In this document: one piece after another, positions 1 to 42,057 of the stretch
Layout: each line of letters begins with the position of its first letter
Numbering within the stretch: the first letter of the stretch is position 1
UHGV virus genome: UHGV-0204900
Source: a virus
Reading direction: 5' to 3' (one strand)
DNA: 42,057 bases
The notes under the pieces: model-generated
The model's database searches: none
The model's input: the letters and a program-made list of their open reading frames with translations, nothing else
What the model was told of the DNA's origin: nothing
Made by a program: the position numbers and the translations under genes

Positions 1-249
1 ATGAAATTAGGTTTGTATTTAAAAAAACAAAAAATTAGCCAAGCTGAATTTGGGAAAACAGTTGGAGTTACTCAAGGATTTATTAGCCAAGTTATAGCTG
101 GTAGCTACCTACCTAAAGGTAGAAAAGCTATCGAGTGGTCAGCAAAAACTAATTGGTTAGTAACACCACATGATCTAAATCCAGTTGATTATCCAAACCC
201 TTGGGATGGCTTACCAAAGGAGCATTCAGTATTACAGGTATCAAATTAA
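1..249 (+). CDS. Cro/YdaS-like HTH transcriptional regulator (lytic repressor)
   Basis: 82 aa. An HTH-like segment QAEFGKTVGVTQGFISQV is present. The gene is divergent from the CI-like gene across the operator region. The AGGAG RBS lies at the window end, 7 nt before ATG at position 1 (requires circular or tandem joining). Followed by a YdaT-like gene, as in the Rac ydaS-ydaT pair. Confidence 0.75.
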   Translation: MKLGLYLKKQKISQAEFGKTVGVTQGFISQVIAGSYLPKGRKAIEWSAKTNWLVTPHDLNPVDYPNPWDGLPKEHSVLQVSN

Positions 250-297
250 AAAACTGATTATGCATAATCAATTTTTCTAGCGACAGGAGACGCAAAA

Positions 298-753
298 ATG
301 AATTTTGATATCAACATTATCAGAGCTGAAATTGAAGATTGGGCGGTAGAACAAGGGCAAGAACATGTTGCCATTGAGATTAGCCGAGCTTACTTACGAT
401 TAGTGGTTAATCAAGAACATGGTCGATTATATGCCATTGAGGATCAAACGGGTAAGGCCGACTGGAAAGCAATCAATAATAACCGGCAACAGATATTCCG
501 CTGGTTAAGAGGTGATTCCCGTGCATCTCAAAGAAAGATTGCTGAGTTAATGCCAGCGATAGAAATAGCACTACCGGCTTCGAGACTGGCTAGAGTTCGT
601 GGAGACACCAAAAATTATTTAGCAACAGTGGCCATTCAGCGTTTTGCTGATGCTATGACAGAAATTTTATTAGAAGGTCGTGACATGTCACACCAAATAA
701 ACAATGTAGTACGTGCGTTAAATGAGATATCACGCCCGACCAGCGTGCATTAA
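298..753 (+). CDS. YdaT-like (CII-analogous) regulatory protein
   Basis: 151 aa. Blocks such as IFRWLRGDSRASQRKIAELMPAIEIALPASRLARV resemble the Rac prophage YdaT family. Sits immediately downstream of the cro-like gene. Confidence 0.65.
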   Translation: MNFDINIIRAEIEDWAVEQGQEHVAIEISRAYLRLVVNQEHGRLYAIEDQTGKADWKAINNNRQQIFRWLRGDSRASQRKIAELMPAIEIALPASRLARVRGDTKNYLATVAIQRFADAMTEILLEGRDMSHQINNVVRALNEISRPTSVH

Positions 754-765
754 GAGGCAAGACCA

Positions 766-990
766 ATGATTAGATCAACTGAAAAAATTACATACCGTAA
801 TGGGTTTATGCTGAATGATAAACCTGCCCATATATCAGAAATTAGGGATATTTTTGAGGGTAGACGTGTTATTGCGTTGTTAGTTTGGGAGCAGTATGAG
901 AAGCAGAAACAAAAATTACTGTCAAAAAATTTAACCCCTGCACAGTATCAAAGTGCATGTCGATCAATAGCTAAATCGTTGGGGGTGTGA
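766..990 (+). CDS. hypothetical early protein
   Basis: 74 aa ORF. Preceded by the conserved box AAGAGGCAAGACCAATG (752-768). Tightly packed between the ydaT-like and replication genes. Confidence 0.6.
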   Translation: MIRSTEKITYRNGFMLNDKPAHISEIRDIFEGRRVIALLVWEQYEKQKQKLLSKNLTPAQYQSACRSIAKSLGV

Positions 991-991
991 A

Positions 992-1822
992 GTGAGAGCA
1001 TCCGATTTGTTATTAGACTTTGGTCGACCAGTAGCTTATTTCCCCGGACTAGTAAAACGTTTTGGGAGTGTAAATGCAGTAATTTTCTTTAGTCAAATAT
1101 TTTATTGGCAAGATAAGACTGACTCTGAATTAGGTGTTTATAAAACATCAGAAGAAATTGAATCTGAGACGGGTTTAAGCTACCGAGAACAACTGACGGC
1201 TAGAAAGCATTTAGTTAGCAGAGGTATTCTGGTTGAGACTAATAAACGCTTAGAGCATAAAATTTATTATCTAATTGACTGCGAAAAATTAGATTATGTC
1301 ATGTCACAACCTATTGAAAATGCACCAAATGCGCAAAACGCAACTGGGGAAAGTCACAATAGTGATTTCGCGGAACAACAAAACGAACGACCGCGACAAG
1401 ACAAAACTGACGGTGGCGATGAAACAAATACGCAGTTCGATCCTACAGAGATTACTACATATATTACTACAGATATTACTGATGGTACGTCAGGAGAACC
1501 TGACGACAACAAATCGTCATCAAAAATTAAATTGAATTATGAAAATATTATTAATTCATATCACGACATTTTGGCTGATATGCCAGCTATCAAAGTGATG
1601 ACTGATGAGCGTAAACGGAAGCTAAGAAATTTCTGGATAAAATTTAAATTCAATCAAGAGCGCTGGGAGAATTATTTATCGTATATTGCCAGTAATTGTC
1701 GATGGATGATGGAGGATCGAGATAATGGGCGAGGGGGGACGTGGCGACGTAAAAATTTAGATTATTTGATTACTGAGCGTTGCTATGTCGCCGTCAAGGA
1801 GGAACGTGCTAATGACAAATGA
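992..1822 (+). CDS. phage replication initiation protein (lambda O / P22 gp18-like role)
   Basis: 276 aa. GTG start after a GGGGG RBS. N-terminal winged-helix-like domain, then an acidic linker whose DNA carries 12-bp-periodic ATTACTAC repeats plus an AT-rich stretch (candidate ori). Immediately upstream of dnaB-like gene. Confidence 0.75.
   Translation: MRASDLLLDFGRPVAYFPGLVKRFGSVNAVIFFSQIFYWQDKTDSELGVYKTSEEIESETGLSYREQLTARKHLVSRGILVETNKRLEHKIYYLIDCEKLDYVMSQPIENAPNAQNATGESHNSDFAEQQNERPRQDKTDGGDETNTQFDPTEITTYITTDITDGTSGEPDDNKSSSKIKLNYENIINSYHDILADMPAIKVMTDERKRKLRNFWIKFKFNQERWENYLSYIASNCRWMMEDRDNGRGGTWRRKNLDYLITERCYVAVKEERANDK
1451..1570. repeat. candidate replication origin: three 12-bp-periodic ATTACTAC/ATTACTGA repeats (1451-1482) plus an AT-rich stretch (1513-1570) inside the initiator gene
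   Basis: ATTACTACatat ATTACTACagat ATTACTGAtggt. Downstream is a run of more than 55 bp at about 80% A+T. The arrangement parallels lambda ori inside O. Confidence 0.4.
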
Positions 1823-3230
1823 TTATTTCACACCACCATACAACCTTGAGGCAGAGCAGGCTGTACTAGGTGGCTTGATGATTAGCACTGATGAAGATAA
1901 GCGTCAGCACGTAATATCATTAGTTAAATCAGGATCATTTTATTCAAGACCTCACAGTCGAATTTTTACAGAGATAGTGAGGTTAATAAAATCTGATTAT
2001 CCAACAGATGTCATTACAGTTAGTGACTCTTTAACACGTAGTGGTGATTTAGAAAAAGTTGGAGGATTTGCCTACATAGCTGAACTTTGTAGATTACCTT
2101 CAGTTGCTAACATTGTGAACTATGCTCGGATTGTACGAGACAAGGCGATACAGCGTTATGCTATCAACAACCTGAATACCTGCGTTGAAATGCTAATGGC
2201 GAATGATGGTCTTGATATCAATAATAAACTATCAAATGTTCAGCAGGTTGTATCAAGCATTATCGAACATGCTAAAACAGGAAAGAGTAAAGGTTTAAGA
2301 CCTGCCCTAGATGTTGTTGAGGATTGGCTTGATGATGTTGATAGACGCTTCAGTGATCCTAAAAATGCAGTTGGTTTTACTTTGGGCATAGAGTCACTGG
2401 ATGAGTTAATGGCTCCTAAGCAGGCATTGAGAGGCTCATTAATTGTTGTTGGTGCAAGACCAAAAATGGGTAAAACCGCATTTTATAATCGTGTTGCAAC
2501 TCACTTTGCATTAAACCACCAGTTACCCACATTGCTTTTCAGCCTTGAGATGACAGACCGAGGGATCATTGAACGAATGATCTCTCAAGAAGGCGATGTA
2601 TCTGCAGATATTTTTTATACAGGTACACATGATGATATGGAAATGGCTAGGGCATTAGCCAGAGCAAAAGAGATTGCAGAATCGAATATGTATATCGATA
2701 GCACTCCTGGTATTGATCTTAACCATATCATCGCTGAATGTCGCAAGGTTAAACGAGCTAAAGGGCAAATAGGCTTAATAGCGATTGACTACCTGACTCT
2801 TATCAAAGCTGGGCAGGCTGAACGTCGTGATATTGCATATGGTGATATTACTACGGGGTTAAAAAATCTAGCAAAAGAAATGGATTGCGTTGTCCTGTTA
2901 TTAACCCAACTTAACCGTAAATTGGAAGATAGAGCAGATAAACGACCAACACCCGCTGATAGCCGTGATACAGGGCAAATTGAGCAAGATTGTGATATAT
3001 GGATTGGTTTATATCGTGATGCTGTTTACAACGATAATGCTGATAAATCGCTAATGGAAATTCTTCTCAGATTAAATCGTGATGGAAATACTGGTACCGC
3101 TTATGCTCAGCTGGTGAATTCTTATATTAAAAATCTTAGCAAAGGAGAGGTTGAGAAGCTGGTATTTAAAGAGGGAAATAATACTCGACGTTACTCTAAA
3201 AAGTTATCTGAAAGTACTCAAATGTTTTAG
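1812..3230 (+). CDS. dnaB: replicative DNA helicase DnaB family
   Basis: N-terminal DnaB motif PPYNLEAEQAVLGGLM, Walker A GARPKMGKTAF, and a RecA-like core. Start chosen at ATG 1812 (AAGGAGG RBS at 1794-1800); it overlaps the upstream stop. The ORF track starts it at 1785. Confidence 0.9.
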   Translation: MTNDYFTPPYNLEAEQAVLGGLMISTDEDKRQHVISLVKSGSFYSRPHSRIFTEIVRLIKSDYPTDVITVSDSLTRSGDLEKVGGFAYIAELCRLPSVANIVNYARIVRDKAIQRYAINNLNTCVEMLMANDGLDINNKLSNVQQVVSSIIEHAKTGKSKGLRPALDVVEDWLDDVDRRFSDPKNAVGFTLGIESLDELMAPKQALRGSLIVVGARPKMGKTAFYNRVATHFALNHQLPTLLFSLEMTDRGIIERMISQEGDVSADIFYTGTHDDMEMARALARAKEIAESNMYIDSTPGIDLNHIIAECRKVKRAKGQIGLIAIDYLTLIKAGQAERRDIAYGDITTGLKNLAKEMDCVVLLLTQLNRKLEDRADKRPTPADSRDTGQIEQDCDIWIGLYRDAVYNDNADKSLMEILLRLNRDGNTGTAYAQLVNSYIKNLSKGEVEKLVFKEGNNTRRYSKKLSESTQMF

Positions 3231-3375
3231 CATTTACCTTACTAATTTTTCATAAATATCAAGATACTTAAAAATTTATTAAATGTAGAAAATTTCAGAC
3301 ATTTTTTTTTATTTTTAGTATAGTAAGAAGTTTATATAAACCATAACTTCATTCACTCCTTAATGGTATAACAGC

Positions 3376-4626
3376 GTGATTTTTAAGAATATAAATAACC
3401 CTAAGAGGGGTAGTGAAAATGAAAGAAGAGCCAGTTGGTATAATTATTATGCTGGTTTTTCTCATACATTTGTCAGAAATTTAATAAATGATCTGCATTT
3501 ATCAAAAGAATCAGTCATTTTAGATCCTTGGAATGGTTCTGGTGCAACTACATATGCTGCTAGTATTGAAGGTTACCAATCCATTGGAAGTGATTTGAAT
3601 CCACCAATGTATGTTATTGCTAAGTCTAAAATGGCAGATAAAAACGATGTAATAAATGCACTGGCTAAAATAAAAAAAATGAGAGTCAATGTATTCTCAT
3701 GTATTTTTGATTCAGATGATTATTTAAATAATTGGTTTGTTCATCAAACTGCTAGTTATATTAGATATATAGATTTTTTCATCTGTAAAAAGATGAATGT
3801 TGATATAAATACAAAGTTACATCTGCTTAGTAAAGTTGATTGTTTATTATATGTGGCATTATTTAATACTATTAGATTATTAATAAAATCATTTGTTTCT
3901 TCAAATCCAACATGGATAAAAAAGGCAAAGGGAGCTAATAATAAGATAAGAGTTGATAATAGATTTATTAAACAATCCATCATTAACTTACTTAATGAAA
4001 AATTAGATGTTGATGATTTTCCTTTAATTAATAAGGATGCTTTTTTCTTATCTGAAGATGTGAAAAATTTATCTCTTAAAGATAAATCTATAGATATTGT
4101 TATTACATCCCCACCTTATTGTACTCGAATTGATTATGGCATTGCCACTTCACCGGAATCAGCGGTATTATATGGTAATAATCCTATTCAGATAGAAGAA
4201 ATGCGTCGTAGATTAATGGGAAGAACTACAATTGATAAAACATTCTATGATGGAATATCTTTTAGTAGTACTACGGATGAATTTTTATCGTCTATATATG
4301 AGCATAAATCAAGGGCTTCAAACACCTATTACTACAAGAATTTTTATCAATATTTTTTAGATCTTAATTTATCATTAATTGAAATTAATCGAGTTCTTAA
4401 GAATGATGGTTATTTTGTGTGTGTTGTGCAAGATTCATATTATAAAGAAATTCATTGTGACTTATCTCAGATTATTACTGAATTACTTGATAGCAACGGA
4501 TTCAAATTACTACAAAAGAAAGAGTTTGAATCTACAGTTAATATGGCTAACCTAAATAATAAATCAAAGATTTATCGTGATAAAATGGTAGCTACCGAAT
4601 ATGTGTTAATCTTTTCGCGAGGATAG
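3376..4626 (+). CDS. DNA methyltransferase (N6-adenine or N4-cytosine; motif I DPWNGSGAT, motif IV SPPY)
   Basis: 416 aa with a FxGxG-type AdoMet motif and an SPPY catalytic motif. No in-frame ATG before motif I, so start is GTG at 3376 with a weak RBS (start uncertain). Very AT-rich codon usage shared with the next two genes. A 4-nt gap separates it from the downstream gene. Confidence 0.8.
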   Translation: MIFKNINNPKRGSENERRASWYNYYAGFSHTFVRNLINDLHLSKESVILDPWNGSGATTYAASIEGYQSIGSDLNPPMYVIAKSKMADKNDVINALAKIKKMRVNVFSCIFDSDDYLNNWFVHQTASYIRYIDFFICKKMNVDINTKLHLLSKVDCLLYVALFNTIRLLIKSFVSSNPTWIKKAKGANNKIRVDNRFIKQSIINLLNEKLDVDDFPLINKDAFFLSEDVKNLSLKDKSIDIVITSPPYCTRIDYGIATSPESAVLYGNNPIQIEEMRRRLMGRTTIDKTFYDGISFSSTTDEFLSSIYEHKSRASNTYYYKNFYQYFLDLNLSLIEINRVLKNDGYFVCVVQDSYYKEIHCDLSQIITELLDSNGFKLLQKKEFESTVNMANLNNKSKIYRDKMVATEYVLIFSRG

Positions 4627-4630
4627 TGGA

Positions 4631-5752
4631 ATGAGTACAGAAGTAATATTAACTGAAATAGAATCCAAAATAGAAAAAGTTCATACACAGAGCTTAGATT
4701 TATCTTTTAATGAACTTCTTAGTATGTATGAAAATGAAGAATTAGATATTAGTCCTGATTATCAACGCTTATTTAGATGGTCCGAAGGAGCAAGATCAAG
4801 GTTTATTGAATCTTTAATATTAGAGATGCCTGTACCTCCTATTTATGTAGTGGAGACAGACTCAGGTGCTTATCAGCTTATTGATGGATTACAGCGCTTT
4901 TCATCTTATTTACATTTAAGAGGAGAACTTGATGCTAAACATATGGGAGTAAATAAAGGTGATTTCTTAATTTTATCAGATTGTGACATAATTGATTCTA
5001 TCAATGGTATGACATTTAATGATTTACCTATGGCTTTAAAAATAAAGTTAAAACGTTCTTTTGTAAGAGTTGAAATAGTAAGAAAAGGAAGTGATAAAAA
5101 ATTCAAATATCATATGTTTAAGAGATTAAATACAGGTGGTGAAGCATTAACAGAACAACAGATTAGAAATTGTACGATAAGAATGTTAGATCCTAAGTTT
5201 AATGACTTTATAATAATGTTATCAGAAACAGATGATTATCTGAACTGTATAGCAAATTTGTCTGATTCTCAAAGATATGGATCTTATGATCAAGAACTTG
5301 TATTAAGATATTTTTCTTTAAAGAATAATAAAGATGGATTTAAACATGATGTTGCAGATTTCATGACTGAATATATGGAATCTGTAGCAGGAGAGACAGT
5401 GGATTTTAATTATGACGAAAATGAACAAAATTTTCTAAAGGTATTTAAATTATTTAATAAAGCTCATGGTGATAAAATATTCGGAAGATTGAATAGCCAG
5501 AATAATAAATTGCAATCTAATTTTGGAATATACCATTTTGAATCACTTTGTATGGGGATTCAGTGTGTTCTAGATAGAATAGATATAAATAATGAAGAGC
5601 ATATCAAAAAATTTTCTCAAGCAGTAATTTCTTTAAAAGGTAATGCCGATTTTAAAACAGAAACAACTGGAGGAGGAAAAAATTCTACTGGATTGTTAAA
5701 TAAACGAATAAAAATTGCGGAGGGATTCTTTTCGGAGGCTTTCAGTGACTAG
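4631..5752 (+). CDS. DUF262 (ParB/Srx-like, GmrSD N-terminal-type) domain protein
   Basis: 373 aa with the hallmark PDYQR...W motif and IDGLQRFSS (DGQQR-type) motif. GAGGA RBS 9 nt upstream. AT-rich. Confidence 0.85.
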   Translation: MSTEVILTEIESKIEKVHTQSLDLSFNELLSMYENEELDISPDYQRLFRWSEGARSRFIESLILEMPVPPIYVVETDSGAYQLIDGLQRFSSYLHLRGELDAKHMGVNKGDFLILSDCDIIDSINGMTFNDLPMALKIKLKRSFVRVEIVRKGSDKKFKYHMFKRLNTGGEALTEQQIRNCTIRMLDPKFNDFIIMLSETDDYLNCIANLSDSQRYGSYDQELVLRYFSLKNNKDGFKHDVADFMTEYMESVAGETVDFNYDENEQNFLKVFKLFNKAHGDKIFGRLNSQNNKLQSNFGIYHFESLCMGIQCVLDRIDINNEEHIKKFSQAVISLKGNADFKTETTGGGKNSTGLLNKRIKIAEGFFSEAFSD

Positions 5753-6437
5753 TGAGGAATTTTTAACACAGATAGAATTAGATAGGGCATGGAGAGAAGA
5801 AGAAATTCGAACTATGAATAATATCTTAACAGAGCTGAAGGATGATAATGATAAAAATAAATTAAGGCGGGCAATTATTTGTTTGCTCTATGCTCACATT
5901 GAAGGTTTTGTTAAATTTTCATTTGGTTTGTACATAGAATCAATTAATGGATTAAAGTTAAAATGTCAAGATGTTAAACCTATATTAATAGCTGCTGTTT
6001 ATCATAAGGATTTTAGTAAACTCACAGACCCTGATGCTAAAAGTAAATTATTCACTAAAAAAGCACAAGAAGATAAATATATTAGAAGAATTTGTTTGCA
6101 AGAAGAGTTTTTTGAAAGAATTAATGATGTTTTTAATTCTGAAATAAAAATAGATGACGGGTACATTAATACAGAAAATAATGTGGGTAGGGAAGTTCTT
6201 GAGAAGCTACTATATCAAGTGGGTTTATCTCATAAGTCTTTAGATAATACAATTGGACCATTATCTAGGTTATTAAATAAAAGAAATGATATTGCTCATG
6301 GAACAGATAAAAGTTCCATTAAAGCCGAACATTATGATGAATATTTCAAGTGTGCTTTAGGTATCATGAAAGAGCTTACAAGTACATTATTTTTAGCATA
6401 TAGTAAAAAGGATTACTTGAAGCAATCTATAGTTTAA
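5745..6437 (+). CDS. HEPN-domain protein (Rx4H motif RNDIAHG; MAE_28990/MAE_18760-like)
   Basis: About 230 aa. Conserved R-x4-H in LLNKRNDIAHGT near the C-terminus. Probable GTG start at 5745 with a GGAGG RBS 6 nt upstream, overlapping the DUF262 stop by 8 nt (GTGACTAG). The ORF track gives a TTG start at 5715. Confidence 0.7.
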   Translation: MTSEEFLTQIELDRAWREEEIRTMNNILTELKDDNDKNKLRRAIICLLYAHIEGFVKFSFGLYIESINGLKLKCQDVKPILIAAVYHKDFSKLTDPDAKSKLFTKKAQEDKYIRRICLQEEFFERINDVFNSEIKIDDGYINTENNVGREVLEKLLYQVGLSHKSLDNTIGPLSRLLNKRNDIAHGTDKSSIKAEHYDEYFKCALGIMKELTSTLFLAYSKKDYLKQSIV

Positions 6438-6521
6438 AAAAAATAAAATAATTTATATAATAACCCCTATTGGCCTGAACACCCAATCCTAAATATTTGC
6501 TGTGTCAACTGAGAGTCAAGT

Positions 6522-7115
6522 ATGGCACAGCATAGCTTTATCAAAATGTCTAACGATACTCTTGTACCGGCTAACCCTGTTACGAGAGATTTTCTGCATT
6601 CAAAAATCAAATGTGGTGATGTGCTTTCAGCTAATTTTAAGAAAGCCCGTAACCCTCGATTCCATCGTAAATACTTCGCATTACTCAACTTAGGGTATGA
6701 ATATTGGGAACCCGTTGGCGGTACCATTTCACCTGAAGAAAAAGAGCTTGTGTGTGGTTACATCACATTCCTTTCATATTACACGGATAATACTGACGCG
6801 CTTTTATCCGCATCTGATATCTATCTTGAAGAAGTCGCACAAAATCGTGCGCAAAATATTTCAGCAACAAAATCTTTTGATGCTTTTCGCTATTGGGTTG
6901 TAGAGCAAGCCGGTTATTACGATACGTTTGAAATGCCTGACGGTAGTTTACGCCGTGTCGCTAAATCAATCAGCTTTGCAAATATGGACGACTTAGCATT
7001 TAGCGAACTCTACAAAGCCACACTCGATGTGCTTTGGAATTTTATTCTTCGTAAGCAATTCCCCACTCAAAAAGCTGTAGAAAATACAGTATCTCAATTA
7101 TTAAGTTTCACGTAG
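6522..7115 (+). CDS. nin-region hypothetical protein (possibly DUF1367/YbcN-like)
   Basis: 197 aa ORF with core-genome GC content. Occupies the position of nin-region genes between the replication module and Q. Confidence 0.55.
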   Translation: MAQHSFIKMSNDTLVPANPVTRDFLHSKIKCGDVLSANFKKARNPRFHRKYFALLNLGYEYWEPVGGTISPEEKELVCGYITFLSYYTDNTDALLSASDIYLEEVAQNRAQNISATKSFDAFRYWVVEQAGYYDTFEMPDGSLRRVAKSISFANMDDLAFSELYKATLDVLWNFILRKQFPTQKAVENTVSQLLSFT

Positions 7116-7126
7116 AGGCAAGACCA

Positions 7127-7438
7127 ATGATCAAATCAAAGACCAAAGATGAAAAAAAGTGGCTATCAGATGTAGCGGAACTGGGTTGTATTTGTTGTCG
7201 CAATATGGGGTTTGGAGCCAGTTTAGCGGAAATTCATCATGTTAGAACGGGGCAGGGAATGGCACAACGGGCTAGTCATACGGATGTTTTACCACTGTGT
7301 CCTCCACATCATAGAGCGTGTTACGAAACCGGCTTTCACGCTTCGCCTAAATCGTGGCAAGAAATTCATGGTACCGAAATTGAGTTGTTAGAACAGACTA
7401 AGCAAGAAGTAATGGAGTTACGAGCATGTCGAGTATAA
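7127..7438 (+). CDS. YbcO-like (DUF1364) putative nuclease
   Basis: 103 aa. Cys/His pattern GCICCRN...AEIHHVRTGQGM...LPLCPPHH matches the YbcO-family arrangement. Preceded by the conserved box TAGAGGCAAGACCAATG. Confidence 0.65.
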   Translation: MIKSKTKDEKKWLSDVAELGCICCRNMGFGASLAEIHHVRTGQGMAQRASHTDVLPLCPPHHRACYETGFHASPKSWQEIHGTEIELLEQTKQEVMELRACRV

Positions 7439-7959
7439 AAAGCATATCCGATGGATTAAAACTTGATGATGATCAGGTCGCTTGGATTCAGCCTTGGTTA
7501 TCAAAATTTGGAGCATGGATTTATTCAGGGAGGATAGAAAAAAGGCAAAGCAGTATTATCGCTGAATTTATGGCGACAGTAGAAAGGCGCGATTATCCCG
7601 AGCGAGAAATGTGTAATGATGATGACGGTATGTTGATCGCTAAAGTGGTCGATAAAATTTATCACATAGACAGAATAGCCTTTACGCTCTTATTACTGCG
7701 TTATGCCTTTGGTAGTTCAGATCGCGCTATTGCTCGTTATTACCACAATATAGCAAAACCGCGACAAATGATTAGGCGCAATAGAACGGTAGAATACAGA
7801 AAACCCTCTATGTCTACATGCAGAAGAGAAATTGAGGACATAATTAGTTCAGCTGAATATTTAATTTACCCATATTTAAAAGATGCATTTAAAAAACGTG
7901 AAAAAGAGTGGAAAAGTAAAAATAATAGCAAGAACGTATTGACTTCTTTGAGCCAATGA
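7426..7959 (+). CDS. late-gene antiterminator Q (QuuD / phage-82 family)
   Basis: FGAW and CNDDDGMLIA motifs resemble QuuD-type Q proteins. Followed by a promoter-like element and a strong intrinsic terminator (tR'-like), the classic Q-qut-tR' arrangement. Confidence 0.65.
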   Translation: MSSIKSISDGLKLDDDQVAWIQPWLSKFGAWIYSGRIEKRQSSIIAEFMATVERRDYPEREMCNDDDGMLIAKVVDKIYHIDRIAFTLLLLRYAFGSSDRAIARYYHNIAKPRQMIRRNRTVEYRKPSMSTCRREIEDIISSAEYLIYPYLKDAFKKREKEWKSKNNSKNVLTSLSQ

Positions 7960-7966
7960 TCCACTA

Positions 7967-7994
7967 TTTAAGTATAAGTTGCCGTTTTTATACT
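7967..7994 (+). promoter_or_regulatory. candidate late promoter pR' (-35 TTTAAG, 16-nt spacer, -10 TATACT)
   Basis: Sigma70-like hexamers lie directly downstream of the Q gene and upstream of the tR'-like terminator. Confidence 0.35.
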
Positions 7995-8005
7995 GTGACC
8001 AACTA

Positions 8006-8032
8006 ACCCAGCCTAAGCGCTGGGTTTTTTTG
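8006..8032 (+). terminator. intrinsic terminator (tR'-like) downstream of Q
   Basis: Stem ACCCAGC / GCTGGGT with a 6-nt loop, followed by a T7 run. Confidence 0.7.
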
Positions 8033-8121
8033 TATCTAAAACAGATAAGGCTTGCTGTTTCCTTTGTTCAGAGTTACATGTGTGTTCACGACCAATAACT
8101 GACCAAGGGTATTAAAATATC

Positions 8122-8319
8122 ATGTTAAAACATAGTGATATGACAGAAGAGGCAAGACTTGTTTTTGAAGTTGTTCCGCACACGATGGAAATTACAGCTG
8201 GCGAAGTTGCAGAATTTACTTATTTAACTGAGCCACGTTGTCAATTGATATTAACGCAGTTGGCGATGGCGGGACTAATCAAAGAAAACATCAAAGAAAA
8301 CACATTTCAAAATATCTAA
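8122..8319 (+). CDS. hypothetical small protein
   Basis: 65 aa ORF between tR' and the late-region MTase. Contains an internal copy of the GAGGCAAGAC box. Confidence 0.4.
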   Translation: MLKHSDMTEEARLVFEVVPHTMEITAGEVAEFTYLTEPRCQLILTQLAMAGLIKENIKENTFQNI

Positions 8320-8461
8320 TACTGTGAAAATGGGCGACAGTGAGGATGCTACTAACATCCCCGCTGTCATTTGCCCGTTCTGGTAGATCACGGACAAACT
8401 AAAGCCCACTGCTTATGTGCACAAAGCATAGTGAGCTTATCAAAAAAGGTTCTCCTGATCT

Positions 8462-9508
8462 ATGAAAAGTACTGTGAATTTAAACAGTGTGAATTTAGTC
8501 AATGATGACTCACTCAGCTATATAAAAACACTTCCCGATAATTATATTGATTTAATCGCAACTGACCCGCCTTACTTTCAGGTGAAGTCTTGTAGTTGGG
8601 ATAATCAGTGGGAAAACGTAACATCATATTTATCTTGGCTTGATGAAATGCTTGCAGAATTTTGGCGGGTATTAAAGCCTAACGGTAGTCTTTACATTTT
8701 TTGCGGTTCTAAACTAGCGTCGGATACAGAATTACTCGTCCGTGAAAGATTTAATATTCTAAGTCACATTGTATGGGCTAAACCATCAGGGCCTTGGCGC
8801 AGGGCATGTAAAGCTGATTTACGCAGTTTTTTCCCAAGCACTGAAAGAATTTTATTTGCTGAGCATTATCAAAGCCCATACAAGGGCAAAAGTAGTACCT
8901 ATCTTCAGCAATGCAAAGAGCTTAAAGAAAACATATTTAAGCCTTTAATTGAGTATTTTAAATTTGCACGTGAAACATTAGGAATAACTGCAAAAGAAAT
9001 AAAGCAGGCAACAGGTAAGCAGATGGCTTCACACTGGTTTAGTTATAGCCAATGGCAACTACCTAGTGAGTCTGATTACAAAAAACTGCAGGAGTTGTTT
9101 CATCGTGTAGCAAGTGAAAAATTCAGTAGTAATCCTTTAAATCGTGATCATGCTGATTTGATAGAGATTCAGGCTTCTCTTAGTCGAGAGTACCAGGAGC
9201 TTGCTGAACAATATCAATTATTACGTCGTCCTTTTTCTGTCACCGTTGATGTTCCTTATACCGATGTGTGGACGTATCCACCTGTGCAATATTACGCAGG
9301 TAAACACCCTTGTGAAAAGCCAGCAGAGATGATGGAACACATTATTCGTTCAAGTAGTCGCGAAGGTGATCTAGTTGCTGATTTCTTTATGGGGTCGGGT
9401 GCAACACTAAAATCTGCATTAAAACTAAGTCGTCGAGTTCTTGGAGTTGAACTTGAGAAAGAACGATTTGAACAAACAAGAGAGGAAATAAATAACATGA
9501 AGTCATAA
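8462..9508 (+). CDS. DNA methyltransferase, beta-class (motif IV DPPY N-terminal, motif I FMGSGAT C-terminal); likely orphan anti-restriction MTase
   Basis: IATDPPYF precedes ADFFMGSGATLKSA, the circularly permuted order typical of phage ParB-less N6A/N4C MTases. Core GC content. Confidence 0.85.
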   Translation: MKSTVNLNSVNLVNDDSLSYIKTLPDNYIDLIATDPPYFQVKSCSWDNQWENVTSYLSWLDEMLAEFWRVLKPNGSLYIFCGSKLASDTELLVRERFNILSHIVWAKPSGPWRRACKADLRSFFPSTERILFAEHYQSPYKGKSSTYLQQCKELKENIFKPLIEYFKFARETLGITAKEIKQATGKQMASHWFSYSQWQLPSESDYKKLQELFHRVASEKFSSNPLNRDHADLIEIQASLSREYQELAEQYQLLRRPFSVTVDVPYTDVWTYPPVQYYAGKHPCEKPAEMMEHIIRSSSREGDLVADFFMGSGATLKSALKLSRRVLGVELEKERFEQTREEINNMKS

Positions 9509-9767
9509 AGCGGATTGTCCGTATTTTACATGCTGATGTCATGATTCAGCTCCGAGTCTTTAAGAGAGCCAGCTTTGCATCTGGTTAGGGTTAATAAATA
9601 AAGGGGCACCGGTAACGAAGCATGACAGCCAATCGTGCACTGGTTAGATCCAACGGGGAGCAGAGACGAACTGGGGTTATAAACTCAAGGGCATGAGCGT
9701 GACCACTACGAGAGTGTGGTGAAATTTCATTACTCATAACACAAACAACTCGGACACTCCGTAGGGG

Positions 9768-10043
9768 GTGTATATGCGCATGGAAAAATTGACCAATGCT
9801 ACCTACGGAACGGCTGGCTTAACTGCCTTTTTTGCAAGTCTCTCACTTTATGAATGGGGATTTGTAATAGGGATGGGATTCAGCATGCTCCTTGGATTAG
9901 CAACTTATTTTATGACACAGCGAGAACAGCGGAAACGAACAGCGTTATTTGCTGAATTAGTTCATCGAAATTGTTCTAGTGATCCGCAAGACATAGAAAA
10001 GATAGTTGGCGAGATGCTGACTAAAGCTAAAAAGGACATTTAA
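9768..10043 (+). CDS. holin, two predicted TMDs, dual/triple-start motif MYMRMEK (pinholin-like)
   Basis: 91 aa with two hydrophobic segments (TAGLTAFFASLSLY and FVIGMGFSMLLGLATYF) and a charged C-terminus. Immediately upstream of a SAR endolysin. Confidence 0.7.
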   Translation: MYMRMEKLTNATYGTAGLTAFFASLSLYEWGFVIGMGFSMLLGLATYFMTQREQRKRTALFAELVHRNCSSDPQDIEKIVGEMLTKAKKDI

Positions 10044-10513
10044 TGAACCTAAAACAGAAAGTGACAGCAGTTGCAAGTGCCGGTGCGGTAAGTATTGCGC
10101 TAACAGTGATTGGTTACTTTGAGGGAGTGCGTTATGAACCATACCGTGATGTTGCCGGAATTCTGACGGTTTGTTATGGCCACACTGGAAATGACATCAT
10201 TCAAGGCAAGACATACACACAGCAAGAATGTGACGAGTTACTGCAGAAAGACTTTATTAGAACGCAACAACAAGTTGATGTTCTAGTTAAAGTGCCGGTA
10301 GATGATAAAACAAAAGCCTCTTTATATTCCTTTGCTTTCAATGTGGGCACCACAGCTTTTGCACGTTCTACATTGCTCAAGAAATTAAATGCTGGTGATC
10401 AGTATGGCGCTTGTGAAGAAATGAAACGCTGGGTTTATGCTGGTGGCAAGGTATGGCGAGGGTTAGTCAGTCGTAGAGATGCGGAGTCAGCACTATGTCA
10501 TGGAAACCTTTAA
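10043..10513 (+). CDS. SAR endolysin (T4-lysozyme-like muramidase, GH24)
   Basis: N-terminal weakly hydrophobic Gly/Ala-rich segment VTAVASAGAVSIALTVIG (signal-anchor-release type). Catalytic pattern E-x8-D-x5-T present in YFEGVRYEPYRDVAGILT. Confidence 0.9.
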   Translation: MNLKQKVTAVASAGAVSIALTVIGYFEGVRYEPYRDVAGILTVCYGHTGNDIIQGKTYTQQECDELLQKDFIRTQQQVDVLVKVPVDDKTKASLYSFAFNVGTTAFARSTLLKKLNAGDQYGACEEMKRWVYAGGKVWRGLVSRRDAESALCHGNL

Positions 10514-10653
10514 TTATCGTTATAAGCTTTATTCTCGCATTACTCATCACAGTTGCTGGTGGCATTTATCTCTCAATTGATAATTCATGTGTTAACGATA
10601 AAGCAAGCTTAGACAAGCGCTGTCAGATAGCTATTTCACATCATCGGTACTAA
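10495..10653 (+). CDS. small predicted membrane protein (52 aa), possible accessory lysis factor
   Basis: Unannotated ORF MSWKPLIIVISFILALLITVAGGIYLSIDN... with one TM segment. Overlaps the endolysin stop and ends 3 nt before Rz. Below the 60-aa cut-off of the ORF track. Confidence 0.3.
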   Translation: MSWKPLIIVISFILALLITVAGGIYLSIDNSCVNDKASLDKRCQIAISHHRY

Positions 10654-10655
10654 TT

Positions 10656-11117
10656 ATGAAGCACTGGAAACTTTACATTGTCATTGTGATAGTGGGGATT
10701 ATCGCTGGTGGTTGTGTGCTGATTAACACGCAAGCTGAAAAAATTAACACGCTGACAGAAAACAACAAAGAACTTACTACCACACTCGAAGAGCAAAAGG
10801 CTATCAATGCTGATTATCAAGTACGTATAGAGCGACTAAATCAGCTTGATACAAGGCACACACAGGAGCTTGTTAATGCAAAGAATGAAATTAGTCGCTT
10901 GCGTGATATTAGTGAGCGTAATCCTGAGCGGGTGTACATCAAAGCCGAATGTCCAAAATCCGAAGGCGTTACGACCTCCGGCGTGGCTAATGCAACCACC
11001 GCCCGACCTACTGACACCGCTATCAGAAATTATTGGTTACTCAGAGAGCGAATTGCGCAGTCAGAGCAAATAATCTTAGGGCTACAAGATTACATTAGAG
11101 CGGAGTGTGCTCAATGA
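10656..11117 (+). CDS. i-spanin Rz
   Basis: N-terminal TM segment followed by a coiled-coil periplasmic domain. Contains an embedded +1-frame lipoprotein ORF. Confidence 0.8.
   Translation: MKHWKLYIVIVIVGIIAGGCVLINTQAEKINTLTENNKELTTTLEEQKAINADYQVRIERLNQLDTRHTQELVNAKNEISRLRDISERNPERVYIKAECPKSEGVTTSGVANATTARPTDTAIRNYWLLRERIAQSEQIILGLQDYIRAECAQ
10885..11073 (+). CDS. o-spanin Rz1 (embedded lipoprotein)
   Basis: Lies in the +1 frame inside Rz. Signal peptide with an LSGC lipobox, Pro-rich mature part. Start taken at MKLVAC; the track's ORF starts earlier at 10846. Confidence 0.7.
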   Translation: MKLVACVILVSVILSGCTSKPNVQNPKALRPPAWLMQPPPDLLTPLSEIIGYSESELRSQSK

Positions 11118-11454
11118 GTATAGACGCTGATAATAAAACCGAATGCTATCGAAATTGCAAAGCCCTCTGTACATGCCGAGCTAGAAAGTTACTTAGTGAA
11201 ATCCAAAAAAGAAAAGCGTCGCGTTGTCGCCGTTCTCATACATTAACTATGACATGATATCCTCACATTGAGTGTGTAAGAGAAATCAGAAACAGCGAAT
11301 ACCATCGTTTATTAAGTCCGAACATTATCAGCAACGTCAGCTGTAGGTAGAAGAAAGGGCGTGACAACCGGAGAGACGGGTACAATTCATAAGAGTCAAT
11401 CACAAAGCCTATTTTAACGAATGGGCTTTTTAATAGGCTAAGGAGATAAACACA

Positions 11455-12465
11455 ATGGCAAAACCGGATTGGGGGATGCTACAACAACAGTTCCTCGCCG
11501 AACATGCTATAACAGGAATATCCCCTAAAGAGTGGTGTGAATCGCAAGGACTAAACTATTCAACAGCACGACGATATATCAAAATATCCAGTGCGCAGAA
11601 TGCGCAAAAAACTGCGCACAAGAAATTGCGCACTGCGCAGAAAAAAGAATGCGCAAAAGAGCCAATGCGCAATAGTGATATACCAACTGCGCAGAGTAAT
11701 GAATCAAGTAATGCGCACGATGATGAAAACACGTTTAGTCTGCGCAATTACGGGCTAACAGAACAACAGATTAAATTTGTTAGTGAATACCTTATCGACT
11801 TAAATCGAACAGGAGCATATAAGAGAGCCGGTTATAAAGGCGAAGGAAATACAGCTTATGTCAATGCTACTCGAATGCTAAGAAATGCTAAGGTTTCACG
11901 AGCAATCACAGACGCATTAGCAGAACGGGAACGTAGAACAGAGATAACCCAAGATGCTGTATTAAAAATATGGTGGGATATTGCAACGGCAGACGTTAAC
12001 GAGCTGACCGAATACCGACGATTATGTTGCCGTCATTGCTGGGGCTTTGGTTTTAATTACCAGTGGCGTGATTCGATAGAGTTTGAAGATGCTATTAAGA
12101 AAGCGCTTACAGCCAATAAACCTCCTCCACAAGATGTGGGTGGTTACGGTTACGATGAAACATTAGATCCAAATCCTGATTGTCCTCGCTGTAACGGTGC
12201 CGGTATTGGTCGTGCGCATTTTCATGATACGCGTGATTTAACAGGGCCAGCTCGTCGAGTATTTGCGGGAGTGAAAGAAGGTAAGTTTGGTATTGAGGTT
12301 ATTACTCGTAATCAAGATGAAGCACTTAAAATGGTTGCACAACATTTAGGTATGCTGAAGAACAAGACGGAATTAACCGGTGCCGATGGTGGGCCTATTA
12401 AAACAGAGGTTGCTAACATGTCACCTCAAGAAGCATCTGACGCATATAAGCAAATCATGGGGTAA
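11455..12465 (+). CDS. terminase small subunit
   Basis: N-terminal HTH, then a Terminase_2-like block LTEQQIKFVSEYLIDLNRTGAYKRAGYKGEGNTAY. Contains a dense TGCGCA array (candidate pac). Upstream of TerL. Confidence 0.8.
   Translation: MAKPDWGMLQQQFLAEHAITGISPKEWCESQGLNYSTARRYIKISSAQNAQKTAHKKLRTAQKKECAKEPMRNSDIPTAQSNESSNAHDDENTFSLRNYGLTEQQIKFVSEYLIDLNRTGAYKRAGYKGEGNTAYVNATRMLRNAKVSRAITDALAERERRTEITQDAVLKIWWDIATADVNELTEYRRLCCRHCWGFGFNYQWRDSIEFEDAIKKALTANKPPPQDVGGYGYDETLDPNPDCPRCNGAGIGRAHFHDTRDLTGPARRVFAGVKEGKFGIEVITRNQDEALKMVAQHLGMLKNKTELTGADGGPIKTEVANMSPQEASDAYKQIMG
11592..11746. repeat. array of 10 palindromic TGCGCA hexamers in 155 bp inside terS
   Basis: Copies at 11592, 11601, 11613, 11628, 11635, 11650, 11666, 11688, 11712 and 11741. 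They fall in all three reading frames, so the signal is at DNA level. Confidence 0.8.
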
Positions 12466-12672
12466 ATTGATAAAAACAGCGGTTTCATTGAAAATTTAGG
12501 CTATGCAAAATCTCACCTATTTTATGCACGTTTTATTCATTCTAATTTGTACTCATCTCAATAGATAACTTAGATAAATAGCGCTTACACATAGAAAACA
12601 CACTCAGTTGATTTTCGGTAGGGCGTGTAAGCACTATTATGTTAAATAGACATTGAATTAAAGAAATTTACT

Positions 12673-14277
12673 ATGCCTATCCCATTCCCGTTTGATTTTA
12701 AAAATCCTGACTACCCGCAGGTGTTTGAATGGCGAATGGAACGATTAACACGAATTCGCCAAAATCCAGAATCTATACCAGCACTCAACGCTTATTACAA
12801 AGATAATCCAGCCCAATTTATTATTGATTGGGGAATGACGTATGACCCACGAAACCCTGAGCGAGGTTTACCTTCCTATATTCCATTTTTACTATTCCCT
12901 AGACAAGAGGAATGGATTGAGTGGTTTATAGAACGTTGGAAAGGGCAAGAACCTGGTATCACAGAAAAGACGCGTGATATGGGTATGAGTTGGCTAACTG
13001 TCGGCTTATCTTGCACAGTATGTAATTTCAATCGTGGCATTAGTGTTGGTATAGGCAGTCGTAAAGAAGAGTATGTCGATAAAATTGGGGTACCTAAATC
13101 ACTGTTAGAGAAAGCCCGTATCTTTATGTCTTATCTGCCGGCTGAATTTCGTTTTGGTTGGAATAGAAACAAAGACGCACCACACATGAGAATAAAATTT
13201 CCTCATACTGACTCAATCATATCGGGTGAGTGTGGTGATGGTATTGGGCGAGGGGATCGCGTAAGTTTTTATATTGTTGATGAGTCCGCTTTCCTCGAAC
13301 GGCCATCTCTTATTGACGCTTCTTTATCAGCCACAACTAACTGCAGACAAGATATTTCAACGCCAAATGGAAATGCTAATAGCTTCGCTATCCGCAGACA
13401 TAGCGGAAAAATACCAGTATTTACATTCCACTGGAGAGAAGATCCAAGGAAAGACCAAGCATGGTACGACAAGCAGGTTGAAGTTTTAGATCCCGTTACA
13501 GTCGCTCAAGAAATAGATATAGATTACAACGCATCCGTTGAAGGGGTGATTATTCCTTCTGCATGGATACAGTCTGCAATAGACGCACATATCAAGTTGG
13601 GAATTGAACCAACAGGTAAGCGCCTTGGTGCTCTTGATGTGGCTGACGAAGGTATAGATAAAAATGCCTTTGTATCGGGTAAAGGAATATTGGTAGATGC
13701 TTGTGAAGAGTGGAGTGGAAAAGGTGCTGATATCTACCAAACCGTGGTTAAGGCAATCAATTTAGCCAGTGATTATGGTTGTAGTGAGGTTCTATATGAT
13801 GCTGATGGCATTGGTGCCGGTTGTCGTGGTGATTCAAGACAAGTCAATGAAGAACGGAAGTTAGCTGGTTTAAATCCTGTTACCTTTTCTGCTTACAAAG
13901 GAAGTTCTGGTGTACTAAATCCGGATAAGGTTTTAATGAAAGATGCCAGCGGTAGAAATATTACGAATAAGGACTTTTTCCAAAACTTTAAATCTCAATC
14001 TTGGTGGCATTTGCGGACATTGTTTTTAAATACCCATAGAGCTGTTAATGGTATGAAATATGATCCTGATGAGATTATTTCGTTATCTTCAAAGATGTCA
14101 TCTTTATCGAGATTAACTTCCGAACTCTGCCAGCCAACGTACACAAAAAACTCAGCAGGTAAAATCGTCGTTGATAAAAAACCTAACGGTGCTAAGTCTC
14201 CAAACTGTGCTGATGGCTTAGTCATTCTTAAATCTCCTGAGAAAAGAAACGGTAGTTTCTTCACAACTAAGAGGTAA
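12673..14277 (+). CDS. terminase large subunit
   Basis: 534 aa. Walker-B-like [13 protein letters not shown] motif, C-terminal nuclease-like acidic residues. Follows terS. Confidence 0.85.
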
Positions 14278-14281
14278 TTCT

Positions 14282-15784
14282 ATGTGGTGGCCGTTTAAGA
14301 GGCGAAAAACAGAACCACTCGCACCGGTTAAACGGTCAGCATTCACAACTGACTTATATCCTGCGCTGGCGCGAGAACAGGGCTTTGATGGGATTAATTT
14401 ACCCCAACCCACAATTGCAGGTGTTGCGATGGATAGCATTGATAGCTATGTGCCCTCATTTAAAGGTGAGCAGGTTTACGGTGTGCCTGAGTCACAGGCC
14501 TCATGGTATGCCTCACAAATGTTTATCGGCAACAATATGTGTGCGGTTATCGCCAAACATTGGCTGGTGGATAAAGCCTGCAATATGCCCGCGCGTGATG
14601 CGATACGTCAGGGTTACGATATTGATTGTGATAACGACGATGATCGCGCTATCAGCAAAAAGCTCCGCAAACGTGATAAAAAATACCGCATTACACATCA
14701 GCTGAAAGAACTGGTTCATTTCGGGCGTGTATATGGCGGTCGTTTAGCGTTATTTGTTGTTGAGACATCAAACCCGAAAGAGTGGTATGAAAACCCGTTT
14801 AATATCGATGGTGTGACCAAAGGCATGTACAAGGGGATTAAACAGATTGATCCCCAATGGGTAACGGCTGATTTAACGGATGCCAATGTTCAAGACCCTG
14901 CGAGTATGGACTTCTACGAGCCGACATATTATGTGATTGGTGGGCGTAAATATCATAAGTCTCACTTTATTAAGTTTGTGCCGTTTCCTGTGCCGAATGT
15001 CTTGAAGCCAATGTACAACTACTTTGGTGTATCAGTGCCAGAACGTATTTATGAGCGTGTCTACGCTTCAGAACGCACAGCCAATGAAGCGCCACAACTG
15101 GCAATGACCAAGCGTTTACTTACGATGGGGATTGCAGACCTTGAGTCGGCAGATAAGAGCATCATCAATGAAAACATGCTCTATTTTATGGAGATGCGCG
15201 ATAACTACGGTGTGCAAATGACAGGTAGTGAAGATACGGTTCAACAGTTCGATACGTCATTAGCGGATTTAGACGCCACGATTATGACGCAATATCAGCT
15301 GGTGGCATCGGCTTCCAATGTACCCGCGACAAAGCTACTAGGCACTACACCGAAAGGCTTTAACTCAACAGGTGAATACGAAGAGGCTAATTACCGCGAA
15401 GAGCTTGAAAGTATCCAATCAAACGACCTTGAAGAGCTATTACAGCGTCATTACGACATGTTAATGCGTAGTGATGGTTTACCTGTGACAGAAATCTCTA
15501 TCACATGGGCACCACTTGATAGCCCGACGGCTGTTGAGAGTGCGGATATTGAGCTTAAACAAGCACAAGCCGATTCAGCCTATGCAACAACGGGGGCGAT
15601 TGATGGGTTAGATATCCGCAAGAAACTGGCCAGTGATAAAGCATCTAGCTATTACGGTATTGAAGTGAACGAGGCAGATTATGTCGAGGCGAATACGAGT
15701 ACGAACGAAGCGAGCGCAATGGGCAACCTCTCGCCAAGCAGTAATGAAAGGGAAGCCCCTGCAGTATTCAGTAGCGCCCTCTAG
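14282..15784 (+). CDS. portal protein (DUF1073-like)
   Basis: 500 aa, immediately after TerL and before the Mu-F-like head morphogenesis gene. Confidence 0.75.
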   Translation: MWWPFKRRKTEPLAPVKRSAFTTDLYPALAREQGFDGINLPQPTIAGVAMDSIDSYVPSFKGEQVYGVPESQASWYASQMFIGNNMCAVIAKHWLVDKACNMPARDAIRQGYDIDCDNDDDRAISKKLRKRDKKYRITHQLKELVHFGRVYGGRLALFVVETSNPKEWYENPFNIDGVTKGMYKGIKQIDPQWVTADLTDANVQDPASMDFYEPTYYVIGGRKYHKSHFIKFVPFPVPNVLKPMYNYFGVSVPERIYERVYASERTANEAPQLAMTKRLLTMGIADLESADKSIINENMLYFMEMRDNYGVQMTGSEDTVQQFDTSLADLDATIMTQYQLVASASNVPATKLLGTTPKGFNSTGEYEEANYREELESIQSNDLEELLQRHYDMLMRSDGLPVTEISITWAPLDSPTAVESADIELKQAQADSAYATTGAIDGLDIRKKLASDKASSYYGIEVNEADYVEANTSTNEASAMGNLSPSSNEREAPAVFSSAL

Positions 15785-15800
15785 TCGTTATCAAGGTGAC

Positions 15801-16535
15801 ATGTCACGCCTCATTAATTCAATGATTAAAGACTATGAAAAAGTGTTTAGTGAATTAAATGACGACTTTGATGGCTTTACGATGGATGCCAGTTTTGCCA
15901 GTCAAACACGCATCTGGCTTAATCGGCTAAAACGTAAATGGGATAAGATTTTCAAACAAAAATCCACAGAGATTGCAGATAAATTTGTTTCCCAAGTCGA
16001 TATAGGCGCAAAGCGTAATTTAGATAATTCTCTTAAACAGTTGTCAGGGGGGATCACCATCAAAACCCCAGATATGCCCGAAGCTCTGAAAGATAAAATC
16101 ATTGCCTCTACAGCTGAAAACGTATCGTTAATTAAATCCATTCCACTGCAATTTCATCAACGCATTGAAAGTGTTGCCTTACGTTCTATTAGCCAAGGTG
16201 GTGAAGGCGCAAAGACGCTATTAGAGGAAATTCGGCATACTGGCAGTGTGACAGAGAAAAGGGCGAACTTTATCGCTGTTGACCAAACGCGAAAGATTAC
16301 TACGGCGGTTAACTATGAACGTATGAAATCTGCTGGTATTCGTAAGGCGGTTTGGCATCATTCGGCTGGAAGTGCTGAGCCTCGTGAGTTACATCTGCGT
16401 CTGGATGGTGAAGTGTTTGATTTAGATAACCCGCCTGTGATTGATGAACGGACAGGTGAGCGTGGCTTGCCCGGACAATTACCAAACTGTAAGTGCTTCT
16501 GGACACCCGTAATAGATTTCGGTGAGGAGACATGA
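15801..16535 (+). CDS. head morphogenesis protein, Mu gpF / SPP1 gp7 family
   Basis: C-terminal signature WHHSAGSAEPRELHLRLDGEVFDLD...PGQLPNCKCF. Start taken at ATG 15801 with an AAGGTG RBS; the ORF track's 15681 start overlaps the portal gene. Confidence 0.8.
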   Translation: MSRLINSMIKDYEKVFSELNDDFDGFTMDASFASQTRIWLNRLKRKWDKIFKQKSTEIADKFVSQVDIGAKRNLDNSLKQLSGGITIKTPDMPEALKDKIIASTAENVSLIKSIPLQFHQRIESVALRSISQGGEGAKTLLEEIRHTGSVTEKRANFIAVDQTRKITTAVNYERMKSAGIRKAVWHHSAGSAEPRELHLRLDGEVFDLDNPPVIDERTGERGLPGQLPNCKCFWTPVIDFGEET

Positions 16536-17794
16536 CAAAGCGACAATATGATTTAAACGGCTGGCTGGAAGTAAAAGATAACCCCATCTCTAAAGTTGGG
16601 GTTTTTGATTATTTAGGGTTTGAAATTGGCGCACCGATACCTGAAAAGATTTACAAGGTGTATCGACCACAAGAAGAACTGGCCAGCGCAGAAACAATTA
16701 ACTCTTTCAAATTAATGCCCTTTGTTGATGAGCATGAAATGCTAGGGAAAGACGGCACACCCGCAGAGACAAAGGGGATACAAGGGGTCATCGGGGAACA
16801 GGTTTACTTTGAATACCCCTACCTTAGAAGCAATATCAAAATCCTGTCTAATTCAGCGCTTAACCAAATTGAGGGGGGAAAAATTGAATTATCTCCGGGT
16901 TATCGCTGTATTTACGATTTCACACCAGGCGAATTTAACGGTGAACGTTATGACGCCATACAACGGCATATTAGAGCCAATCACCTTGCGTTAGTCGATG
17001 AAGGGCGCACTGGCGTTGATGTTGCTGTGCAAGACCATTCCGTTATTACCATAGACACTAAGGAACTTATTCGCATGAATCCTGAAGATGAAAACAAAGA
17101 CAAACCAACCACTGATGAGGGTGCCTTTACGCCTGAGCAATTGGAAGCGTTAAAGGCAATTATCAAAGAAGCAATCACCAGTGCTAAACCTGCGACAGAT
17201 GATGAACCAGACGATAAAGATAAACCTTCAACTGATTCAGACCCTGACGAAGAGCAGAAAGCAGAAGAAGCGGTGGAAAAAGCCGAAATCGCCACAGAAG
17301 AGGCTGAATCTGGCGAACCCGAGGCAGTTGAGAAAGCCGAGGTTGCTATTGAAACTGCTGTCGAAGCGATTGAAGAAGCCAAAGAGCATCTTGACCAAGC
17401 AACTACTGATGGTCTTCATCGTCGTTTAAAACGCCTAAACCGTAGCATGACCGCAATGGATGAAATGGCATCGCTGAAACGTAAAATTAAGCGATTAGAG
17501 AAAGCAAAACCGGTAATGGATACGGGTGAATTACTCAAACAAATTGGTGCGCGTGATGCGCTGGCGCATAAGTTAACACCGTTTATTGGTGTGTTTGACC
17601 ACTCTGCTATGACTCAACAACAAGTCGCGGAGTACGGTGTTAAAGAACTGGGTATTCAATGCAGTAAAGGCACCGAAGCGATTGCTCTTGATGCTTGGAT
17701 GCAAGGGCGTGTGCCTGACTCCCAAAAGCCCAGCTCAACAATGGACTCTGCAGTGAGCAATAAATCAATTATGGATAAATGGGGAGCTAAATAA
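16532..17794 (+). CDS. scaffolding protein (DUF2213-like N-domain plus acidic coiled-coil region)
   Basis: 420 aa. N-terminal conserved domain, central low-complexity acidic Glu/Ala/Asp-rich region, coiled-coil C-terminus. Located between the F-like gene and the capsid genes. Confidence 0.6.
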   Translation: MTKRQYDLNGWLEVKDNPISKVGVFDYLGFEIGAPIPEKIYKVYRPQEELASAETINSFKLMPFVDEHEMLGKDGTPAETKGIQGVIGEQVYFEYPYLRSNIKILSNSALNQIEGGKIELSPGYRCIYDFTPGEFNGERYDAIQRHIRANHLALVDEGRTGVDVAVQDHSVITIDTKELIRMNPEDENKDKPTTDEGAFTPEQLEALKAIIKEAITSAKPATDDEPDDKDKPSTDSDPDEEQKAEEAVEKAEIATEEAESGEPEAVEKAEVAIETAVEAIEEAKEHLDQATTDGLHRRLKRLNRSMTAMDEMASLKRKIKRLEKAKPVMDTGELLKQIGARDALAHKLTPFIGVFDHSAMTQQQVAEYGVKELGIQCSKGTEAIALDAWMQGRVPDSQKPSSTMDSAVSNKSIMDKWGAK

Positions 17795-18291
17795 TGGCAA
17801 TTCCTAAATCAGTAGCAAACGGCTTAATTTCTGGTATTGTCGGTGAAATTAGTCATGCAGGCCCTATTCGCGCTGTTTCCGCCATTCTCAGTTCAGCAGA
17901 TGAAAAGCTGAATATTTTCGGTCGCGCCTATACCTACAAAGATGATTCAGTGGAATCCGTTCAAGTCGGTGGTAAAGGTGTATTTGCGGGGATCATGATT
18001 AACCCTAAAGCCTATCGTATCGAAGAAGCATTCGCTCGTAACGGTACGCAAGGTGAATTCCTGACAATGGGGGAGGTTTTCGTTGAACTAAAAGAAGTGG
18101 CAGGAAAAATCAACGCACCGGTTGTTTTTGATGAAGCAGACGGTTCGCTATCTTCGAAAGCCACCATTAGTGCCGGTGATCGTGTCATTGGTTTTATCAG
18201 CCGACACCTTGAGTCAACAGAAAGTGCTCATTTGGGCATTATTCGTTTAACAGAAATCCCATATCCAGCATCTCCAAAGGAAGGTGAATAA
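17794..18291 (+). CDS. head structural/decoration protein (DUF2190-like position)
   Basis: 165 aa, directly upstream of the major capsid gene with start/stop overlap. Confidence 0.45.
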   Translation: MAIPKSVANGLISGIVGEISHAGPIRAVSAILSSADEKLNIFGRAYTYKDDSVESVQVGGKGVFAGIMINPKAYRIEEAFARNGTQGEFLTMGEVFVELKEVAGKINAPVVFDEADGSLSSKATISAGDRVIGFISRHLESTESAHLGIIRLTEIPYPASPKEGE

Positions 18292-19358
18292 TGCCAGTCA
18301 GTAAAATTAAGTTTCACATGTCTGGCCGTGATGTCAAAAAACATGGCCAACTAAATATTAACCCTGATCAGAAATGGACATACGGGGAATTAGCGCAAAT
18401 CGGCTTTGGTGGTTTTTCTGCGATGGACTCCGCAATTAGCGGTGGTGCAATGCAGGGGGGCTTAATTCAACGCGAAATGTTGCAACACGTTTTACCGGGT
18501 GTCATTCGTACCGCAACGCGTGTGCGTGTGTTAGATGAAATCACGGGTATTGTTAATGCGGGCGAATGGCATGATGAAGAGATCATTCTGAATGTGGCGA
18601 CACCAACTGGTAAAGCCGAGCTTTATGGTGATCATACTAATGTGCCATTAGCATCTTATGCGCAAGATCAAGAGCGCCGTGGTCTTGTTCGTTTCGAATT
18701 AGGTTTCCAAGTGGGGAAATTAGAAGAAGCGCGCCAATCGTCTGCGGGCTTTGTTGCTATGGAAGAAAAGCGCAATTCAGTGACTGAATCATTAGAGCAA
18801 GGGCGTGAGCGAGTGGGTTACTACGGATTTAATAGCCCTGAAACGCGCGTCTTTGGTTTGATGAATGAGCCTAACTTGCCTGCCTATGAAACAGCAAAGG
18901 GGAAATGGAAAGGTGGAACCTTTGCGGATATTACTGCTGATATTACCGATATGTTCTCGCGCATTGAAACGAGTTCTGGCGGTATTATCAAAGATGATAC
19001 GCCAATCACCTTAACATTACCGTTGGGCTTTCGTTCTGCTCTGAATGTGGCTAATCCGGTGGCACGCGGTGAAACAGTCAAACAATGGATAAATGAAAAC
19101 TATCCTAATATGCGTCTGGTTTTCTCTCCTGAATTTGTTGGCGCAAACGGTGGGGCTGATGTGGCCTATATGTTCGCAGATAGCATTGATGATGGTTCAA
19201 CGGCAACCAGTGCGGTGATCCTTCAAGTCGTGCCTGTGAAATACCAGTTATTAGGTTCACTCAACCAAATTAAAGGGTATATGGAAGATGCAACCAATGC
19301 GACTGCAGGTGTATTTGTGACCCGTCCGTGGGCGGTGACACGCTTAACCGGTATTTAA
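18291..19358 (+). CDS. major capsid protein (DUF2184-like)
   Basis: 355 aa. Sits after scaffold and decoration genes and is followed by a strong intrinsic terminator, as is typical for a highly expressed MCP. Confidence 0.7.
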   Translation: MPVSKIKFHMSGRDVKKHGQLNINPDQKWTYGELAQIGFGGFSAMDSAISGGAMQGGLIQREMLQHVLPGVIRTATRVRVLDEITGIVNAGEWHDEEIILNVATPTGKAELYGDHTNVPLASYAQDQERRGLVRFELGFQVGKLEEARQSSAGFVAMEEKRNSVTESLEQGRERVGYYGFNSPETRVFGLMNEPNLPAYETAKGKWKGGTFADITADITDMFSRIETSSGGIIKDDTPITLTLPLGFRSALNVANPVARGETVKQWINENYPNMRLVFSPEFVGANGGADVAYMFADSIDDGSTATSAVILQVVPVKYQLLGSLNQIKGYMEDATNATAGVFVTRPWAVTRLTGI

Positions 19359-19379
19359 TCTTACCACTTCTCTTTTTGC

Positions 19380-19401
19380 GCCCTCATTTGAGGGCTTTTT
19401 T
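19380..19401 (+). terminator. intrinsic terminator after major capsid gene
   Basis: GCCCTC A TTTG AGGGC followed by TTTTTT. Confidence 0.7.
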
Positions 19402-19427
19402 ATATCTAAACAATAGGAGAGCACTCC

Positions 19428-19769
19428 ATGCCTCTTTACGCATATTGCACCTTATCAAATGACCAGAACTATACCGTGAAAGACGGGAAAGTGTTTATTG
19501 CCGGTCAAGCGAACGTGATGACAAAGCACATGTACACACCACGTGGTCGTGTGACGGAAATTTCTGACGAGCAATACAAACAGCTCAAAGAAAATCACGT
19601 TTTCAATCTTCATTGTGACAATGGGTATATTACCGTTGAAGAACGCAAAGAAGATCCCGAAAAAGTTGCTACCAATATGGAAGCGAGCGACCAATCAGCT
19701 CCTGACACACCAGAATCGTTAGAAGCTGAAAAGTTAGACGTTCCTAAAACCAACAAAAAAGGTAAGTGA
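19428..19769 (+). CDS. hypothetical structural-region protein
   Basis: 113 aa with a GGAGA RBS. Function unknown. Confidence 0.5.
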   Translation: MPLYAYCTLSNDQNYTVKDGKVFIAGQANVMTKHMYTPRGRVTEISDEQYKQLKENHVFNLHCDNGYITVEERKEDPEKVATNMEASDQSAPDTPESLEAEKLDVPKTNKKGK

Positions 19770-20203
19770 TCATGGAGACGAGCACATTTCCTTTAACGTC
19801 ATTCCGTGTGCTCTATCCGCAGTTTAACGGTGTGGGTGATGATGAAATAGATATCATTGCTCAATCTGCGTTGAACTATTTCTCTGCCTGTAAGGGTGTT
19901 TGCACTAACGAGCTGTGGATGCTCGTTGTTGCACACATGCTAACACTCAGAAAAATGATTGCTGATGATGAGTCGCCTACCGGTGTGGTGACGAGTGTGA
20001 CTATCGATAAAGTGAGCGTGTCATTTACGGCACCGCCTGCCGGTTCGGATTGGTCGCACTGGTTTAAAATGACCACCTTTGGCCAGCAGTTTCTTGCACT
20101 GATCAAACGTTGTAGCGTCCCTCAATATTTGGGTGGTGGTGGCGAACGTTCAGCATTTCGGGGTGTAGGTGGGCGATTTACGCGAGGAGGGCGATTACGT
20201 TAA
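19766..20203 (+). CDS. head-tail connector/adaptor (DUF4054-like)
   Basis: 145 aa. Position and size fit a head completion protein. C-terminal Gly/Arg-rich tail GGGGERSAFRGVGGRFTRGGRLR. Confidence 0.45.
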   Translation: MIMETSTFPLTSFRVLYPQFNGVGDDEIDIIAQSALNYFSACKGVCTNELWMLVVAHMLTLRKMIADDESPTGVVTSVTIDKVSVSFTAPPAGSDWSHWFKMTTFGQQFLALIKRCSVPQYLGGGGERSAFRGVGGRFTRGGRLR

Positions 20204-20661
20204 TGACTAAATTAGCGCAATTAAAAGCGGTTTACGATGAATTGGCTAAAAAGCGATTAAGTGTTGGTTTTTTTGAACACGCAAAATATCCCGATGGAAC
20301 ACCTATTGCTTATGTTGCCTCTATTCAAGAGTTGGGCTATCCGGCTGGTGGCATTCCTCCTCGCCCATTTTTACGTCCGACCATGAATGACAAAAAGCAG
20401 GATTATAGTCAGTTAATTTTTCGTGCTGTGAAAGCCTCTATTAAGGGAAACATCACGCTGGATAATGGGCTGACACAAATCGGTGCGACGGTTGCGGGCG
20501 ATGTGAAAATGGCAATAAAAGCAGTCACAACACCGGCACTGGATGATTCAACGGTCAAAGCAAGAGCTCGTCGACATAGCAAAGGCAAAGCCACCGATAA
20601 GCCGTTAGTCGATACCGGGCAGATGCTACAAGCTGTGTCATTTATCGTGGAGGATAAATAA
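20203..20661 (+). CDS. neck / head-tail joining protein
   Basis: 152 aa, translationally coupled within the neck gene block. Confidence 0.45.
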   Translation: MTKLAQLKAVYDELAKKRLSVGFFEHAKYPDGTPIAYVASIQELGYPAGGIPPRPFLRPTMNDKKQDYSQLIFRAVKASIKGNITLDNGLTQIGATVAGDVKMAIKAVTTPALDDSTVKARARRHSKGKATDKPLVDTGQMLQAVSFIVEDK

Positions 20662-21032
20662 TGTTTGGTAATTTAAACCGTATCGCTTCACGTTATATTC
20701 CCCAGCAAAAGGTGCTCTGGTTTCGATTTAAAGAACGGGCACCCGATGAACGAGGAAATGACCAAAATTACTATTACGATCCCGTAGAAGTTCGTGGTAG
20801 TTGGCAAGCGGTCGATACCCAAGATGTTCAATCAATGGGATTAGATACGAGCCAAGTGTACCGACGTCTATATACCTCTCATGATATTAAAGCCGTTCAA
20901 CGTGGTACATCTCCTGATTTTCTGGTGTTCAATGGTCGTAAATATGACGTGGTGGGTGATGCAGACTGGTACGAACAAGATGGCTGGAAATCGGTGATCT
21001 GTATCGAGGCGGGTACTTATGACGGATTATGA
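20661..21032 (+). CDS. neck / tail completion protein
   Basis: 123 aa, coupled ORF. Confidence 0.45.
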   Translation: MFGNLNRIASRYIPQQKVLWFRFKERAPDERGNDQNYYYDPVEVRGSWQAVDTQDVQSMGLDTSQVYRRLYTSHDIKAVQRGTSPDFLVFNGRKYDVVGDADWYEQDGWKSVICIEAGTYDGL

Positions 21033-21534
21033 GGTTGATGTTGCTATTCGCAAACAACTCTTGTTGCAGTTAAAAGCAGTCGATATTGAGATCCCTGTTA
21101 AAGCCGGTTTCCAATCTACAAAGCAAGGCCGTGAAGATAACATGGTGATGTTTTTCCCCATCAATGAAAACGGTCACGGTTGGCAGAGTCGAAAATATAA
21201 TGTTCAAGGCAATAAAGCCAATCACCAAGAAAACCAGTTATCCGAAAATACGTACCAAGTTCAAGTGTTCGTGACGCAATTAGGCAATTATACAGCTAAG
21301 GATATTACCGCGATTGTCAGAATGATTGCCAATTCATTGCCCTTTGTTGAAGCTCTCCGCAAACAAGGCATTGGCGTTCAGCGGGCAAGCGGTATTCGAA
21401 CACCTTATTTTCTGAATGACCAGGGCAACTACGAACAAAACCCCTCATTTGACTTCAATGTGACATTTAATCGCACACTTCATCCTGATACAGACGCCGT
21501 GAGTGCGTTGTATCCCGATATCTATCGTATTTAA
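21019..21534 (+). CDS. neck / tail terminator-like protein
   Basis: 171 aa ORF immediately preceding the sheath gene. Confidence 0.45.
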   Translation: MTDYEVDVAIRKQLLLQLKAVDIEIPVKAGFQSTKQGREDNMVMFFPINENGHGWQSRKYNVQGNKANHQENQLSENTYQVQVFVTQLGNYTAKDITAIVRMIANSLPFVEALRKQGIGVQRASGIRTPYFLNDQGNYEQNPSFDFNVTFNRTLHPDTDAVSALYPDIYRI

Positions 21535-21542
21535 GGAACGTT

Positions 21543-23030
21543 ATGTCTATCAAACAAACTCGCTATGTCGATATCGCGAGTGCGGTGATTGGCGCGTCTG
21601 CTGTACCGATGCGCAAGCTCACGGCTCGTATTTTTTCAACTAACCCTAAAATCCCTGCAGGTAAAGTTTTAGAGTTCGCCAGCGGACAAGTTGATGAGTT
21701 GCTAGGCGCTGATTCTCCAGAAGCGCATTTTGCGCGTCAGTATTTCAGCTATGTCAGTCCAGCACCAGCAAGTAAGCCGAAAGAACTGCAAATTGCTTCT
21801 TATGAGCCGGTTGGTCGAGCGCCTACCTTGTTTGGCGAAAAGACAGGAGATTTAGCCGATTTAAAATTAATTAATGACGGTGAACTTAATATCACTATTG
21901 GCAAAGTGACAAAAACAATCACAGGAATTGATCTTACGGAAAGTACGTCATACGCGGACGTTGCAACAGCTGTGCAAGCGAAATTAAACGCAGAAAGTGA
22001 GCCTCAATTTGCTAGCGCCTATGTCACGTTTAATTCACTGGATAGTGCCTTTGTCATTAGCGGTGGCGTACAAGAGCGTGCGGATATTAGTGTGCGTTCA
22101 TCTGTGCTTGCTGATGCGATGAATATTAGCCACGGCACATCATCAGCCGGTAATCCAGCGCAGACCCCGTTACAAGCCTTTATTGCTTCTGAGGCTATTT
22201 CTGACTCTTTTGGTAGTGCAACGTTTTTAACGGAACTTTCATTAGAGCATGCCGTAGAGTTGGCGCAGTACGTGGCAGGTGAAAATGTGAAGTATCAACT
22301 TCATTTATCTGTGACTAACAAAAATGCTGAAGATTTTAGTGGGGCATTAGTGGGAACGGCTTCAACAGCCTTAAACCTGAAAACAGCGGATAACTTCTTT
22401 GTTCAAGCATTGCCTATGGCCATTATGTCAGCCACTGATTATGACCGGACCAATGCAACAACAAACTATATGTATCGTCAATTTGGTGTCACATTTCCTT
22501 CTCAAATTACGACCGATATTGACGCTGATCGCTTAGATAAACTACGGGTGAACTATTACGGAGAAACGGCGGTATCAGGTTCGCATATCAGTTTTTATCA
22601 ACGTGGTTTCTTATGTGGTGGTGTTGCTAACCCATTAGATATGAGTGTCCATGCCAACGAGCAATGGCTAAAAGCCTATATTGCGCAACAGTGGTTCAGT
22701 TTACTTATGGCCACACGTGGAGTACCTGCCAATAAAGACGGTGAAGCACGTGCAATGATGGTGATTGCAGGGGCGGTAACCAAGGCGATTAATAACGGCA
22801 CTATTTTGGCAGGAAAAACCTTAACCGATGTACAAAAAATCGCAGTGACAGACGCTTCAGGTGATGACCTAGCATGGCACGATATACAAAACAAAGGTTA
22901 TTGGTACAACGCTCAAATTGTCGAAAACACAGGCCCCTCTGATTTACCCGAGTACGTGATGAAATACGTATTAATTTACGGTAAGGGCGACTGGGTTCGT
23001 AAAGTCGAAGGCTCTCACAACTTAGTGTAA
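21543..23030 (+). CDS. tail sheath protein (DUF3383-like)
   Basis: 495 aa. Followed by a tube gene, a chaperone with frameshift, a tape measure and P2/Mu-type baseplate genes. Confidence 0.65.
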   Translation: MSIKQTRYVDIASAVIGASAVPMRKLTARIFSTNPKIPAGKVLEFASGQVDELLGADSPEAHFARQYFSYVSPAPASKPKELQIASYEPVGRAPTLFGEKTGDLADLKLINDGELNITIGKVTKTITGIDLTESTSYADVATAVQAKLNAESEPQFASAYVTFNSLDSAFVISGGVQERADISVRSSVLADAMNISHGTSSAGNPAQTPLQAFIASEAISDSFGSATFLTELSLEHAVELAQYVAGENVKYQLHLSVTNKNAEDFSGALVGTASTALNLKTADNFFVQALPMAIMSATDYDRTNATTNYMYRQFGVTFPSQITTDIDADRLDKLRVNYYGETAVSGSHISFYQRGFLCGGVANPLDMSVHANEQWLKAYIAQQWFSLLMATRGVPANKDGEARAMMVIAGAVTKAINNGTILAGKTLTDVQKIAVTDASGDDLAWHDIQNKGYWYNAQIVENTGPSDLPEYVMKYVLIYGKGDWVRKVEGSHNLV

Positions 23031-23040
23031 GGAACACAAT

Positions 23041-23493
23041 ATGCATGATGTATCAGCAACTGGCTTGAGTATTGTTATTCAAGCGCATAAAACTTTTCCC
23101 GCCGGTATTCAAATTACCGCCTTCGCAGATGATGCCGATCCGTTAGATTTGCCTGCGGTCGATATTGCACAAACAGGAATGGATATCAACGGCAATCTTG
23201 TCAGTTGGTCAACGCCAACACCTCAAACGGTCACCATTAACGTCTTAGCGGGCAGTGAAGAAGACGAAAACCTCGCTATCTTACTGGAATCGAACACCGC
23301 ACGACGTGGACAACGGCATGCAGGGGATATTATCACTATGGTCGCTTCGTATGGTGATGGCTCAACAACCACGGCACGCAACGGCAAAATCACCAATGGT
23401 AGTCGCGGTAGCTCTGTTGCCAGTGCAGGACGACACAAATCCAAAGCGTATACCTTCGTATTTCAAGACTTCGATCGCACTCGCGCACGTTAA
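23041..23493 (+). CDS. tail tube protein (DUF3277-like)
   Basis: 150 aa, located between the sheath gene and the chaperone. Followed by a terminator. Confidence 0.6.
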   Translation: MHDVSATGLSIVIQAHKTFPAGIQITAFADDADPLDLPAVDIAQTGMDINGNLVSWSTPTPQTVTINVLAGSEEDENLAILLESNTARRGQRHAGDIITMVASYGDGSTTTARNGKITNGSRGSSVASAGRHKSKAYTFVFQDFDRTRAR

Positions 23494-23497
23494 TTCT

Positions 23498-23520
23498 AGG
23501 CGGTTATTCCGCCTTTTTTT
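23498..23520 (+). terminator. intrinsic terminator after tube gene
   Basis: AGGCGG TTATTC CCGCCT followed by TTTTTTT. Confidence 0.7.
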
Positions 23521-23533
23521 ATGGATATTAATC

Positions 23534-23992
23534 ATGTTAATTAAACCGAAAGAAATTACGATCACCGATGCTGATCGTAAAGAGCACACCTTTATCATTA
23601 GCCGATTACCAGCAACGATTGGACGTGAAATTCTGGCGAAATACCCTTTATCGAATGCGCCTAAAATTGGCGACTATGAAGTCAGCAAAGAAGCCATGTT
23701 AAAGATGATGGCGTATGTTGCAGTCGAAAAAGAAGGACAAGAGATTTATCTGAAGACAAGCACCTTAATTGATAACCATGTGCCTGATGGTGAAGCCCTT
23801 ATTCGTCTAGAACTGGAAATGTTGAAGTATAACACCAGTTTTTTCGGCAAAGACGGGAGCCAAGGTTTCCTCCAATTCCTGCTCAACAAAATCACCGGTT
23901 TACTCCCGTCGATTATAAAAACGCTGATGGCTTCTTTGCAGTCATCATCTCAGCCGGTTTCGCCACGCTCACCGAACTCAAAACGTCAATAG
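23534..23992 (+). CDS. tail assembly chaperone (G-like)
   Basis: 152 aa, directly upstream of the tape measure gene. Contains a canonical slippery heptamer. The ORF track extends an artefactual start back to 23255. Confidence 0.6.
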   Translation: MLIKPKEITITDADRKEHTFIISRLPATIGREILAKYPLSNAPKIGDYEVSKEAMLKMMAYVAVEKEGQEIYLKTSTLIDNHVPDGEALIRLELEMLKYNTSFFGKDGSQGFLQFLLNKITGLLPSIIKTLMASLQSSSQPVSPRSPNSKRQ

Positions 23993-24072
23993 ATTTAGAA
24001 GAGGCGTTTGATTTGTGGGAGATCGCAATTACTAACCGTTATAACGAAGCGCTGGCTTCATCGAAAGGATAA
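23534..24072 (+). CDS. tail assembly chaperone -1 frameshift product (G-T-like)
   Basis: Heptamer T_TTT_TTC at 23839-23845 lies in the zero frame (agt ttt ttc). The -1 frame is open from about 23830 to TAA at 24070-24072, ending 6 nt before the TMP start. Confidence 0.45.
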
Positions 24073-24077
24073 CTCAT

Positions 24078-26372
24078 ATGGCCTTGCTAGATACCTTTGT
24101 TCAAGTATTCGAATTTGATACCAGCCAAGCCGATGATGCGTTTAATCGGGTGAGTAAATCGACCGATGACATTATTGCTGAGATGAAAAAGGCGCAACAA
24201 TCCGCAACTATCGGTGCGGATGGATTTACACAATTTATTCAAAATCTATCCGCACAATTGACAGAGTTATCGTCAAACTCAGTCGATATTCATGTTAATA
24301 GTGATACTTCTGGAGTTGCTGACAGTCTGATTGCGGAGATAGAACGCATTAAAGAAAGTGCGACGGACAACTCGCAATCAGTGAGTGATTTTATTCAAAG
24401 CGTGATTGCCAGCATTGAACAGTTATCAGCAGGGGAAGCGATAAATATTGAGGTTAAGGCGGGTGATACACAAGAAAAAATAGCCTCAGTCACCGCTAAA
24501 ATTGATGAACTAAAGTCATCAATGAACTTGCTTGATATCCAACGTAACGAACTGTCACAAGGCATTAATGAAAGTAGTGTTTCATCTGAAACGCTCAATG
24601 CCCAATATCAACAGATGCAAGATGAGTTATCCCTTCTCAATAATGAATTGGTGTCGCTCACTGATGCAGAGAAAAAGAATCGTGAAGGTAAAGAGGTTAT
24701 TGATGCCATTGTTACCGCATTAAATGCCGATTATACGCAATTTATTGAAACGATGCGGACAAAAGGCATAAAGACAGCAATTGACGAAGCTAAAGCCCAA
24801 GAACACCTACAAAAAGAACTTTCAGAAACTGGCTCTAAATATCAAGAAGCCGGAAGTTCTGTTGCAGGATTTGCGACAAAAGCACTTGGCGCTGTCGGTA
24901 TTGTGATGAGTATTGGCAGTATTTTTGCCGAATCCGTTTCTCGTTCTCAAGAGATTGAAACGCTGGACAAGCTGGGTAAACAAATCGGCGTTGCGACTGC
25001 AGACGTTGATGCGTTTTCTGGTGCAATAGCTGAATTAGGCGGTTCTAGAGAATCCGCACAGGCTGATTTATCCGCGATGGCCAATGCGTTTGGTAACACT
25101 AAAGACTCAATGGAAAAAGTACTTCAGACAGCGGACAAAGTTCAAGGCATGAGCTTTGATAAAGCGAAGAAAACACTGGAGGGCATGGGGGTCTCGGACG
25201 AAAAAACCATTGAGTTAATGATGAAAGGGCGCAAGGAATTAGAGCGCACAATGGGTATTCAAAAAGAGTATTCAGGCATTAGTAAAGAGAGTATTGAAAG
25301 TTCGATTAAATTTAATAGTGCTATGGCGAAATTTCAACAGTCATCAGGATTGTTGAAGAATAGCTTTTTAGAAATGGTGATCCCCGCTTTATCTAAAGGA
25401 TTAGAGTGGTTAACAAAATTAGTCACTTTTTGTAAGGAAAACAAAAACATTGTAGTGGGATTTTTTACTGCTGTTGCAACTATATTGATGGGGAAATATA
25501 TCCATGCAATGAAGTTGGCCAGTATTAGTACATGGACAACACTTTTCCCTATTATTGCCATCATCGCGGTTATTGCACTATTAGCTACCGCATTTGCGAT
25601 TGTTTATGACGATATCATGAACTTTATCGACGGCAACGATTCGATGATTGGGCGTATTCTAGAAAAATATCCCCAGTTGAAAATTATCATTCTTGCATTA
25701 TGGGAAACATTCAAAAAGCTCTTTGAATATCTAAAGGTTATTGTTGGTGTTGTCGCGGATATTGTTGTTGCTGGTTGGGAGTTAATGGCAACAGGTTTAA
25801 AAGCTTATGTTAAGTTTCTCATCAATTGTATTTCAGTGATTGCAGGATGGGGTAAGTCCTTTGCGGGTGTTTTTACTACGGTAACGGATGCCGTTGTGGG
25901 CGCGTTTGAATGGATGTGGGAGCAAGTAGAAAAAATCATTGGTTGGGTAAATACAGGACTTAATGCGGTTAAAAATGGCTGGAAGTCAGCCAAAGAGTTT
26001 TTTGGGTTCGGTGATGATGAAGAAATCACTGTTAATCAAAATGTAGAGCGTAAAGTCAATGATAATGGTGAGATTGAATATGCCATTCCTCAAGAAGAAA
26101 GCCAAATGGTACAACAGCCACCTGTTAGACAATCTATTGCTCAAGCCAATGCACAATTAGATGCGATTGCCAATAATGCGATGAACCCTATCACCAGCCA
26201 AGCCATCAGTAATCAATCCAATGTGAAAAATGAAAGTAACGTAAGTATTGGAGAAATTAAGGTTGAAACTCAAGCCACGGATGCGCAGGGTATGGCATCG
26301 GGCGTAAAGGATGCATTGCAAGATCAACTAGCCGATTTTAATCAGCAAAATGCAACGGGAGTAGCAAAATGA
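24078..26372 (+). CDS. tail tape measure protein
   Basis: 764 aa. Long coiled-coil N-terminal half, hydrophobic TM segments in the middle, and position after the chaperone/frameshift. Confidence 0.85.
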   Translation: MALLDTFVQVFEFDTSQADDAFNRVSKSTDDIIAEMKKAQQSATIGADGFTQFIQNLSAQLTELSSNSVDIHVNSDTSGVADSLIAEIERIKESATDNSQSVSDFIQSVIASIEQLSAGEAINIEVKAGDTQEKIASVTAKIDELKSSMNLLDIQRNELSQGINESSVSSETLNAQYQQMQDELSLLNNELVSLTDAEKKNREGKEVIDAIVTALNADYTQFIETMRTKGIKTAIDEAKAQEHLQKELSETGSKYQEAGSSVAGFATKALGAVGIVMSIGSIFAESVSRSQEIETLDKLGKQIGVATADVDAFSGAIAELGGSRESAQADLSAMANAFGNTKDSMEKVLQTADKVQGMSFDKAKKTLEGMGVSDEKTIELMMKGRKELERTMGIQKEYSGISKESIESSIKFNSAMAKFQQSSGLLKNSFLEMVIPALSKGLEWLTKLVTFCKENKNIVVGFFTAVATILMGKYIHAMKLASISTWTTLFPIIAIIAVIALLATAFAIVYDDIMNFIDGNDSMIGRILEKYPQLKIIILALWETFKKLFEYLKVIVGVVADIVVAGWELMATGLKAYVKFLINCISVIAGWGKSFAGVFTTVTDAVVGAFEWMWEQVEKIIGWVNTGLNAVKNGWKSAKEFFGFGDDEEITVNQNVERKVNDNGEIEYAIPQEESQMVQQPPVRQSIAQANAQLDAIANNAMNPITSQAISNQSNVKNESNVSIGEIKVETQATDAQGMASGVKDALQDQLADFNQQNATGVAK

Positions 26373-26899
26373 TCACAGAGGTCAAAATATTTGATTTAGA
26401 GTCGTTTTCTACACTGTTTGATAGTGTGAGTCCTATTCAAGTCAACATTAGAGATGAGCATAAAGCGATACAATTTCAAGTTGAAAGTGGTGAAACACGT
26501 AGTGATCATGTGATTATCAACCCCATTGAAATTGGCATGGATTTAGTACTAACAGGGGAAATAAAAAACAGTTTCTCATCGATACAACAAGTTTTTGATG
26601 AACACAAACTGGTCGGTATTCAAACCCGAGTAAAAACCTATCAGCCTATGTTATTGACGGGTTTTAATCATGATGAAATACCCGACATGATGGATGCGAT
26701 AAAACTGTCGCTACGGTTTGTTGAGTGGCGAACTGTTGAACCCGAATACGGAGATTTACCGCCTCGATCTACACAGAAGCCAACGCAGACATCAACCGTA
26801 AATCGGGGGAATGTGCAAACTAAAGATGCAGATACTGAGACTAAGAAAAAAGGTTCTGTTGCAACACGTATCGCAGATGGTGATTGGAGTTTCTTCTAA
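26369..26899 (+). CDS. tail/baseplate protein, function unknown
   Basis: 176 aa, coupled to the TMP gene. Confidence 0.45.
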   Translation: MITEVKIFDLESFSTLFDSVSPIQVNIRDEHKAIQFQVESGETRSDHVIINPIEIGMDLVLTGEIKNSFSSIQQVFDEHKLVGIQTRVKTYQPMLLTGFNHDEIPDMMDAIKLSLRFVEWRTVEPEYGDLPPRSTQKPTQTSTVNRGNVQTKDADTETKKKGSVATRIADGDWSFF

Positions 26900-27216
26900 T
26901 GAAAGTCATACCCTTAAAAACCATTCCTAATCAACGCTTGTCTGTCAATTGGGAAGGTGTTAATTGGACACTAACAATAAAAGCCGGTCGCCATGCGATG
27001 TATCTTGATATTGAACGTGAAAGTGAGGTTATCGCCGTAGGTATGCGTGCGGTGGCAAACACACCTATTATTCCTTCTCGCTATCTGACTGATGGCACGA
27101 ATTTAGCATTTATAACAGAAAATGATGATCTGCCCTGGTATGAATCATTTGATAGAACTCAATCATTAATTATTTGGAGTGATGATGGACTTACGACGAA
27201 TACGGGTGGGGATTGA
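26899..27216 (+). CDS. tail/baseplate protein, function unknown
   Basis: About 105 aa. Start ATG overlaps the upstream TAA (TAATG). Confidence 0.45.
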   Translation: MKVIPLKTIPNQRLSVNWEGVNWTLTIKAGRHAMYLDIERESEVIAVGMRAVANTPIIPSRYLTDGTNLAFITENDDLPWYESFDRTQSLIIWSDDGLTTNTGGD

Positions 27217-27997
27217 AGTTGCAGAACGACTGCAGTGGTATGAAGGATTGCGAATTAAAGCTAACGGCACCAAGTACGCAAACCCCTTACAAAATGAATG
27301 CACAGTTAGCATTGATGGATTAAACGCCCACACTCGAGATTATCTTCTCACTGAAACCAGCCCTTATCATAAAAGCAAACAAACTCGCCGTCTTTACCTT
27401 GAAGTAGGGCGCGTCAATACGGGATTATTTCGTATCTTTACCGGGGATATTGTCAGTGCAGAAATTGCCTCGCCTCCTGATGTGACACTAACCATTAAAG
27501 CTAAAACTAATAACGCCAGCTCAGGTGATATTGTTTCTTCTAGTGGTGGCGCCATGCAGAAAATGAGCGAGATCGCTTCATCGGTGGCGAAGGATTGCAA
27601 GGTTAGATTGGACTTTCAAGCCACCGATAAGAATATTGCCAATTGGTATTTTTGCGGTTCAGCGTTACAGCAAGTACAACGACTGCAGGAAGCGGGAAAC
27701 GTTAAAGCCTTTATTGATGATGATACGTTGTTTGTCAAAGATGATAACCAAGCCTTAAAAGGTCGTCTGCGCATTCTTAGCATGAAATCAGGCATGGTGG
27801 GTATACCCAAAGCCACCGAAAAAGGGTTGTCCGTTACCTACTTAATTGATGGCGCCTCAGAACTAGGAGGGATGCTAAGACTCGAGAGTAAATTTAATTC
27901 CGCACTTAATGGTGACTATATTATTGAACAACTGAAATTCGATGTTGCTTCACATGATGATCCTTTCTTTTATCAGGCCACCTGTAAACGAGCATAA
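27179..27997 (+). CDS. baseplate hub-like protein
   Basis: 272 aa ORF immediately preceding the spike gene. Confidence 0.45.
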   Translation: MMMDLRRIRVGIEVAERLQWYEGLRIKANGTKYANPLQNECTVSIDGLNAHTRDYLLTETSPYHKSKQTRRLYLEVGRVNTGLFRIFTGDIVSAEIASPPDVTLTIKAKTNNASSGDIVSSSGGAMQKMSEIASSVAKDCKVRLDFQATDKNIANWYFCGSALQQVQRLQEAGNVKAFIDDDTLFVKDDNQALKGRLRILSMKSGMVGIPKATEKGLSVTYLIDGASELGGMLRLESKFNSALNGDYIIEQLKFDVASHDDPFFYQATCKRA

Positions 27998-27999
27998 CC

Positions 28000-28692
28000 A
28001 TGAATAAACCCAATACTGATATTGCCAGTGATGGTTCGCTGGCAGGTGCGCTATCGTCTGCATTTCGTAACCTGATGATGAATACAGAGGACATGCTCCC
28101 TGCAACAGTAGTCAGTTATGACGATAAAACCAATCGTGCTGTTATCAAACCACTGGTGATGATGGTAACAACGGAAGGGGGAACAGTCGGGCGAGCACCA
28201 TTGGCCAACATTCCCGTTTTTAGATTTGGCGGAGGCGGTTTCTTTATTCGCACACCCATTAAGCCGGGTGACTTCGGTTGGATAAAAGCCAATGACAGAG
28301 ACATTAGCCTGATTTTTCAGCGTGGGGGATTGGAGGATCAACCTAATACCGCACGCCTCCATTCATTCAGTGATGCAATGTTTTTCCCTGACACGATTAA
28401 AGGTTGGGCGATTGATGGAAAAAACATTGATGCCTTGGTGATCCAATCAATGGATGGCTCTGTGTGTTTATCCCTGCATGAGGGTAAAGCGGTTTTAGAT
28501 TCGCCCGTTCTTGAAGTTAACGTGCCTGAAACCACATTTAATGGCAATGTCACGGTGAATGGCAATCAGTCCGTAAATGGTAATAGTGACTCTAGTGGTG
28601 GCACGATGAAACACAATGGAAAAGATATCGGTTCTACTCATCAACATAGTGGTGTTGAGACCGGTCATGGAAATTCAGGAGCGCCTCTATGA
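28000..28692 (+). CDS. baseplate spike protein (P2 gpV / Mu gp45 family)
   Basis: OB-fold-like N-terminal region and a C-terminal apex motif THQHSGVETGHGNSGAP (His-x-His metal-binding tip). Confidence 0.65.
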   Translation: MNKPNTDIASDGSLAGALSSAFRNLMMNTEDMLPATVVSYDDKTNRAVIKPLVMMVTTEGGTVGRAPLANIPVFRFGGGGFFIRTPIKPGDFGWIKANDRDISLIFQRGGLEDQPNTARLHSFSDAMFFPDTIKGWAIDGKNIDALVIQSMDGSVCLSLHEGKAVLDSPVLEVNVPETTFNGNVTVNGNQSVNGNSDSSGGTMKHNGKDIGSTHQHSGVETGHGNSGAPL

Positions 28693-29033
28693 GAACATTT
28701 TCAGTCGATAAAAATAATGATCTCTTTATTGGCCCTGATGGAAACCTCCAGTTCAGTGAAAAAGACGATGCGGTTAAAAACCTTTGTCAGCATTTTGCCA
28801 AGGCAGTGCGTGGTGAAATGTTGCATAAAAAAGATAAAGGTATTCCGTTCTGGCCAACAACCTTTGGTCGCCAAGCTGATATCCCGATGTTTGAAACGGC
28901 GTTTAGACAACGTATGAGCGAAATTGAAGAGGTGGTTGAAGTGACCTATTTTAGCGCCACAGTCGAGAACGGTGAATTGAAGTACCAAGCGACAATTCGC
29001 ACGATATATGGAGGATTTACATTGAATGGCTGA
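28689..29033 (+). CDS. baseplate wedge protein (gpW/gp25-like)
   Basis: 114 aa, located between the spike and the baseplate J gene. Confidence 0.45.
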   Translation: MRTFSVDKNNDLFIGPDGNLQFSEKDDAVKNLCQHFAKAVRGEMLHKKDKGIPFWPTTFGRQADIPMFETAFRQRMSEIEEVVEVTYFSATVENGELKYQATIRTIYGGFTLNG

Positions 29034-30213
29034 CTATCGTTATATTAATAATAAAGGGGTGATTGTTCCAGACACATCGATGTTACGAAATAATGTCGAA
29101 GATGAATTCCGCGCTGTATTTGGTCAATCTATTAATTTATCGCCAGAAACCCCACAAGGGGTATTGGCAACTATGGAAATTGAAAATAGAGATGCCATTG
29201 TTCGTAATAATGCCGAGCTTGCAAATCAAATAAATCCCGATATTGCTGGCGGTGTTTTTCTCGATGCAATATGGGCGTTAATGGGTGGAGAGCGTATTAA
29301 TGCCACACATTCCTATTTAAGTGATGTCGAGTTTACTGGTATTCCCGGTACTATTATTCCTAAAGGCTCTCAGGCGCTCACAATAACAGGTGCTACTTTT
29401 GAAACATTATCACCATTAATTATCGCTAATAATGGGAAAATTAAAGGCGATATGCGAGCTAAAGAATATGGTCCTATTACTTGTGGCGTTGGGCAATTAA
29501 ATAAAGTGGCAAGTTCTGTATTAGGATGGGAAAAAGTGAATAACTTAACCCATGCTGTCGTTGGTCGCTATGCTGAGTCAGATATAAAGGCAAGGCGTCG
29601 GCGTAAACAAACATTAGCTAAAAATACAGTCAGTGTTGCAGAAGCAATTACCTCTTCGCTATATGAATTAGAGGGCGTTAATTCTCTTTCTTTTCGTGAA
29701 AATTTTAATGATAAAGCGTTGGTTGTCGATGGGATCTCATTATTACCTCATAGCATTTATGTGTGTGTAGAAGGTGGAGATAGCCATGAAATTGCTAAAT
29801 CATTATTAAGAACAAAAACAATAGGCGCTGCATTTAATGGTGATATTGAAATAAATGTAATAGAGCCAGCAAGTGGGCAAGAATATCCTATTAAGTTTTC
29901 ACGTCCGAAAGAAGTGCCTGTGTTTTGCCGTGTGTCTGTAAAAAAATCCAATATTGATGCGCAAACCATTATTCCTAATGCGTTAGAGAAATGGGTTCAG
30001 GGCGAAATAGATGGAGATAATGGGCTGGTGGTTGGGCGAGAGGTTTCTCCTTTTGAAATTTCAGCAGCGATTAATGCGGTTGAGCCTCATTTATTTGTCA
30101 CTAAAGTTGAGCTTTCAACAGACGGAAAGAATTGGAATGTTGCATTAATTCCTATCAAACTTAATCAAATTGCCCGATTACCAAAAGGGGCGGTACAAGT
30201 GGTGATCGCATGA
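29026..30213 (+). CDS. baseplate J-like protein (P2 gpJ / Mu gp47 family)
   Basis: 395 aa in the conserved position. N-terminal region is typical of the Baseplate_J family. Confidence 0.75.
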   Translation: MADYRYINNKGVIVPDTSMLRNNVEDEFRAVFGQSINLSPETPQGVLATMEIENRDAIVRNNAELANQINPDIAGGVFLDAIWALMGGERINATHSYLSDVEFTGIPGTIIPKGSQALTITGATFETLSPLIIANNGKIKGDMRAKEYGPITCGVGQLNKVASSVLGWEKVNNLTHAVVGRYAESDIKARRRRKQTLAKNTVSVAEAITSSLYELEGVNSLSFRENFNDKALVVDGISLLPHSIYVCVEGGDSHEIAKSLLRTKTIGAAFNGDIEINVIEPASGQEYPIKFSRPKEVPVFCRVSVKKSNIDAQTIIPNALEKWVQGEIDGDNGLVVGREVSPFEISAAINAVEPHLFVTKVELSTDGKNWNVALIPIKLNQIARLPKGAVQVVIA

Positions 30214-30866
30214 ATATTCAAGAATTTGATTTTCATTCTGATCTACTAAAAGCGATCCTCTGGCAATATGAAAATGCAGATAAATTAAAAGCATTAGCAC
30301 ATTTAAAAGCCACTTACTTTAATCAATCTACGGTTTCATTTTGGCAAAACTGGTATCGAGATGTCTTTAATATCGATACAGCTAACGATTTTGGTTTATC
30401 AGTATGGTCACGTATTTTAGATGTGCCTTTAGGAATTGATATTCCTCCTAGTGATAAAAATAAAATAGGTTTTGGCTTTGGTAAAAAGAAAACTAATTTT
30501 AAGGCAAACTTTCGACGAAATGCTGATTACACGTTATCGCTAACTTTAGATCAAAAAAGAATGCTAGTGAGAATGCGTTATTTCAATCTCACTCAAAGTC
30601 CTACCGTAACCAATATTAACAAATTTCTTAAACGTTTTTTCTGGCGTGAAGATAGCAAAGTCTTTGTGCTCGATCCTTTTGATATGACGTATATGTATTA
30701 CGTTTTTAATTTTAATCCAGATGAACGTTTACGTCTTTTATTAGAAAACTTCGATTTAATGCCTCGCCCTTCAGGTGTAGGTGTCAAATATCGCATCATA
30801 ACCAAAAAAGCTTTTGGCTATGCTCAATATCGTAAAAACTTTCTGAAGAGTAATTTCGGAGAATAA
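30210..30866 (+). CDS. tail protein, P2 gpI / Mu gp48-like (DUF2313)
   Basis: 218 aa, following baseplate J and preceding the fibre gene. Confidence 0.55.
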   Translation: MNIQEFDFHSDLLKAILWQYENADKLKALAHLKATYFNQSTVSFWQNWYRDVFNIDTANDFGLSVWSRILDVPLGIDIPPSDKNKIGFGFGKKKTNFKANFRRNADYTLSLTLDQKRMLVRMRYFNLTQSPTVTNINKFLKRFFWREDSKVFVLDPFDMTYMYYVFNFNPDERLRLLLENFDLMPRPSGVGVKYRIITKKAFGYAQYRKNFLKSNFGE

Positions 30867-30871
30867 TTCCT

Positions 30872-32227
30872 ATGACTAAAATATTTAAAACCCCCTTTGC
30901 AACACAAGGGGATAAAACAGTTGTGCCTGTTGAAATACAATCTGATGGTTCTGTCTCTTATACACAAGGTTATGGTTATGATTATGAACGTGACCAAGTT
31001 ACAGACCCTGCCGCTAAAGATATTGAACGTGAAAAAATGAATGGGATATTTCACGATATCACAGAAGCGATTGGCGAAATTCAATCCTTTGGGTTTCCTA
31101 AATGGGATGAAGCCGGTAAGCCATATGCGATACGCGCTATTGTGTATCATAAAAATAAAGTCTGGCAGTCAAAGATTGAGAATAACAATATCGAACCGGT
31201 TACTGGTAATGCATGGGCAGAGTTAAAAGCGGATGCCACGGCAAGCGATGTGGGCGCATATTCAAAAGGGGAGTCCGATAAACGCTTTCAACCACTAGGC
31301 AATTACACACCATCCGGTTATAGCTACTCAAAGGCAGAAACCGACACCAAATATCAACCAAAGGGTAATTATGCCCCCGCGGGGAACTATGCCAATAAAG
31401 GGGATAGTTACACTAAAACGGAAAGTGACGGACGTTATCAAGCGAAAGGAAGTTACCAACCATCAGGCGATTACGCGACAAATTTAGCACTCAATAGTGG
31501 GCTTAATAATAAGTTTGATAAAGGTAATGTAGTTCAAGGTACGGGAACGTCAACGGTTCATGTGATGAGCCAGAAAGCTTCTACAGATGCTTTTCAACCT
31601 AAGGGAAATTATCAACCTAAAGGTAATTATGCATTAGCCGGTGCTTCATATACGAAGACGGAATCGGATGGTCGATACCAAGCTAAAGGGAGTTATGCAA
31701 CGGCTGGAAGTAGCTATACAAAAGCAGAAAGTGACGGACGTTATCAAGGTAAGGGAAATTACCAACCAGCGGGCAATTATGCGCTAGTAGGAGCATCGTA
31801 TACTAAGGCAGAGTCTGACGGTAAATATCAGGCTAAAGGCAGTTATCAAGCTTCTGGTTACAGTTATTCAAAATCAGAATCAGATAGTAAGTATCAACCT
31901 AAAGGAAATTATGCACCAGCTGGAAATTATGGTGCTAAAAATACTGCAAATAAGGCTCAATCAGGTTGGTGGAAATGTGGAGATACAGGAATTATATATC
32001 AGTGGGCTACAGTAAAAGGTTGTACAACTAGAACGGACTTTAGGTCTTTTCCAATTCCTTTTCCTAATAAGTGTTTATCTGTCTCTGGAAGTTATGTCAA
32101 TGAGGATGACTATGGTCAGGGAGTTTCGATAAAAATAAAAAGTAATAAAGATATGTTAATAATTGCACATGGAGCTAGTGGGGAATGGAAAAATTCTGAA
32201 GTACAATATATAGCTATAGGATATTAA
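30872..32227 (+). CDS. tail fibre protein with tandem phage-fibre repeats
   Basis: 451 aa. About 7 repeats of SYTK(A/T)ESDGRYQAKGSY...GNY (Phage_fiber_2-like) between about aa 128 and 346, followed by a distinct C-terminal domain. Confidence 0.8.
   Translation: MTKIFKTPFATQGDKTVVPVEIQSDGSVSYTQGYGYDYERDQVTDPAAKDIEREKMNGIFHDITEAIGEIQSFGFPKWDEAGKPYAIRAIVYHKNKVWQSKIENNNIEPVTGNAWAELKADATASDVGAYSKGESDKRFQPLGNYTPSGYSYSKAETDTKYQPKGNYAPAGNYANKGDSYTKTESDGRYQAKGSYQPSGDYATNLALNSGLNNKFDKGNVVQGTGTSTVHVMSQKASTDAFQPKGNYQPKGNYALAGASYTKTESDGRYQAKGSYATAGSSYTKAESDGRYQGKGNYQPAGNYALVGASYTKAESDGKYQAKGSYQASGYSYSKSESDSKYQPKGNYAPAGNYGAKNTANKAQSGWWKCGDTGIIYQWATVKGCTTRTDFRSFPIPFPNKCLSVSGSYVNEDDYGQGVSIKIKSNKDMLIIAHGASGEWKNSEVQYIAIGY
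31250..31920 (+). repeat. tandem approx 72-bp coding repeats (fibre repeat units)
   Basis: Protein-level repeats YSKGESDKRFQ / YSKAETDTKYQ / YTKTESDGRYQ / YTKAESDGRYQ / YTKAESDGKYQ / YSKSESDSKYQ. Confidence 0.7.
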
Positions 32228-32232
32228 ATGAT

Positions 32233-32254
32233 AAAGGGGATTAACTTCCCCTTT
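32233..32254. terminator. bidirectional intrinsic terminator between convergent fibre and acyltransferase genes
   Basis: AAGGGGA TTAACTT TCCCCTT with flanking A/T runs. Confidence 0.55.
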
Positions 32255-32257
32255 GAT

Positions 32258-33286
32258 TTATACTTTTTTTAACAAATTCACTACTATTTTTTTCATAGGT
32301 AATTCATAGTATTTATAAATAAATATACTACCTAAAATACTTATTGTTAAAATAGAAAGTAACATATAAAAATCACTGCCAAAAAATATTCTATTCTCGA
32401 TAGAAAATCTAATGATTAATTGGTGAATCATATACAGTGAAAAACTCGATTCGCCCAATAGAACTAGTGTTTTATGGGATAAAACTTTTGTAATAAATCC
32501 ATTGGAGTATGATAGGGATATTATTAATACAGACATAGGGATTATGTAATAAATGTCAAAGCGATACGCTATATTAACCATGTAAGAATAATATATAAAT
32601 ATTAAAAATAAAGAAATAGACAATATTTGAAATATTATAACTTGATATGTAGGAATATTAAGATTTAACTTATTGAACCTTAGTCTAAAAATTAAAACAC
32701 CGATAATAAAGTCAGGGAGTCTCAATATTGGTGATATGTATATGTATGCATGAATGGCTTTCTCGCTAATATTTATTTCTGATAATAGTATTTTTAAAAT
32801 AAGTATGAATATAGTTACTTTTATAAGTGTATTTGAACTTCTAGTGATAAGAAAAGGAAAAAGGAAGTAAAAGAATAATTCAACAGAAATACTCCATGAC
32901 GGAGCGTTGAGTGAAAAATAATAACTTGCTTTAGGTATTAAAGCCTGTAAAAGAAAAATGTTTGATAATATTTCTTTTACAGATTCATTTTGATATAAAA
33001 ATAATAATGTAAATAATAAAGTTAAAAGATGAAGTGGGTATATTCTAGCAATCCGTGCTGTATAAAAATCGAATTTATTTTTCTCACCATCTAATAATTT
33101 TTCTTGATAAGAATAAGACAATACAAAACCAGATAAAATAAAAAATAAAGTAACACCAATAAACCCTTCTTTTACATATATAAAATCAAACGGTGTATTT
33201 TTAAAGAAGTCTAAATGTGAAAATAAAACAAATATAGCCGCAAAAAATCTTATAGAAGTTAATGGTAGAATATGGCTTTTATTCAC
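32258..33286 (-). CDS. membrane acyltransferase, Acyltransferase_3 / OafA-like (candidate O-antigen acetylase, lysogenic conversion)
   Basis: 342 aa multi-TM protein. The N-terminus ILPLTSIRFFAAIFVLFSHL matches the acyltransferase-3 family. GTG start. Very AT-rich. Minus strand, between the fibre gene and att. Confidence 0.8.
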   Translation of the reverse strand: MNKSHILPLTSIRFFAAIFVLFSHLDFFKNTPFDFIYVKEGFIGVTLFFILSGFVLSYSYQEKLLDGEKNKFDFYTARIARIYPLHLLTLLFTLLFLYQNESVKEILSNIFLLQALIPKASYYFSLNAPSWSISVELFFYFLFPFLITRSSNTLIKVTIFILILKILLSEINISEKAIHAYIYISPILRLPDFIIGVLIFRLRFNKLNLNIPTYQVIIFQILSISLFLIFIYYSYMVNIAYRFDIYYIIPMSVLIISLSYSNGFITKVLSHKTLVLLGESSFSLYMIHQLIIRFSIENRIFFGSDFYMLLSILTISILGSIFIYKYYELPMKKIVVNLLKKV

Positions 33287-33301
33287 GACAAACCTTATGA
33301 A

Positions 33302-33638
33302 TAGATTGGTTGTTATTATTGCCTCATTCTATCATATTTGCGCATAATCACTAATCCTCTATGGCATTCATACAATTTATTTTTAGTCTAATTTTTGGTC
33401 ATTTTATTGTGTTCAAAAAATTCTTCCAACTTCTCAAACAAATCCCTCGCCACAGCCTCCGTCATATACGTCCTCATTGGCTCCCGTCTAACATCTTTCA
33501 TTTTAAACGTGCTCTCATCAAACATTGGATCAGAAAAGATAATATCCATAAACAGATAGCCATAGGGTTATCTACAGATAAACGGGCCTCTTCTAACTGA
33601 GCAATATATTCAGCATTATTGGTTTCAAGTTTAATCAT
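33302..33638 (-). pseudogene. frameshift-disrupted small ORF (MIKLETNNAEYIAQLEEARLS... / ...MRTYMTEAVARDLFEKLEEFF)
   Basis: Two consecutive minus-strand reading frames (46 aa and 53 aa) would join into an approx 84-aa product with a single indel near 33555. The annotated plus-strand ORF 33361-33600 is probably its antisense artefact. Confidence 0.3.
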
Positions 33639-33823
33639 GGCACCACCTATTTAACTGTGTTTTTATACAGTAATTTATATAGGGTAATGGGTAGGATAGC
33701 AAGTTTAAAATTGCAAATTTATGCATGTGGTAATACAGAGATAAGTGAGGAATTTTTAGTGATAATCCATTGTAGTTTTACCCCAGTTTTACCCCTATTT
33801 TACCCCTCGTAAATTTCAGGCAT

Positions 33824-33853
33824 AAAAAAACCAACCGTAAGAGGTTGGTTTTT
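33824..33853. terminator. bidirectional intrinsic terminator downstream of the tRNA-Pro 3' fragment
   Basis: A7 run, then AACCAACC GTAAGA GGTTGGTT, then T5. Lies just 3' (on the minus strand) of the CCA end of the partial tRNA. Confidence 0.65.
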
Positions 33854-33864
33854 CTAAAGAATTT

Positions 33865-33911
33865 TGGTCGGCATGATAGGATTTGAACCTACGACCCCCG
33901 ACACCCCATGA
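33865..33911 (-). other. attP core: 3' 47 nt of a tRNA-Pro gene (T-arm GGTTCAAATCC, acceptor stem, CCA)
   Basis: Reverse complement CATGGGGTGTCGGGGGTCGTAGGTTCAAATCCTATCATGCCGACCA closely resembles the 3' portion of enterobacterial tRNA-Pro (proK-type), but no 5' half is present. Typical of phage attachment sites that reconstitute a target tRNA. Confidence 0.7.
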
Positions 33912-34425
33912 AACCGACTTTAATTTGTCTAACACTTTGATTATAAATATAAATAATACATTTGCATGTAATTACACACAGTGCTAGATATACAAAATAT
34001 GCATTATAAGAATCAATGGGTTAAGGTGAGTTTTACCACTATATTTATACCTGTTAGCTCAGGTTTGAGCTAACAGGTTTCGTAGGTAGAATATAGCTAA
34101 ACTTAACGATCTAAGTGAAAAGCGGACATTGTATTCGCAAGATAATATGAAATCATTGAAGATTAATGATTTTTCCCTATTTAAATTAGGTAGTACTAAT
34201 TGTTGCTAATATTATTAGAAATTTCACCTAATCAGACTGATTAACAAAAAATATACGATATCAAATAATTAAATTAATTTTTTGGTATATTATATTAATT
34301 CGTTAAAACACAGTAATCCGCTTTTTCACAGAAATTAAACTACCATTTTACTGTGTTTGTATATTGCTTGATTTTTAAGCATGATAATAATAGCTGTGTA
34401 ATGAAACTCGTCTAAGGGAGCAGTT

Positions 34426-34710
34426 ATGAAAAATCCAAGTATTGATAAGCTTCAGAAACAGATAAAAGAAGTGGAACATGCAACAGTAGCGCTGGATGGT
34501 AGTTATAATGTCAATTATGATGCGAATGATCTAGCTAGTATTGAAAATGCAATTCAGGAGGCATGCAGTTTAGTTGATGAACGAGCTTCACAGTACCAAA
34601 CAAATCCTCTCGTCATACCCATAATAGAGCGGGTGAAAGAAAATCTGCGAGAACAGATACTCAATGATGCTGAGCAACAAAGAAATGGGGTGAAGAAAGA
34701 TGGCTATTGA
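34426..34710 (+). CDS. hypothetical small protein (first gene of AT-rich cassette)
   Basis: 94 aa with an AGGGAG RBS. Overlaps the downstream gene by 11 nt. Confidence 0.55.
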   Translation: MKNPSIDKLQKQIKEVEHATVALDGSYNVNYDANDLASIENAIQEACSLVDERASQYQTNPLVIPIIERVKENLREQILNDAEQQRNGVKKDGY

Positions 34711-35599
34711 TATTTTTCAGTCACTGAAAAATGCAGTATTCGATTTACAGCGTGCTGATCTTCAGAACTATCATCAGCCTCTTAAACAGCTAGCTCGTCT
34801 ACTGAAATCGGATGAATTAATCAATATTAATAACTCATTAATACAGGGTGTTAATATTGATGACTTTCTAGCTTCAAGCTACGCCACAGAATCAAGCATG
34901 GCGGGATCTGCAACGCTTCGTTGGCCTGATGAACCATTAGAAATTCTCGGTATCAAGTTGCTTTTAATTGAAAAAATGGCTCGGGATGAAAATTTTACCT
35001 TTAATTTCTGCCATAAATTTTTTTATGATAGAAAGGTAATTGAATCAATAAGGAAATTTACTTCATCCTTCCTCGTTACTTTTATACGTGATTATCAGCT
35101 ATATGTTCAGAATCAGTCAGAACTTAAGCCCAAGATAATACAAAATATCTCTCGTAAGATATTTATTGTTCATGGACACGATTCTGCAACACTTCATGCA
35201 GTGGCTCGTTTTATAGGTAAGATTGGCTTGGAAGAAATTATTCTTTCTGAACGGCCAGATGGTTCGAGAACGATAATTGAAAAATTTGAAGAGGAATCTG
35301 GTGACGCTAGTTTTGCTATCGTACTGATGACGCCTGATGATAATGGAAATGCCGTTGCATCGGAAAACCTAAAGCTTCGCGCTCGTCAGAACGTTCTTTA
35401 TGAACTGGGCTATTTTACTGGCAAGCTAGGGCGGGGGAAAGTTATGGTGCTGAAAAAGGGTGATATAGAAATACCCTCAGATCTGGCAGGTGTCCTATAT
35501 ACGGAACTTGATGAACATAATGGCTGGAAACGAAAACTTATAAGCGAACTGGATTATGCTGGAGTTCCATTCGATAAAGCTAAAGCTCTCATTGCCTAA
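34700..35599 (+). CDS. protein with C-terminal TIR-like nucleotide-binding domain (COG4271 / Cap12-PycTIR-type) and unknown N-terminal domain
   Basis: The C-terminal 150 aa KIFIVHGHDSATLHAVARFIGKIGLEEIILSERPDGSRTIIEKFEE...FAIVLMTPDD...RARQNVLYELGYFTGKLGRGKVMVL...PSDLAGVLY matches the conserved pattern of the predicted nucleotide-binding TIR-like family. N-terminal 150 aa are unassigned. Confidence 0.7.
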   Translation: MAIDIFQSLKNAVFDLQRADLQNYHQPLKQLARLLKSDELININNSLIQGVNIDDFLASSYATESSMAGSATLRWPDEPLEILGIKLLLIEKMARDENFTFNFCHKFFYDRKVIESIRKFTSSFLVTFIRDYQLYVQNQSELKPKIIQNISRKIFIVHGHDSATLHAVARFIGKIGLEEIILSERPDGSRTIIEKFEEESGDASFAIVLMTPDDNGNAVASENLKLRARQNVLYELGYFTGKLGRGKVMVLKKGDIEIPSDLAGVLYTELDEHNGWKRKLISELDYAGVPFDKAKALIA

Positions 35600-35618
35600 A
35601 ACTATGCTAAGTTAAATT

Positions 35619-35641
35619 AGGTCGCAAAGCGACCTTTTTTG
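35619..35641 (+). terminator. intrinsic terminator closing the TIR-like cassette
   Basis: AGGTCGC AAA GCGACCT followed by TTTTTT. Confidence 0.7.
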
Positions 35642-35772
35642 CTGATAGTTTGGCTACCCTTAATTTATTAATTCCTAGCATCTGAAATATCCACTTTGGG
35701 CACAGAATAACCTGTCAATTAAAATTGACCCTGTATCATACCCATATTAGGCCAAATCTGAGCTAATAAAAC

Positions 35773-36948
35773 TCAAGCAATTTCACAATGTGGCACTTCA
35801 ACCCATTGTACATGGTTTTCTGTATAAATCTTGGTTGACTCCGCATCACTGTGAGCCATTCGAGCTTGTGGATCAAAACCACGTTGTTTAAACATAAAGG
35901 CCGCCAATGCTCTTATTTCATGAAAAGTAGGTCTTTCATCTAAAGATAAATGACTGGCAACACCTACTTGATCGCGTAACGCTGAAAATGCACGACTAAG
36001 GTAATCAGGTGCAACTTGTGTTGGATGATTAACTTCTTTACTTACCTTATTTGGGATGCGAGTAGGTAATCTATGCACAATATAAGGGCTTGCCACATTG
36101 TCACGACTATTATCAATGATTTCTTTTAATGCCTTTCCTATGGGAATAGCAACGTGAGACGCTTCTTTGTATTGTACTTTCTGCCTATGGATATAGATCA
36201 TTCCATATATTCCATTTTTAGGCTCCTCATACCAAACACACCCACATATTCCTTCTTTAGGTGCTTTGATATTGTATTTTATGCGTGACACTTCGAGCCT
36301 TGCTTGCGTTGTCTGTAATGCGAGATCCATTGCTGTTCTTAACCAAGGCTCTGCGGATGCTCGAATTTTAAGAAAGTCATCATAAGATAATCTTCTACGT
36401 TTTTTACCATCGACTCTTTTCATTTTCTTACGTTCTGCTGGGTTATCGAACATAAGAGATTCATCTATCGCATAACTGAAAATTTTCTTTAAAAAACCTA
36501 CTTTTCGATTTTGTACATTGGCAGAAGCTTCAGCATGGTATTCATTAATAAATCCATTAACGTGTTCCAAAGATATTTCATTTGATGGAATATCCTTAAA
36601 AAAGGATTTCACTCTTTCTAGGTCGTTAGTCCAGTCATTCAACGTGCTTTTAGATGGTTGTTCATCATTGATGATCCGAGAAAACAATTTATCTAAATGC
36701 TCAGAGAAGGGAAGGGCTTCACCATATTGCCCTCCCGAGTCAATAATTAATGAGTTAACAGAAACACATTTTTCTGGTCGCATAATATTGTTGTATTCTC
36801 TGGCTATTGCGATAGCTTTTGCTTTATCTGCACCAATACATTTGCGAATACCGTTAGTTAGCGTTAAACGATATTGTTTTTTAGATGAATCGTAATATAG
36901 GAAGTCAGGCAAATGCCTAAATTCCTTTCTTCTTGGTCTACTGGCCAT
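35773..36948 (-). CDS. int: tyrosine integrase
   Basis: 391 aa. C-terminal catalytic signature HEIRALAAFMF...(H-x-x-R) and KIYTENH (catalytic Tyr region). Adjacent to the att core and excisionase. Confidence 0.9.
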   Translation of the reverse strand: MASRPRRKEFRHLPDFLYYDSSKKQYRLTLTNGIRKCIGADKAKAIAIAREYNNIMRPEKCVSVNSLIIDSGGQYGEALPFSEHLDKLFSRIINDEQPSKSTLNDWTNDLERVKSFFKDIPSNEISLEHVNGFINEYHAEASANVQNRKVGFLKKIFSYAIDESLMFDNPAERKKMKRVDGKKRRRLSYDDFLKIRASAEPWLRTAMDLALQTTQARLEVSRIKYNIKAPKEGICGCVWYEEPKNGIYGMIYIHRQKVQYKEASHVAIPIGKALKEIIDNSRDNVASPYIVHRLPTRIPNKVSKEVNHPTQVAPDYLSRAFSALRDQVGVASHLSLDERPTFHEIRALAAFMFKQRGFDPQARMAHSDAESTKIYTENHVQWVEVPHCEIA

Positions 36949-36949
36949 A

Positions 36950-37162
36950 TCACGAAGCCCTTATTAACTCATCGACACATGAAGAAATAACGGACTCGAT
37001 ACCCCAACGTTCTGATGAATGTACCCAAACAGAACAATCAACGATTTTGCCTTTTAATAAGCCAGTTTCTACCCATTTTTTTATGGTTCTATTATCTGGA
37101 ATTGAACCTATTTCAAATTCTCGTTTAGCCCACGCACTAGCTTTCATCAGTTTTCCGCTCAT
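36950..37162 (-). CDS. xis: excisionase-like small DNA-binding protein
   Basis: 70 aa, abutting the int start. Preceded by the conserved box GAGGCAAGACCAAAATG. Basic winged-helix-like segment RTIKKWVETGLLKGKIVD. Confidence 0.5.
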   Translation of the reverse strand: MSGKLMKASAWAKREFEIGSIPDNRTIKKWVETGLLKGKIVDCSVWVHSSERWGIESVISSCVDELIRAS

Positions 37163-37334
37163 TTTGGTCTTGCCTCATCATTAATAAAATAAGTCGGTCT
37201 GTTGTATCACAGGAGTGTTTGATTTCAGCGTCAGTGCATGGTCTATTTCTTACACTGAACGCTAACCGACCTAATTTAATATCAAAACTTGTTAATAATT
37301 GGTTCCCTGGTTTCCAAGGTGTTAATAATTTCAT
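37137..37334 (-). CDS. questionable small ORF
   Basis: 66 aa from ATG 37334 with a weak RBS. Overlaps the xis start by 26 nt. The longer 37379 start in the ORF track is less likely. Confidence 0.25.
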   Translation of the reverse strand: MKLLTPWKPGNQLLTSFDIKLGRLAFSVRNRPCTDAEIKHSCDTTDRLILLMMRQDQNERKTDES

Positions 37335-37406
37335 GGTGGTTACCCATTGGTCTTGAATAAACCACCATGCTAATAACAACGAAAAGTAAAAACTGATTAT
37401 GCTTAA

Positions 37407-37577
37407 TCAACTTTTTACCCGAATAATTCCTTCTACTGGATAGCACTCTGCAATTTTCCCTTTGGTCGCGAGTAATTCCTTATCAATTAAACAATTTTGT
37501 TCATTGGGATAAATATAACCGTAGGGCTCGAACTGACAATTCACTGAACTGCATATCAAAAGGAATAAACCAAACAT
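37407..37577 (-). CDS. small Cys-containing protein (56 aa), unannotated
   Basis: The start overlaps the upstream stop as TAATG (translational coupling). Four Cys residues (C9, C14, C29, C45). Below the ORF-track cut-off. Confidence 0.4.
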   Translation of the reverse strand: MFGLFLLICSSVNCQFEPYGYIYPNEQNCLIDKELLATKGKIAECYPVEGIIRVKS

Positions 37578-37747
37578 TATTGTTCACTCCTTTGTTGCTC
37601 AACGGGAGAGGGTTGAAGTTCAATTTTGACGTGTGCTGGAAAGTCGTATGAAACATGGCAACGTCTATCTGTTGAAACAAAGCCATGTGTACCATCAGGT
37701 AATGTGATCTTTACGGCTTGGTCTTTTTGTTGAGAGTGTCTTAGCAT
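37577..37747 (-). CDS. small early protein (56 aa)
   Basis: Start at 37747 sits directly behind the conserved box CGAAGAGGCAAGACCAATG. The track's longer 37774 start is unsupported. Confidence 0.5.
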   Translation of the reverse strand: MLRHSQQKDQAVKITLPDGTHGFVSTDRRCHVSYDFPAHVKIELQPSPVEQQRSEQ

Positions 37748-37775
37748 TGGTCTTGCCTCTTCGTGACATGTCACG

Positions 37776-37955
37776 CTAATGAATGATAGCTGTATTTATA
37801 GGATGCCACAGTTGTAGCAATAACGCTTTTTGCATCGATGAAAGGGCTTGCTGTTCTTGCTCTGTGACATTTTTTGTTGATGCCGTAGACCATTCGATAC
37901 TGCATTTATTTGTTGTTTCATCATGAGTGATGACAACTTCTAACTTCATGGCCAT
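37776..37955 (-). CDS. small early protein (59 aa), unannotated
   Basis: Strong RBS CAGGAGATAAACGTT before ATG. Fills the gap between the Gp157-like gene and the next small gene. Confidence 0.5.
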   Translation of the reverse strand: MAMKLEVVITHDETTNKCSIEWSTASTKNVTEQEQQALSSMQKALLLQLWHPINTAIIH

Positions 37956-38002
37956 AACGTTTATCTCCTGATAATGCGCCCAATAAAGGGCGCTATTATG
38001 AA

Positions 38003-38503
38003 TTAACGAACCATTAATGATCGGTCACCAACTTCTAAGTGAGCACCAGGTATTTCAATTCCGTTTTCAATCGCTTCTTTGATGCCTTTTTTATCAGGTG
38101 CAGTGATGGTTTGAACATCAACCAACTCATCCGGCAACAAAGCCTCATTGTCAATAATGACTCGAACAACACCAGCTCTAGCAGTGAATGTATTTTTTGT
38201 TGTTTTTAATTTATCTAATCCTGAAGCTAATAAGCAGTTAAGAGCATATTTCTTTAGGTTTTTAGCTTGGTTTTCGAATGATTTTTTACGATCAGATAAA
38301 CGTTTAGATTCCTCATCAAGTGTTTTAGCTTGACCTTCGATATTACGAACGTGGTGCATAATCGCATCTAATTTGTCACCTAACTCGCCCTCGATACCTT
38401 CCAGCGTATCTGCGATATCTTCAGGAGAGAATTCTCCTGTTTCAACGAGTTGTTGTAATTTTTCGTAATTGGTCGCCAGTGCAATAGCGGTAGTTTTGGT
38501 CAT
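38003..38503 (-). CDS. Gp157-like protein (Sipho_Gp157 family; recombination-module partner)
   Basis: 166 aa from the start at 38503, behind the box variant AAGAGGCAATCTAATG. Coiled-coil N-terminus. Immediately downstream of the SSAP gene, the usual Gp157 position. Confidence 0.55.
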   Translation of the reverse strand: MTKTTAIALATNYEKLQQLVETGEFSPEDIADTLEGIEGELGDKLDAIMHHVRNIEGQAKTLDEESKRLSDRKKSFENQAKNLKKYALNCLLASGLDKLKTTKNTFTARAGVVRVIIDNEALLPDELVDVQTITAPDKKGIKEAIENGIEIPGAHLEVGDRSLMVR

Positions 38504-40479
38504 TAGATTGCCTCTTCTTTCTGTTTCAGTTGGTCTAAACACTCTTTTTCGATTTGGTTTAATCGACGTAAACGGCCGGATAAATATTTCTCGTAATCGT
38601 TGTCACGACGTTCTTGTGCTGATTTAATATGTGCAGAAATTTCGCGCGTTAATGTAGATGCAATGCCTCGCAATTCATTCTCAGTAACAGCACTACGCAT
38701 AACTTCCGTATGTTTAGTAAATTTCTCGTCTAATTCTTTGCGAATACGCGTGATATCTTCAGCTTTTTCACTCGCGTTTTTAATTTCAAATTCAAGTTTA
38801 TTACTTGCTAAGTATTCAGGGTTATCGTGCATTCCCATAAAGACATCAGAGCTAAAGCCAAGCATTGATAGGGCTTTTTTGATGGCATCAGTTAGTGATT
38901 TTTTAATAGCTTCAGGGTCTGATTTCATTCCCCTAGTTGTCATATATCTGTAAGGGGTAGCTCCATAACTTTCAAATTCAGCTTTTTTACCCTTTTCGGT
39001 TATGTACCAGAATTTAATTTTGATAGAGTGATTTTCTTCATACTTTAGAGAACCATCACCATCGCGTAGAAAGCGAACACCAATTTGTTTGTTATTTTCG
39101 TCAAATACTCGTTCGGTCATTGGGTTTCCGGGTACAAGCTTTTCTTCGATAACTTCGTAACTCCATCCTTCACCGATAGGGCCAAATATTTCAGTAGCAC
39201 GCATAATCATGTAATTGCTGTTTATGCTAGTTCCTGCAAACCCTACACCTTCTAATGGCTTGGTAAATCGTGGGTCTGTTCGTTGCACGCGTTTCCAGAT
39301 ATGTAGATTATTGGAATCACCTGCGTTAAGAACTTCATCAAGCACACTAGCTCGTTGCTCAAAATTATCGTGTTGCACTGATGGTGTCTCAGACTCTTTA
39401 GGTTCTTCGGGTTCTTCAGTTTGTTCGAACACTGGAGAAACCTCTGTTTTTGGGGGTTCTTCTTGTTTCTTACGTGAACGCTTAGGCTTGGTTTCTTTCT
39501 CAACTGTATTTTCTTTGGATACTAAAGAAGCATTATCTGTTTGAATTAACTTAGTTGTAATTTCTTCTTTTTTAGTGTCGTTAGGTTTGCTAATCCCCAA
39601 ATGGAGATCAATCAATTCTTTCCGTGCATTAGGGTTATCTAATAACTCAGGCTGTTTTTTACTTTCAGCGATTAACGCGAAAATCTTTTCACGAGGTATA
39701 TCTAAAATGCCAGCTGTTGTACGTAAATCCATTGACCAGCGTTTCCATGCTTTGTTGTCATCATCTATCAGCTCTTTGGCTTTTTTTACTTGGGATGCAA
39801 GAACATTGTTAGGATCAAAGTCATCTAACAGTGCTAAGGCGATTTCAGTATCTATGGTTGAATAGTTACGCTTGATAGAAGATATCTCTTCTTGTTGTTG
39901 CTCTGGTTCTTCTGTTAGCCAGCTTTCACCTAGTGATTTAGCTTCTTCAACGGTGACATCTTCATTAGCAAACTCATAGATAGCCTGTGCTATTTCCATC
40001 GTTTGCTCAGCATCCATCAAAGATAATTTTGTTATTTCAGCAAGGCCTGTGGCGATATTACGAATTTTGGGGTCTTCTTTGCCTGCAAGGTATTTCAGAG
40101 CAATTGAGAATTCATTGTTAGTTATTTGAGTCTTGCCAAATAGTAATAGACTGGCTATACGAGGTTTTGTGGCTAGCTTTTTAAACTCTCTATATTCGAT
40201 AGGTTTCCATTGAGTACCGTCATACTCATTTTCAACAGCAAATTTTTCATCGAAAGCATCTAAAGTAGGGCATGCAGAACCGTCAAGATGTTCGCTAATT
40301 AACGGCTCATCGGTATTAAAGTTATCCATTGCTTCTGGATATGCTTCAGATAATTTTACTACGGCAGTCGCTGTTGCAAGTTTTGCATTAGCGGTGTTTA
40401 ACGCTATTGCTAACGGTACAGCACCGTTGTTTGTACGAGCCTCGGTCGTAGGCTCAAATACACAGATAAAAGTTTTCAT
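38503..40479 (-). CDS. single-strand annealing protein, Rad52/Sak-like C-terminal domain fused to a large N-terminal extension
   Basis: 658 aa. The C-terminal 250 aa contain Rad52-type blocks GFAGTSINSNYMIMRATEIFGPIGEGW...GMKSDPEAIKKSLTDAIKKALSMLGF. The N-terminal 330 aa are unassigned, followed by a Glu/Lys/Pro-rich acidic linker. Start behind the conserved box. Confidence 0.65.
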   Translation of the reverse strand: MKTFICVFEPTTEARTNNGAVPLAIALNTANAKLATATAVVKLSEAYPEAMDNFNTDEPLISEHLDGSACPTLDAFDEKFAVENEYDGTQWKPIEYREFKKLATKPRIASLLLFGKTQITNNEFSIALKYLAGKEDPKIRNIATGLAEITKLSLMDAEQTMEIAQAIYEFANEDVTVEEAKSLGESWLTEEPEQQQEEISSIKRNYSTIDTEIALALLDDFDPNNVLASQVKKAKELIDDDNKAWKRWSMDLRTTAGILDIPREKIFALIAESKKQPELLDNPNARKELIDLHLGISKPNDTKKEEITTKLIQTDNASLVSKENTVEKETKPKRSRKKQEEPPKTEVSPVFEQTEEPEEPKESETPSVQHDNFEQRASVLDEVLNAGDSNNLHIWKRVQRTDPRFTKPLEGVGFAGTSINSNYMIMRATEIFGPIGEGWSYEVIEEKLVPGNPMTERVFDENNKQIGVRFLRDGDGSLKYEENHSIKIKFWYITEKGKKAEFESYGATPYRYMTTRGMKSDPEAIKKSLTDAIKKALSMLGFSSDVFMGMHDNPEYLASNKLEFEIKNASEKAEDITRIRKELDEKFTKHTEVMRSAVTENELRGIASTLTREISAHIKSAQERRDNDYEKYLSGRLRRLNQIEKECLDQLKQKEEAI

Positions 40480-40491
40480 TGGTCTTGCCTC

Positions 40492-40824
40492 TTAATAAGG
40501 GATTTCTTCGTCAGTTTTTGAAATGGGTTTGCCTTCCAAGCAGAGAAGCATTTGGATTTGATCTTCTAACAAGCTTGATTTCACTTGGGCATCAGCAAGA
40601 ATTTTTTCTTGTTCATTGCGTAGAAAATCAATTTCAGCGTGAATGAGATCAGTTTGAGTAGGCTCTTTAAAAGGGACATCAACAGTATGTTCCGCGATAA
40701 CAAAACCTAGTCCAGCATTGGGATCGGCTTTAAATGCGTAGGCGTTATATTGATAAGAACCATCGAACTGTTTTTGAGCGTGAATATAGAGTGTGACGGT
40801 TAGGCTTTCAGGTTGTGCTTTCAT
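40492..40824 (-). CDS. hypothetical early protein (first gene of leftward operon)
   Basis: 110 aa with a good AAGGAG RBS. Confidence 0.55.
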   Translation of the reverse strand: MKAQPESLTVTLYIHAQKQFDGSYQYNAYAFKADPNAGLGFVIAEHTVDVPFKEPTQTDLIHAEIDFLRNEQEKILADAQVKSSLLEDQIQMLLCLEGKPISKTDEEIPY

Positions 40825-40940
40825 AGCAACTCCTTTAAAATAACGGCGATCAGTGATTTATCATTGGTCTTGCCTCTTCTAGCGTTTGGTCGCGCTAGTA
40901 GAACTCTCGGTTAGCTTTGGTCGGCGACCCGAGGTAAAGG

Positions 40941-40963
40941 AACCCACTTCGGTGGGTTTTTTT
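40941..40963 (+). terminator. plus-strand hairpin plus T-run in the pL leader (candidate antisense sRNA terminator or put/nut-like RNA structure)
   Basis: AACCCAC TTCG GTGGGTT followed by TTTTTT. No plus-strand gene upstream. A second hairpin CTAGCG..CGCTAG lies at about 40873-40894. Confidence 0.45.
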
Positions 40964-41101
40964 ACGTCTGTAACTTATTGCTCGTCTTTCCGAGCCGTCA
41001 TGGTCATATCTTTGTAGCTTTGGTCTGAAATATTCCCTAGTGCTGAATAAGAAGATCTGAACACTTACCTAAACACTTGCTGTGTTGTTTCGAATTAATG
41101 C

Positions 41102-41146
41102 AATATTAGCATTGCTATTTTATCTGTCAATAGCATTGCTAATATT
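41102..41146. promoter_or_regulatory. left operator region OL (two approx 21-bp operators) with pL (-35 TTGACA at 41125-41130, -10 TAATAT at 41103-41108, minus strand)
   Basis: Operator consensus AATATTAGCA-T-TGCTAATATT is a 10-bp inverted repeat around a central T. Copies are centred at 41112 and 41136. The minus-strand hexamers TTGACA and TAATAT are separated by a 16-nt spacer. Confidence 0.6.
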
Positions 41147-41152
41147 TTAGGT

Positions 41153-41180
41153 AAAAAAAAACCACCGCTAATACGGTGGT
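41153..41180 (-). terminator. intrinsic terminator downstream of the repressor gene
   Basis: On the minus strand the stem ACCACCG/CGGTGGT is followed by a T8 run. Confidence 0.6.
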
Positions 41181-41201
41181 CATCTTTAACTCATTGTTAT
41201 T

Positions 41202-41957
41202 TTATGCAAAATCAATCATTCTAATAGGGAGTGATTTTATTACTTTTCCAATAATTCGAAGATCATACATTTCTGATTCTTCAATATAAAACGTTTCATA
41301 AGCAGGATTATCCGATTTAACAGCCAGTTTTCTACCTTTAACTCGTTGTAATCTTTTTATAAATAATGAGTTTTCGAAACTAAAAATATAAACACCATCA
41401 CCATCAAAAAACTCATTGTGGGTGTCAACAAAAACAACATCTCGAGGGTTAATAGCAGGGGACATACTGTCGCCACTAATGTTAATTATTTCAATTCCTT
41501 TTAAGCTTTTACGACCAAATAACTCAAAAACTTTCTCCGGCGAAAACTCAATAGATTTTATGGTGTCAGGGAAATCGTTATTTATAAAGCCACCGGGACC
41601 TGCTTTTGCATATACATCCATTAGTTTTAATGTTGTATGTTCATTTTGAGTGGACGGCATTGGTTGTTTTGTTTCTTCTTCTTTTCTTGTTTTTCTAACG
41701 TAGTCTAATAAAATTTTTAGCTCTGGGTTAATATCTTCCGGATCAACCCTCAATAATGATGCAAACTTTAGAATAGTATCTGTATTTAAAGCTGTTCTAC
41801 CGTTCAGATACTGACTTACGGCACCTTGAGTTGCAAACCCCATAATATCTGCAGCTTTTTCTTGAGTTAAGCCCAGAGATTCTCTTTTGGATTCCCAAAT
41901 ATTTCGTAAGTTCTGAGCTGCAATTTTGTCTGATTCTGAAATTTTTCTATTCATCAT
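41202..41957 (-). CDS. cI: CI-like repressor (HTH_XRE plus S24 LexA-like autopeptidase)
   Basis: HTH LGLTQEKAADIMGFATQGAVSQYLNG in the N-terminal half. Ser-Lys dyad motifs GDSMSP and FIKRL in the C-terminal half. Divergent from cro across a three-operator region. Confidence 0.9.
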   Translation of the reverse strand: MMNRKISESDKIAAQNLRNIWESKRESLGLTQEKAADIMGFATQGAVSQYLNGRTALNTDTILKFASLLRVDPEDINPELKILLDYVRKTRKEEETKQPMPSTQNEHTTLKLMDVYAKAGPGGFINNDFPDTIKSIEFSPEKVFELFGRKSLKGIEIINISGDSMSPAINPRDVVFVDTHNEFFDGDGVYIFSFENSLFIKRLQRVKGRKLAVKSDNPAYETFYIEESEMYDLRIIGKVIKSLPIRMIDFA

Positions 41958-41961
41958 TATA

Positions 41962-42030
41962 TTTTATTTGTATTGCTAATATTTTTCCAATAGCATTGCT
42001 ATTGATTTATTAAATTAGCATTGCTAATAT
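41962..42030. promoter_or_regulatory. right operator region OR (three operators centred 41972, 41995, 42020) overlapping pR (-35 TTGATT 42001-42006, -10 TAATAT 42025-42030)
   Basis: The copy at 42010-42030 is AAATTAGCATTGCTAATATT, 18/20 to the palindrome. Centre spacing is 23 and 25 bp. The Cro RBS AGGAG follows at 42045-42049. Confidence 0.6.
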
Positions 42031-42057
42031 TCTGTTGTTAAATAACAGGAGAAAAAC

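Follow-up and report, generated by a model that had tools for sequence, protein, structure and literature searches.

The window analysed here, the whole 42,057-nt stretch of the virus genome UHGV-0204900, contains a box of 15-17 nt that spans the ribosome-binding site (RBS) and the start codon of several early genes of a temperate phage. Why should the entire segment from the Shine-Dalgarno (SD) motif to the ATG be repeated before different genes, and what reads it?

Distribution of the box

The core of the box, GAGGCAAGACCAATG, is present in five exact copies, against 0.00 expected from 100 dinucleotide shuffles, and each copy terminates in the ATG that opens an early gene or a mini-ORF. When up to three mismatches were allowed, eight copies were found (0.87 expected), the additional ones including those at 37162-37176 and 37345-37359 on the minus strand. 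The box consists of GAGG, an A/C-rich 8-nt spacer, and ATG, and it abuts the upstream stop codon. Its copies are confined to the early operons, on both strands, and neither search detected any in the late/structural region (8.2-37.1 kb). The variant preceding the Gp157 gene, GAGGCAATCTAATG, is a true derivative of the box, the same gene being preceded by GAGGCAGACCAATG or GAGGCAAACCAATG in other clades. These copies and the associated elements are listed in Table 1.

Table 1. Box copies, hairpins, and sRNA elements in the window
Feature	Position	Strand	Context
Hairpin CACGC-CCGACCA-GCGTG	731-747	+	Inside 3' end of cII-like gene, 6 nt upstream of the 752 box
Box AAGAGGCAAGACCAATG	752-768 (exact GAGGCAAGACCAATG, 754-768)	+	Entire junction from cII-like/YdaT stop (298-753) to ATG of 74-aa gene (766-990)
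Box TAGAGGCAAGACCAATG	7113-7129 (exact GAGGCAAGACCAATG, 7115-7129)	+	Between NinB stop and start of Ref-like RecA-dependent nuclease (7127-7438, 103 aa)
Partial internal copy GAAGAGGCAAGAC	8146-8158	+	Inside 65-aa ORF 8122-8319
Box variant GAGGCAAGACCAAAATG	37160-37176	-	Precedes xis (36950-37162)
10-bp hairpin CATGGTGGTT/AACCACCATG	37332-37369	-	18-nt loop shows CAAGACCAATG, the box core without SD; 3' arm contains ATG of 65-aa ORF (37137-37334)
Degenerate copy TATTCAAGACCAATG	37345-37359	-	Found with three or fewer mismatches
Box AAGAGGCAAGACCAATG	37745-37761 (exact GAGGCAAGACCAATG, 37745-37759)	-	Precedes 56-aa gene (37577-37747)
Degenerate box AAGAGGCAATCTAATG	38501-38516	-	Precedes Gp157/Gam-like gene (38003-38503)
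Box AAGAGGCAAGACCAATG	40477-40493 (exact GAGGCAAGACCAATG, 40477-40491)	-	Precedes 658-aa YdfE-like exonuclease (38503-40479)
Predicted sRNA promoter	40813-40841	+	-35 TTGTGC (40813-40818), 17-nt spacer, -10 TAAAAT (40836-40841)
Antisense sRNA gene, IsrB lineage, 5'-extended, ~115 nt	~40847-40963	+	Rfam, fold, covariation, own covariance model
sRNA hairpin 0	40848-40869	+	
'Orphan' box with 4-codon ORF MINH* (start 40864)	40850-40876 (exact GAGGCAAGACCAATG, 40862-40876)	-	mRNA-strand image of sRNA anti-box and hairpin 0
sRNA anti-box CATTGGTCTTGCCTC	40862-40876	+	TTGCCTCTT (40870-40878) single-stranded
sRNA hairpin 1, CTAGCG-TTTGGTCG-CGCTAG	40879-40898	+	
sRNA hairpin 2, loop TTAGCTTTGGTCGGCGAC	40906-40933	+	
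sRNA intrinsic terminator	40941-40963	+	
Second leader site GACCAAAGCTA	41015-41025	-	5' part of pL leader, outside sRNA gene; exact complement of hairpin-2 loop UAGCUUUGGUC

The recurrence of the box at many early-gene starts had been described in the initial annotation, and the counts given above bear it out. Several start-codon calls are corrected by the box: when the genes of the source contig were called independently, products of 56 and 166 aa were obtained, matching the starts at 37747 and 38503 that the initial annotation had preferred. For xis, the independent call prefers 65 aa, and the box implies a 70-aa product. Other details of that annotation needed revision, i.e. the gene at 40479, named there as SSAP, encodes a 658-aa YdfE/phrog_2489 exonuclease, the degenerate copy placed at 37338-37348 lies at 37345-37355, and the internal copy assigned to 8148-8160 is located at 8146-8158. 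In Pectobacterium phage ZF40, the box also reveals a mis-annotated start in gp08.

Conservation of the box in relatives

Protein-anchored searches, which are free of ascertainment bias, located the box at the same junctions in approximately 80 related prophages of Proteus, Providencia, Xenorhabdus, Photorhabdus, and Yersinia, as well as in phage ZF40 and Stenotrophomonas phage BUCT708. Orthologous junctions retain the box even where protein identity is as low as 33-50%, and seven non-homologous genes have it in common, in agreement with the earlier claim that the whole SD-spacer-ATG block is conserved, here far beyond the needs of an ordinary RBS. Across 40 distinct contexts of the exonuclease junction, in which protein identity falls as low as 50%, conservation is 93-100% at positions -13 to +3 and drops to 40-80% upstream of the box. 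The same pattern was observed at the 56-aa, Gp157, xis, 74-aa, and Ref-like junctions, with the box retained in 60 and 80 protein-anchored loci at the 74-aa and Ref-like junctions, respectively, and conserved in 37 loci at the xis junction. All hits in Enterobacterales genomes were prophage homologues, some of them just 31-55% identical. The start region of the 110-aa gene, which served as a control, is as well conserved as the box because it is overlapped by the sRNA promoter described below. In some genomes, target-only variants (GACCCATG) occur at two or three junctions and are mismatched to the sRNA of the same genome. Megablast found no close relatives among deposited phages, and a literature search with the motif string returned only unrelated primer sequences.

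Antisense sRNA gene in the pL leader

An RNAduplex scan of the phage for a separate anti-box detected only the antisense strands of the box copies themselves. One of these antisense copies is a real gene, as revealed by Rfam at a permissive threshold.

This gene, which would be read against the pL leader, belongs to a block that, in 49 distinct relatives, begins at the -35/-10 pair and stops exactly at the T7 terminator, so that promoter and terminator are conserved as a unit with the sRNA. The promoter and the transcription start are predictions. The -35 element matches three of the six consensus positions, the -10 element is TAAAAT, TATATT, or TATAAT in all 49 distinct aligned relatives, and the promoter extends over the SD and initial codons of the 110-aa gene, which lies on the opposite strand. 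In the relative L314, an insertion recreates a promoter (TTGTGT-18-TATAAT), and ZF40 contains TATAAT at the equivalent place. A second, weaker candidate promoter (TTAAAA-18-TATCAT) is also present in the window.

The structure of the sRNA is real and specific to the plus strand. The minimum free energy (MFE) of the fold is -52.6 (z, -5.41), and in the consensus structure 98.6% of the cells are paired, with compensatory changes in eight pairs, compared with 36-59% in slid controls; all seven pairs of hairpin 1 covary. Many of the G.U pairs would be A.C mismatches if read on the mRNA strand. Our own covariance model, which scores 143.9 bits for the window copy, detects the sRNA in prophages of Providencia, Proteus, Xenorhabdus, Photorhabdus, and Yersinia and at 5232-5363 in ZF40, and blastn of the sRNA against deposited phages returned only terminator-like matches. 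Another ZF40 leader site (6067-6080) was considered as the sRNA gene and rejected, no promoter or terminator being found there.

In the 5' third of the sRNA lies CAUUGGUCUUGCCUC(UU), which is exactly complementary to (AA)GAGGCAAGACCAAUG, and this invariant CAUUGGUCUUGCCUC region is the perfect complement of every box. The anti-box, in which ATTGGTCTTGCCTCT is invariant in all 49 relatives, makes the leader copy the most invariant copy of the box, and the targets carry single variants. The 3' half of the anti-box, UUGCCUCUU, mimics an anti-SD sequence and is unpaired in both the MFE and consensus folds, whereas the 5' half is sequestered in hairpin 0, which is weak and rich in G.U pairs. The initial annotation had singled out the leader copy as notable, and it is; rather than being primarily a translation start, the copy is the mRNA-strand image of the sRNA seed, and its equivalent in the sRNA gene of ZF40 lacks the ATG while retaining AGGCAAGACCAAUA and showing a compensatory change in hairpin 0. 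Of the three mechanisms proposed there, the one supported by the evidence is an sRNA seed site, since the conserved antisense sRNA gene carries a sequence exactly complementary to the box; no evidence was found for regulation by a protein or for RNase processing at the box.

Predicted pairing of the sRNA with gene starts

Contiguous complementarity to the sRNA extends over 19 nt at the start of the 74-aa gene, 18 nt at those of the Ref-like, exonuclease, and 56-aa genes, 13 nt at xis, and 10 nt at Gp157. The net cofold energies of the box start regions range from -35 to -12 kcal/mol, in contrast to a median of -6.3 kcal/mol for all genes. By site, they are -35.0 (74-aa), -26.6 (56-aa), -22.0 (Ref-like), -17.3 (internal copy at 8146-8158), -16.7 (xis), and -12.2 kcal/mol (Gp157). 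The box at 752-768 is accordingly predicted to be the strongest target of the sRNA, and the partial copy at 8146-8158 may be an additional pairing site. Because the leader copy is itself a copy of the box, the sRNA is bound to be complementary to the other boxes, and this match alone does not prove function. In Enterobacterales, no co-evolution of the sRNA with target flanks was detected, cognate and non-cognate pairs scoring alike.

Additional contacts are suggested by the sequences around the boxes. The hairpin upstream of the 752 box exposes GACCA, which is complementary to the UUGGUC of the sRNA loops, and in relatives its stems covary (ATGCGC/GCGCAT, ACGT/ACGT, and GCGC/GCGC) around a constant loop. 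Of all 5-mers upstream of boxes, GACCA is the most frequent (22 of 80 dissimilar contexts); there it lies in loops on diverse stems, and hairpins with such loops are located 1-17 nt upstream of many boxes. The 4-kb pL operon contains 14 sense-strand occurrences of the hexamer GACCAA, where approximately one is expected. The second leader site is followed after 2-3 nt by AAGGCA(A)GACC in 42 of 77 relatives, and it pairs with the hairpin-2 loop and the anti-box in antiparallel order; in BUCT708 it reads AAGGAAAGACCA.

In BUCT708, each box copy has been changed to GAGGAAAGACCA, together with the copy in the sRNA gene (UGGUCUUUCCUC). The four gene-start boxes and the two leader sites all read G/AAGGAAAGACC (GAGGAAAGACC), i.e. 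the same C-to-A change (G to U in the sRNA) is present in six copies of this one lineage, and the sRNA reads UGGUCUUUCCUC because one of the leader sites is the sRNA gene. This pattern shows a concerted change of all copies, not independent covariation of the sRNA and its targets.

Proposed mode of action

From the conservation, structure, and complementarity shown above, we consider it likely that the box is targeted by a trans-acting sRNA of the phage, which would block the SD and AUG in early genes of the two operons. A docking site for such a silencing RNA is the most likely identity of the box because the orphan copy lies inside an exactly complementary sRNA gene. The sRNA would be transcribed from the plus strand against the pL leader as a structured RNA ending at the intrinsic terminator. 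Pairing may be nucleated by the single-stranded seed, by a loop-loop kiss with the GACCA-loop hairpin upstream of a box, or by both, as two further sRNA hairpins present UUGGUC in their loops. The duplex would then zip to 13-19 bp, burying the SD and AUG of the 74-aa, Ref-like nuclease, exonuclease, 56-aa, and xis genes and, more weakly, the Gp157 start; it would block 30S binding and probably be a substrate of RNase III. The box is at the same time an ordinary functional RBS, and its sequence would be held constant by the need of many targets to match a single regulator.

We infer that the sRNA builds up in a lysogen, in which pL is off, and keeps leaky early transcripts of both operons silent, and that upon induction pL transcription collides with the sRNA promoter while the fully complementary leader titrates the sRNA. 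More tentatively, and with doubt prevailing, the sRNA could be a repressor-independent, family-wide immunity factor, of which the orphan Salmonella sRNA IsrB would be a stripped-down relative; on this reading, the sRNA and the fully complementary pL leader of one phage would also form a titration switch coupling the translation of pR-operon genes to pL activity. Prophages of at least six genera share identical anti-box and box sequences; the sRNA of one resident prophage would therefore be expected to silence early genes of any incoming or co-resident relative. The genes affected would be those for recombination, excision, and the replication region, whatever the cI specificity of the relative, and such cross-immunity would bear on prophage competition in Proteus, Providencia, and Yersinia.

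Alternative explanations

The box might be a mere shared cassette for efficient initiation and coupling (stop codon, GAGG, an unstructured A/C-rich 8-nt spacer, and ATG), copied among early genes by descent or recombination and maintained by the usual constraints on start regions, with the effects of the sRNA restricted in cis to the pL leader and the 110-aa gene and the other complementarity arising as a by-product. GAGG placed 8 nt from the ATG and right after the upstream stop is indeed a normal coupled RBS (SD alone, -5.2 kcal/mol; ordinary SD criterion, 5-9 nt before the ATG), the box start regions tend to be more open (median 4.3 versus 7.2 kcal/mol, not significant at p=0.15), and the automatic complementarity of the leader copy, the functioning of Gifsy-type IsrB without boxes, and the lack of flank co-evolution all fit this explanation. 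It fails to account, however, for exact conservation of the spacer to 33-50% protein identity in seven non-homologous genes, for a leader copy that is the most invariant of all (49/49) yet starts no protein and has no ATG in ZF40, for the GACCA-loop hairpins and the second leader site, or for the identical C-to-A change in all six BUCT708 copies. Moreover, a perfect 15-19-nt duplex over the SD and AUG would form in vivo if both RNAs were present, and we regard the cassette as unlikely to be the whole explanation. It is very unlikely that a phage or host RNA-binding protein, acting as a CsrA- or RegA-like translational repressor that reads GACCA in loops and in the spacer, uses the box and the GACCA-loop hairpins as its operators, with the antisense RNA as a decoy or unrelated. 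CsrA-type sites do resemble a short motif repeated in hairpin loops and between the SD and AUG, the sRNA has three UUGGUC motifs and rsmX as its second-best Rfam match, and the concerted change in BUCT708 could follow an altered protein specificity. Pfam and PHROG searches of the early genes, however, detected no RNA-binding family and no arginine-rich N-like protein, and a fully complementary RNA already covers each conserved position. The sRNA loops hold the complement UUGGUC and not GACCA itself, so the sRNA does not imitate the site and is no decoy of that type for a protein that binds GACCA.

The exonuclease box coincides with a mosaic joint at which at least four different upstream genes adjoin, and 76 BLAST segment ends fall within 40480-40499, as would be expected of a recombination linker that aids module exchange among mosaic lambdoid phages at gene boundaries. 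No other box shows a peak of breakpoints, though, and elsewhere the neighbours are constant (cII-like/74-aa in 51 of 52 contexts and NinB/Ref-like in 31 of 32). A length of 15-17 bp is short for homologous exchange, and the inclusion of the ATG, the strict orientation, and the leader copy are left unaccounted for, making this explanation extremely improbable.

Several other candidate properties were rejected. Extended pairing of the spacer with the 3' tail of 16S rRNA (-11.2 kcal/mol) did not stand out, since 17% of permuted spacers and 21% of random ones performed equally well, and the trend in accessibility mentioned above does not establish a special openness of the box start regions. A lambda-type nut site/boxB acting with N was discarded because the first pL product is acidic and lacks an arginine-rich motif, no boxA was seen, and the hairpins fold better on the opposite strand.

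Comparison with known systems

Targeting of the boxes by the trans-acting sRNA, the reading preferred here, would turn an unexplained repeat into a testable regulatory circuit, and the system is directly testable since it is present in the isolated, genetically tractable ZF40 and in a Stenotrophomonas phage. One mark of IsrB is expression as a discrete, Hfq-binding RNA of ~90 nt. With the Rfam isrB model (RF01386), whose curated gathering score is 35 bits, the copy in the window reaches 30.0-31.7 bits, which is below that score, the alignable L314/L316 homologues 38.4 bits, which is above it, and Gifsy-type copies 80-97 bits. As in the isrB model, a hairpin with the loop GCUUUGGUCGG, invariant in 49 relatives, is followed by an intrinsic terminator. 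In Salmonella, IsrB was mapped as an 88/94-nt RNA of Gifsy-1/-2 that adjoins the recE-like sbcA and is antisense to its neighbours (PMC2330248), and it is expressed in the lysogen (PMC7067206). The window sRNA shares with Gifsy IsrB the location in the early-left operon next to a recE/sbcA-type exonuclease, the antisense relation to flanking genes, the GCUUUGGUCGG loop hairpin, the terminator, and a promoter overlapping an opposite-strand gene start. Unlike the ~115-nt window RNA, which has an extra 5' module matching 5-7 start sites, Gifsy IsrB lacks hairpin 0 and the anti-box. A search of the flanks of Gifsy-type IsrB for a box-like regulon yielded only chance 10-mers and no repeated complementary start sites, and the ancestral RNA would thus work without a box regulon. 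Our literature search found no reported function for IsrB, and the pairing proposed here may provide the first functional lead for a family known since 2008. The E. coli 'IsrB/AzuCR' was set aside as a different RNA that shares only the name.

The known phage antisense RNAs considered here (c4, sar, OOP, sas, and STnc6030) each act on one overlapped or adjoining mRNA; c4 regulates a single mRNA (ant/icd), the transcript from which it is itself processed. In P1 and P7, c4 is an immunity RNA that pairs around the ribosome-binding site through loops presenting the complement, and its sequence sets heteroimmunity (PMC12197685). The window RNA resembles c4 in being a phage RNA with a loop-displayed complement and proposed pairing around the ribosome-binding site, but differs in having its own antisense promoter and in matching many starts in two divergent operons. 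P22 sar, lambda OOP, and BTP1 STnc6030 are sRNAs of immunity or early regions that pair with phage mRNA, lowering its translation or stability, and STnc6030 confers superinfection exclusion (PMC12197685, PMC7067206). These RNAs act on the gene that they overlap, whereas in the window system the target copies are dispersed at unrelated genes.

The closest analogues of the box itself are the start-associated sequences (SAS) of Cluster K mycobacteriophages, 13-bp asymmetric repeats with an SD core, placed a few bases ahead of the ATG in some of the non-structural genes (PMC3203893). They have the consensus GGGATAGGAGCCC, occur in 11-19 copies in one orientation, and are conserved across subclusters before different genes; approximately half have an upstream inverted repeat (the ESAS), and the authors raised an RNA or a protein as the partner (PMC3203893). 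For the ESAS, a DNA-binding protein was favoured because the arms are conserved and do not covary (PMC3203893). The box likewise has a fixed short distance to the ATG and one orientation, and it is found only before non-structural genes, of different families; its sequence, however, is unrelated to GGGATAGGAGCCC, which makes it an analogue and not a member. In contrast to the ESAS, the hairpins upstream of the box have covarying arms and a constant loop, and a complementary sRNA gene exists. To our knowledge, no complementary RNA gene is known for SAS, and the circuit proposed here is a possible precedent for these sequences, whose partner was never found.

In phage T4, RegA and RegB provide examples of a single phage factor that acts on the initiation regions of many early genes. 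They are proteins that read short degenerate motifs, whereas the partner here would be an RNA with 13-19 nt of exact complementarity. The system appears to represent a new variant of phage antisense control, in which one sRNA would address 5-7 start sites over both early operons.

Organization of the phage and its early operons

The window, from Logan contig SRR8652849_141 (42,087 bp), is a complete and probably circular lambdoid temperate phage with a leftward and a rightward early operon (see the table of coordinates). No close relative was found among deposited phages; of the isolates, Pectobacterium phage ZF40 (JQ177065) comes closest, with an exonuclease 38% identical to that of the window. 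Two genes of the rightward operon (416 and 373 aa; 29-34% GC, well under the phage average) may be foreign cargo. A 299-aa CAP12-PCTIR TIR-domain protein, the gene of which sits in GC-poor DNA (29% GC at 32-34 kb) with the tail genes on one side and int on the other, is likely to be an anti-phage defence moron beside the attachment site.

Coordinates of the features discussed, by position in the window
Feature	Position	Strand	Remarks
Exact box	754-768	+	Opens 74-aa gene
Exact box	7115-7129	+	Opens 103-aa gene (Ref-like nuclease)
Exact box	37745-37759	-	Opens 56-aa gene
Exact box	40477-40491	-	Opens 658-aa gene (YdfE-like exonuclease)
Exact box (leader copy)	40862-40876	-	Opens 4-codon ORF
SD-less box copy	37345-37359		Within three mismatches
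xis	36950-37176	-	Region including the box variant; start ambiguous
Palindrome CGTGACATGTCACG	37762-37775	-	14 bp, perfect
sRNA promoter (predicted)		+	-35 TTGTGC, 17 nt, -10 TAAAAT; alignment of 49 relatives
Hairpin ACCCAC-TTCG-GTGGGT	40936-40966		A-run on one side, T-run on the other
Leader site GACCAAAGCTA	41015-41025		In 5' leader
Repressor cI	41202-41957	-
Leftward early operon		-	110-aa gene, 658-aa YdfE-like exonuclease, Gp157/Gam-like, small genes, xis, int
Rightward operon		+	cro-like, cII-like/YdaT, 74-aa gene, replication genes, NinB, Ref-like nuclease, Q-like
416-aa and 373-aa genes	3376-5752	+	Rightward early operon
TIR-domain gene	34700-35599	+

A conserved box at early-gene starts

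The box GAGGCAAGACCAATG occurs five times without mismatch in the 42,057 bp and is absent from all 100 dinucleotide shuffles, which bears out the initial annotation of a repeat far above chance at early-gene starts on both strands. Each exact copy ends in the ATG of the ORF that it opens. With up to three mismatches, eight copies were identified against 0.87 expected, the extra ones including a variant at xis and the SD-less copy. No copy was found in a scan of the late region of the window, and genes without a box have ordinary and varied SD/spacer combinations. The xis start can be read in two ways: the box variant implies 70 aa from 37162, and an independent gene call on the source contig begins at the following ATG, for a product of 65 aa. 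Two nucleotides upstream of the box of the 56-aa gene lies the palindrome, which is kept in most relatives and replaced by unrelated sequence in some; ZF40 has a CUGACCA-loop hairpin at this position. A DNA operator and a short hairpin in the RNA are two possible roles for the palindrome.

Exact matching against viral contigs yielded 230 copies across 120 stretches, preceding six recurrent gene families and the mini-ORF MINH* (27 copies). In species-representative genomes, most matches were single and due to chance; multi-copy loci were identified in Proteus (5 copies in 8 kb), Providencia, Photorhabdus, and Rouxiella, and one copy each in Xenorhabdus, Yersinia, and Symbiopectobacterium. In every one of these loci, the box stands before a homologue of one of the same phage genes, with only 31-55% identity in some cases. 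Against ascertainment bias, loci anchored on proteins were used instead of box matches. Among exonuclease homologues (78 loci, 49-96% identity), nearly all retain the box; at this junction, positions -13 to +3 are conserved at 93-100% and the sequence upstream at only 40-80%, and the upstream neighbours are at least four different genes. The box is likewise conserved at the 56-aa, Gp157, xis, 74-aa, and Ref-like junctions, and indel variants (GAGGCAGACCAATG, GAGGCAAAGACCAATG, and GAGGCAAGACCAAAATG) retain both of its halves. In ZF40, it precedes gp13, gp16, gp18, gp07, gp05, and gp03; no mention of it was found in the ZF40 genome paper or by a full-text literature search for the string. Its recurrence at orthologous early-gene starts in related phages upholds the earlier description of a conserved start-associated element.

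BLAST alignments to relatives break off again and again within the exonuclease gene (38900-39600), with ~40-90 ends per 20-nt bin at 38900-38919, 39140-39159, 39400-39419, and 39580-39599, which indicates a hypervariable or indel-rich segment.

A predicted antisense RNA gene opposite the pL leader

When the pL leader was scanned against Rfam with a permissive threshold, the strand opposite to it (plus) matched isrB (RF01386) over the full model at 30-31.7 bits (threshold, 35; E ~3e-4); the homologous regions of two relatives, L314 and L316, score 38.4 bits, above the curated threshold. The window RNA and isrB share the loop GCUUUGGUCGG and a terminator, with seven U's on the plus strand only. 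The E. coli RNA 'IsrB/AzuCR' was rejected as a relative, being an unrelated RNA.

The antisense strand was aligned for 49 distinct relatives (110-aa protein identity, 39-99%), and the conserved block has sharp edges. The -10 element of the predicted promoter is TATATT in distant clades, and a 22-nt insertion in L314 supplies its own TTGTGT-18-TATAAT. The start of the 110-aa gene (AGGAGTTGCTATGAAAGCACAAC) is highly conserved, which the overlap with the predicted sRNA promoter would explain. A variable stretch of ~20 nt separates the -10 from the anti-box segment ATTGGTCTTGCCTCT, which is invariant in 49 of 49 relatives; the stems of hairpins 1 and 2 covary, with the loops UUGGUC and UAGCUUUGGUCGGCGA (the latter invariant), and similarity collapses directly past the terminator. 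RNAalifold adds a 5' hairpin (GAUCAGUGA/UCAUUGGUC) in which the anti-box is sequestered over its 5' half, with UUGCCUCUU remaining unpaired. The folding energy of the window RNA is -52.6 kcal/mol (z = -5.41). Among 26 distinct sequences, 98.6% of cells are paired, against 36-59% in slid controls, and compensatory change is seen at 8 pairs, in an alignment fitted to the covariance model and hence biased toward its structure. The fold was assigned to the antisense RNA because the mRNA strand would have A.C mismatches in place of many of its G.U pairs. Besides ending the sRNA, the hairpin at its 3' end could cause partial termination or pausing of pL transcription (minus-strand TTCCTTT).

The covariance model matches full-length copies in Providencia (144 bits), Proteus (134), Xenorhabdus (124), Photorhabdus (113), Yersinia (102), and many viral contigs. 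In ZF40, the sRNA lies at 5232-5363 (+) (50 bits, E ~1e-10), with a compensatory G-C to A-U change in hairpin 0. ZF40 gp08 (4919-5407) is annotated from a GTG at 5407; an ATG at 5212 begins the homologue of the 110-aa protein (MKAPEITITLYIH versus MKAQPESLTVTLYIH), and a perfect TATAAT abuts this start. The annotated start is probably wrong, and the upstream 150 nt would encode the antisense sRNA. We consider it highly likely that the sRNA gene, the transcription start of which is predicted, is real.

Predicted pairing of the sRNA with the boxes

Taken as its reverse complement, the 5' region of the sRNA reads CTAGAAGAGGCAAGACCAATGATAAATCA. Contiguous matches and net cofold energies are 19 nt and -35.0 kcal/mol for the 74-aa gene, 18 nt and -22.0 for Ref-like, 18 nt and -17.9 for the exonuclease, 18 nt and -26.6 for the 56-aa gene, 13 nt and -16.7 for xis, and 10 nt and -12.2 for Gp157 (median over 44 genes, -6.3 kcal/mol). 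The ORF at 8122, with an internal partial box copy, reaches -17.3 kcal/mol. In the Ref-like region, the match resumes after one base with AAATC, so that three copies share ATGAT.A.ATCA. A further site in the 5' leader, GACCAAAGCTA, is exactly complementary to the loop of hairpin 2 and is followed after 2-3 nt by AAGGCA(A)GACC in 42 of 77 relatives; the site order in the leader is antiparallel, as expected for one sRNA molecule.

Since the leader itself carries a box copy, complementarity of the sRNA to the other boxes is automatic, and no cognate-specific co-evolution was found in the flanks of sRNA and targets. Variants confined to targets, such as GACCCATG, occur in a few genomes: in one subclade (L298, L299, and L315), C replaces A directly before the ATG at two or three junctions per genome, and the leader/sRNA copy is unchanged (GACCAATG), the concerted change being confined to targets. 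Concerted change including the sRNA is found in Stenotrophomonas phage BUCT708 (~60% GC; sRNA, 42.7 bits; exonuclease 33.5% identical), where G/AAGGAAAGACC is the reading at four gene starts and at two places in the leader, the leader copy and the site upstream of it; as the leader copy has changed, the sRNA reads UGGUCUUUCCUC. A change in all copies, including the non-protein copy, would match the prediction of pairing-driven selection; it is seen in this one lineage and is a concerted change, not an independent covariation of sRNA and targets. In ZF40, the anti-box UAUUGGUCUUGCCUUG pairs with CGAGGCAAGACCAAUG via two G.U pairs, and the mRNA-strand copy at the sRNA gene has no ATG. We favour, with reasonable confidence, the boxes as functional targets of the predicted sRNA.

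Other explanations of the box fared less well. Its spacer might pair with the 16S tail, yet a fifth of shuffled spacers do as well; box start regions might be specially open, but their difference from other starts is not significant. A recombination linker would fit the homology breakpoints at the exonuclease box, the only box where they accumulate, and a nut-site reading is supported by neither an N-like protein nor a boxA.

The sense strand of the 4-kb left early operon (36900-41050, minus strand) carries 14 copies of GACCAA, the 3' half of the box spacer, against ~1 expected, often in the first codons (ATGACCAA...); many of these copies may be weak sites for the sRNA loops. GACCA is also the commonest 5-mer upstream of boxes (22 of 80 dissimilar sequences), almost always in a hairpin loop whose stem varies case by case (CACGC/GCGTG, ATGCGC/GCGCAT, ACGG/CCGT, GCGC/GCGC, CTGACGG/CCGTCAG, and GGGCGGA/TCCGCCC), and BUCT708 has CUGACCA-loop hairpins upstream of two boxes. 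In the GACCAA-loop class, compensatory change is seen at 7 of 7 pairs and 89% of cells are paired versus 49% in shuffles; pre-selection of stems of at least 3 bp inflates the paired percentage, whereas covariation across 7 bp cannot arise in this way. In the NNGACCA class, covariation supports the inner four pairs. The common target loop CUGACCA opens with a YUNR (U-turn) motif, as is typical of antisense recognition loops.

Comparison with known systems

Salmonella IsrB is an experimentally mapped RNA of 88/94 nt in Gifsy-1 and Gifsy-2, which adjoins sbcA (recE-like) and is antisense to both neighbours (PMC2330248); it is expressed in a lysogen (PMC7067206). Genuine Gifsy-type copies score 80-97 bits. 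Their promoter (TGTGTAGAAT/TAGACT) overlaps the start region of the opposite-strand gene, like that of the window sRNA, but, unlike the latter, they have no anti-box, and a search of their flanks did not turn up repeated targets; the putative box regulon would thus be a feature of an extended form of the family. At five of these loci (L534, L490, L501, L511, and L542), the RNA begins AAUAGCACCUCG or AAAGACACCUCG, which contains the anti-Shine-Dalgarno-like CACCUC.

The closest analogues include the c4 RNA of P1/P7, in which RBS-blocking immunity relies on complementarity presented in loops, together with P22 sar, lambda OOP, and BTP1 STnc6030. The repeat itself resembles the Start-Associated Sequences of Cluster K mycobacteriophages, for which no partner is known. 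A dedicated antisense gene combined with dispersed exact targets at many starts in two operons is present in none of these analogues.

Follow-up and report, generated by a model that had tools for sequence, protein, structure and literature searches.

A methyltransferase–DUF262–HEPN operon carried as cargo between dnaB and ninB of a lambdoid Proteus terrae prophage

Introduction

Three closely packed genes of unusually low G+C content lie between the dnaB-like and ninB genes of the virus genome UHGV-0204900. The question raised by this locus is whether these genes form a defence or abortive-infection system, as the initial annotation proposed, and how such a system might work. The stretch of DNA that was analysed, 42,057 nt in length, is referred to here as the window. 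The features of interest, with their positions and the profile matches that identify them, are as follows.

1785..3230, + strand: DnaB-like replicative helicase, left flank (phrog_19, 5.1e-111); outside the system, hotspot boundary
3231..3375, + strand: AT-rich intergenic leader, dnaB stop to methyltransferase start (G+C 0.21)
3296-3324: weak sigma-70-like site CAGACA-17-TATAGT (score 9/12); candidate promoter only
3376 (GTG)-4626, + strand: DNA methyltransferase, 416 aa (Pfam N6_N4_Mtase, 2.4e-14)
4631 (ATG)-5752, + strand: DUF262 protein (ParB/Srx-fold NTPase), NsnA-like, 373 aa (Pfam GmrSD_N, 9e-23)
5745 (GTG)-6437, + strand: HEPN protein, MAE_28990/RiboL-PSP family, 230 aa (HEPN_RiboL-PSP, 1.7e-33; HEPN_MAE_28990, 1.2e-31)
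6522..7115, + strand: NinB/DUF1367, right flank (phrog_319, 1.8e-63; PF07105, 4.3e-83); outside the system, hotspot boundary

Composition and organization of the cassette

It is apparent that positions 3231-6470 constitute a compact three-gene operon (methylase, DUF262, HEPN), present as cargo in a lambdoid Proteus terrae prophage. The G+C content of this segment is 0.279, versus 0.392 across the whole window; 3.2-kb segments elsewhere have values of 0.405 ± 0.037, and 3231-6470 is the lowest of all. A drop from 42% to 28% had been estimated by eye. The lower figure was correct, but that for the flanks was slightly too high (approximately 39–40%; 0.39 for dnaB and 0.396 for ninB).

The tight coupling described initially was confirmed from the ORF coordinates. 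The genes are on the same strand, with a gap of 4 nt (tgga) between the first two and an overlap of 8 nt (GTGACTAG, 5745-5752) between the last two. Shine–Dalgarno-like sequences precede the DUF262 start (GAGGA, 4619-4623) and the HEPN start (GGAGG, 5734-5738). The TTG at 5715 given by the ORF lister as the HEPN start was rejected, since the starts of 30 homologues align with the GTG at 5745.

The cassette points the same way as the delayed-early genes and lies within the early-right transcription unit; NinB/DUF1367, a Ref-like nuclease and the Q antiterminator follow it. A second methylase is encoded in the same phage at 8462-9508. Promoter-like sites were not enriched in the cassette region (21, versus 23.5 expected from shuffled sequence), and no terminator was found there. 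The initial suggestion of expression from the prophage was overstated. A site resembling the candidate promoter in the leader, CGGACA-17-TATGAT, is similarly placed, 53 nt upstream, in a Providencia prophage (L016); BLASTN homology to Providencia prophages begins only at 3347.

The three proteins

The family assignments made initially for all three proteins held when profiles were searched, and the motifs on which they had been based (DPWNGSGAT and SPPY in the methyltransferase, PDYQR and DGLQR in the DUF262 protein, and the Rx4H motif RNDIAHG in the MAE_28990-like HEPN protein) are present. In addition to N6_N4_Mtase, the methyltransferase matches PADLOC MTase_II (1.5e-24), phrog_18146 (3.8e-27) and, partially and in its N-terminal half, Pfam MethyltransfD12 (7.7e-6). 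Motif I (DPWNGSGATT, aa 50-59) and motif IV (SPPYCTRIDY, aa 245-254) are invariant across 17 loci that carry the three genes. Their order, with a variable middle region between them, suggests an alpha-class-like enzyme in which aa 81-240 would be the putative target-recognition domain. The GTG start is supported by the invariant residues N8-P9-K10-R11. The protein belongs to the 90%-identity cluster of WP_109420228.1 from P. terrae, to which it is 99% identical.

The DUF262 protein is 100% identical to WP_109420229.1 and matches phrog_2598 (1.7e-73). Its GmrSD_N match is confined to aa 28-182, beyond which a helical C-terminal half follows, and no DUF1524/HNH nuclease domain was found with Pfam. 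Two PADLOC models match over the full length, namely NsnA (1.8e-54, 183 bits, residues 13-370 aligned to positions 40-382 of the 385 in the profile) and PD-T4-2_A (PDLC04027; 5.9e-41, 139 bits, profile positions 41-362 of 363). As the NsnA model matched over the whole length, the architecture is read as ParB-DUF262 plus ParBDB, the C-terminal region being a predicted helical ParBDB-like domain. The QRxxxW (PDYQRLFRW), DGxQR (DGLQR) and FxxxN (FKRLN) motifs are invariant even among homologues of 26–39% identity. An AF2 model (pLDDT 82.6) gave SspE (6jiv) and ParB CTPases as best Foldseek matches, all weak. The PADLOC 'Type II restriction enzyme' model PDLC03418 (372 positions) also matches, at 1.1e-10, on the ParB-like domain only. 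The DUF262 protein is the proposed DNA sensor.

In the HEPN protein, the invariant elements are R180-x4-H185, YAHIEGF (aa 49-55) and NTENNVG (aa 142-148), and the protein is the putative RNase effector. Neither it nor five other phage-borne HEPN partners matched any PADLOC model, even at E ≤ 10. PADLOC v2 is thus blind to this component, and such loci are currently missed by it.

Conservation and mobility of the trio

The three genes proved to be a conserved syntenic unit, as the initial annotation had suggested might be checked, with the same order across approximately 30 close-homologue loci. The trio was present at 13 of 13 loci found on genome contigs with the HEPN profile, at six of seven viral loci, and at all three loci reached from the methyltransferase side, including one in a Bacteroidota genome; it was also found in Providencia, Enterobacter, Gilliamella and metagenome loci. 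Its hosts and elements comprise Gammaproteobacteria, Bacteroidota, one cyanobacterium, prophages and integrase islands, and the clade, which extends over Proteobacteria, Bacteroidota and Cyanobacteria, comprises 166 clusters at 50% identity (E ≤ 1e-30). The contexts range from prophages of differing replication types to integrase/AlpA islands and defence-island-like neighbourhoods with Mrr or AAA_15 ATPases, together with chromosomal sites that have no phage early operons (e.g. in Gilliamella, Hymenobacter and Shewanella).

Spacing is likewise conserved. Gaps between the methyltransferase and DUF262 genes range from -11 to +12 nt, and the DUF262 and HEPN genes overlap by 1–8 nt, mostly 4, the sole exception being a locus (L013) in which DUF262 is frameshifted and the methylase intact. 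At trio loci, the pairwise identities of any one of the three proteins correlate with those of the others (r = 0.90-0.94), and all cassettes compared are AT-rich relative to their own flanks. The trio is a self-contained, horizontally mobile unit. In distant relatives, the linked methylase is of another family (Eco57I-type in Terrisporobacter phage TVCOM_ph1, D12-type in PD-lambda-5), which argues that the linkage is functional and not merely inherited.

DUF262–HEPN pairs lacking a methyltransferase also exist, at L024/L025 and L032, in Klebsiella, Moraxella and Vibrio phages, and in the sibling prophages L091 and L101. Since such pairs occur and PD-T4-2 works, the sensor and effector do not inherently need a mark of self. 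The initial suggestion that the methylase serves in self-protection was overstated in view of these pairs (PD-T4-2, L024, L032, L091, L101), and self-protection is treated below as a proposal.

Cargo of the dnaB–ninB junction

It had been proposed that the replication/nin junction is a hotspot for cargo genes. Eighty sibling prophages were surveyed with NinB/DUF1367 as the anchor, and defence genes were indeed found in this slot, namely AbiTii, the AbiP2 reverse transcriptase (AbiP2/DRT) and RosmerTA; PIN_8 was found there as well. Dam-type and C5 orphan methylases are frequently carried in it, and the pair in L091 and L101, different from the one described here, occupies the same slot. The dnaB–ninB junction of Proteus/Providencia prophages is thereby documented as a rich defence hotspot.

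Comparison with known systems

The architecture itself is not novel. It was predicted by Anantharaman, Makarova, Burroughs, Koonin & Aravind 2013 (Biol Direct 8:15, Table 1; PMC3710099), who listed an operon with 'ParB nuclease and DNA methylase' in which an MAE_28990-family HEPN protein with an Rx4-6H motif adjoins a ParB-superfamily (DUF262) protein. That entry is one line of comparative genomics, with no experiment, gene order or host/element context, and its description of the ParB protein as a nuclease finds no support in later DUF262 work. The trio is therefore a further example of a known operon type, whose tested relatives, PD-T4-2 and PD-lambda-5, have two genes. No paper or experiment on the methyltransferase–DUF262–HEPN trio was found in the literature.

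PD-T4-2 (Vassallo et al. 2022; E. coli ECOR65), a DUF262 gene followed by a RiboL-PSP/MAE_28990 HEPN gene, protects E. coli from T4, both as a clone and in the native strain (PMC9519451), and citations of it, as of 2026, treat it only as a HEPN-containing defence. The gene order is the same here, and the DUF262 protein fits PD-T4-2_A over its full length, although it scores higher on NsnA (183 versus 139 bits). The HEPN proteins were compared by family description and profiles, the window protein matching no PADLOC model: by HHpred, PD-T4-2B is HEPN_RiboL-PSP (97.8%) and MAE_28990 (96.9%), and the window HEPN, directly downstream of DUF262, belongs to both Pfam families. PD-T4-2B is, however, shorter (approximately 165 versus 230 aa), and the functional PD-T4-2 fragment was cloned without a methylase, whereas the trio clade always has a dedicated one upstream.

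PD-lambda-5 (Vassallo et al. 2022; from a prophage of E. coli ECOR7) also combines ParB-fold, HEPN and DNA methylase activities in a prophage, confers broad protection, and was read by its authors as a 'compacted prophage RM+Abi' (PMC9519451). In that system, though, the ParB and HEPN parts are fused in one protein, while here they are separate. The ParB part is of the ParBc type (DUF262 at only 36% HHpred probability), and its resemblance to HEPN is marginal. Its D12/Dam-class methylase lies downstream, whereas that of the window is upstream, with its partial D12 match. None of the window proteins matched PADLOC PD-Lambda-5_A.

Menshen (NsnABC; Millman et al. 2022; Li et al. 2025 NAR) shares the NsnA-type DUF262 plus ParBDB sensor, and about 28% of its loci have linked R-M, BREX or methylase genes. 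Here, however, the effector is a stand-alone HEPN protein coupled directly to the sensor. Identity with Menshen was rejected, as no match to the NsnB ABC-ATPase or the NsnC inPIN nuclease was found with PADLOC and only HEPN and then ninB lie downstream. The resemblance to Dazbog (DzbAB) suggested initially was not borne out, there being no Dazbog model among the PADLOC matches obtained at E ≤ 0.1 for any of the proteins.

GmrSD, BrxU and SspE, in which DUF262 is an NTP-dependent modification sensor (PMC10952713, PMC12065111), share the DUF262 NTPase with its QRxxxW, DGxQR and FxxxN motifs and, by weak Foldseek similarity, an SspE-like helical middle domain. They differ in having a DUF1524 HNH nuclease, where the trio has a separate RNase-type HEPN effector. 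A GmrSD-type type IV enzyme was rejected, DUF262 being neither fused nor paired with DUF1524. The Ssp systems resemble the trio in having a linked modification enzyme, but theirs belongs to phosphorothioation and this one is a methylase. As for a classical type II R-M system, no DNase domain was recognized in the trio, in which the methylase motifs are intact and the REase_II match on the ParB-like domain is weak.

Possible modes of action

A role in defence or abortive infection, as originally proposed, is the best reading, given the conservation of the trio, the cargo of the hotspot and the tested relatives; the signature and catalytic motifs of all three proteins are, moreover, intact and invariant across homologues. 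We give roughly even odds to the trio being a methylase plus ParB/DUF262 plus MAE_28990-HEPN anti-phage operon that acts by the following steps. The methyltransferase would mark resident DNA, chromosome and prophage alike, at a short motif. The NsnA-like DUF262 protein, having no nuclease domain of its own, would scan DNA and recognize incoming molecules lacking the cognate mark. An NTP-driven conformational change would then release or activate the HEPN partner, probably made in a fixed ratio with the sensor via the overlapping stop and start. A HEPN dimer would cut tRNA, rRNA or mRNA, so that translation stops and abortive infection or growth arrest follows. The output would resemble restriction–modification, with RNA cleaved rather than DNA.

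Two observations count against a methylation-reading mechanism. One is the methyltransferase-less pairs. The other is that column identity is 0.83-0.96 in the DUF262 N-domain versus 0.20-0.40 in the putative target-recognition region of the methyltransferase. A sensor domain so much more conserved than that region is unexpected if both read the same changing motif.

A classical R-M system with a suicide back-up, the logic proposed in PMC3710099, is unlikely. The DUF262/ParB protein would be a DNase acting on unmethylated DNA, against which the methylase protects, and the HEPN protein, held inactive by DUF262, would fire when restriction is blocked or overwhelmed, like PrrC with EcoPrrI. The strict methyltransferase linkage, which suits a DNA-targeting toxin, and the PDLC03418 match speak for this reading. 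That REase_II match, however, spans the ParB-like domain only. In GmrSD, BrxU and SspE, DUF262 is the NTPase/sensor and DUF1524, absent here, does the cutting. In addition, methyltransferase-less pairs are tolerated, PD-T4-2 being so in E. coli K-12.

Slightly less likely still is a type IV-like sensor, in which DUF262 plus HEPN would detect hypermodified or phage-specific DNA, like GmrSD, and the methylase would be an unrelated anti-restriction orphan serving the mobile element. PD-T4-2, which needs no methylase, was obtained by selection with T-even phages (glucosyl-hmC DNA) and protects against them; orphan Dam-type and C5 methylases are frequent in the hotspot, and one further methylase is already encoded in the phage, at 8462-9508. 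A passenger, however, would be expected to show occasional loss or swap. This methylase subfamily was encountered solely alongside the pair (all three look-ups that started from the methyltransferase gave the trio), and, among the best 120 homologues, many named proteins are from organisms also in the DUF262 and HEPN match lists. It always lies upstream, at -11 to +12 nt, and its divergence tracks that of the pair (r ~0.9) in different phyla and types of element.

A function that is not primarily anti-phage is improbable, whether an addiction module stabilizing the prophage or island by R-M-like post-segregational killing or a lytic early-right function (shutting off the host, or excluding superinfecting phages while replication is under way). 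In favour of such a function, the cassette, lying between dnaB and ninB, shares the orientation of the delayed-early genes and has neither a terminator nor a convincing promoter of its own. All copies of the trio are on mobile or AT-rich foreign DNA, and L013, with its frameshifted DUF262 and intact methylase, has decayed in the order usual for addictive R-M systems. Against it, the trio also occurs in the chromosomes without phage early operons noted above, and a defensive role is proven for homologous pairs; the two functions, addiction and defence, are of course not mutually exclusive.

Returning to the mark, sense and RNA-cleavage reading, it is conceivable, though we advance it tentatively, that the trio represents a distinct R-M class ('restriction by RNase') in which a ParB/Srx-fold NTPase reads methylation, HEPN cuts RNA and the methylase is an indispensable antidote. 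The methyltransferase-less PD-T4-2-type pairs, including the sibling pair in the same slot, would then be its modification-dependent, type IV-like counterpart.

DUF262 plus HEPN is a proven anti-phage module, and the trio clade is a very well conserved version of it with a dedicated methylase. The presence of that methylase here, versus a methyltransferase-less pair in the same slot of close prophages, is a natural contrast by which the idea that a ParB-fold sensor takes methylation as the mark of self, and couples its reading to the cleavage of RNA, can be put to a direct test.

The three-gene cassette

An AT-rich stretch following dnaB in the window contains three tightly coupled genes, as proposed in the initial annotation, and the domains that had been assigned by eye were recovered by Pfam for all three proteins.

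Genes of the cassette and its flanks
Stop at 3230: DnaB-like helicase, left of the cassette (G+C content 0.39)
3376-4626, same strand as the other two genes: methyltransferase (ORF call and Pfam N6_N4_Mtase, 2.4e-14)
4631-5752, same strand as the other two: DUF262 protein (Pfam GmrSD_N/DUF262, 9e-23)
5745-6437, same strand as the other two: HEPN protein (HEPN_RiboL-PSP, 1.7e-33; HEPN_MAE_28990, 1.2e-31)
Begins at 6522: NinB, right of the cassette (G+C content 0.396)

The methyltransferase and DUF262 genes are separated by 4 nt, the DUF262 and HEPN genes overlap by 8 nt (GTGACTAG), and good Shine-Dalgarno sequences lie upstream of the DUF262 and HEPN starts. The HEPN start was placed at the GTG at 5745, where 30 homologues begin, in preference to a longer ORF from the TTG at 5715; the GTG start of the methylase is backed by residues 8-11, which are invariant in homologues. 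The G+C content of 3231-6470 is 0.279, the lowest among all 3.2-kb stretches of the window (0.392 overall). The surrounding gene order is that of a lambdoid early-right region: CII, O-like protein, DnaB, cassette, NinB, Ref-like nuclease and Q.

The DUF262 protein is identical to WP_109420229.1 (Proteus terrae), and in 90%-identity clusters the methyltransferase groups with WP_109420228.1 and the HEPN protein with WP_157954994.1. No DNA-level relatives were detected in the phage collection by megablast of positions 1-9600 or by blastn of the cassette, and an NCBIfam search of the three proteins gave no meaningful matches.

Promoter-like sites occur in the cassette region at chance level, and no terminator was found between the cassette and the early-right operon. 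Only one weak sigma-70-like site, at 3296-3324, has a similarly placed counterpart in the nearest relative. A search of 24 loci for a private promoter conserved ahead of the methylase gave no general signal, a similarly placed weak site being common to the two closest relatives only.

Conservation of the trio as a mobile unit

A profile of HEPN homologues was searched against contigs representing one genome per species, and 13 loci were obtained. It is apparent that the order methylase, DUF262, HEPN on a single strand is preserved in every one of them, in hosts comprising diverse Gammaproteobacteria, a cyanobacterium (Leptolyngbya) and a delta-proteobacterial MAG. The trio was also present in six of seven IMG/VR loci, in three loci reached through the methylase (Rahnella, Shewanella and the Bacteroidota member Hymenobacter), and in Providencia rettgeri prophages, an Enterobacter integrase/AlpA island, Gilliamella and one metagenome contig. 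The claim that the genes form a unit is thus upheld by genomic, viral and methylase-side loci alike.

Across the trio loci, the first junction ranges from -11 to +12 nt and the second is an overlap of 1-8 nt, mostly 4, the sole exception being a frameshifted locus. The pairwise identities of the three proteins co-vary (r = 0.90-0.94), and the cassettes are all markedly AT-rich relative to their own flanks. These features fit a unit that has been transferred whole. The HEPN family itself is moderately large, with 166, 1038 and 2005 clusters (50% identity) at E<=1e-30, E<=1e-10 and E<=1e-3, respectively.

Several individual loci merit description. In the frameshifted one (L013, a Wohlfahrtiimonas MAG, 3104-4218), the DUF262 gene is split and the methylase and HEPN genes are intact, reflecting either decay of the sensor or an error of MAG assembly. 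In Enterobacter hormaechei (L019) and Rahnella sikkimica (L033), the trio lies in small integrase islands that share one chromosomal insertion site, beside yicC and rph; in L019 and a further locus, L020, two genes of 353 and 433 aa, unannotated and without a Pfam match, lie on its flanks. Peduovirus P24B2, an E. coli P2-like phage, carries DUF262 and HEPN_MAE_28990 genes at one extremity of the linear record of its genome (L015, 140-3041), next to a C5 methylase gene that is truncated and lies on the opposite strand. In the Firmicutes temperate phage TVCOM_ph1 of Terrisporobacter (L014, 3974-7403), the order is DUF262, HEPN, Eco57I-type methylase, close to the integrase. The same module therefore occurs with different methylase families and in different gene orders.

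The dnaB-ninB interval

A set of 80 related prophages (L039-L118) was collected through NinB, which served as the anchor. The trio was found in one of these, L055 (the same locus as L026), which is the same phage as the window. Both dnaB and ninB could be located in 70 of the loci. There the two genes are 475 bp to 4.4 kb apart, and the cargo ORFs between them fall into 61 clusters, combined in more than 35 ways. The cargo includes AbiTii, an AbiP2-type defence (AbiP2/DRT) reverse transcriptase, RosmerTA (RmrA), a PIN_8 protein, a ParA-like ATPase and methylases of the Dam and C5+Dam types. No Pfam or PADLOC match was obtained for several of the proteins encoded there, 269-339 aa long (e.g. 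L043:6130-6939 and L106:5773-6792), which are candidates for unknown defence genes.

Placement of the trio in this slot is repeated. It occupies this position ahead of ninB in Providencia prophages whose replication module is of the lambda-P type, and in another phage lineage it is found between NinB and a DnaB of 28% identity. Two IMG/VR sibling prophages (L091, 4220-5909; L101, 5252-6950) carry in the slot a different pair, DUF262 and HEPN genes without a methylase. Their DUF262 and HEPN proteins are 33-34% and 23-26% identical to those of the window, respectively (hhalign probability 98.2% for HEPN), in flanks whose DnaB and NinB proteins are 84-95% and 84-98% identical. Cargo diversity and repeated placement together make a well-supported case for the moron hotspot suggested in the initial annotation, and this location lends independent weight to a role in defence.

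A second AT-rich island (G+C content 0.306 in a 3.2-kb sliding window) was observed at 32000-36950, possibly another region of defence or lysogenic-conversion cargo. Its features are as follows.

32258-33286, minus strand: ORF resembling, by eye, a multi-pass membrane acyltransferase such as those that modify O-antigen
34700-35599, plus strand: ORF whose C-terminal part matches Cap12, a TIR-like effector associated with CD-NTases (PDB 9lmq_A, 1.5e-5; 7un8_A, 1.8e-4)
35773-36948, minus strand: integrase-like gene adjoining the island

Features of the methylase and DUF262 proteins

About 190 residues separate motif I (DPWNGxGTTT) of the methylase from motif IV (SPPYCTRIDY) C-terminal to it, and both are invariant among homologues. 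The least conserved stretch, aa 81-240, falls between them and, judged from this pattern, is likely to be the target-recognition domain. SPPY is commoner in N4-cytosine enzymes. Database names conflict, the family being named 'DNA adenine methylase' by NCBI and homologues 'site-specific DNA-methyltransferase (cytosine-N4-specific)' by UniRef; the product may be either m6A or m4C. A second DNA methyltransferase is encoded downstream of Q (8462-9508, plus strand; N6_N4_Mtase, 2e-43; phrog_67). It is present in most sibling prophages, with or without the trio; the phage thus possesses a methylase of its own apart from the cassette.

The QRxxxW, DGxQR and FxxxN motifs of the DUF262 protein are invariant even in relatives of 26-39% identity, and its C-terminal domain is helical. 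The best Foldseek matches of the AF2 model (pLDDT 82.6) were SspE and ParB CTPases, all weak and at domain level; a PDB sequence search with the three proteins returned no relatives, one match to a designed protein being spurious. A glycine-rich loop, T-T-G-G-G-K-N-S (residues 345-352; window 5663-5686), lies where the last helix of the C-terminal domain begins. Residues G347, G348, G349, K350, N351 and S352 do not vary among 27 close homologues; with three distant homologues added, conservation of the loop is still at least 90%. It looks like a phosphate-binding loop; no mention of it was found in the literature consulted.

Comparison with known systems

The DUF262 protein aligns end to end with the PADLOC models for NsnA (1.8e-54) and PD-T4-2_A (5.9e-41), and matches the ParB-DUF262 plus ParBDB architecture of Menshen NsnA (PMC12065111). 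The cassette nevertheless falls outside Menshen, as it lacks NsnB and NsnC, and is not a GmrSD-type enzyme, because DUF1524 is missing; no other nuclease domain was found in the DUF262 protein. The likeness to Dazbog suggested earlier did not hold, since none of the three proteins matched a Dazbog profile. DARNA, which cites PD-T4-2, was set aside as PD-T7-3, an unrelated HEPN system, as were papers on BREX type 4/phosphorothioate and Hma, in which DUF262 and HEPN are mentioned only in unrelated contexts. No PADLOC model was matched by the HEPN protein of the window or by those of five further pairs carried by phages, so PADLOC v2 would not call the trio locus.

A general connection between COG1479/DUF262 and both HEPN and DNA-modification systems had been pointed out in 2013 (PMC3632139). 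The tested relatives of the cassette are PD-T4-2 and PD-lambda-5, a likeness judged through profiles and the authors' HHpred tables rather than direct protein alignment. PD-T4-2 (DUF262 and HEPN) protected E. coli from T4 as a clone and also in the strain of origin, and PD-lambda-5 (a ParB/HEPN fusion with a methylase) gave broad protection, read by its authors as a compact RM+Abi system (PMC9519451). No paper testing the three-gene form was found in the literature. The novelty asserted in the initial annotation was thus overstated: the cassette belongs to a known kind of operon, computationally predicted in 2013.

Proposed mechanism

The cassette comprises three enzymes, intact by their motifs, in a co-inherited, mobile operon at a defence hotspot. 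Together with the tested relatives, these properties make the defence role first put forward from the sequence probable. Expression from the prophage and self-protection by the methylase, as put forward in the initial annotation, are assumptions. In GmrSD, BrxU and SspE, DUF262 is an NTP-dependent sensor of DNA modification state that switches on an attached nuclease (PMC10952713; PMC12065111), and HEPN domains are described in the literature as metal-independent RNases acting as toxins or abortive-infection effectors. We infer a scheme, which we consider evenly poised between right and wrong, in which the methylase would mark self DNA, the DUF262/ParBDB protein would detect DNA without the methyl mark and activate its HEPN partner, and the latter would cleave RNA and abort the infection.

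Caution is advised mainly because pairs without a methylase exist: the functional PD-T4-2, the comparison loci L024/L025 and L032, the pair in L091/L101, and those of Klebsiella, Moraxella and Vibrio phages. Such pairs are common and functional, and the sensor-effector core therefore needs no self-mark in general. Caution is also suggested by sequence conservation, which is much higher in the N-domain of the DUF262 protein than in the putative target-recognition region of the methylase.

The two-pronged model of Anantharaman et al. (2013), predicted for operons of ParB, DNA methylase and MAE_28990-HEPN, would make the ParB protein a DNase and HEPN its back-up; we regard it as unlikely here. 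It is rather improbable that a type IV-like sensor is accompanied by a mere passenger methylase, as no member of this methylase subfamily turned up apart from the pair, its gene is always immediately upstream, and distant modules have recruited other families (Eco57I-type in TVCOM_ph1, D12-type in PD-lambda-5). An addiction or lytic-cycle function is very improbable.

The value of the cassette lies in the very clean conservation of the trio and in its contrast with the methylase-less pairs of the same prophage slot, where L091/L101 and the window provide a natural trio-versus-pair comparison. It lies also in the question that the cassette poses, namely whether a sensor of the ParB fold links methylation status to the action of an RNase.

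Follow-up and report, generated by a model that had tools for sequence, protein, structure and literature searches.

Why should the gene for a small terminase subunit carry, within its own reading frame, a dense series of identical palindromic hexamers? The question is raised by a 42,057-nucleotide stretch of viral DNA (UHGV virus genome UHGV-0204900; hereafter the window), in which copies of TGCGCA crowd into a short piece of terS. The features that bear on the answer are collected in Table 1.

Table 1. Features of the packaging region and its surroundings, in window coordinates
Feature	Position	Strand	Basis or role
N6/N4 methyltransferase	8462-9508		found by domain search
lysozyme, lysis cassette upstream of terS	10043-10513		
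Rz, lysis cassette upstream of terS	10656-11117		
terS, small terminase subunit, 336 aa	11455..12465	+	ORF; Pfam Terminase_2, PHROG 51
PacA-like N-terminal HTH domain coding region, aa 1-45	11455..11589	+	AlphaFold2, hhalign, PHROG 1711
putative recognition helix YSTARRYIK, aa 35-43	11557..11583	+	holds residue 39; Arg39 codon 11569-11571
predicted disordered linker hosting the array, aa 46-97	11590..11745	+	AlphaFold2 pLDDT
TGCGCA array, ten palindromic hexamers	11592..11746	.	putative recognition part of pac, to which the TerS N-domain would bind
proximal five hexamers	11592..11639	.	conserved core; exact starts 11592, 11601, 11613, 11627, 11634
distal five hexamers	11650..11746	.	subfamily-specific; exact starts 11650, 11666, 11688, 11712, 11741
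Terminase_2 core of TerS, aa 101-307	11755..12375	+	Pfam PF03592
terL, large terminase, presumed nuclease/motor recruited by TerS	12673..14277	+	PHROG 2, E 1e-22
portal protein gene	14282..15784	+	Pfam Phage_portal_3, E 2e-92; packaging-module context

The hexamer cluster exists, and it lies far beyond chance. The window holds 22 copies of TGCGCA, of which 12 fall outside the array, across the other 41.9 kb; these scattered copies are neither depleted nor enriched (12 observed, 11.6 expected). At the rate given by the rest of the window, 155 bp should contain 0.044 copies, against the 10 found, and the densest cluster in 300 shuffles of the window had two copies in a 150-bp span. A first-pass annotation had reported ten TGCGCA in 155 bp within the small-terminase gene, at irregular intervals of 7-29 bp and in all three codon phases. 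The positions and the Terminase_2 and PHROG 51 matches of the gene agree with this description, as do the measured start-to-start spacings (9, 12, 14, 7, 16, 16, 22, 24 and 29 bp) and the count of phases, with six copies read as xxT-GCG-CAx, three as xTG-CGC-Axx and one as TGC-GCA. Its additional statement that all copies stand in an (A/C)TGCGCA(A/C) context is true for six of the ten only: a G (11591) and a T (11626) precede two of the copies, and three copies are followed by G. Helical phasing of the hexamers was not detected (Rayleigh tests, periods of 9.5-12 bp, p >= 0.057), and the IHF consensus WATCAANNNNTTR has no match in or near the array. A promoter and terminator scan of the region returned merely minus-strand hairpins formed by the palindromes themselves.

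What kind of protein does this gene encode? TerS matches Pfam Terminase_2 (PF03592) over residues 101-307 with 103.3 bits (gathering threshold 26.1; E 2.3e-29) and PHROG 51 with E 9e-70. Its closest proteins are those of Proteus mirabilis, with 96% identity to the 'terminase small subunit' P0054, which marks the window as a phage or prophage of Proteus. Ahead of the Terminase_2 core, AlphaFold2 predicts a confident three-helix unit, both within full TerS (pLDDT 73-87) and for the N-domain modelled alone (84.6), with helices at residues 6-20, 24-30 (24-31 when modelled alone) and 35-38. The array begins directly after this HTH region (aa 1-45) and takes up terS nucleotides 138-292, or codons 46-98, and in the full-length model residues 46-92 stay below a pLDDT of 50 (means of 26-31 over 10-residue blocks); the array thus encodes, almost exactly, a predicted disordered linker. 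A disordered linker would put weak constraint on the amino acids, so that a DNA signal can run through all three reading frames. A Foldseek comparison of the N-domain model with the PDB yielded no significant match (best E 1), all top matches being HTH domains; a Pfam search with the isolated N-domain gave no match, and TerS matched none of the solved TerS chains in the PDB, P22 gp3 structures included, at E <= 1. The product of the neighbouring terL, for which Pfam gave no match either, has a nuclease domain (aa 290-519) that matches PDB 8dkr (E 5e-27) and Sf6 gp2 (4idh/5c10, E 1e-17 to 5e-18), the resemblance to Sf6 being confined to this domain. Sf6 is a headful packager (PMC9611059), and an Sf6-like nuclease domain would fit with headful packaging while being no proof of it.

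Does selection act on the DNA or on the peptide? Conceivably, the hexamers might be a neutral by-product of a low-complexity linker or peptide repeat (x-Ala-Gln/His) that was expanded by replication slippage: six of the ten copies encode x-Ala-Gln/His, the linker is predicted to be disordered, and the poly-A runs in the array region are frameshift-prone. We consider this extremely improbable, as it is already contradicted by tests of frame, synonymous sites and conservation. Three frames are used. Among 95 unique relatives of the same N-domain class (R-type), mean column entropy is 0.59 bits in the hexamers and 1.10 bits in the spacers (permutation p 0.00015), and the difference persists at codon position 3 (0.63 versus 1.24 bits); even the third codon positions of the folded N-domain, at 0.85 bits, are more variable than those of the hexamers. 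Of the 37 Ala-Gln/His pairs in the linkers of eight divergent lineages, 36 use GCG for alanine and 36 come after a codon that ends in T, whereas in the rest of the same genes GCG accounts for 54 of 223 alanine codons and T-ending codons for 554 of 2008. The motif also persists where N-domain identity among array carriers has dropped to about 50% and DNA alignment is lost. The array is under DNA-level selection, as the first-pass annotation had argued when it set the DNA against a peptide repeat, and the claim is borne out by the constraint on synonymous sites, by the lower variability of the hexamers, relative to the spacers, at all codon positions, by the persistence of the motif at such distances and by a sister motif that occurs in another frame in Gallibacterium (see below). 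The copies are not all equally conserved: each of the proximal five hexamers is retained in 82-96% of the 95 unique R-type sequences, and each of the distal five in 47-60%.

The array travels with the N-domain. Klebsiella and E. coli phages, Aeromonas phage phiARM81mr and Vibrio phage douglas 12A4 all have it behind the same N-domain, and both are found together in prophages of Grimontia, Xenorhabdus, Serratia, Erwinia, Tatumella and others. Nucleotide similarity of terS to other phages is restricted to the N-domain and the proximal part (first half) of the array; in Klebsiella phage 5 LV-2017 the proximal spacing of 9, 12, 14 and 7 bp is identical to that in terS here, and Klebsiella-type relatives have a second group of two to three copies about 150 bp downstream. 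Searches of the literature (TGCGCA with pac or terminase, pac sites of Stx phages, and the named relatives) turned up neither a description of such arrays nor end-mapping or binding results for a phage that carries one. A protein search with a 52-aa query returned truncated ORFs only. Contig and record ends near terS in IMG/VR and GenBank were considered as virion ends and rejected, since they reflect assembly and annotation conventions.

If the N-domain reads the hexamers, one might expect the two to change together. In genes with a sister class of N-domain, the equivalent position is taken by TGCGAA(T)/ATTCGCA repeats, frequently in the form TGCGAATTCGCA. To compare the classes we used 92 unique N-domain sequences and counted three or more copies as an array. 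Among the 65 with arginine at residue 39 (YxTARRYIK), 61 have a TGCGCA array, none has a TGCGAA/TTCGCA array and four, mainly from marine genera, have neither; all 27 with lysine at this residue (YxTAKRYIK) have a TGCGAA/TTCGCA array and none has a TGCGCA array. Hexamer type tracks TerS residue 39, which is the sole N-domain position (among 6-43) at which the Arg/TGCGCA and Lys/TGCGAA classes have disjoint residues. In Gallibacterium faecale, a Lys39 domain is followed by six TGCGAA copies, all forward and none reverse, of which five read Asn-Cys-Glu, versus Ala-Asn in enteric phages; the peptide differs and the motif is retained, and it is therefore the motif that is kept, which again speaks against a by-product of slippage. 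Since the N-domain adjoins the array, recognition need not be the whole cause of the association of Arg39 and Lys39 with their motifs; linkage and common descent may account for part of it. Residue 39 also cannot be the sole determinant, because P1 PacA, with the same TARRY helix, uses TGATCA.

The sister motif bears on two further readings of the array. First, self-complementary hexamers might be selected for an mRNA structure that tunes the translation or stability of terS, and the RNA fold of 11570-11770 is indeed stable (-57.3 kcal/mol, z -3.8 against 200 shuffles); repeated GC-rich palindromes, however, give such a fold automatically. TGCGAA(T) is not self-complementary and is biased in orientation (84 forward versus 47 reverse), and array copy number ranges from 3 to 10 among relatives, single copies being lost without loss of a compensating partner. 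We regard a role in mRNA structure as very improbable. Second, some protein other than TerS might bind the hexamers (a nucleoid protein of the host, for instance, a late regulator of the phage or a restriction/modification enzyme), their location in terS being incidental. Palindromes of 6 bp like TGCGCA are a kind of site that dimeric regulators and type II enzymes recognise, and the phage itself encodes a methyltransferase (Table 1). Yet the motif becomes non-palindromic exactly when residue 39 of TerS changes, array and TerS N-domain move as a pair through hosts that range from Vibrio to Proteus, and the scattered copies are not depleted, so that binding by another protein seems to us quite unlikely. 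Control by methylation was rejected as a specific form of this idea: the homologues of the methyltransferase are common lambdoid adenine methylases in SfV, mEp460 and cdtI, and these phages were not among the N-domain matches of a tblastn search, which leaves no link between methyltransferase and array.

Which partner of the array has remained constant as it spread? We clustered the regions after the linker with stricter coverage, as low-complexity acidic C-terminal tails otherwise merge everything, and obtained three unrelated TerS core clusters, each of them mixed (125 Arg and 9 Lys; 10 Arg and 34 Lys; 2 Arg and 7 Lys). Both cassette types thus occur on each of three cores, and the recognition helix and the array therefore move together between TerS cores. 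From an abstract perspective, helix and array might be viewed as a portable pac-specificity cassette that at least three unrelated TerS cores have exchanged. P1 and the 933W-type Stx phages would have versions of it with different hexamers, and a single switch between Arg39 and Lys39 within it would reprogramme recognition from TGCGCA to TGCGAA. We hold this proposal tentatively: it may well be correct in full, but it is not one that we would count on.

Is there a precedent for an N-terminal domain and a hexamer series of this kind? The profile of the N-domain aligns with residues 3-43 of P1 PacA in hhalign (probability 91%, E 1e-6, 41 columns), the N-terminal part of TerS matches PHROG 1711, the PacA family (E 1.8e-6), and the P1 PacA N-terminus in turn matches PHROG 370, the 933W-type TerS (E 2e-4). 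Judged by these profiles, the N-domain is a remote homologue of the PacA N-terminus, over about 40 residues only. P1 pac is a 161-bp segment within pacA with seven TGATCA/G repeats, and synonymous recoding of its hexamers lowers packaging about 9-fold (PMC10028697). In the P1 record, TGATC[AG] hexamers start at pacA nucleotides 194, 201, 213 and 228 and again at 324, 336 and 347 (span 194-352), and between the two groups lie the annotated pac cleavage sites and an IHF site. The likeness to terS is close in two respects: the 5' part of the gene that encodes the recognition subunit holds many copies of a short palindromic hexamer, just downstream of an N-terminal HTH region, and in both genes the repeats are written through coding sequence. 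The array is thus the counterpart of P1 pac by position and, as far as the protein domain is concerned, by homology. The two systems also differ. The hexamer here is TGCGCA rather than TGATCA/G and contains no GATC, the Dam site that controls cleavage in P1, so that there is no obvious Dam control; ten copies form one graded cluster with widening spacing, in contrast to the four and three copies (HEX4, HEX3) around the P1 cleavage region; P1 pac has an IHF site, unlike the array; and a Terminase_2 core (PHROG 51) takes the place of the PacA body (PHROG 1711). In 933W-type Stx phages, four YGATCATRA repeats and two TGCGCA come after a domain of the same family, whose helix reads TARTRIK.

These comparisons also revise the precedents from which a pac array had been proposed at this locus, namely P22 and SPP1. 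The underlying idea of a pac site embedded in terS is supported; P1, however, is the much closer precedent. SPP1/SF6 G1P presumably belongs to Terminase_2, the family in which Pfam places the core of TerS here, but pacL-pacC-pacR is not built of ten copies of one hexamer, and in TerS here the Terminase_2 domain is preceded by an additional PacA-like HTH. SPP1 and SF6 are headful packagers in which multiple TerS contacts flank the cut, and P22 is a headful phage whose pac signal is embedded in terS (PMC9611059). P22 pac, by contrast with the repeated hexamer, is a single, non-repeated, asymmetric 22-bp site in gene 3, and specific binding of P22 TerS could not be measured in vitro. Two systems of phage lambda share single features of the array. 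At cosB, the repeated short elements R1-R3 are read by the N-terminal winged HTH of gpNu1, next to or at the gene start; this is a cos system with fixed ends, however, in which three 16-bp elements lie outside the coding region and depend on IHF. The iterons of lambda ori are sites for the N-terminal domain of the gene O protein and lie inside the part of its own gene that encodes the inter-domain linker, and the ori/gene O module is exchanged among lambdoid phages as a unit. Here the likeness is that a protein's binding sites are written in the linker-coding part of its own gene, as they would be in terS; the difference is that they serve as a replication origin, not as a packaging signal, and that the protein family is unrelated.

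How might TerS use the array? We consider it probable that the TGCGCA hexamers are binding sites for the HTH of the TerS made from the same gene and that together they form the recognition part of a P1-type headful pac. The first-pass annotation had named a candidate TerS recognition or pac array in terS, and on sequence grounds this suggestion has gained from the tracking of residue 39, from the homology to PacA and from the equivalent position of P1 pac. We envision a scenario whereby TerS assembles via its Terminase_2 core into a ring, each subunit of which would bear a PacA-like HTH on a flexible linker of roughly 50 residues. One HTH might read one hexamer weakly, and many of them on a dense cluster would then gain avidity. 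By virtue of such avidity the cluster alone would be recognised and not the 12 scattered copies, which could accordingly be left at their expected frequency. The bound TerS complex would recruit the Sf6-like TerL, and a first cut nearby would start the headful series. TerS binding, avidity, cleavage and headful initiation at the array are all steps that we infer from these comparisons. Against a pac array we count the hybrids (L091-L093 and L111) in which four to five TGCGCA, the distal hexamers, adjoin a Lys39 or K-type N-domain, as well as the array-less Arg39 domains, the lack of an IHF site, of two clusters and of phasing, and the lack of a fold match.

Alternatively, TerS might bind the hexamers to autoregulate terS and terL, as a roadblock or operator inside its own gene, and not to start packaging. 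The sites do fall within coding sequence, a short way after the start codon, and the evidence from co-variation and from the cassette shows that N-domain and array belong together while being silent on what binding achieves. The homologous arrangement in P1, however, is an experimentally defined pac site, ten sites over 155 bp far exceed a typical operator, and TerS proteins are known as packaging-recognition factors (PMC9611059). We thus consider autoregulation unlikely. Returning to the pac array, its most likely setting is that a P1-type hexamer array on a Terminase_2 small terminase is part of a widespread, exchangeable cassette.

How the small terminase of a pac phage recognises its own DNA is still described as unclear and controversial, and specific TerS binding has been hard to show for P22, Sf6, SF6 and SPP1 (PMC9611059). 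The family of TerS and array described here offers a readable and tractable case: the HTH is small, the motif has six bases and occurs up to ten times, and nature supplies a pair of variants that differ by one residue and one base (Arg39-TGCGCA versus Lys39-TGCGAA) and are suited to swaps. Prophages with the cassette are widespread in Enterobacterales of clinical importance (Proteus, Providencia, Klebsiella, Salmonella and E. coli), and the same N-domain family occurs in 933W-like Shiga-toxin phages. A known pac signal would allow the packaging strategy to be annotated from sequence alone and the start of transduction to be predicted, including lateral transduction of host genes that adjoin prophages, and it would serve the design or disabling of packaging signals in phage delivery vectors, as exemplified by the synonymous recoding of P1 (PMC10028697). 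If helix and array indeed form a portable specificity cassette, pac phages would have a simple and readable protein-DNA code by which packaging specificity is set, and this might also act as a barrier, keeping co-resident prophages from packaging each other's DNA.

Four related terS loci carry hybrid arrays (L091, L092, L093 and L111, at terS nucleotides 120-340), in which sequence for a PacA-like N-domain of the Lys39 class is followed by five to six TGCGAA copies and then by four to five TGCGCA copies. Both full-length hybrid genes (L092 and L111) also encode a core like that of the window. Judged from the sequences, this succession of Lys39, TGCGAA and TGCGCA implies that recombination breakpoints lie within the array itself. 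The terS gene is frameshifted at poly-A runs within the array in many prophage copies (loci L030, L038, L148, L182 and L207; proteins P0001-P0053), leaving open reading frames of 50-95 amino acids; the hexamers are kept. These frameshifts represent either prophage decay or homopolymer sequencing error. The TGCGAA copies in the array of a Gallibacterium faecale prophage (L190) read mostly as Asn-Cys-Glu, and none in that array is in reverse orientation.

N-domain homologues with a TARRYIK or TAKRYIK helix occur in Psychromonas (L164), Shewanella (L200), Pseudoalteromonas (L205) and Photobacterium (L214), and at these loci neither the gene nor the 1.2 kb flanking it on each side contains a hexamer array. 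Any recognition sites that these homologues have are located elsewhere or are unrecognisable.

Coordinates of features of the window and of related terS loci
Feature	Location	Details
N6/N4 DNA methyltransferase of the phage	window 8462-9508	Pfam N6_N4_Mtase, E 2e-43
Four-cysteine insertion within Terminase_2 domain	window 12025-12192 (TerS aa 191-246)	CCRHC...CPRCNG
Non-coding gap, terS to terL	window 12466-12672	207 bp
TGCGAA array, Gallibacterium faecale prophage	L190:1162-1893	six forward copies, AACTGCGAAA context
YGATCATRA repeats and TGCGCA pair, 933W-type terS	L157:1501-1800 (Escherichia phage vB_EcoP_phi296)	933W AF125520 (L0112) has the identical sequence

Within the TerS core, the cysteines of the insertion are invariant among 37 homologues and the structure model is of low confidence there; the insertion may be a zinc ribbon. 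The large terminase (window 12673-14277) has no Pfam match at E <= 0.01 and no NCBIfam match, and is identifiable only through PHROG 2 and PDB nuclease domains (8dkr, Sf6 gp2); its closest phage relative is that of Bordetella phage vB_BaM-IFTN9 (65%). The gap preceding it holds two weak promoter-like matches. In several relatives, terS and terL overlap or abut. The methyltransferase has close homologues in SfV, mEp460, cdtI and Stx2c phages, and a search for a connection between it and the hexamer arrays found none. Separately, accessory or moron genes may reside in two low-GC islands (window 4001-6000 and 32001-34000), whose GC of 0.288 compares with about 0.40-0.45 for the structural genes.

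How far might such arrays extend? The same N-domain family, with a TARTRIK helix, is found in TerS of 933W-type Stx phages, where the N-domain is followed by four YGATCATRA repeats with a 12-bp period and then by two TGCGCA hexamers. Every repeat contains a GATC Dam site, a likeness to P1 pac. Because the repeats are in frame (IDHE/IDHK/TDHE/IDHD), selection could act at either the DNA or the peptide level. Together, the repeats and the TGCGCA pair are a candidate for the pac array of Shiga-toxin phages.

Follow-up and report, generated by a model that had tools for sequence, protein, structure and literature searches.

A YuaX–TIR gene pair carried as prophage cargo between att and int: a candidate abortive-infection module with an orthologue on the F plasmid

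TIR NADase effectors are found in a number of bacterial defence systems, CBASS, Pycsar and SpbK among them. Of the characterised proteins, SpbK of the Bacillus element ICEBs1 is the closest analogue in logic of the locus described here, and Cap12 and PycTIR are the closest in sequence. SpbK is the product of a mobile-element gene; it joins an N-terminal domain to a TIR NADase and causes abortive infection with no signalling partner (PMC12847820). Clustering of its TIR domains by a phage portal protein is what switches it on (PMC12847820). Thoeris is another point of reference, as a TIR-based two-gene immunity operon whose TIR protein produces a signal to which a separate effector responds (10.64898/2025.12.03.692087).

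The locus analysed in this study is a two-gene cassette in a 42,057-nucleotide stretch of viral DNA (UHGV virus genome UHGV-0204900; hereafter the window). It comprises a small gene of the yuaX type and a TIR gene, and lies convergent with the integrase gene of a prophage (Table 1). Both open reading frames were found exactly where the initial annotation had placed them, with an overlap of 11 nt, and the seven peptide blocks which it had quoted from the larger product are all present in the translation. The terminator proposed to close the cassette was also recovered; its stem is 7 bp long and contains five G-C pairs. A Shine-Dalgarno sequence, AAGGGAG, can be read at positions 34414..34420 (+), with the ATG of the small gene 5 nt further on, and is kept as TAAGGGA in the copy of the cassette from Providencia. 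The placement of the cassette between an att core and the integrase holds as well, since the core corresponds to the 3' 47 nt of the tRNA-Pro(GGG) of Proteus mirabilis with one mismatch (46 of 47 positions identical by direct comparison, including all of the final 34 nt). The BLAST alignment with the P. mirabilis locus (L092) stops inside its tRNA-Pro, and a tRNA scan of the window found no intact tRNA.

Table 1. Coordinates of the cassette, its domains and the neighbouring features in the window
Feature	Position	Strand	Description
att core	33865..33911	-	3' 47 nt of tRNA-Pro(GGG)
Leader travelling with the cassette	34114..34425	+	Providencia DNA homology begins at 34114; holds candidate promoters
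Lone half-site of the phage CI operator	34204..34213	+	TGCTAATATT, exact match
Best sigma-70 consensus match	34241..34269	+	TTAACA-17-AATAAT, 10/12 positions
Conserved leader block, alternative candidate promoter	34356..34393	+	TTGCTT ... TGaTAATAA; conserved in the window, P. mirabilis and P. rettgeri
Small gene, probable yuaX family	34426..34710	+	ORF, 94 aa
TIR gene	34700..35599	+	ORF, 299 aa
N-terminal all-helical domain, putative sensor/regulatory	34700..35113	+	Residues 1-138, pLDDT >90
Cap12/PycTIR-type TIR domain	35156..35599	+	Residues 153-299; invariant Glu235 in YELGYF block
Intrinsic terminator	35619..35641	+	AGGTCGCAAAGCGACCT hairpin, then TTTTTT
Tyrosine integrase	35773..36948	-	Pfam Phage_int_SAM_1 and Phage_integrase
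CI-like repressor gene	41202-41957	-	HTH_3 and Peptidase_S24

The C-terminal half of the 299-aa protein, which had been described as TIR-like, matched Pfam PF10137 (CAP12-PCTIR_TIR) in profile searches with E=6.3e-37 over residues 153-271 (126.7 bits against a gathering threshold of 24.7, with profile positions 1-118 of 119 covered). A profile of 36 homologues matched, among solved structures, solely Cap12 (9lmq, 7un8) and PycTIR (8jsj), and the block around Glu235 aligns with the Cap12 motif. The domain has the TIR (flavodoxin-like) fold with the conserved Glu motif, and the best match of the AlphaFold model among solved structures is the TIR domain of Cap12 (pLDDT 80 for the whole protein, with a disordered linker at residues 141-149). 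From its family membership, the domain is predicted to be an NAD+-hydrolysing enzyme acting through Glu235.

The cassette therefore has its TIR subfamily (PF10137) and the conserved catalytic-Glu motif in common with Cap12 and PycTIR, which are also its best matches among solved proteins in sequence and fold, but it contains no CD-NTase, cyclase, STING or cNMP-binding domain. Scores with the NCBIfam Cap12 equivalogs (NF050171, 47.2 bits; NF050172, 38.7 bits) are so far below the cut-off of 450 that the 299-aa protein is not a Cap12. In place of the adjacent CD-NTase and the STING or SAVED domain that define Cap12-type CBASS, the locus has two genes and an N-domain that is entirely helical; nor does the cassette include the adjacent PycC and cNMP-binding domain of Pycsar, and the PADLOC PycTIR model matches its TIR part alone (E=6.8e-11). 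Unlike in Cap12 and PycTIR, activation would have to come from the part formed by YuaX and the helical N-domain. The comparison with Thoeris is limited in a similar way: the TIR protein is paired with a helical protein of 94 aa, to which it is often fused, and the loci share no conserved effector gene, whether of the ThsA type (SIR2-SLOG, Macro-TM or others) or of another kind. SpbK, for its part, is encoded by a single gene and has a TIR domain of another subfamily and a different N-domain.

All 25 homologues of the acidic 94-aa protein (pI 4.8) carry the precomputed Pfam annotation PF27363 “YuaX”, and one of these is 99% identical to it; by this homology, the small protein most probably belongs to the YuaX family. 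The Pfam family was named for a gene of the F plasmid. Weak matches of the small protein to Myosin_tail, Radical_SAM_2 and Cas12k were dropped as coiled-coil or composition noise.

The association between YuaX and the full-length TIR protein was without exception in the loci surveyed. A YuaX homologue is encoded immediately upstream, on the same strand, at each of the 39 genome loci carrying a full-length TIR protein in diverse genomes, and directly upstream in all nine testable viral contigs; in most of the 39 loci the end of the first gene overlaps the beginning of the second by 1-11 nt. Loci which share the TIR domain alone have other N-termini and no YuaX. At three alphaproteobacterial loci the two genes are replaced by a single ORF of ~405 aa, and a search with one of these recovered >100 clusters of YuaX-N-domain-TIR fusions of ~404 aa (e.g. 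in Bradyrhizobium, Bosea, Reyranella and Asticcacaulis). The mean pairwise identity of 70 aligned fusions is 73% in the TIR domain, 57% in the N-domain and 44% in YuaX. In the model of a fused homologue (pLDDT 86), a three-helix YuaX part is connected through a short linker of low confidence to the helical N-domain, and the TIR domain follows; the inter-domain arrangement is uncertain both in the model of the 299-aa protein and in that of the fusion (pTM 0.48 and 0.52, respectively). Pairing or fusion is obligate in the surveyed loci, and YuaX and the TIR protein probably constitute one functional unit. All five PADLOC HMMs of PDC-S35 match the 299-aa protein (E from 2.6e-66 to 4.3e-42), and they match the fused form too. 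We take the “S” label to mean that PDC-S35 is listed as a single-gene, unvalidated candidate, whereas our data reveal an obligate second gene, YuaX, or a fusion with it.

The N-terminal domain had been called novel. This stands insofar as no Pfam, PHROG or PDB-sequence match was obtained, and structure prediction, which the initial annotation had proposed for this domain, yielded an all-helical fold with no significant match in a PDB fold search or a viral fold search. The domain is not, however, unique to the locus: an exhaustive search with the N-domain alone recovered a family of 164 cluster representatives, most of them either ~300 aa (N-domain and TIR) or ~400 aa (fusions) in length. Invariant residues in the homologue alignment include D15, Q17, Q22, W75, P76, F128 and R130. 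Some members of the family carry alternative C-termini in place of the usual TIR domain, namely TIR_2, DUF4145, type II REase-like, PDC-S05-like or PDC-M14B-like regions. The TIR domain of one rare TIR_2 variant (P0285) matches the PADLOC spbK model, to which the 299-aa protein itself gave no match. YuaX is again encoded directly upstream in the TIR_2 variant and in the DUF4145 variant, and was not detected beside the two most distant N-domain variants. In these sequences, YuaX and the N-domain form a modular front end that is portable across effectors.

Full-length relatives at 47-88% identity are distributed among Enterobacterales, Pseudomonas, Halomonas, Methylobacterium, Sinorhizobium and other lineages, the closest bacterial copies being those of P. 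mirabilis and Providencia. In a protein search of 72,556 plasmids, 920 proved to carry full-length copies (Klebsiella 620, Escherichia 373), and the pair is present in 317 of 5,426 (~5%) complete E. coli genomes, where 319 of its 337 places are on plasmids. In RefSeq the two products are named “YuaX family protein” and “TIR domain-containing protein”. The F plasmid (NC_002483) carries the pair at 41216-41506 and 41496-42395, convergent with and 50 bp from the gene of a 741-aa KAP P-loop NTPase which adjoins pifC, and which is presumably pifA. The latter is the classic T7-exclusion gene of F. The proteins of F (WP_000538310 and WP_000963206; 96 and 299 aa) are orthologous to those of the window, with ~64-68% identity for YuaX and ~76% for the TIR protein, and their genes have the same 11-nt overlap. 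The two copies differ in setting, since that of F is plasmid-borne beside the presumed pifA, whereas that of the window is prophage cargo between att and int and has a different leader.

Because this family is widespread and already catalogued (PDC-S35, Pfam YuaX, the F plasmid), the pair is less novel than the initial annotation implied. A literature search (PDC-S35, PF27363, COG4271, yuaX, pifA with TIR) nevertheless returned no functional study of the pair and no published function for the sensor architecture of YuaX with a helical domain, and the pair is not treated in broad papers on TIR proteins and defence discovery.

The DNA homology between the window and an island copy of Providencia rettgeri (82%) is limited to positions 34114-35623, which indicates that a single mobile module extends from the leader through both genes to the terminator. 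The island is an integrative one, in which a DUF559 endonuclease and CTD10/MC6 conflict genes are neighbours of the pair. At tRNA-Pro of P. mirabilis GCA_015721895, a remnant of ~4.7 kb retains the cassette together with the integrase. Gene lists around the homologues bear out the expectation that they would occur in a defence context, with defence and mobile-element genes adjacent. Recurrent neighbours are Gabija/OLD-type ATPases, TPR-S/MAP3K_TRAF_bd, WYL, SLATT/DUF4231/TIR_2, ResIII, integrases and resolvases, and on enterobacterial plasmids the pair is found near the presumed PifA, PifC, VapBC, AAA_13, DUF4145, DUF3800, RES and a second PF10137-TIR with DUF4238. No third partner emerged: of the Pfam families represented in the 149 genes that flank 38 diverse loci, none is seen more than three times. 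In agreement with the initial annotation, there is no cyclase, SAVED or SIR2 gene in the cassette or among the 25 most frequent flanking Pfam families of this set. Functional dependence on PifA was also considered, and was rejected because the two are neighbours only on F-like plasmids and in Erwinia; moreover, the KAP NTPase lies outside the 25 most frequent neighbour families elsewhere.

The proposal that the cassette occupies an int-proximal cargo hotspot was borne out by a comparison with 80 IMG/VR prophages whose integrases are 69-99% identical to that of the window. Downstream of int, the slot is hypervariable, its 150 ORFs in the 80 prophages falling into 79 clusters (some of these ORFs are host flank, e.g. 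5'-nucleotidase and DUF1706), and the YuaX-TIR cassette is present in only one of the 80, a prophage of the same phage type. Between int and att, the sibling prophages hold defence genes; contents of the slot include dGTPase, AbiL, a 2TM/SLATT effector, a pAgo-associated nuclease, PD-T4-7, PD-T4-2, NsnA, PARIS AriA, ApeA, PDC-S08, PDC-S58, GmrSD_N and a colicin-E5 RNase domain.

The interpretation offered by the initial annotation is supported, in that every computational test it had named gave a favourable result; the obligate pairing or fusion with YuaX, the portability of the front end across effectors and the position in a defence hotspot are new points. We favour, with some reservation, the reading that the cassette is probably a self-contained, prophage-borne abortive-infection module, directed against phages or other mobile elements, in which a sensor is coupled to an NAD+-depleting TIR domain. 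According to this model, the cassette would be transcribed in the lysogen from its own leader, and YuaX and the 299-aa protein would be made in a coupled fashion and would assemble into a single complex. The sensing and regulatory part would consist of YuaX together with the helical N-domain and would keep the TIR domain inactive, until an infection cue, most likely a phage protein, lifts the inhibition or clusters the TIR domains. These would then hydrolyse NAD+ through Glu235, and the loss of NAD+ would stop the infected cell.

The main rival is a toxin-antitoxin addiction module, in which a labile YuaX antitoxin would neutralise a constitutively toxic TIR NADase and stabilise the plasmid, prophage or island, with defence as a side effect at most. 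A small acidic upstream gene overlapping a larger putative toxin gene would suit such a module, as would the findings that the pair is very common on large or conjugative plasmids, where it neighbours VapBC and ccdAB-type modules, and that it persists together with the integrase in the 4.7-kb P. mirabilis remnant. However, type II systems have a separable upstream antitoxin with a DNA-binding domain, and profile searches detected no HTH, RHH, AbrB or other DNA-binding domain, and no known antitoxin domain, in YuaX. Covalent fusion of YuaX to the TIR protein in >100 clusters is a poor fit to an antitoxin that is differentially degraded, and the extra helical N-domain and the swapping of effectors are typical of sensor-effector immunity proteins. 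The abundance of natural fusions and the lack of an antitoxin-type domain thus weaken the addiction model, which we judge to be unlikely. Fused toxin-antitoxin sensors do exist (CapRel), so the toxin-antitoxin and sensor-effector models overlap. Two other explanations are less likely. It seems improbable that the protein is a signal-producing (Thoeris ThsB-like) or ligand-gated (Cap12/PycTIR-like) TIR whose partner is encoded elsewhere in the host. Its domain does belong to a family used in CBASS and Pycsar, and SLATT or other TIR genes occur in some of the neighbourhoods, but its gene has no conserved neighbour that encodes a cyclase, a SLOG, SIR2 or Macro protein or another effector (any one family accounts for at most three of the 149 neighbours). 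The non-TIR part is helical rather than a STING, SAVED or cNMP-binding fold, the Cap12 equivalogs reach only 47 and 39 bits against 450, and what passes from host to host is the two-gene cassette as a unit.

The other explanation concerns a gene of benefit to the phage itself, either a CI-controlled factor tuning NAD+ or nucleotide metabolism in the host, or an anti-defence enzyme directed at the host's immune nucleotides, which it would destroy. A resemblance of the fold to nucleotide-processing enzymes speaks for it, as does the lone CI operator half-site which had been reported in the leader. This half-site is indeed there as an exact copy of TGCTAATATT, a sequence that occurs five times in the window against 0.23 expected. 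The other four copies, at 41102-41146 and 41974-42031, sit in 15-bp palindromes, A(T/A)TAGCA-N-TGCTA(A/T)T, flanking the repressor gene, whereas the leader copy lacks its palindromic partner (the left half, CTAATTG, does not match the operator) and is not kept in Providencia. CI control via this half-site was judged weak. Plasmids and chromosomal islands on which neither this phage nor its repressor is present account, furthermore, for most copies of the pair, and viral copies are few: a search of 2.9 million viral contigs yielded 10 of full length, and the 50,697 deposited phage genomes gave four protein matches, all to the TIR domain only and none covering more than half of the protein. No DNA near-identical to the cassette or to the structural region was found in deposited phages. 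A role of this kind is very improbable in our estimation.

Since the family is common on plasmids, in E. coli genomes and on F, confirmation of a defence function would have three consequences: a named defence system of clinical-plasmid relevance would be added, the F plasmid would become a tractable model of a two-part sensor gating a TIR enzyme, and phage-exclusion phenotypes attributed to F would merit a second look. The abortive-infection hypothesis is directly testable on the F plasmid. A bolder version of it, which we put forward tentatively and consider somewhat doubtful, is that YuaX and the helical N-domain might be an unrecognised, portable two-part infection sensor that drives several killing domains (PF10137 TIR, SpbK-like TIR_2, DUF4145 and possibly a REase-like nuclease). 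In that case the F copy might be a second, overlooked abortive-infection system beside PifA, and the fast-evolving YuaX might bind a phage protein directly and free the TIR assembly.

For the leader, the initial annotation had to be revised. A promoter had been placed at 34350-34390, where a consensus scan gave no sigma-70 match; this reading was dropped, and the block at 34356..34393, which did not pass the scan, was retained as a conserved block only. The best sigma-70 match lies further upstream (Table 1) and is one of consensus only, promoter-like sites in the region not being enriched over shuffles. An Rfam scan of 33200-35800 gave a single sub-threshold sRNA match (E=0.3), and this candidate was discarded. 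The description of the cassette as AT-rich applies to the 514-bp intergenic leader at 33912-34425 (27.4% GC) and not to the coding region (38.2%, compared with 39.2% for the whole window). This temperate Proteus-type phage has two or more cargo cassettes of the defence type, of which the YuaX-TIR pair is one.

The slot between the integrase gene and att is a defence hotspot in 80 prophages with a related integrase (L185-L264). Comparison of these elements over the first 4 kb (0-4 kb) downstream of the integrase gene revealed that the slot is hypervariable, with 79 ORF clusters, many of whose ORFs lack annotation. The genes found there include dGTPase, AbiL, AriA, ApeA, PD-T4-2, PD-T4-7 and NsnA, together with a pAgo-associated nuclease and several PADLOC candidate (PDC) systems.

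The phage arm beside the att core (window 33418-33864, about 447 bp) is homologous to P. mirabilis DNA downstream of tRNA-Pro (84-94% identity). At one P. mirabilis locus (L092), two copies of the homologue bracket a remnant of ~4.7 kb, in which only the YuaX-TIR cassette, the integrase and a few small genes survive.

The F plasmid (NC_002483) carries an orthologous yuaX-TIR pair, convergent with pifA-pifC and separated from it by 50 bp; the KAP NTPase gene beside pifC is presumably pifA. Each of the ten loci examined on enterobacterial plasmids retains this arrangement, as does Erwinia. Besides the YuaX-paired TIR protein, three of the plasmids (L084, L085 and L089, at 4544-6807) encode a different PF10137-TIR protein, 367 aa long, and after it comes a gene for a 376-aa DUF4238 protein; these two genes may constitute another TIR two-gene system.

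The helical N-domain of the 299-aa protein was also found joined to C-termini other than TIR. Two of these are DUF4145 and a type II REase-like domain; others resemble PDC-S05 and PDC-M14B. In the DUF4145 form, YuaX is retained upstream with the same 11-nt overlap.

Features of the window and of related loci
Feature	Location	Strand	Context or basis
Low-GC cassette (about 28-30% GC)	window 3376-6437	+	gene content and GC
Acyl_transf_3 gene (342 aa, about 27% GC)	window 32258-33286	-	between tail-fibre gene and att
CI-like repressor gene (HTH_3 + Peptidase_S24)	window 41202-41957	-	
15-bp palindromic operators, A(T/A)TAGCA-N-TGCTA(A/T)T	window 41097-41150 and 41970-42035		around repressor gene
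Phage-arm homologues in P. mirabilis	L092 9002-9451 and 13743-14178		sequence homology
yuaX-TIR pair and pifA-pifC	L091 (F plasmid) 41216-45760		convergent
N-domain proteins with non-TIR C-termini	P0302 (L182 4001-5482), P0403 (L179 2055-3065), P0339, P0365		

Elsewhere in the window, the low-GC cassette of the early region looks like a further defence-type moron. Its products, of 416, 373 and 240 aa, are respectively an N6/N4 DNA methylase, a GmrSD_N/DUF262 protein and a RiboL-PSP HEPN protein. The Acyl_transf_3 gene is likely to be a lysogenic-conversion gene, with a putative role in O-antigen modification.

The CI-like repressor gene has four of the 15-bp palindromic operators around it, a pair on either side. 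A YdaT-family gene (window 298-753, +) is located close to the immunity region. A separate early-region ORF of 658 aa (38503-40479, -), for which no Pfam match was obtained, adjoins a Gp157-family gene.
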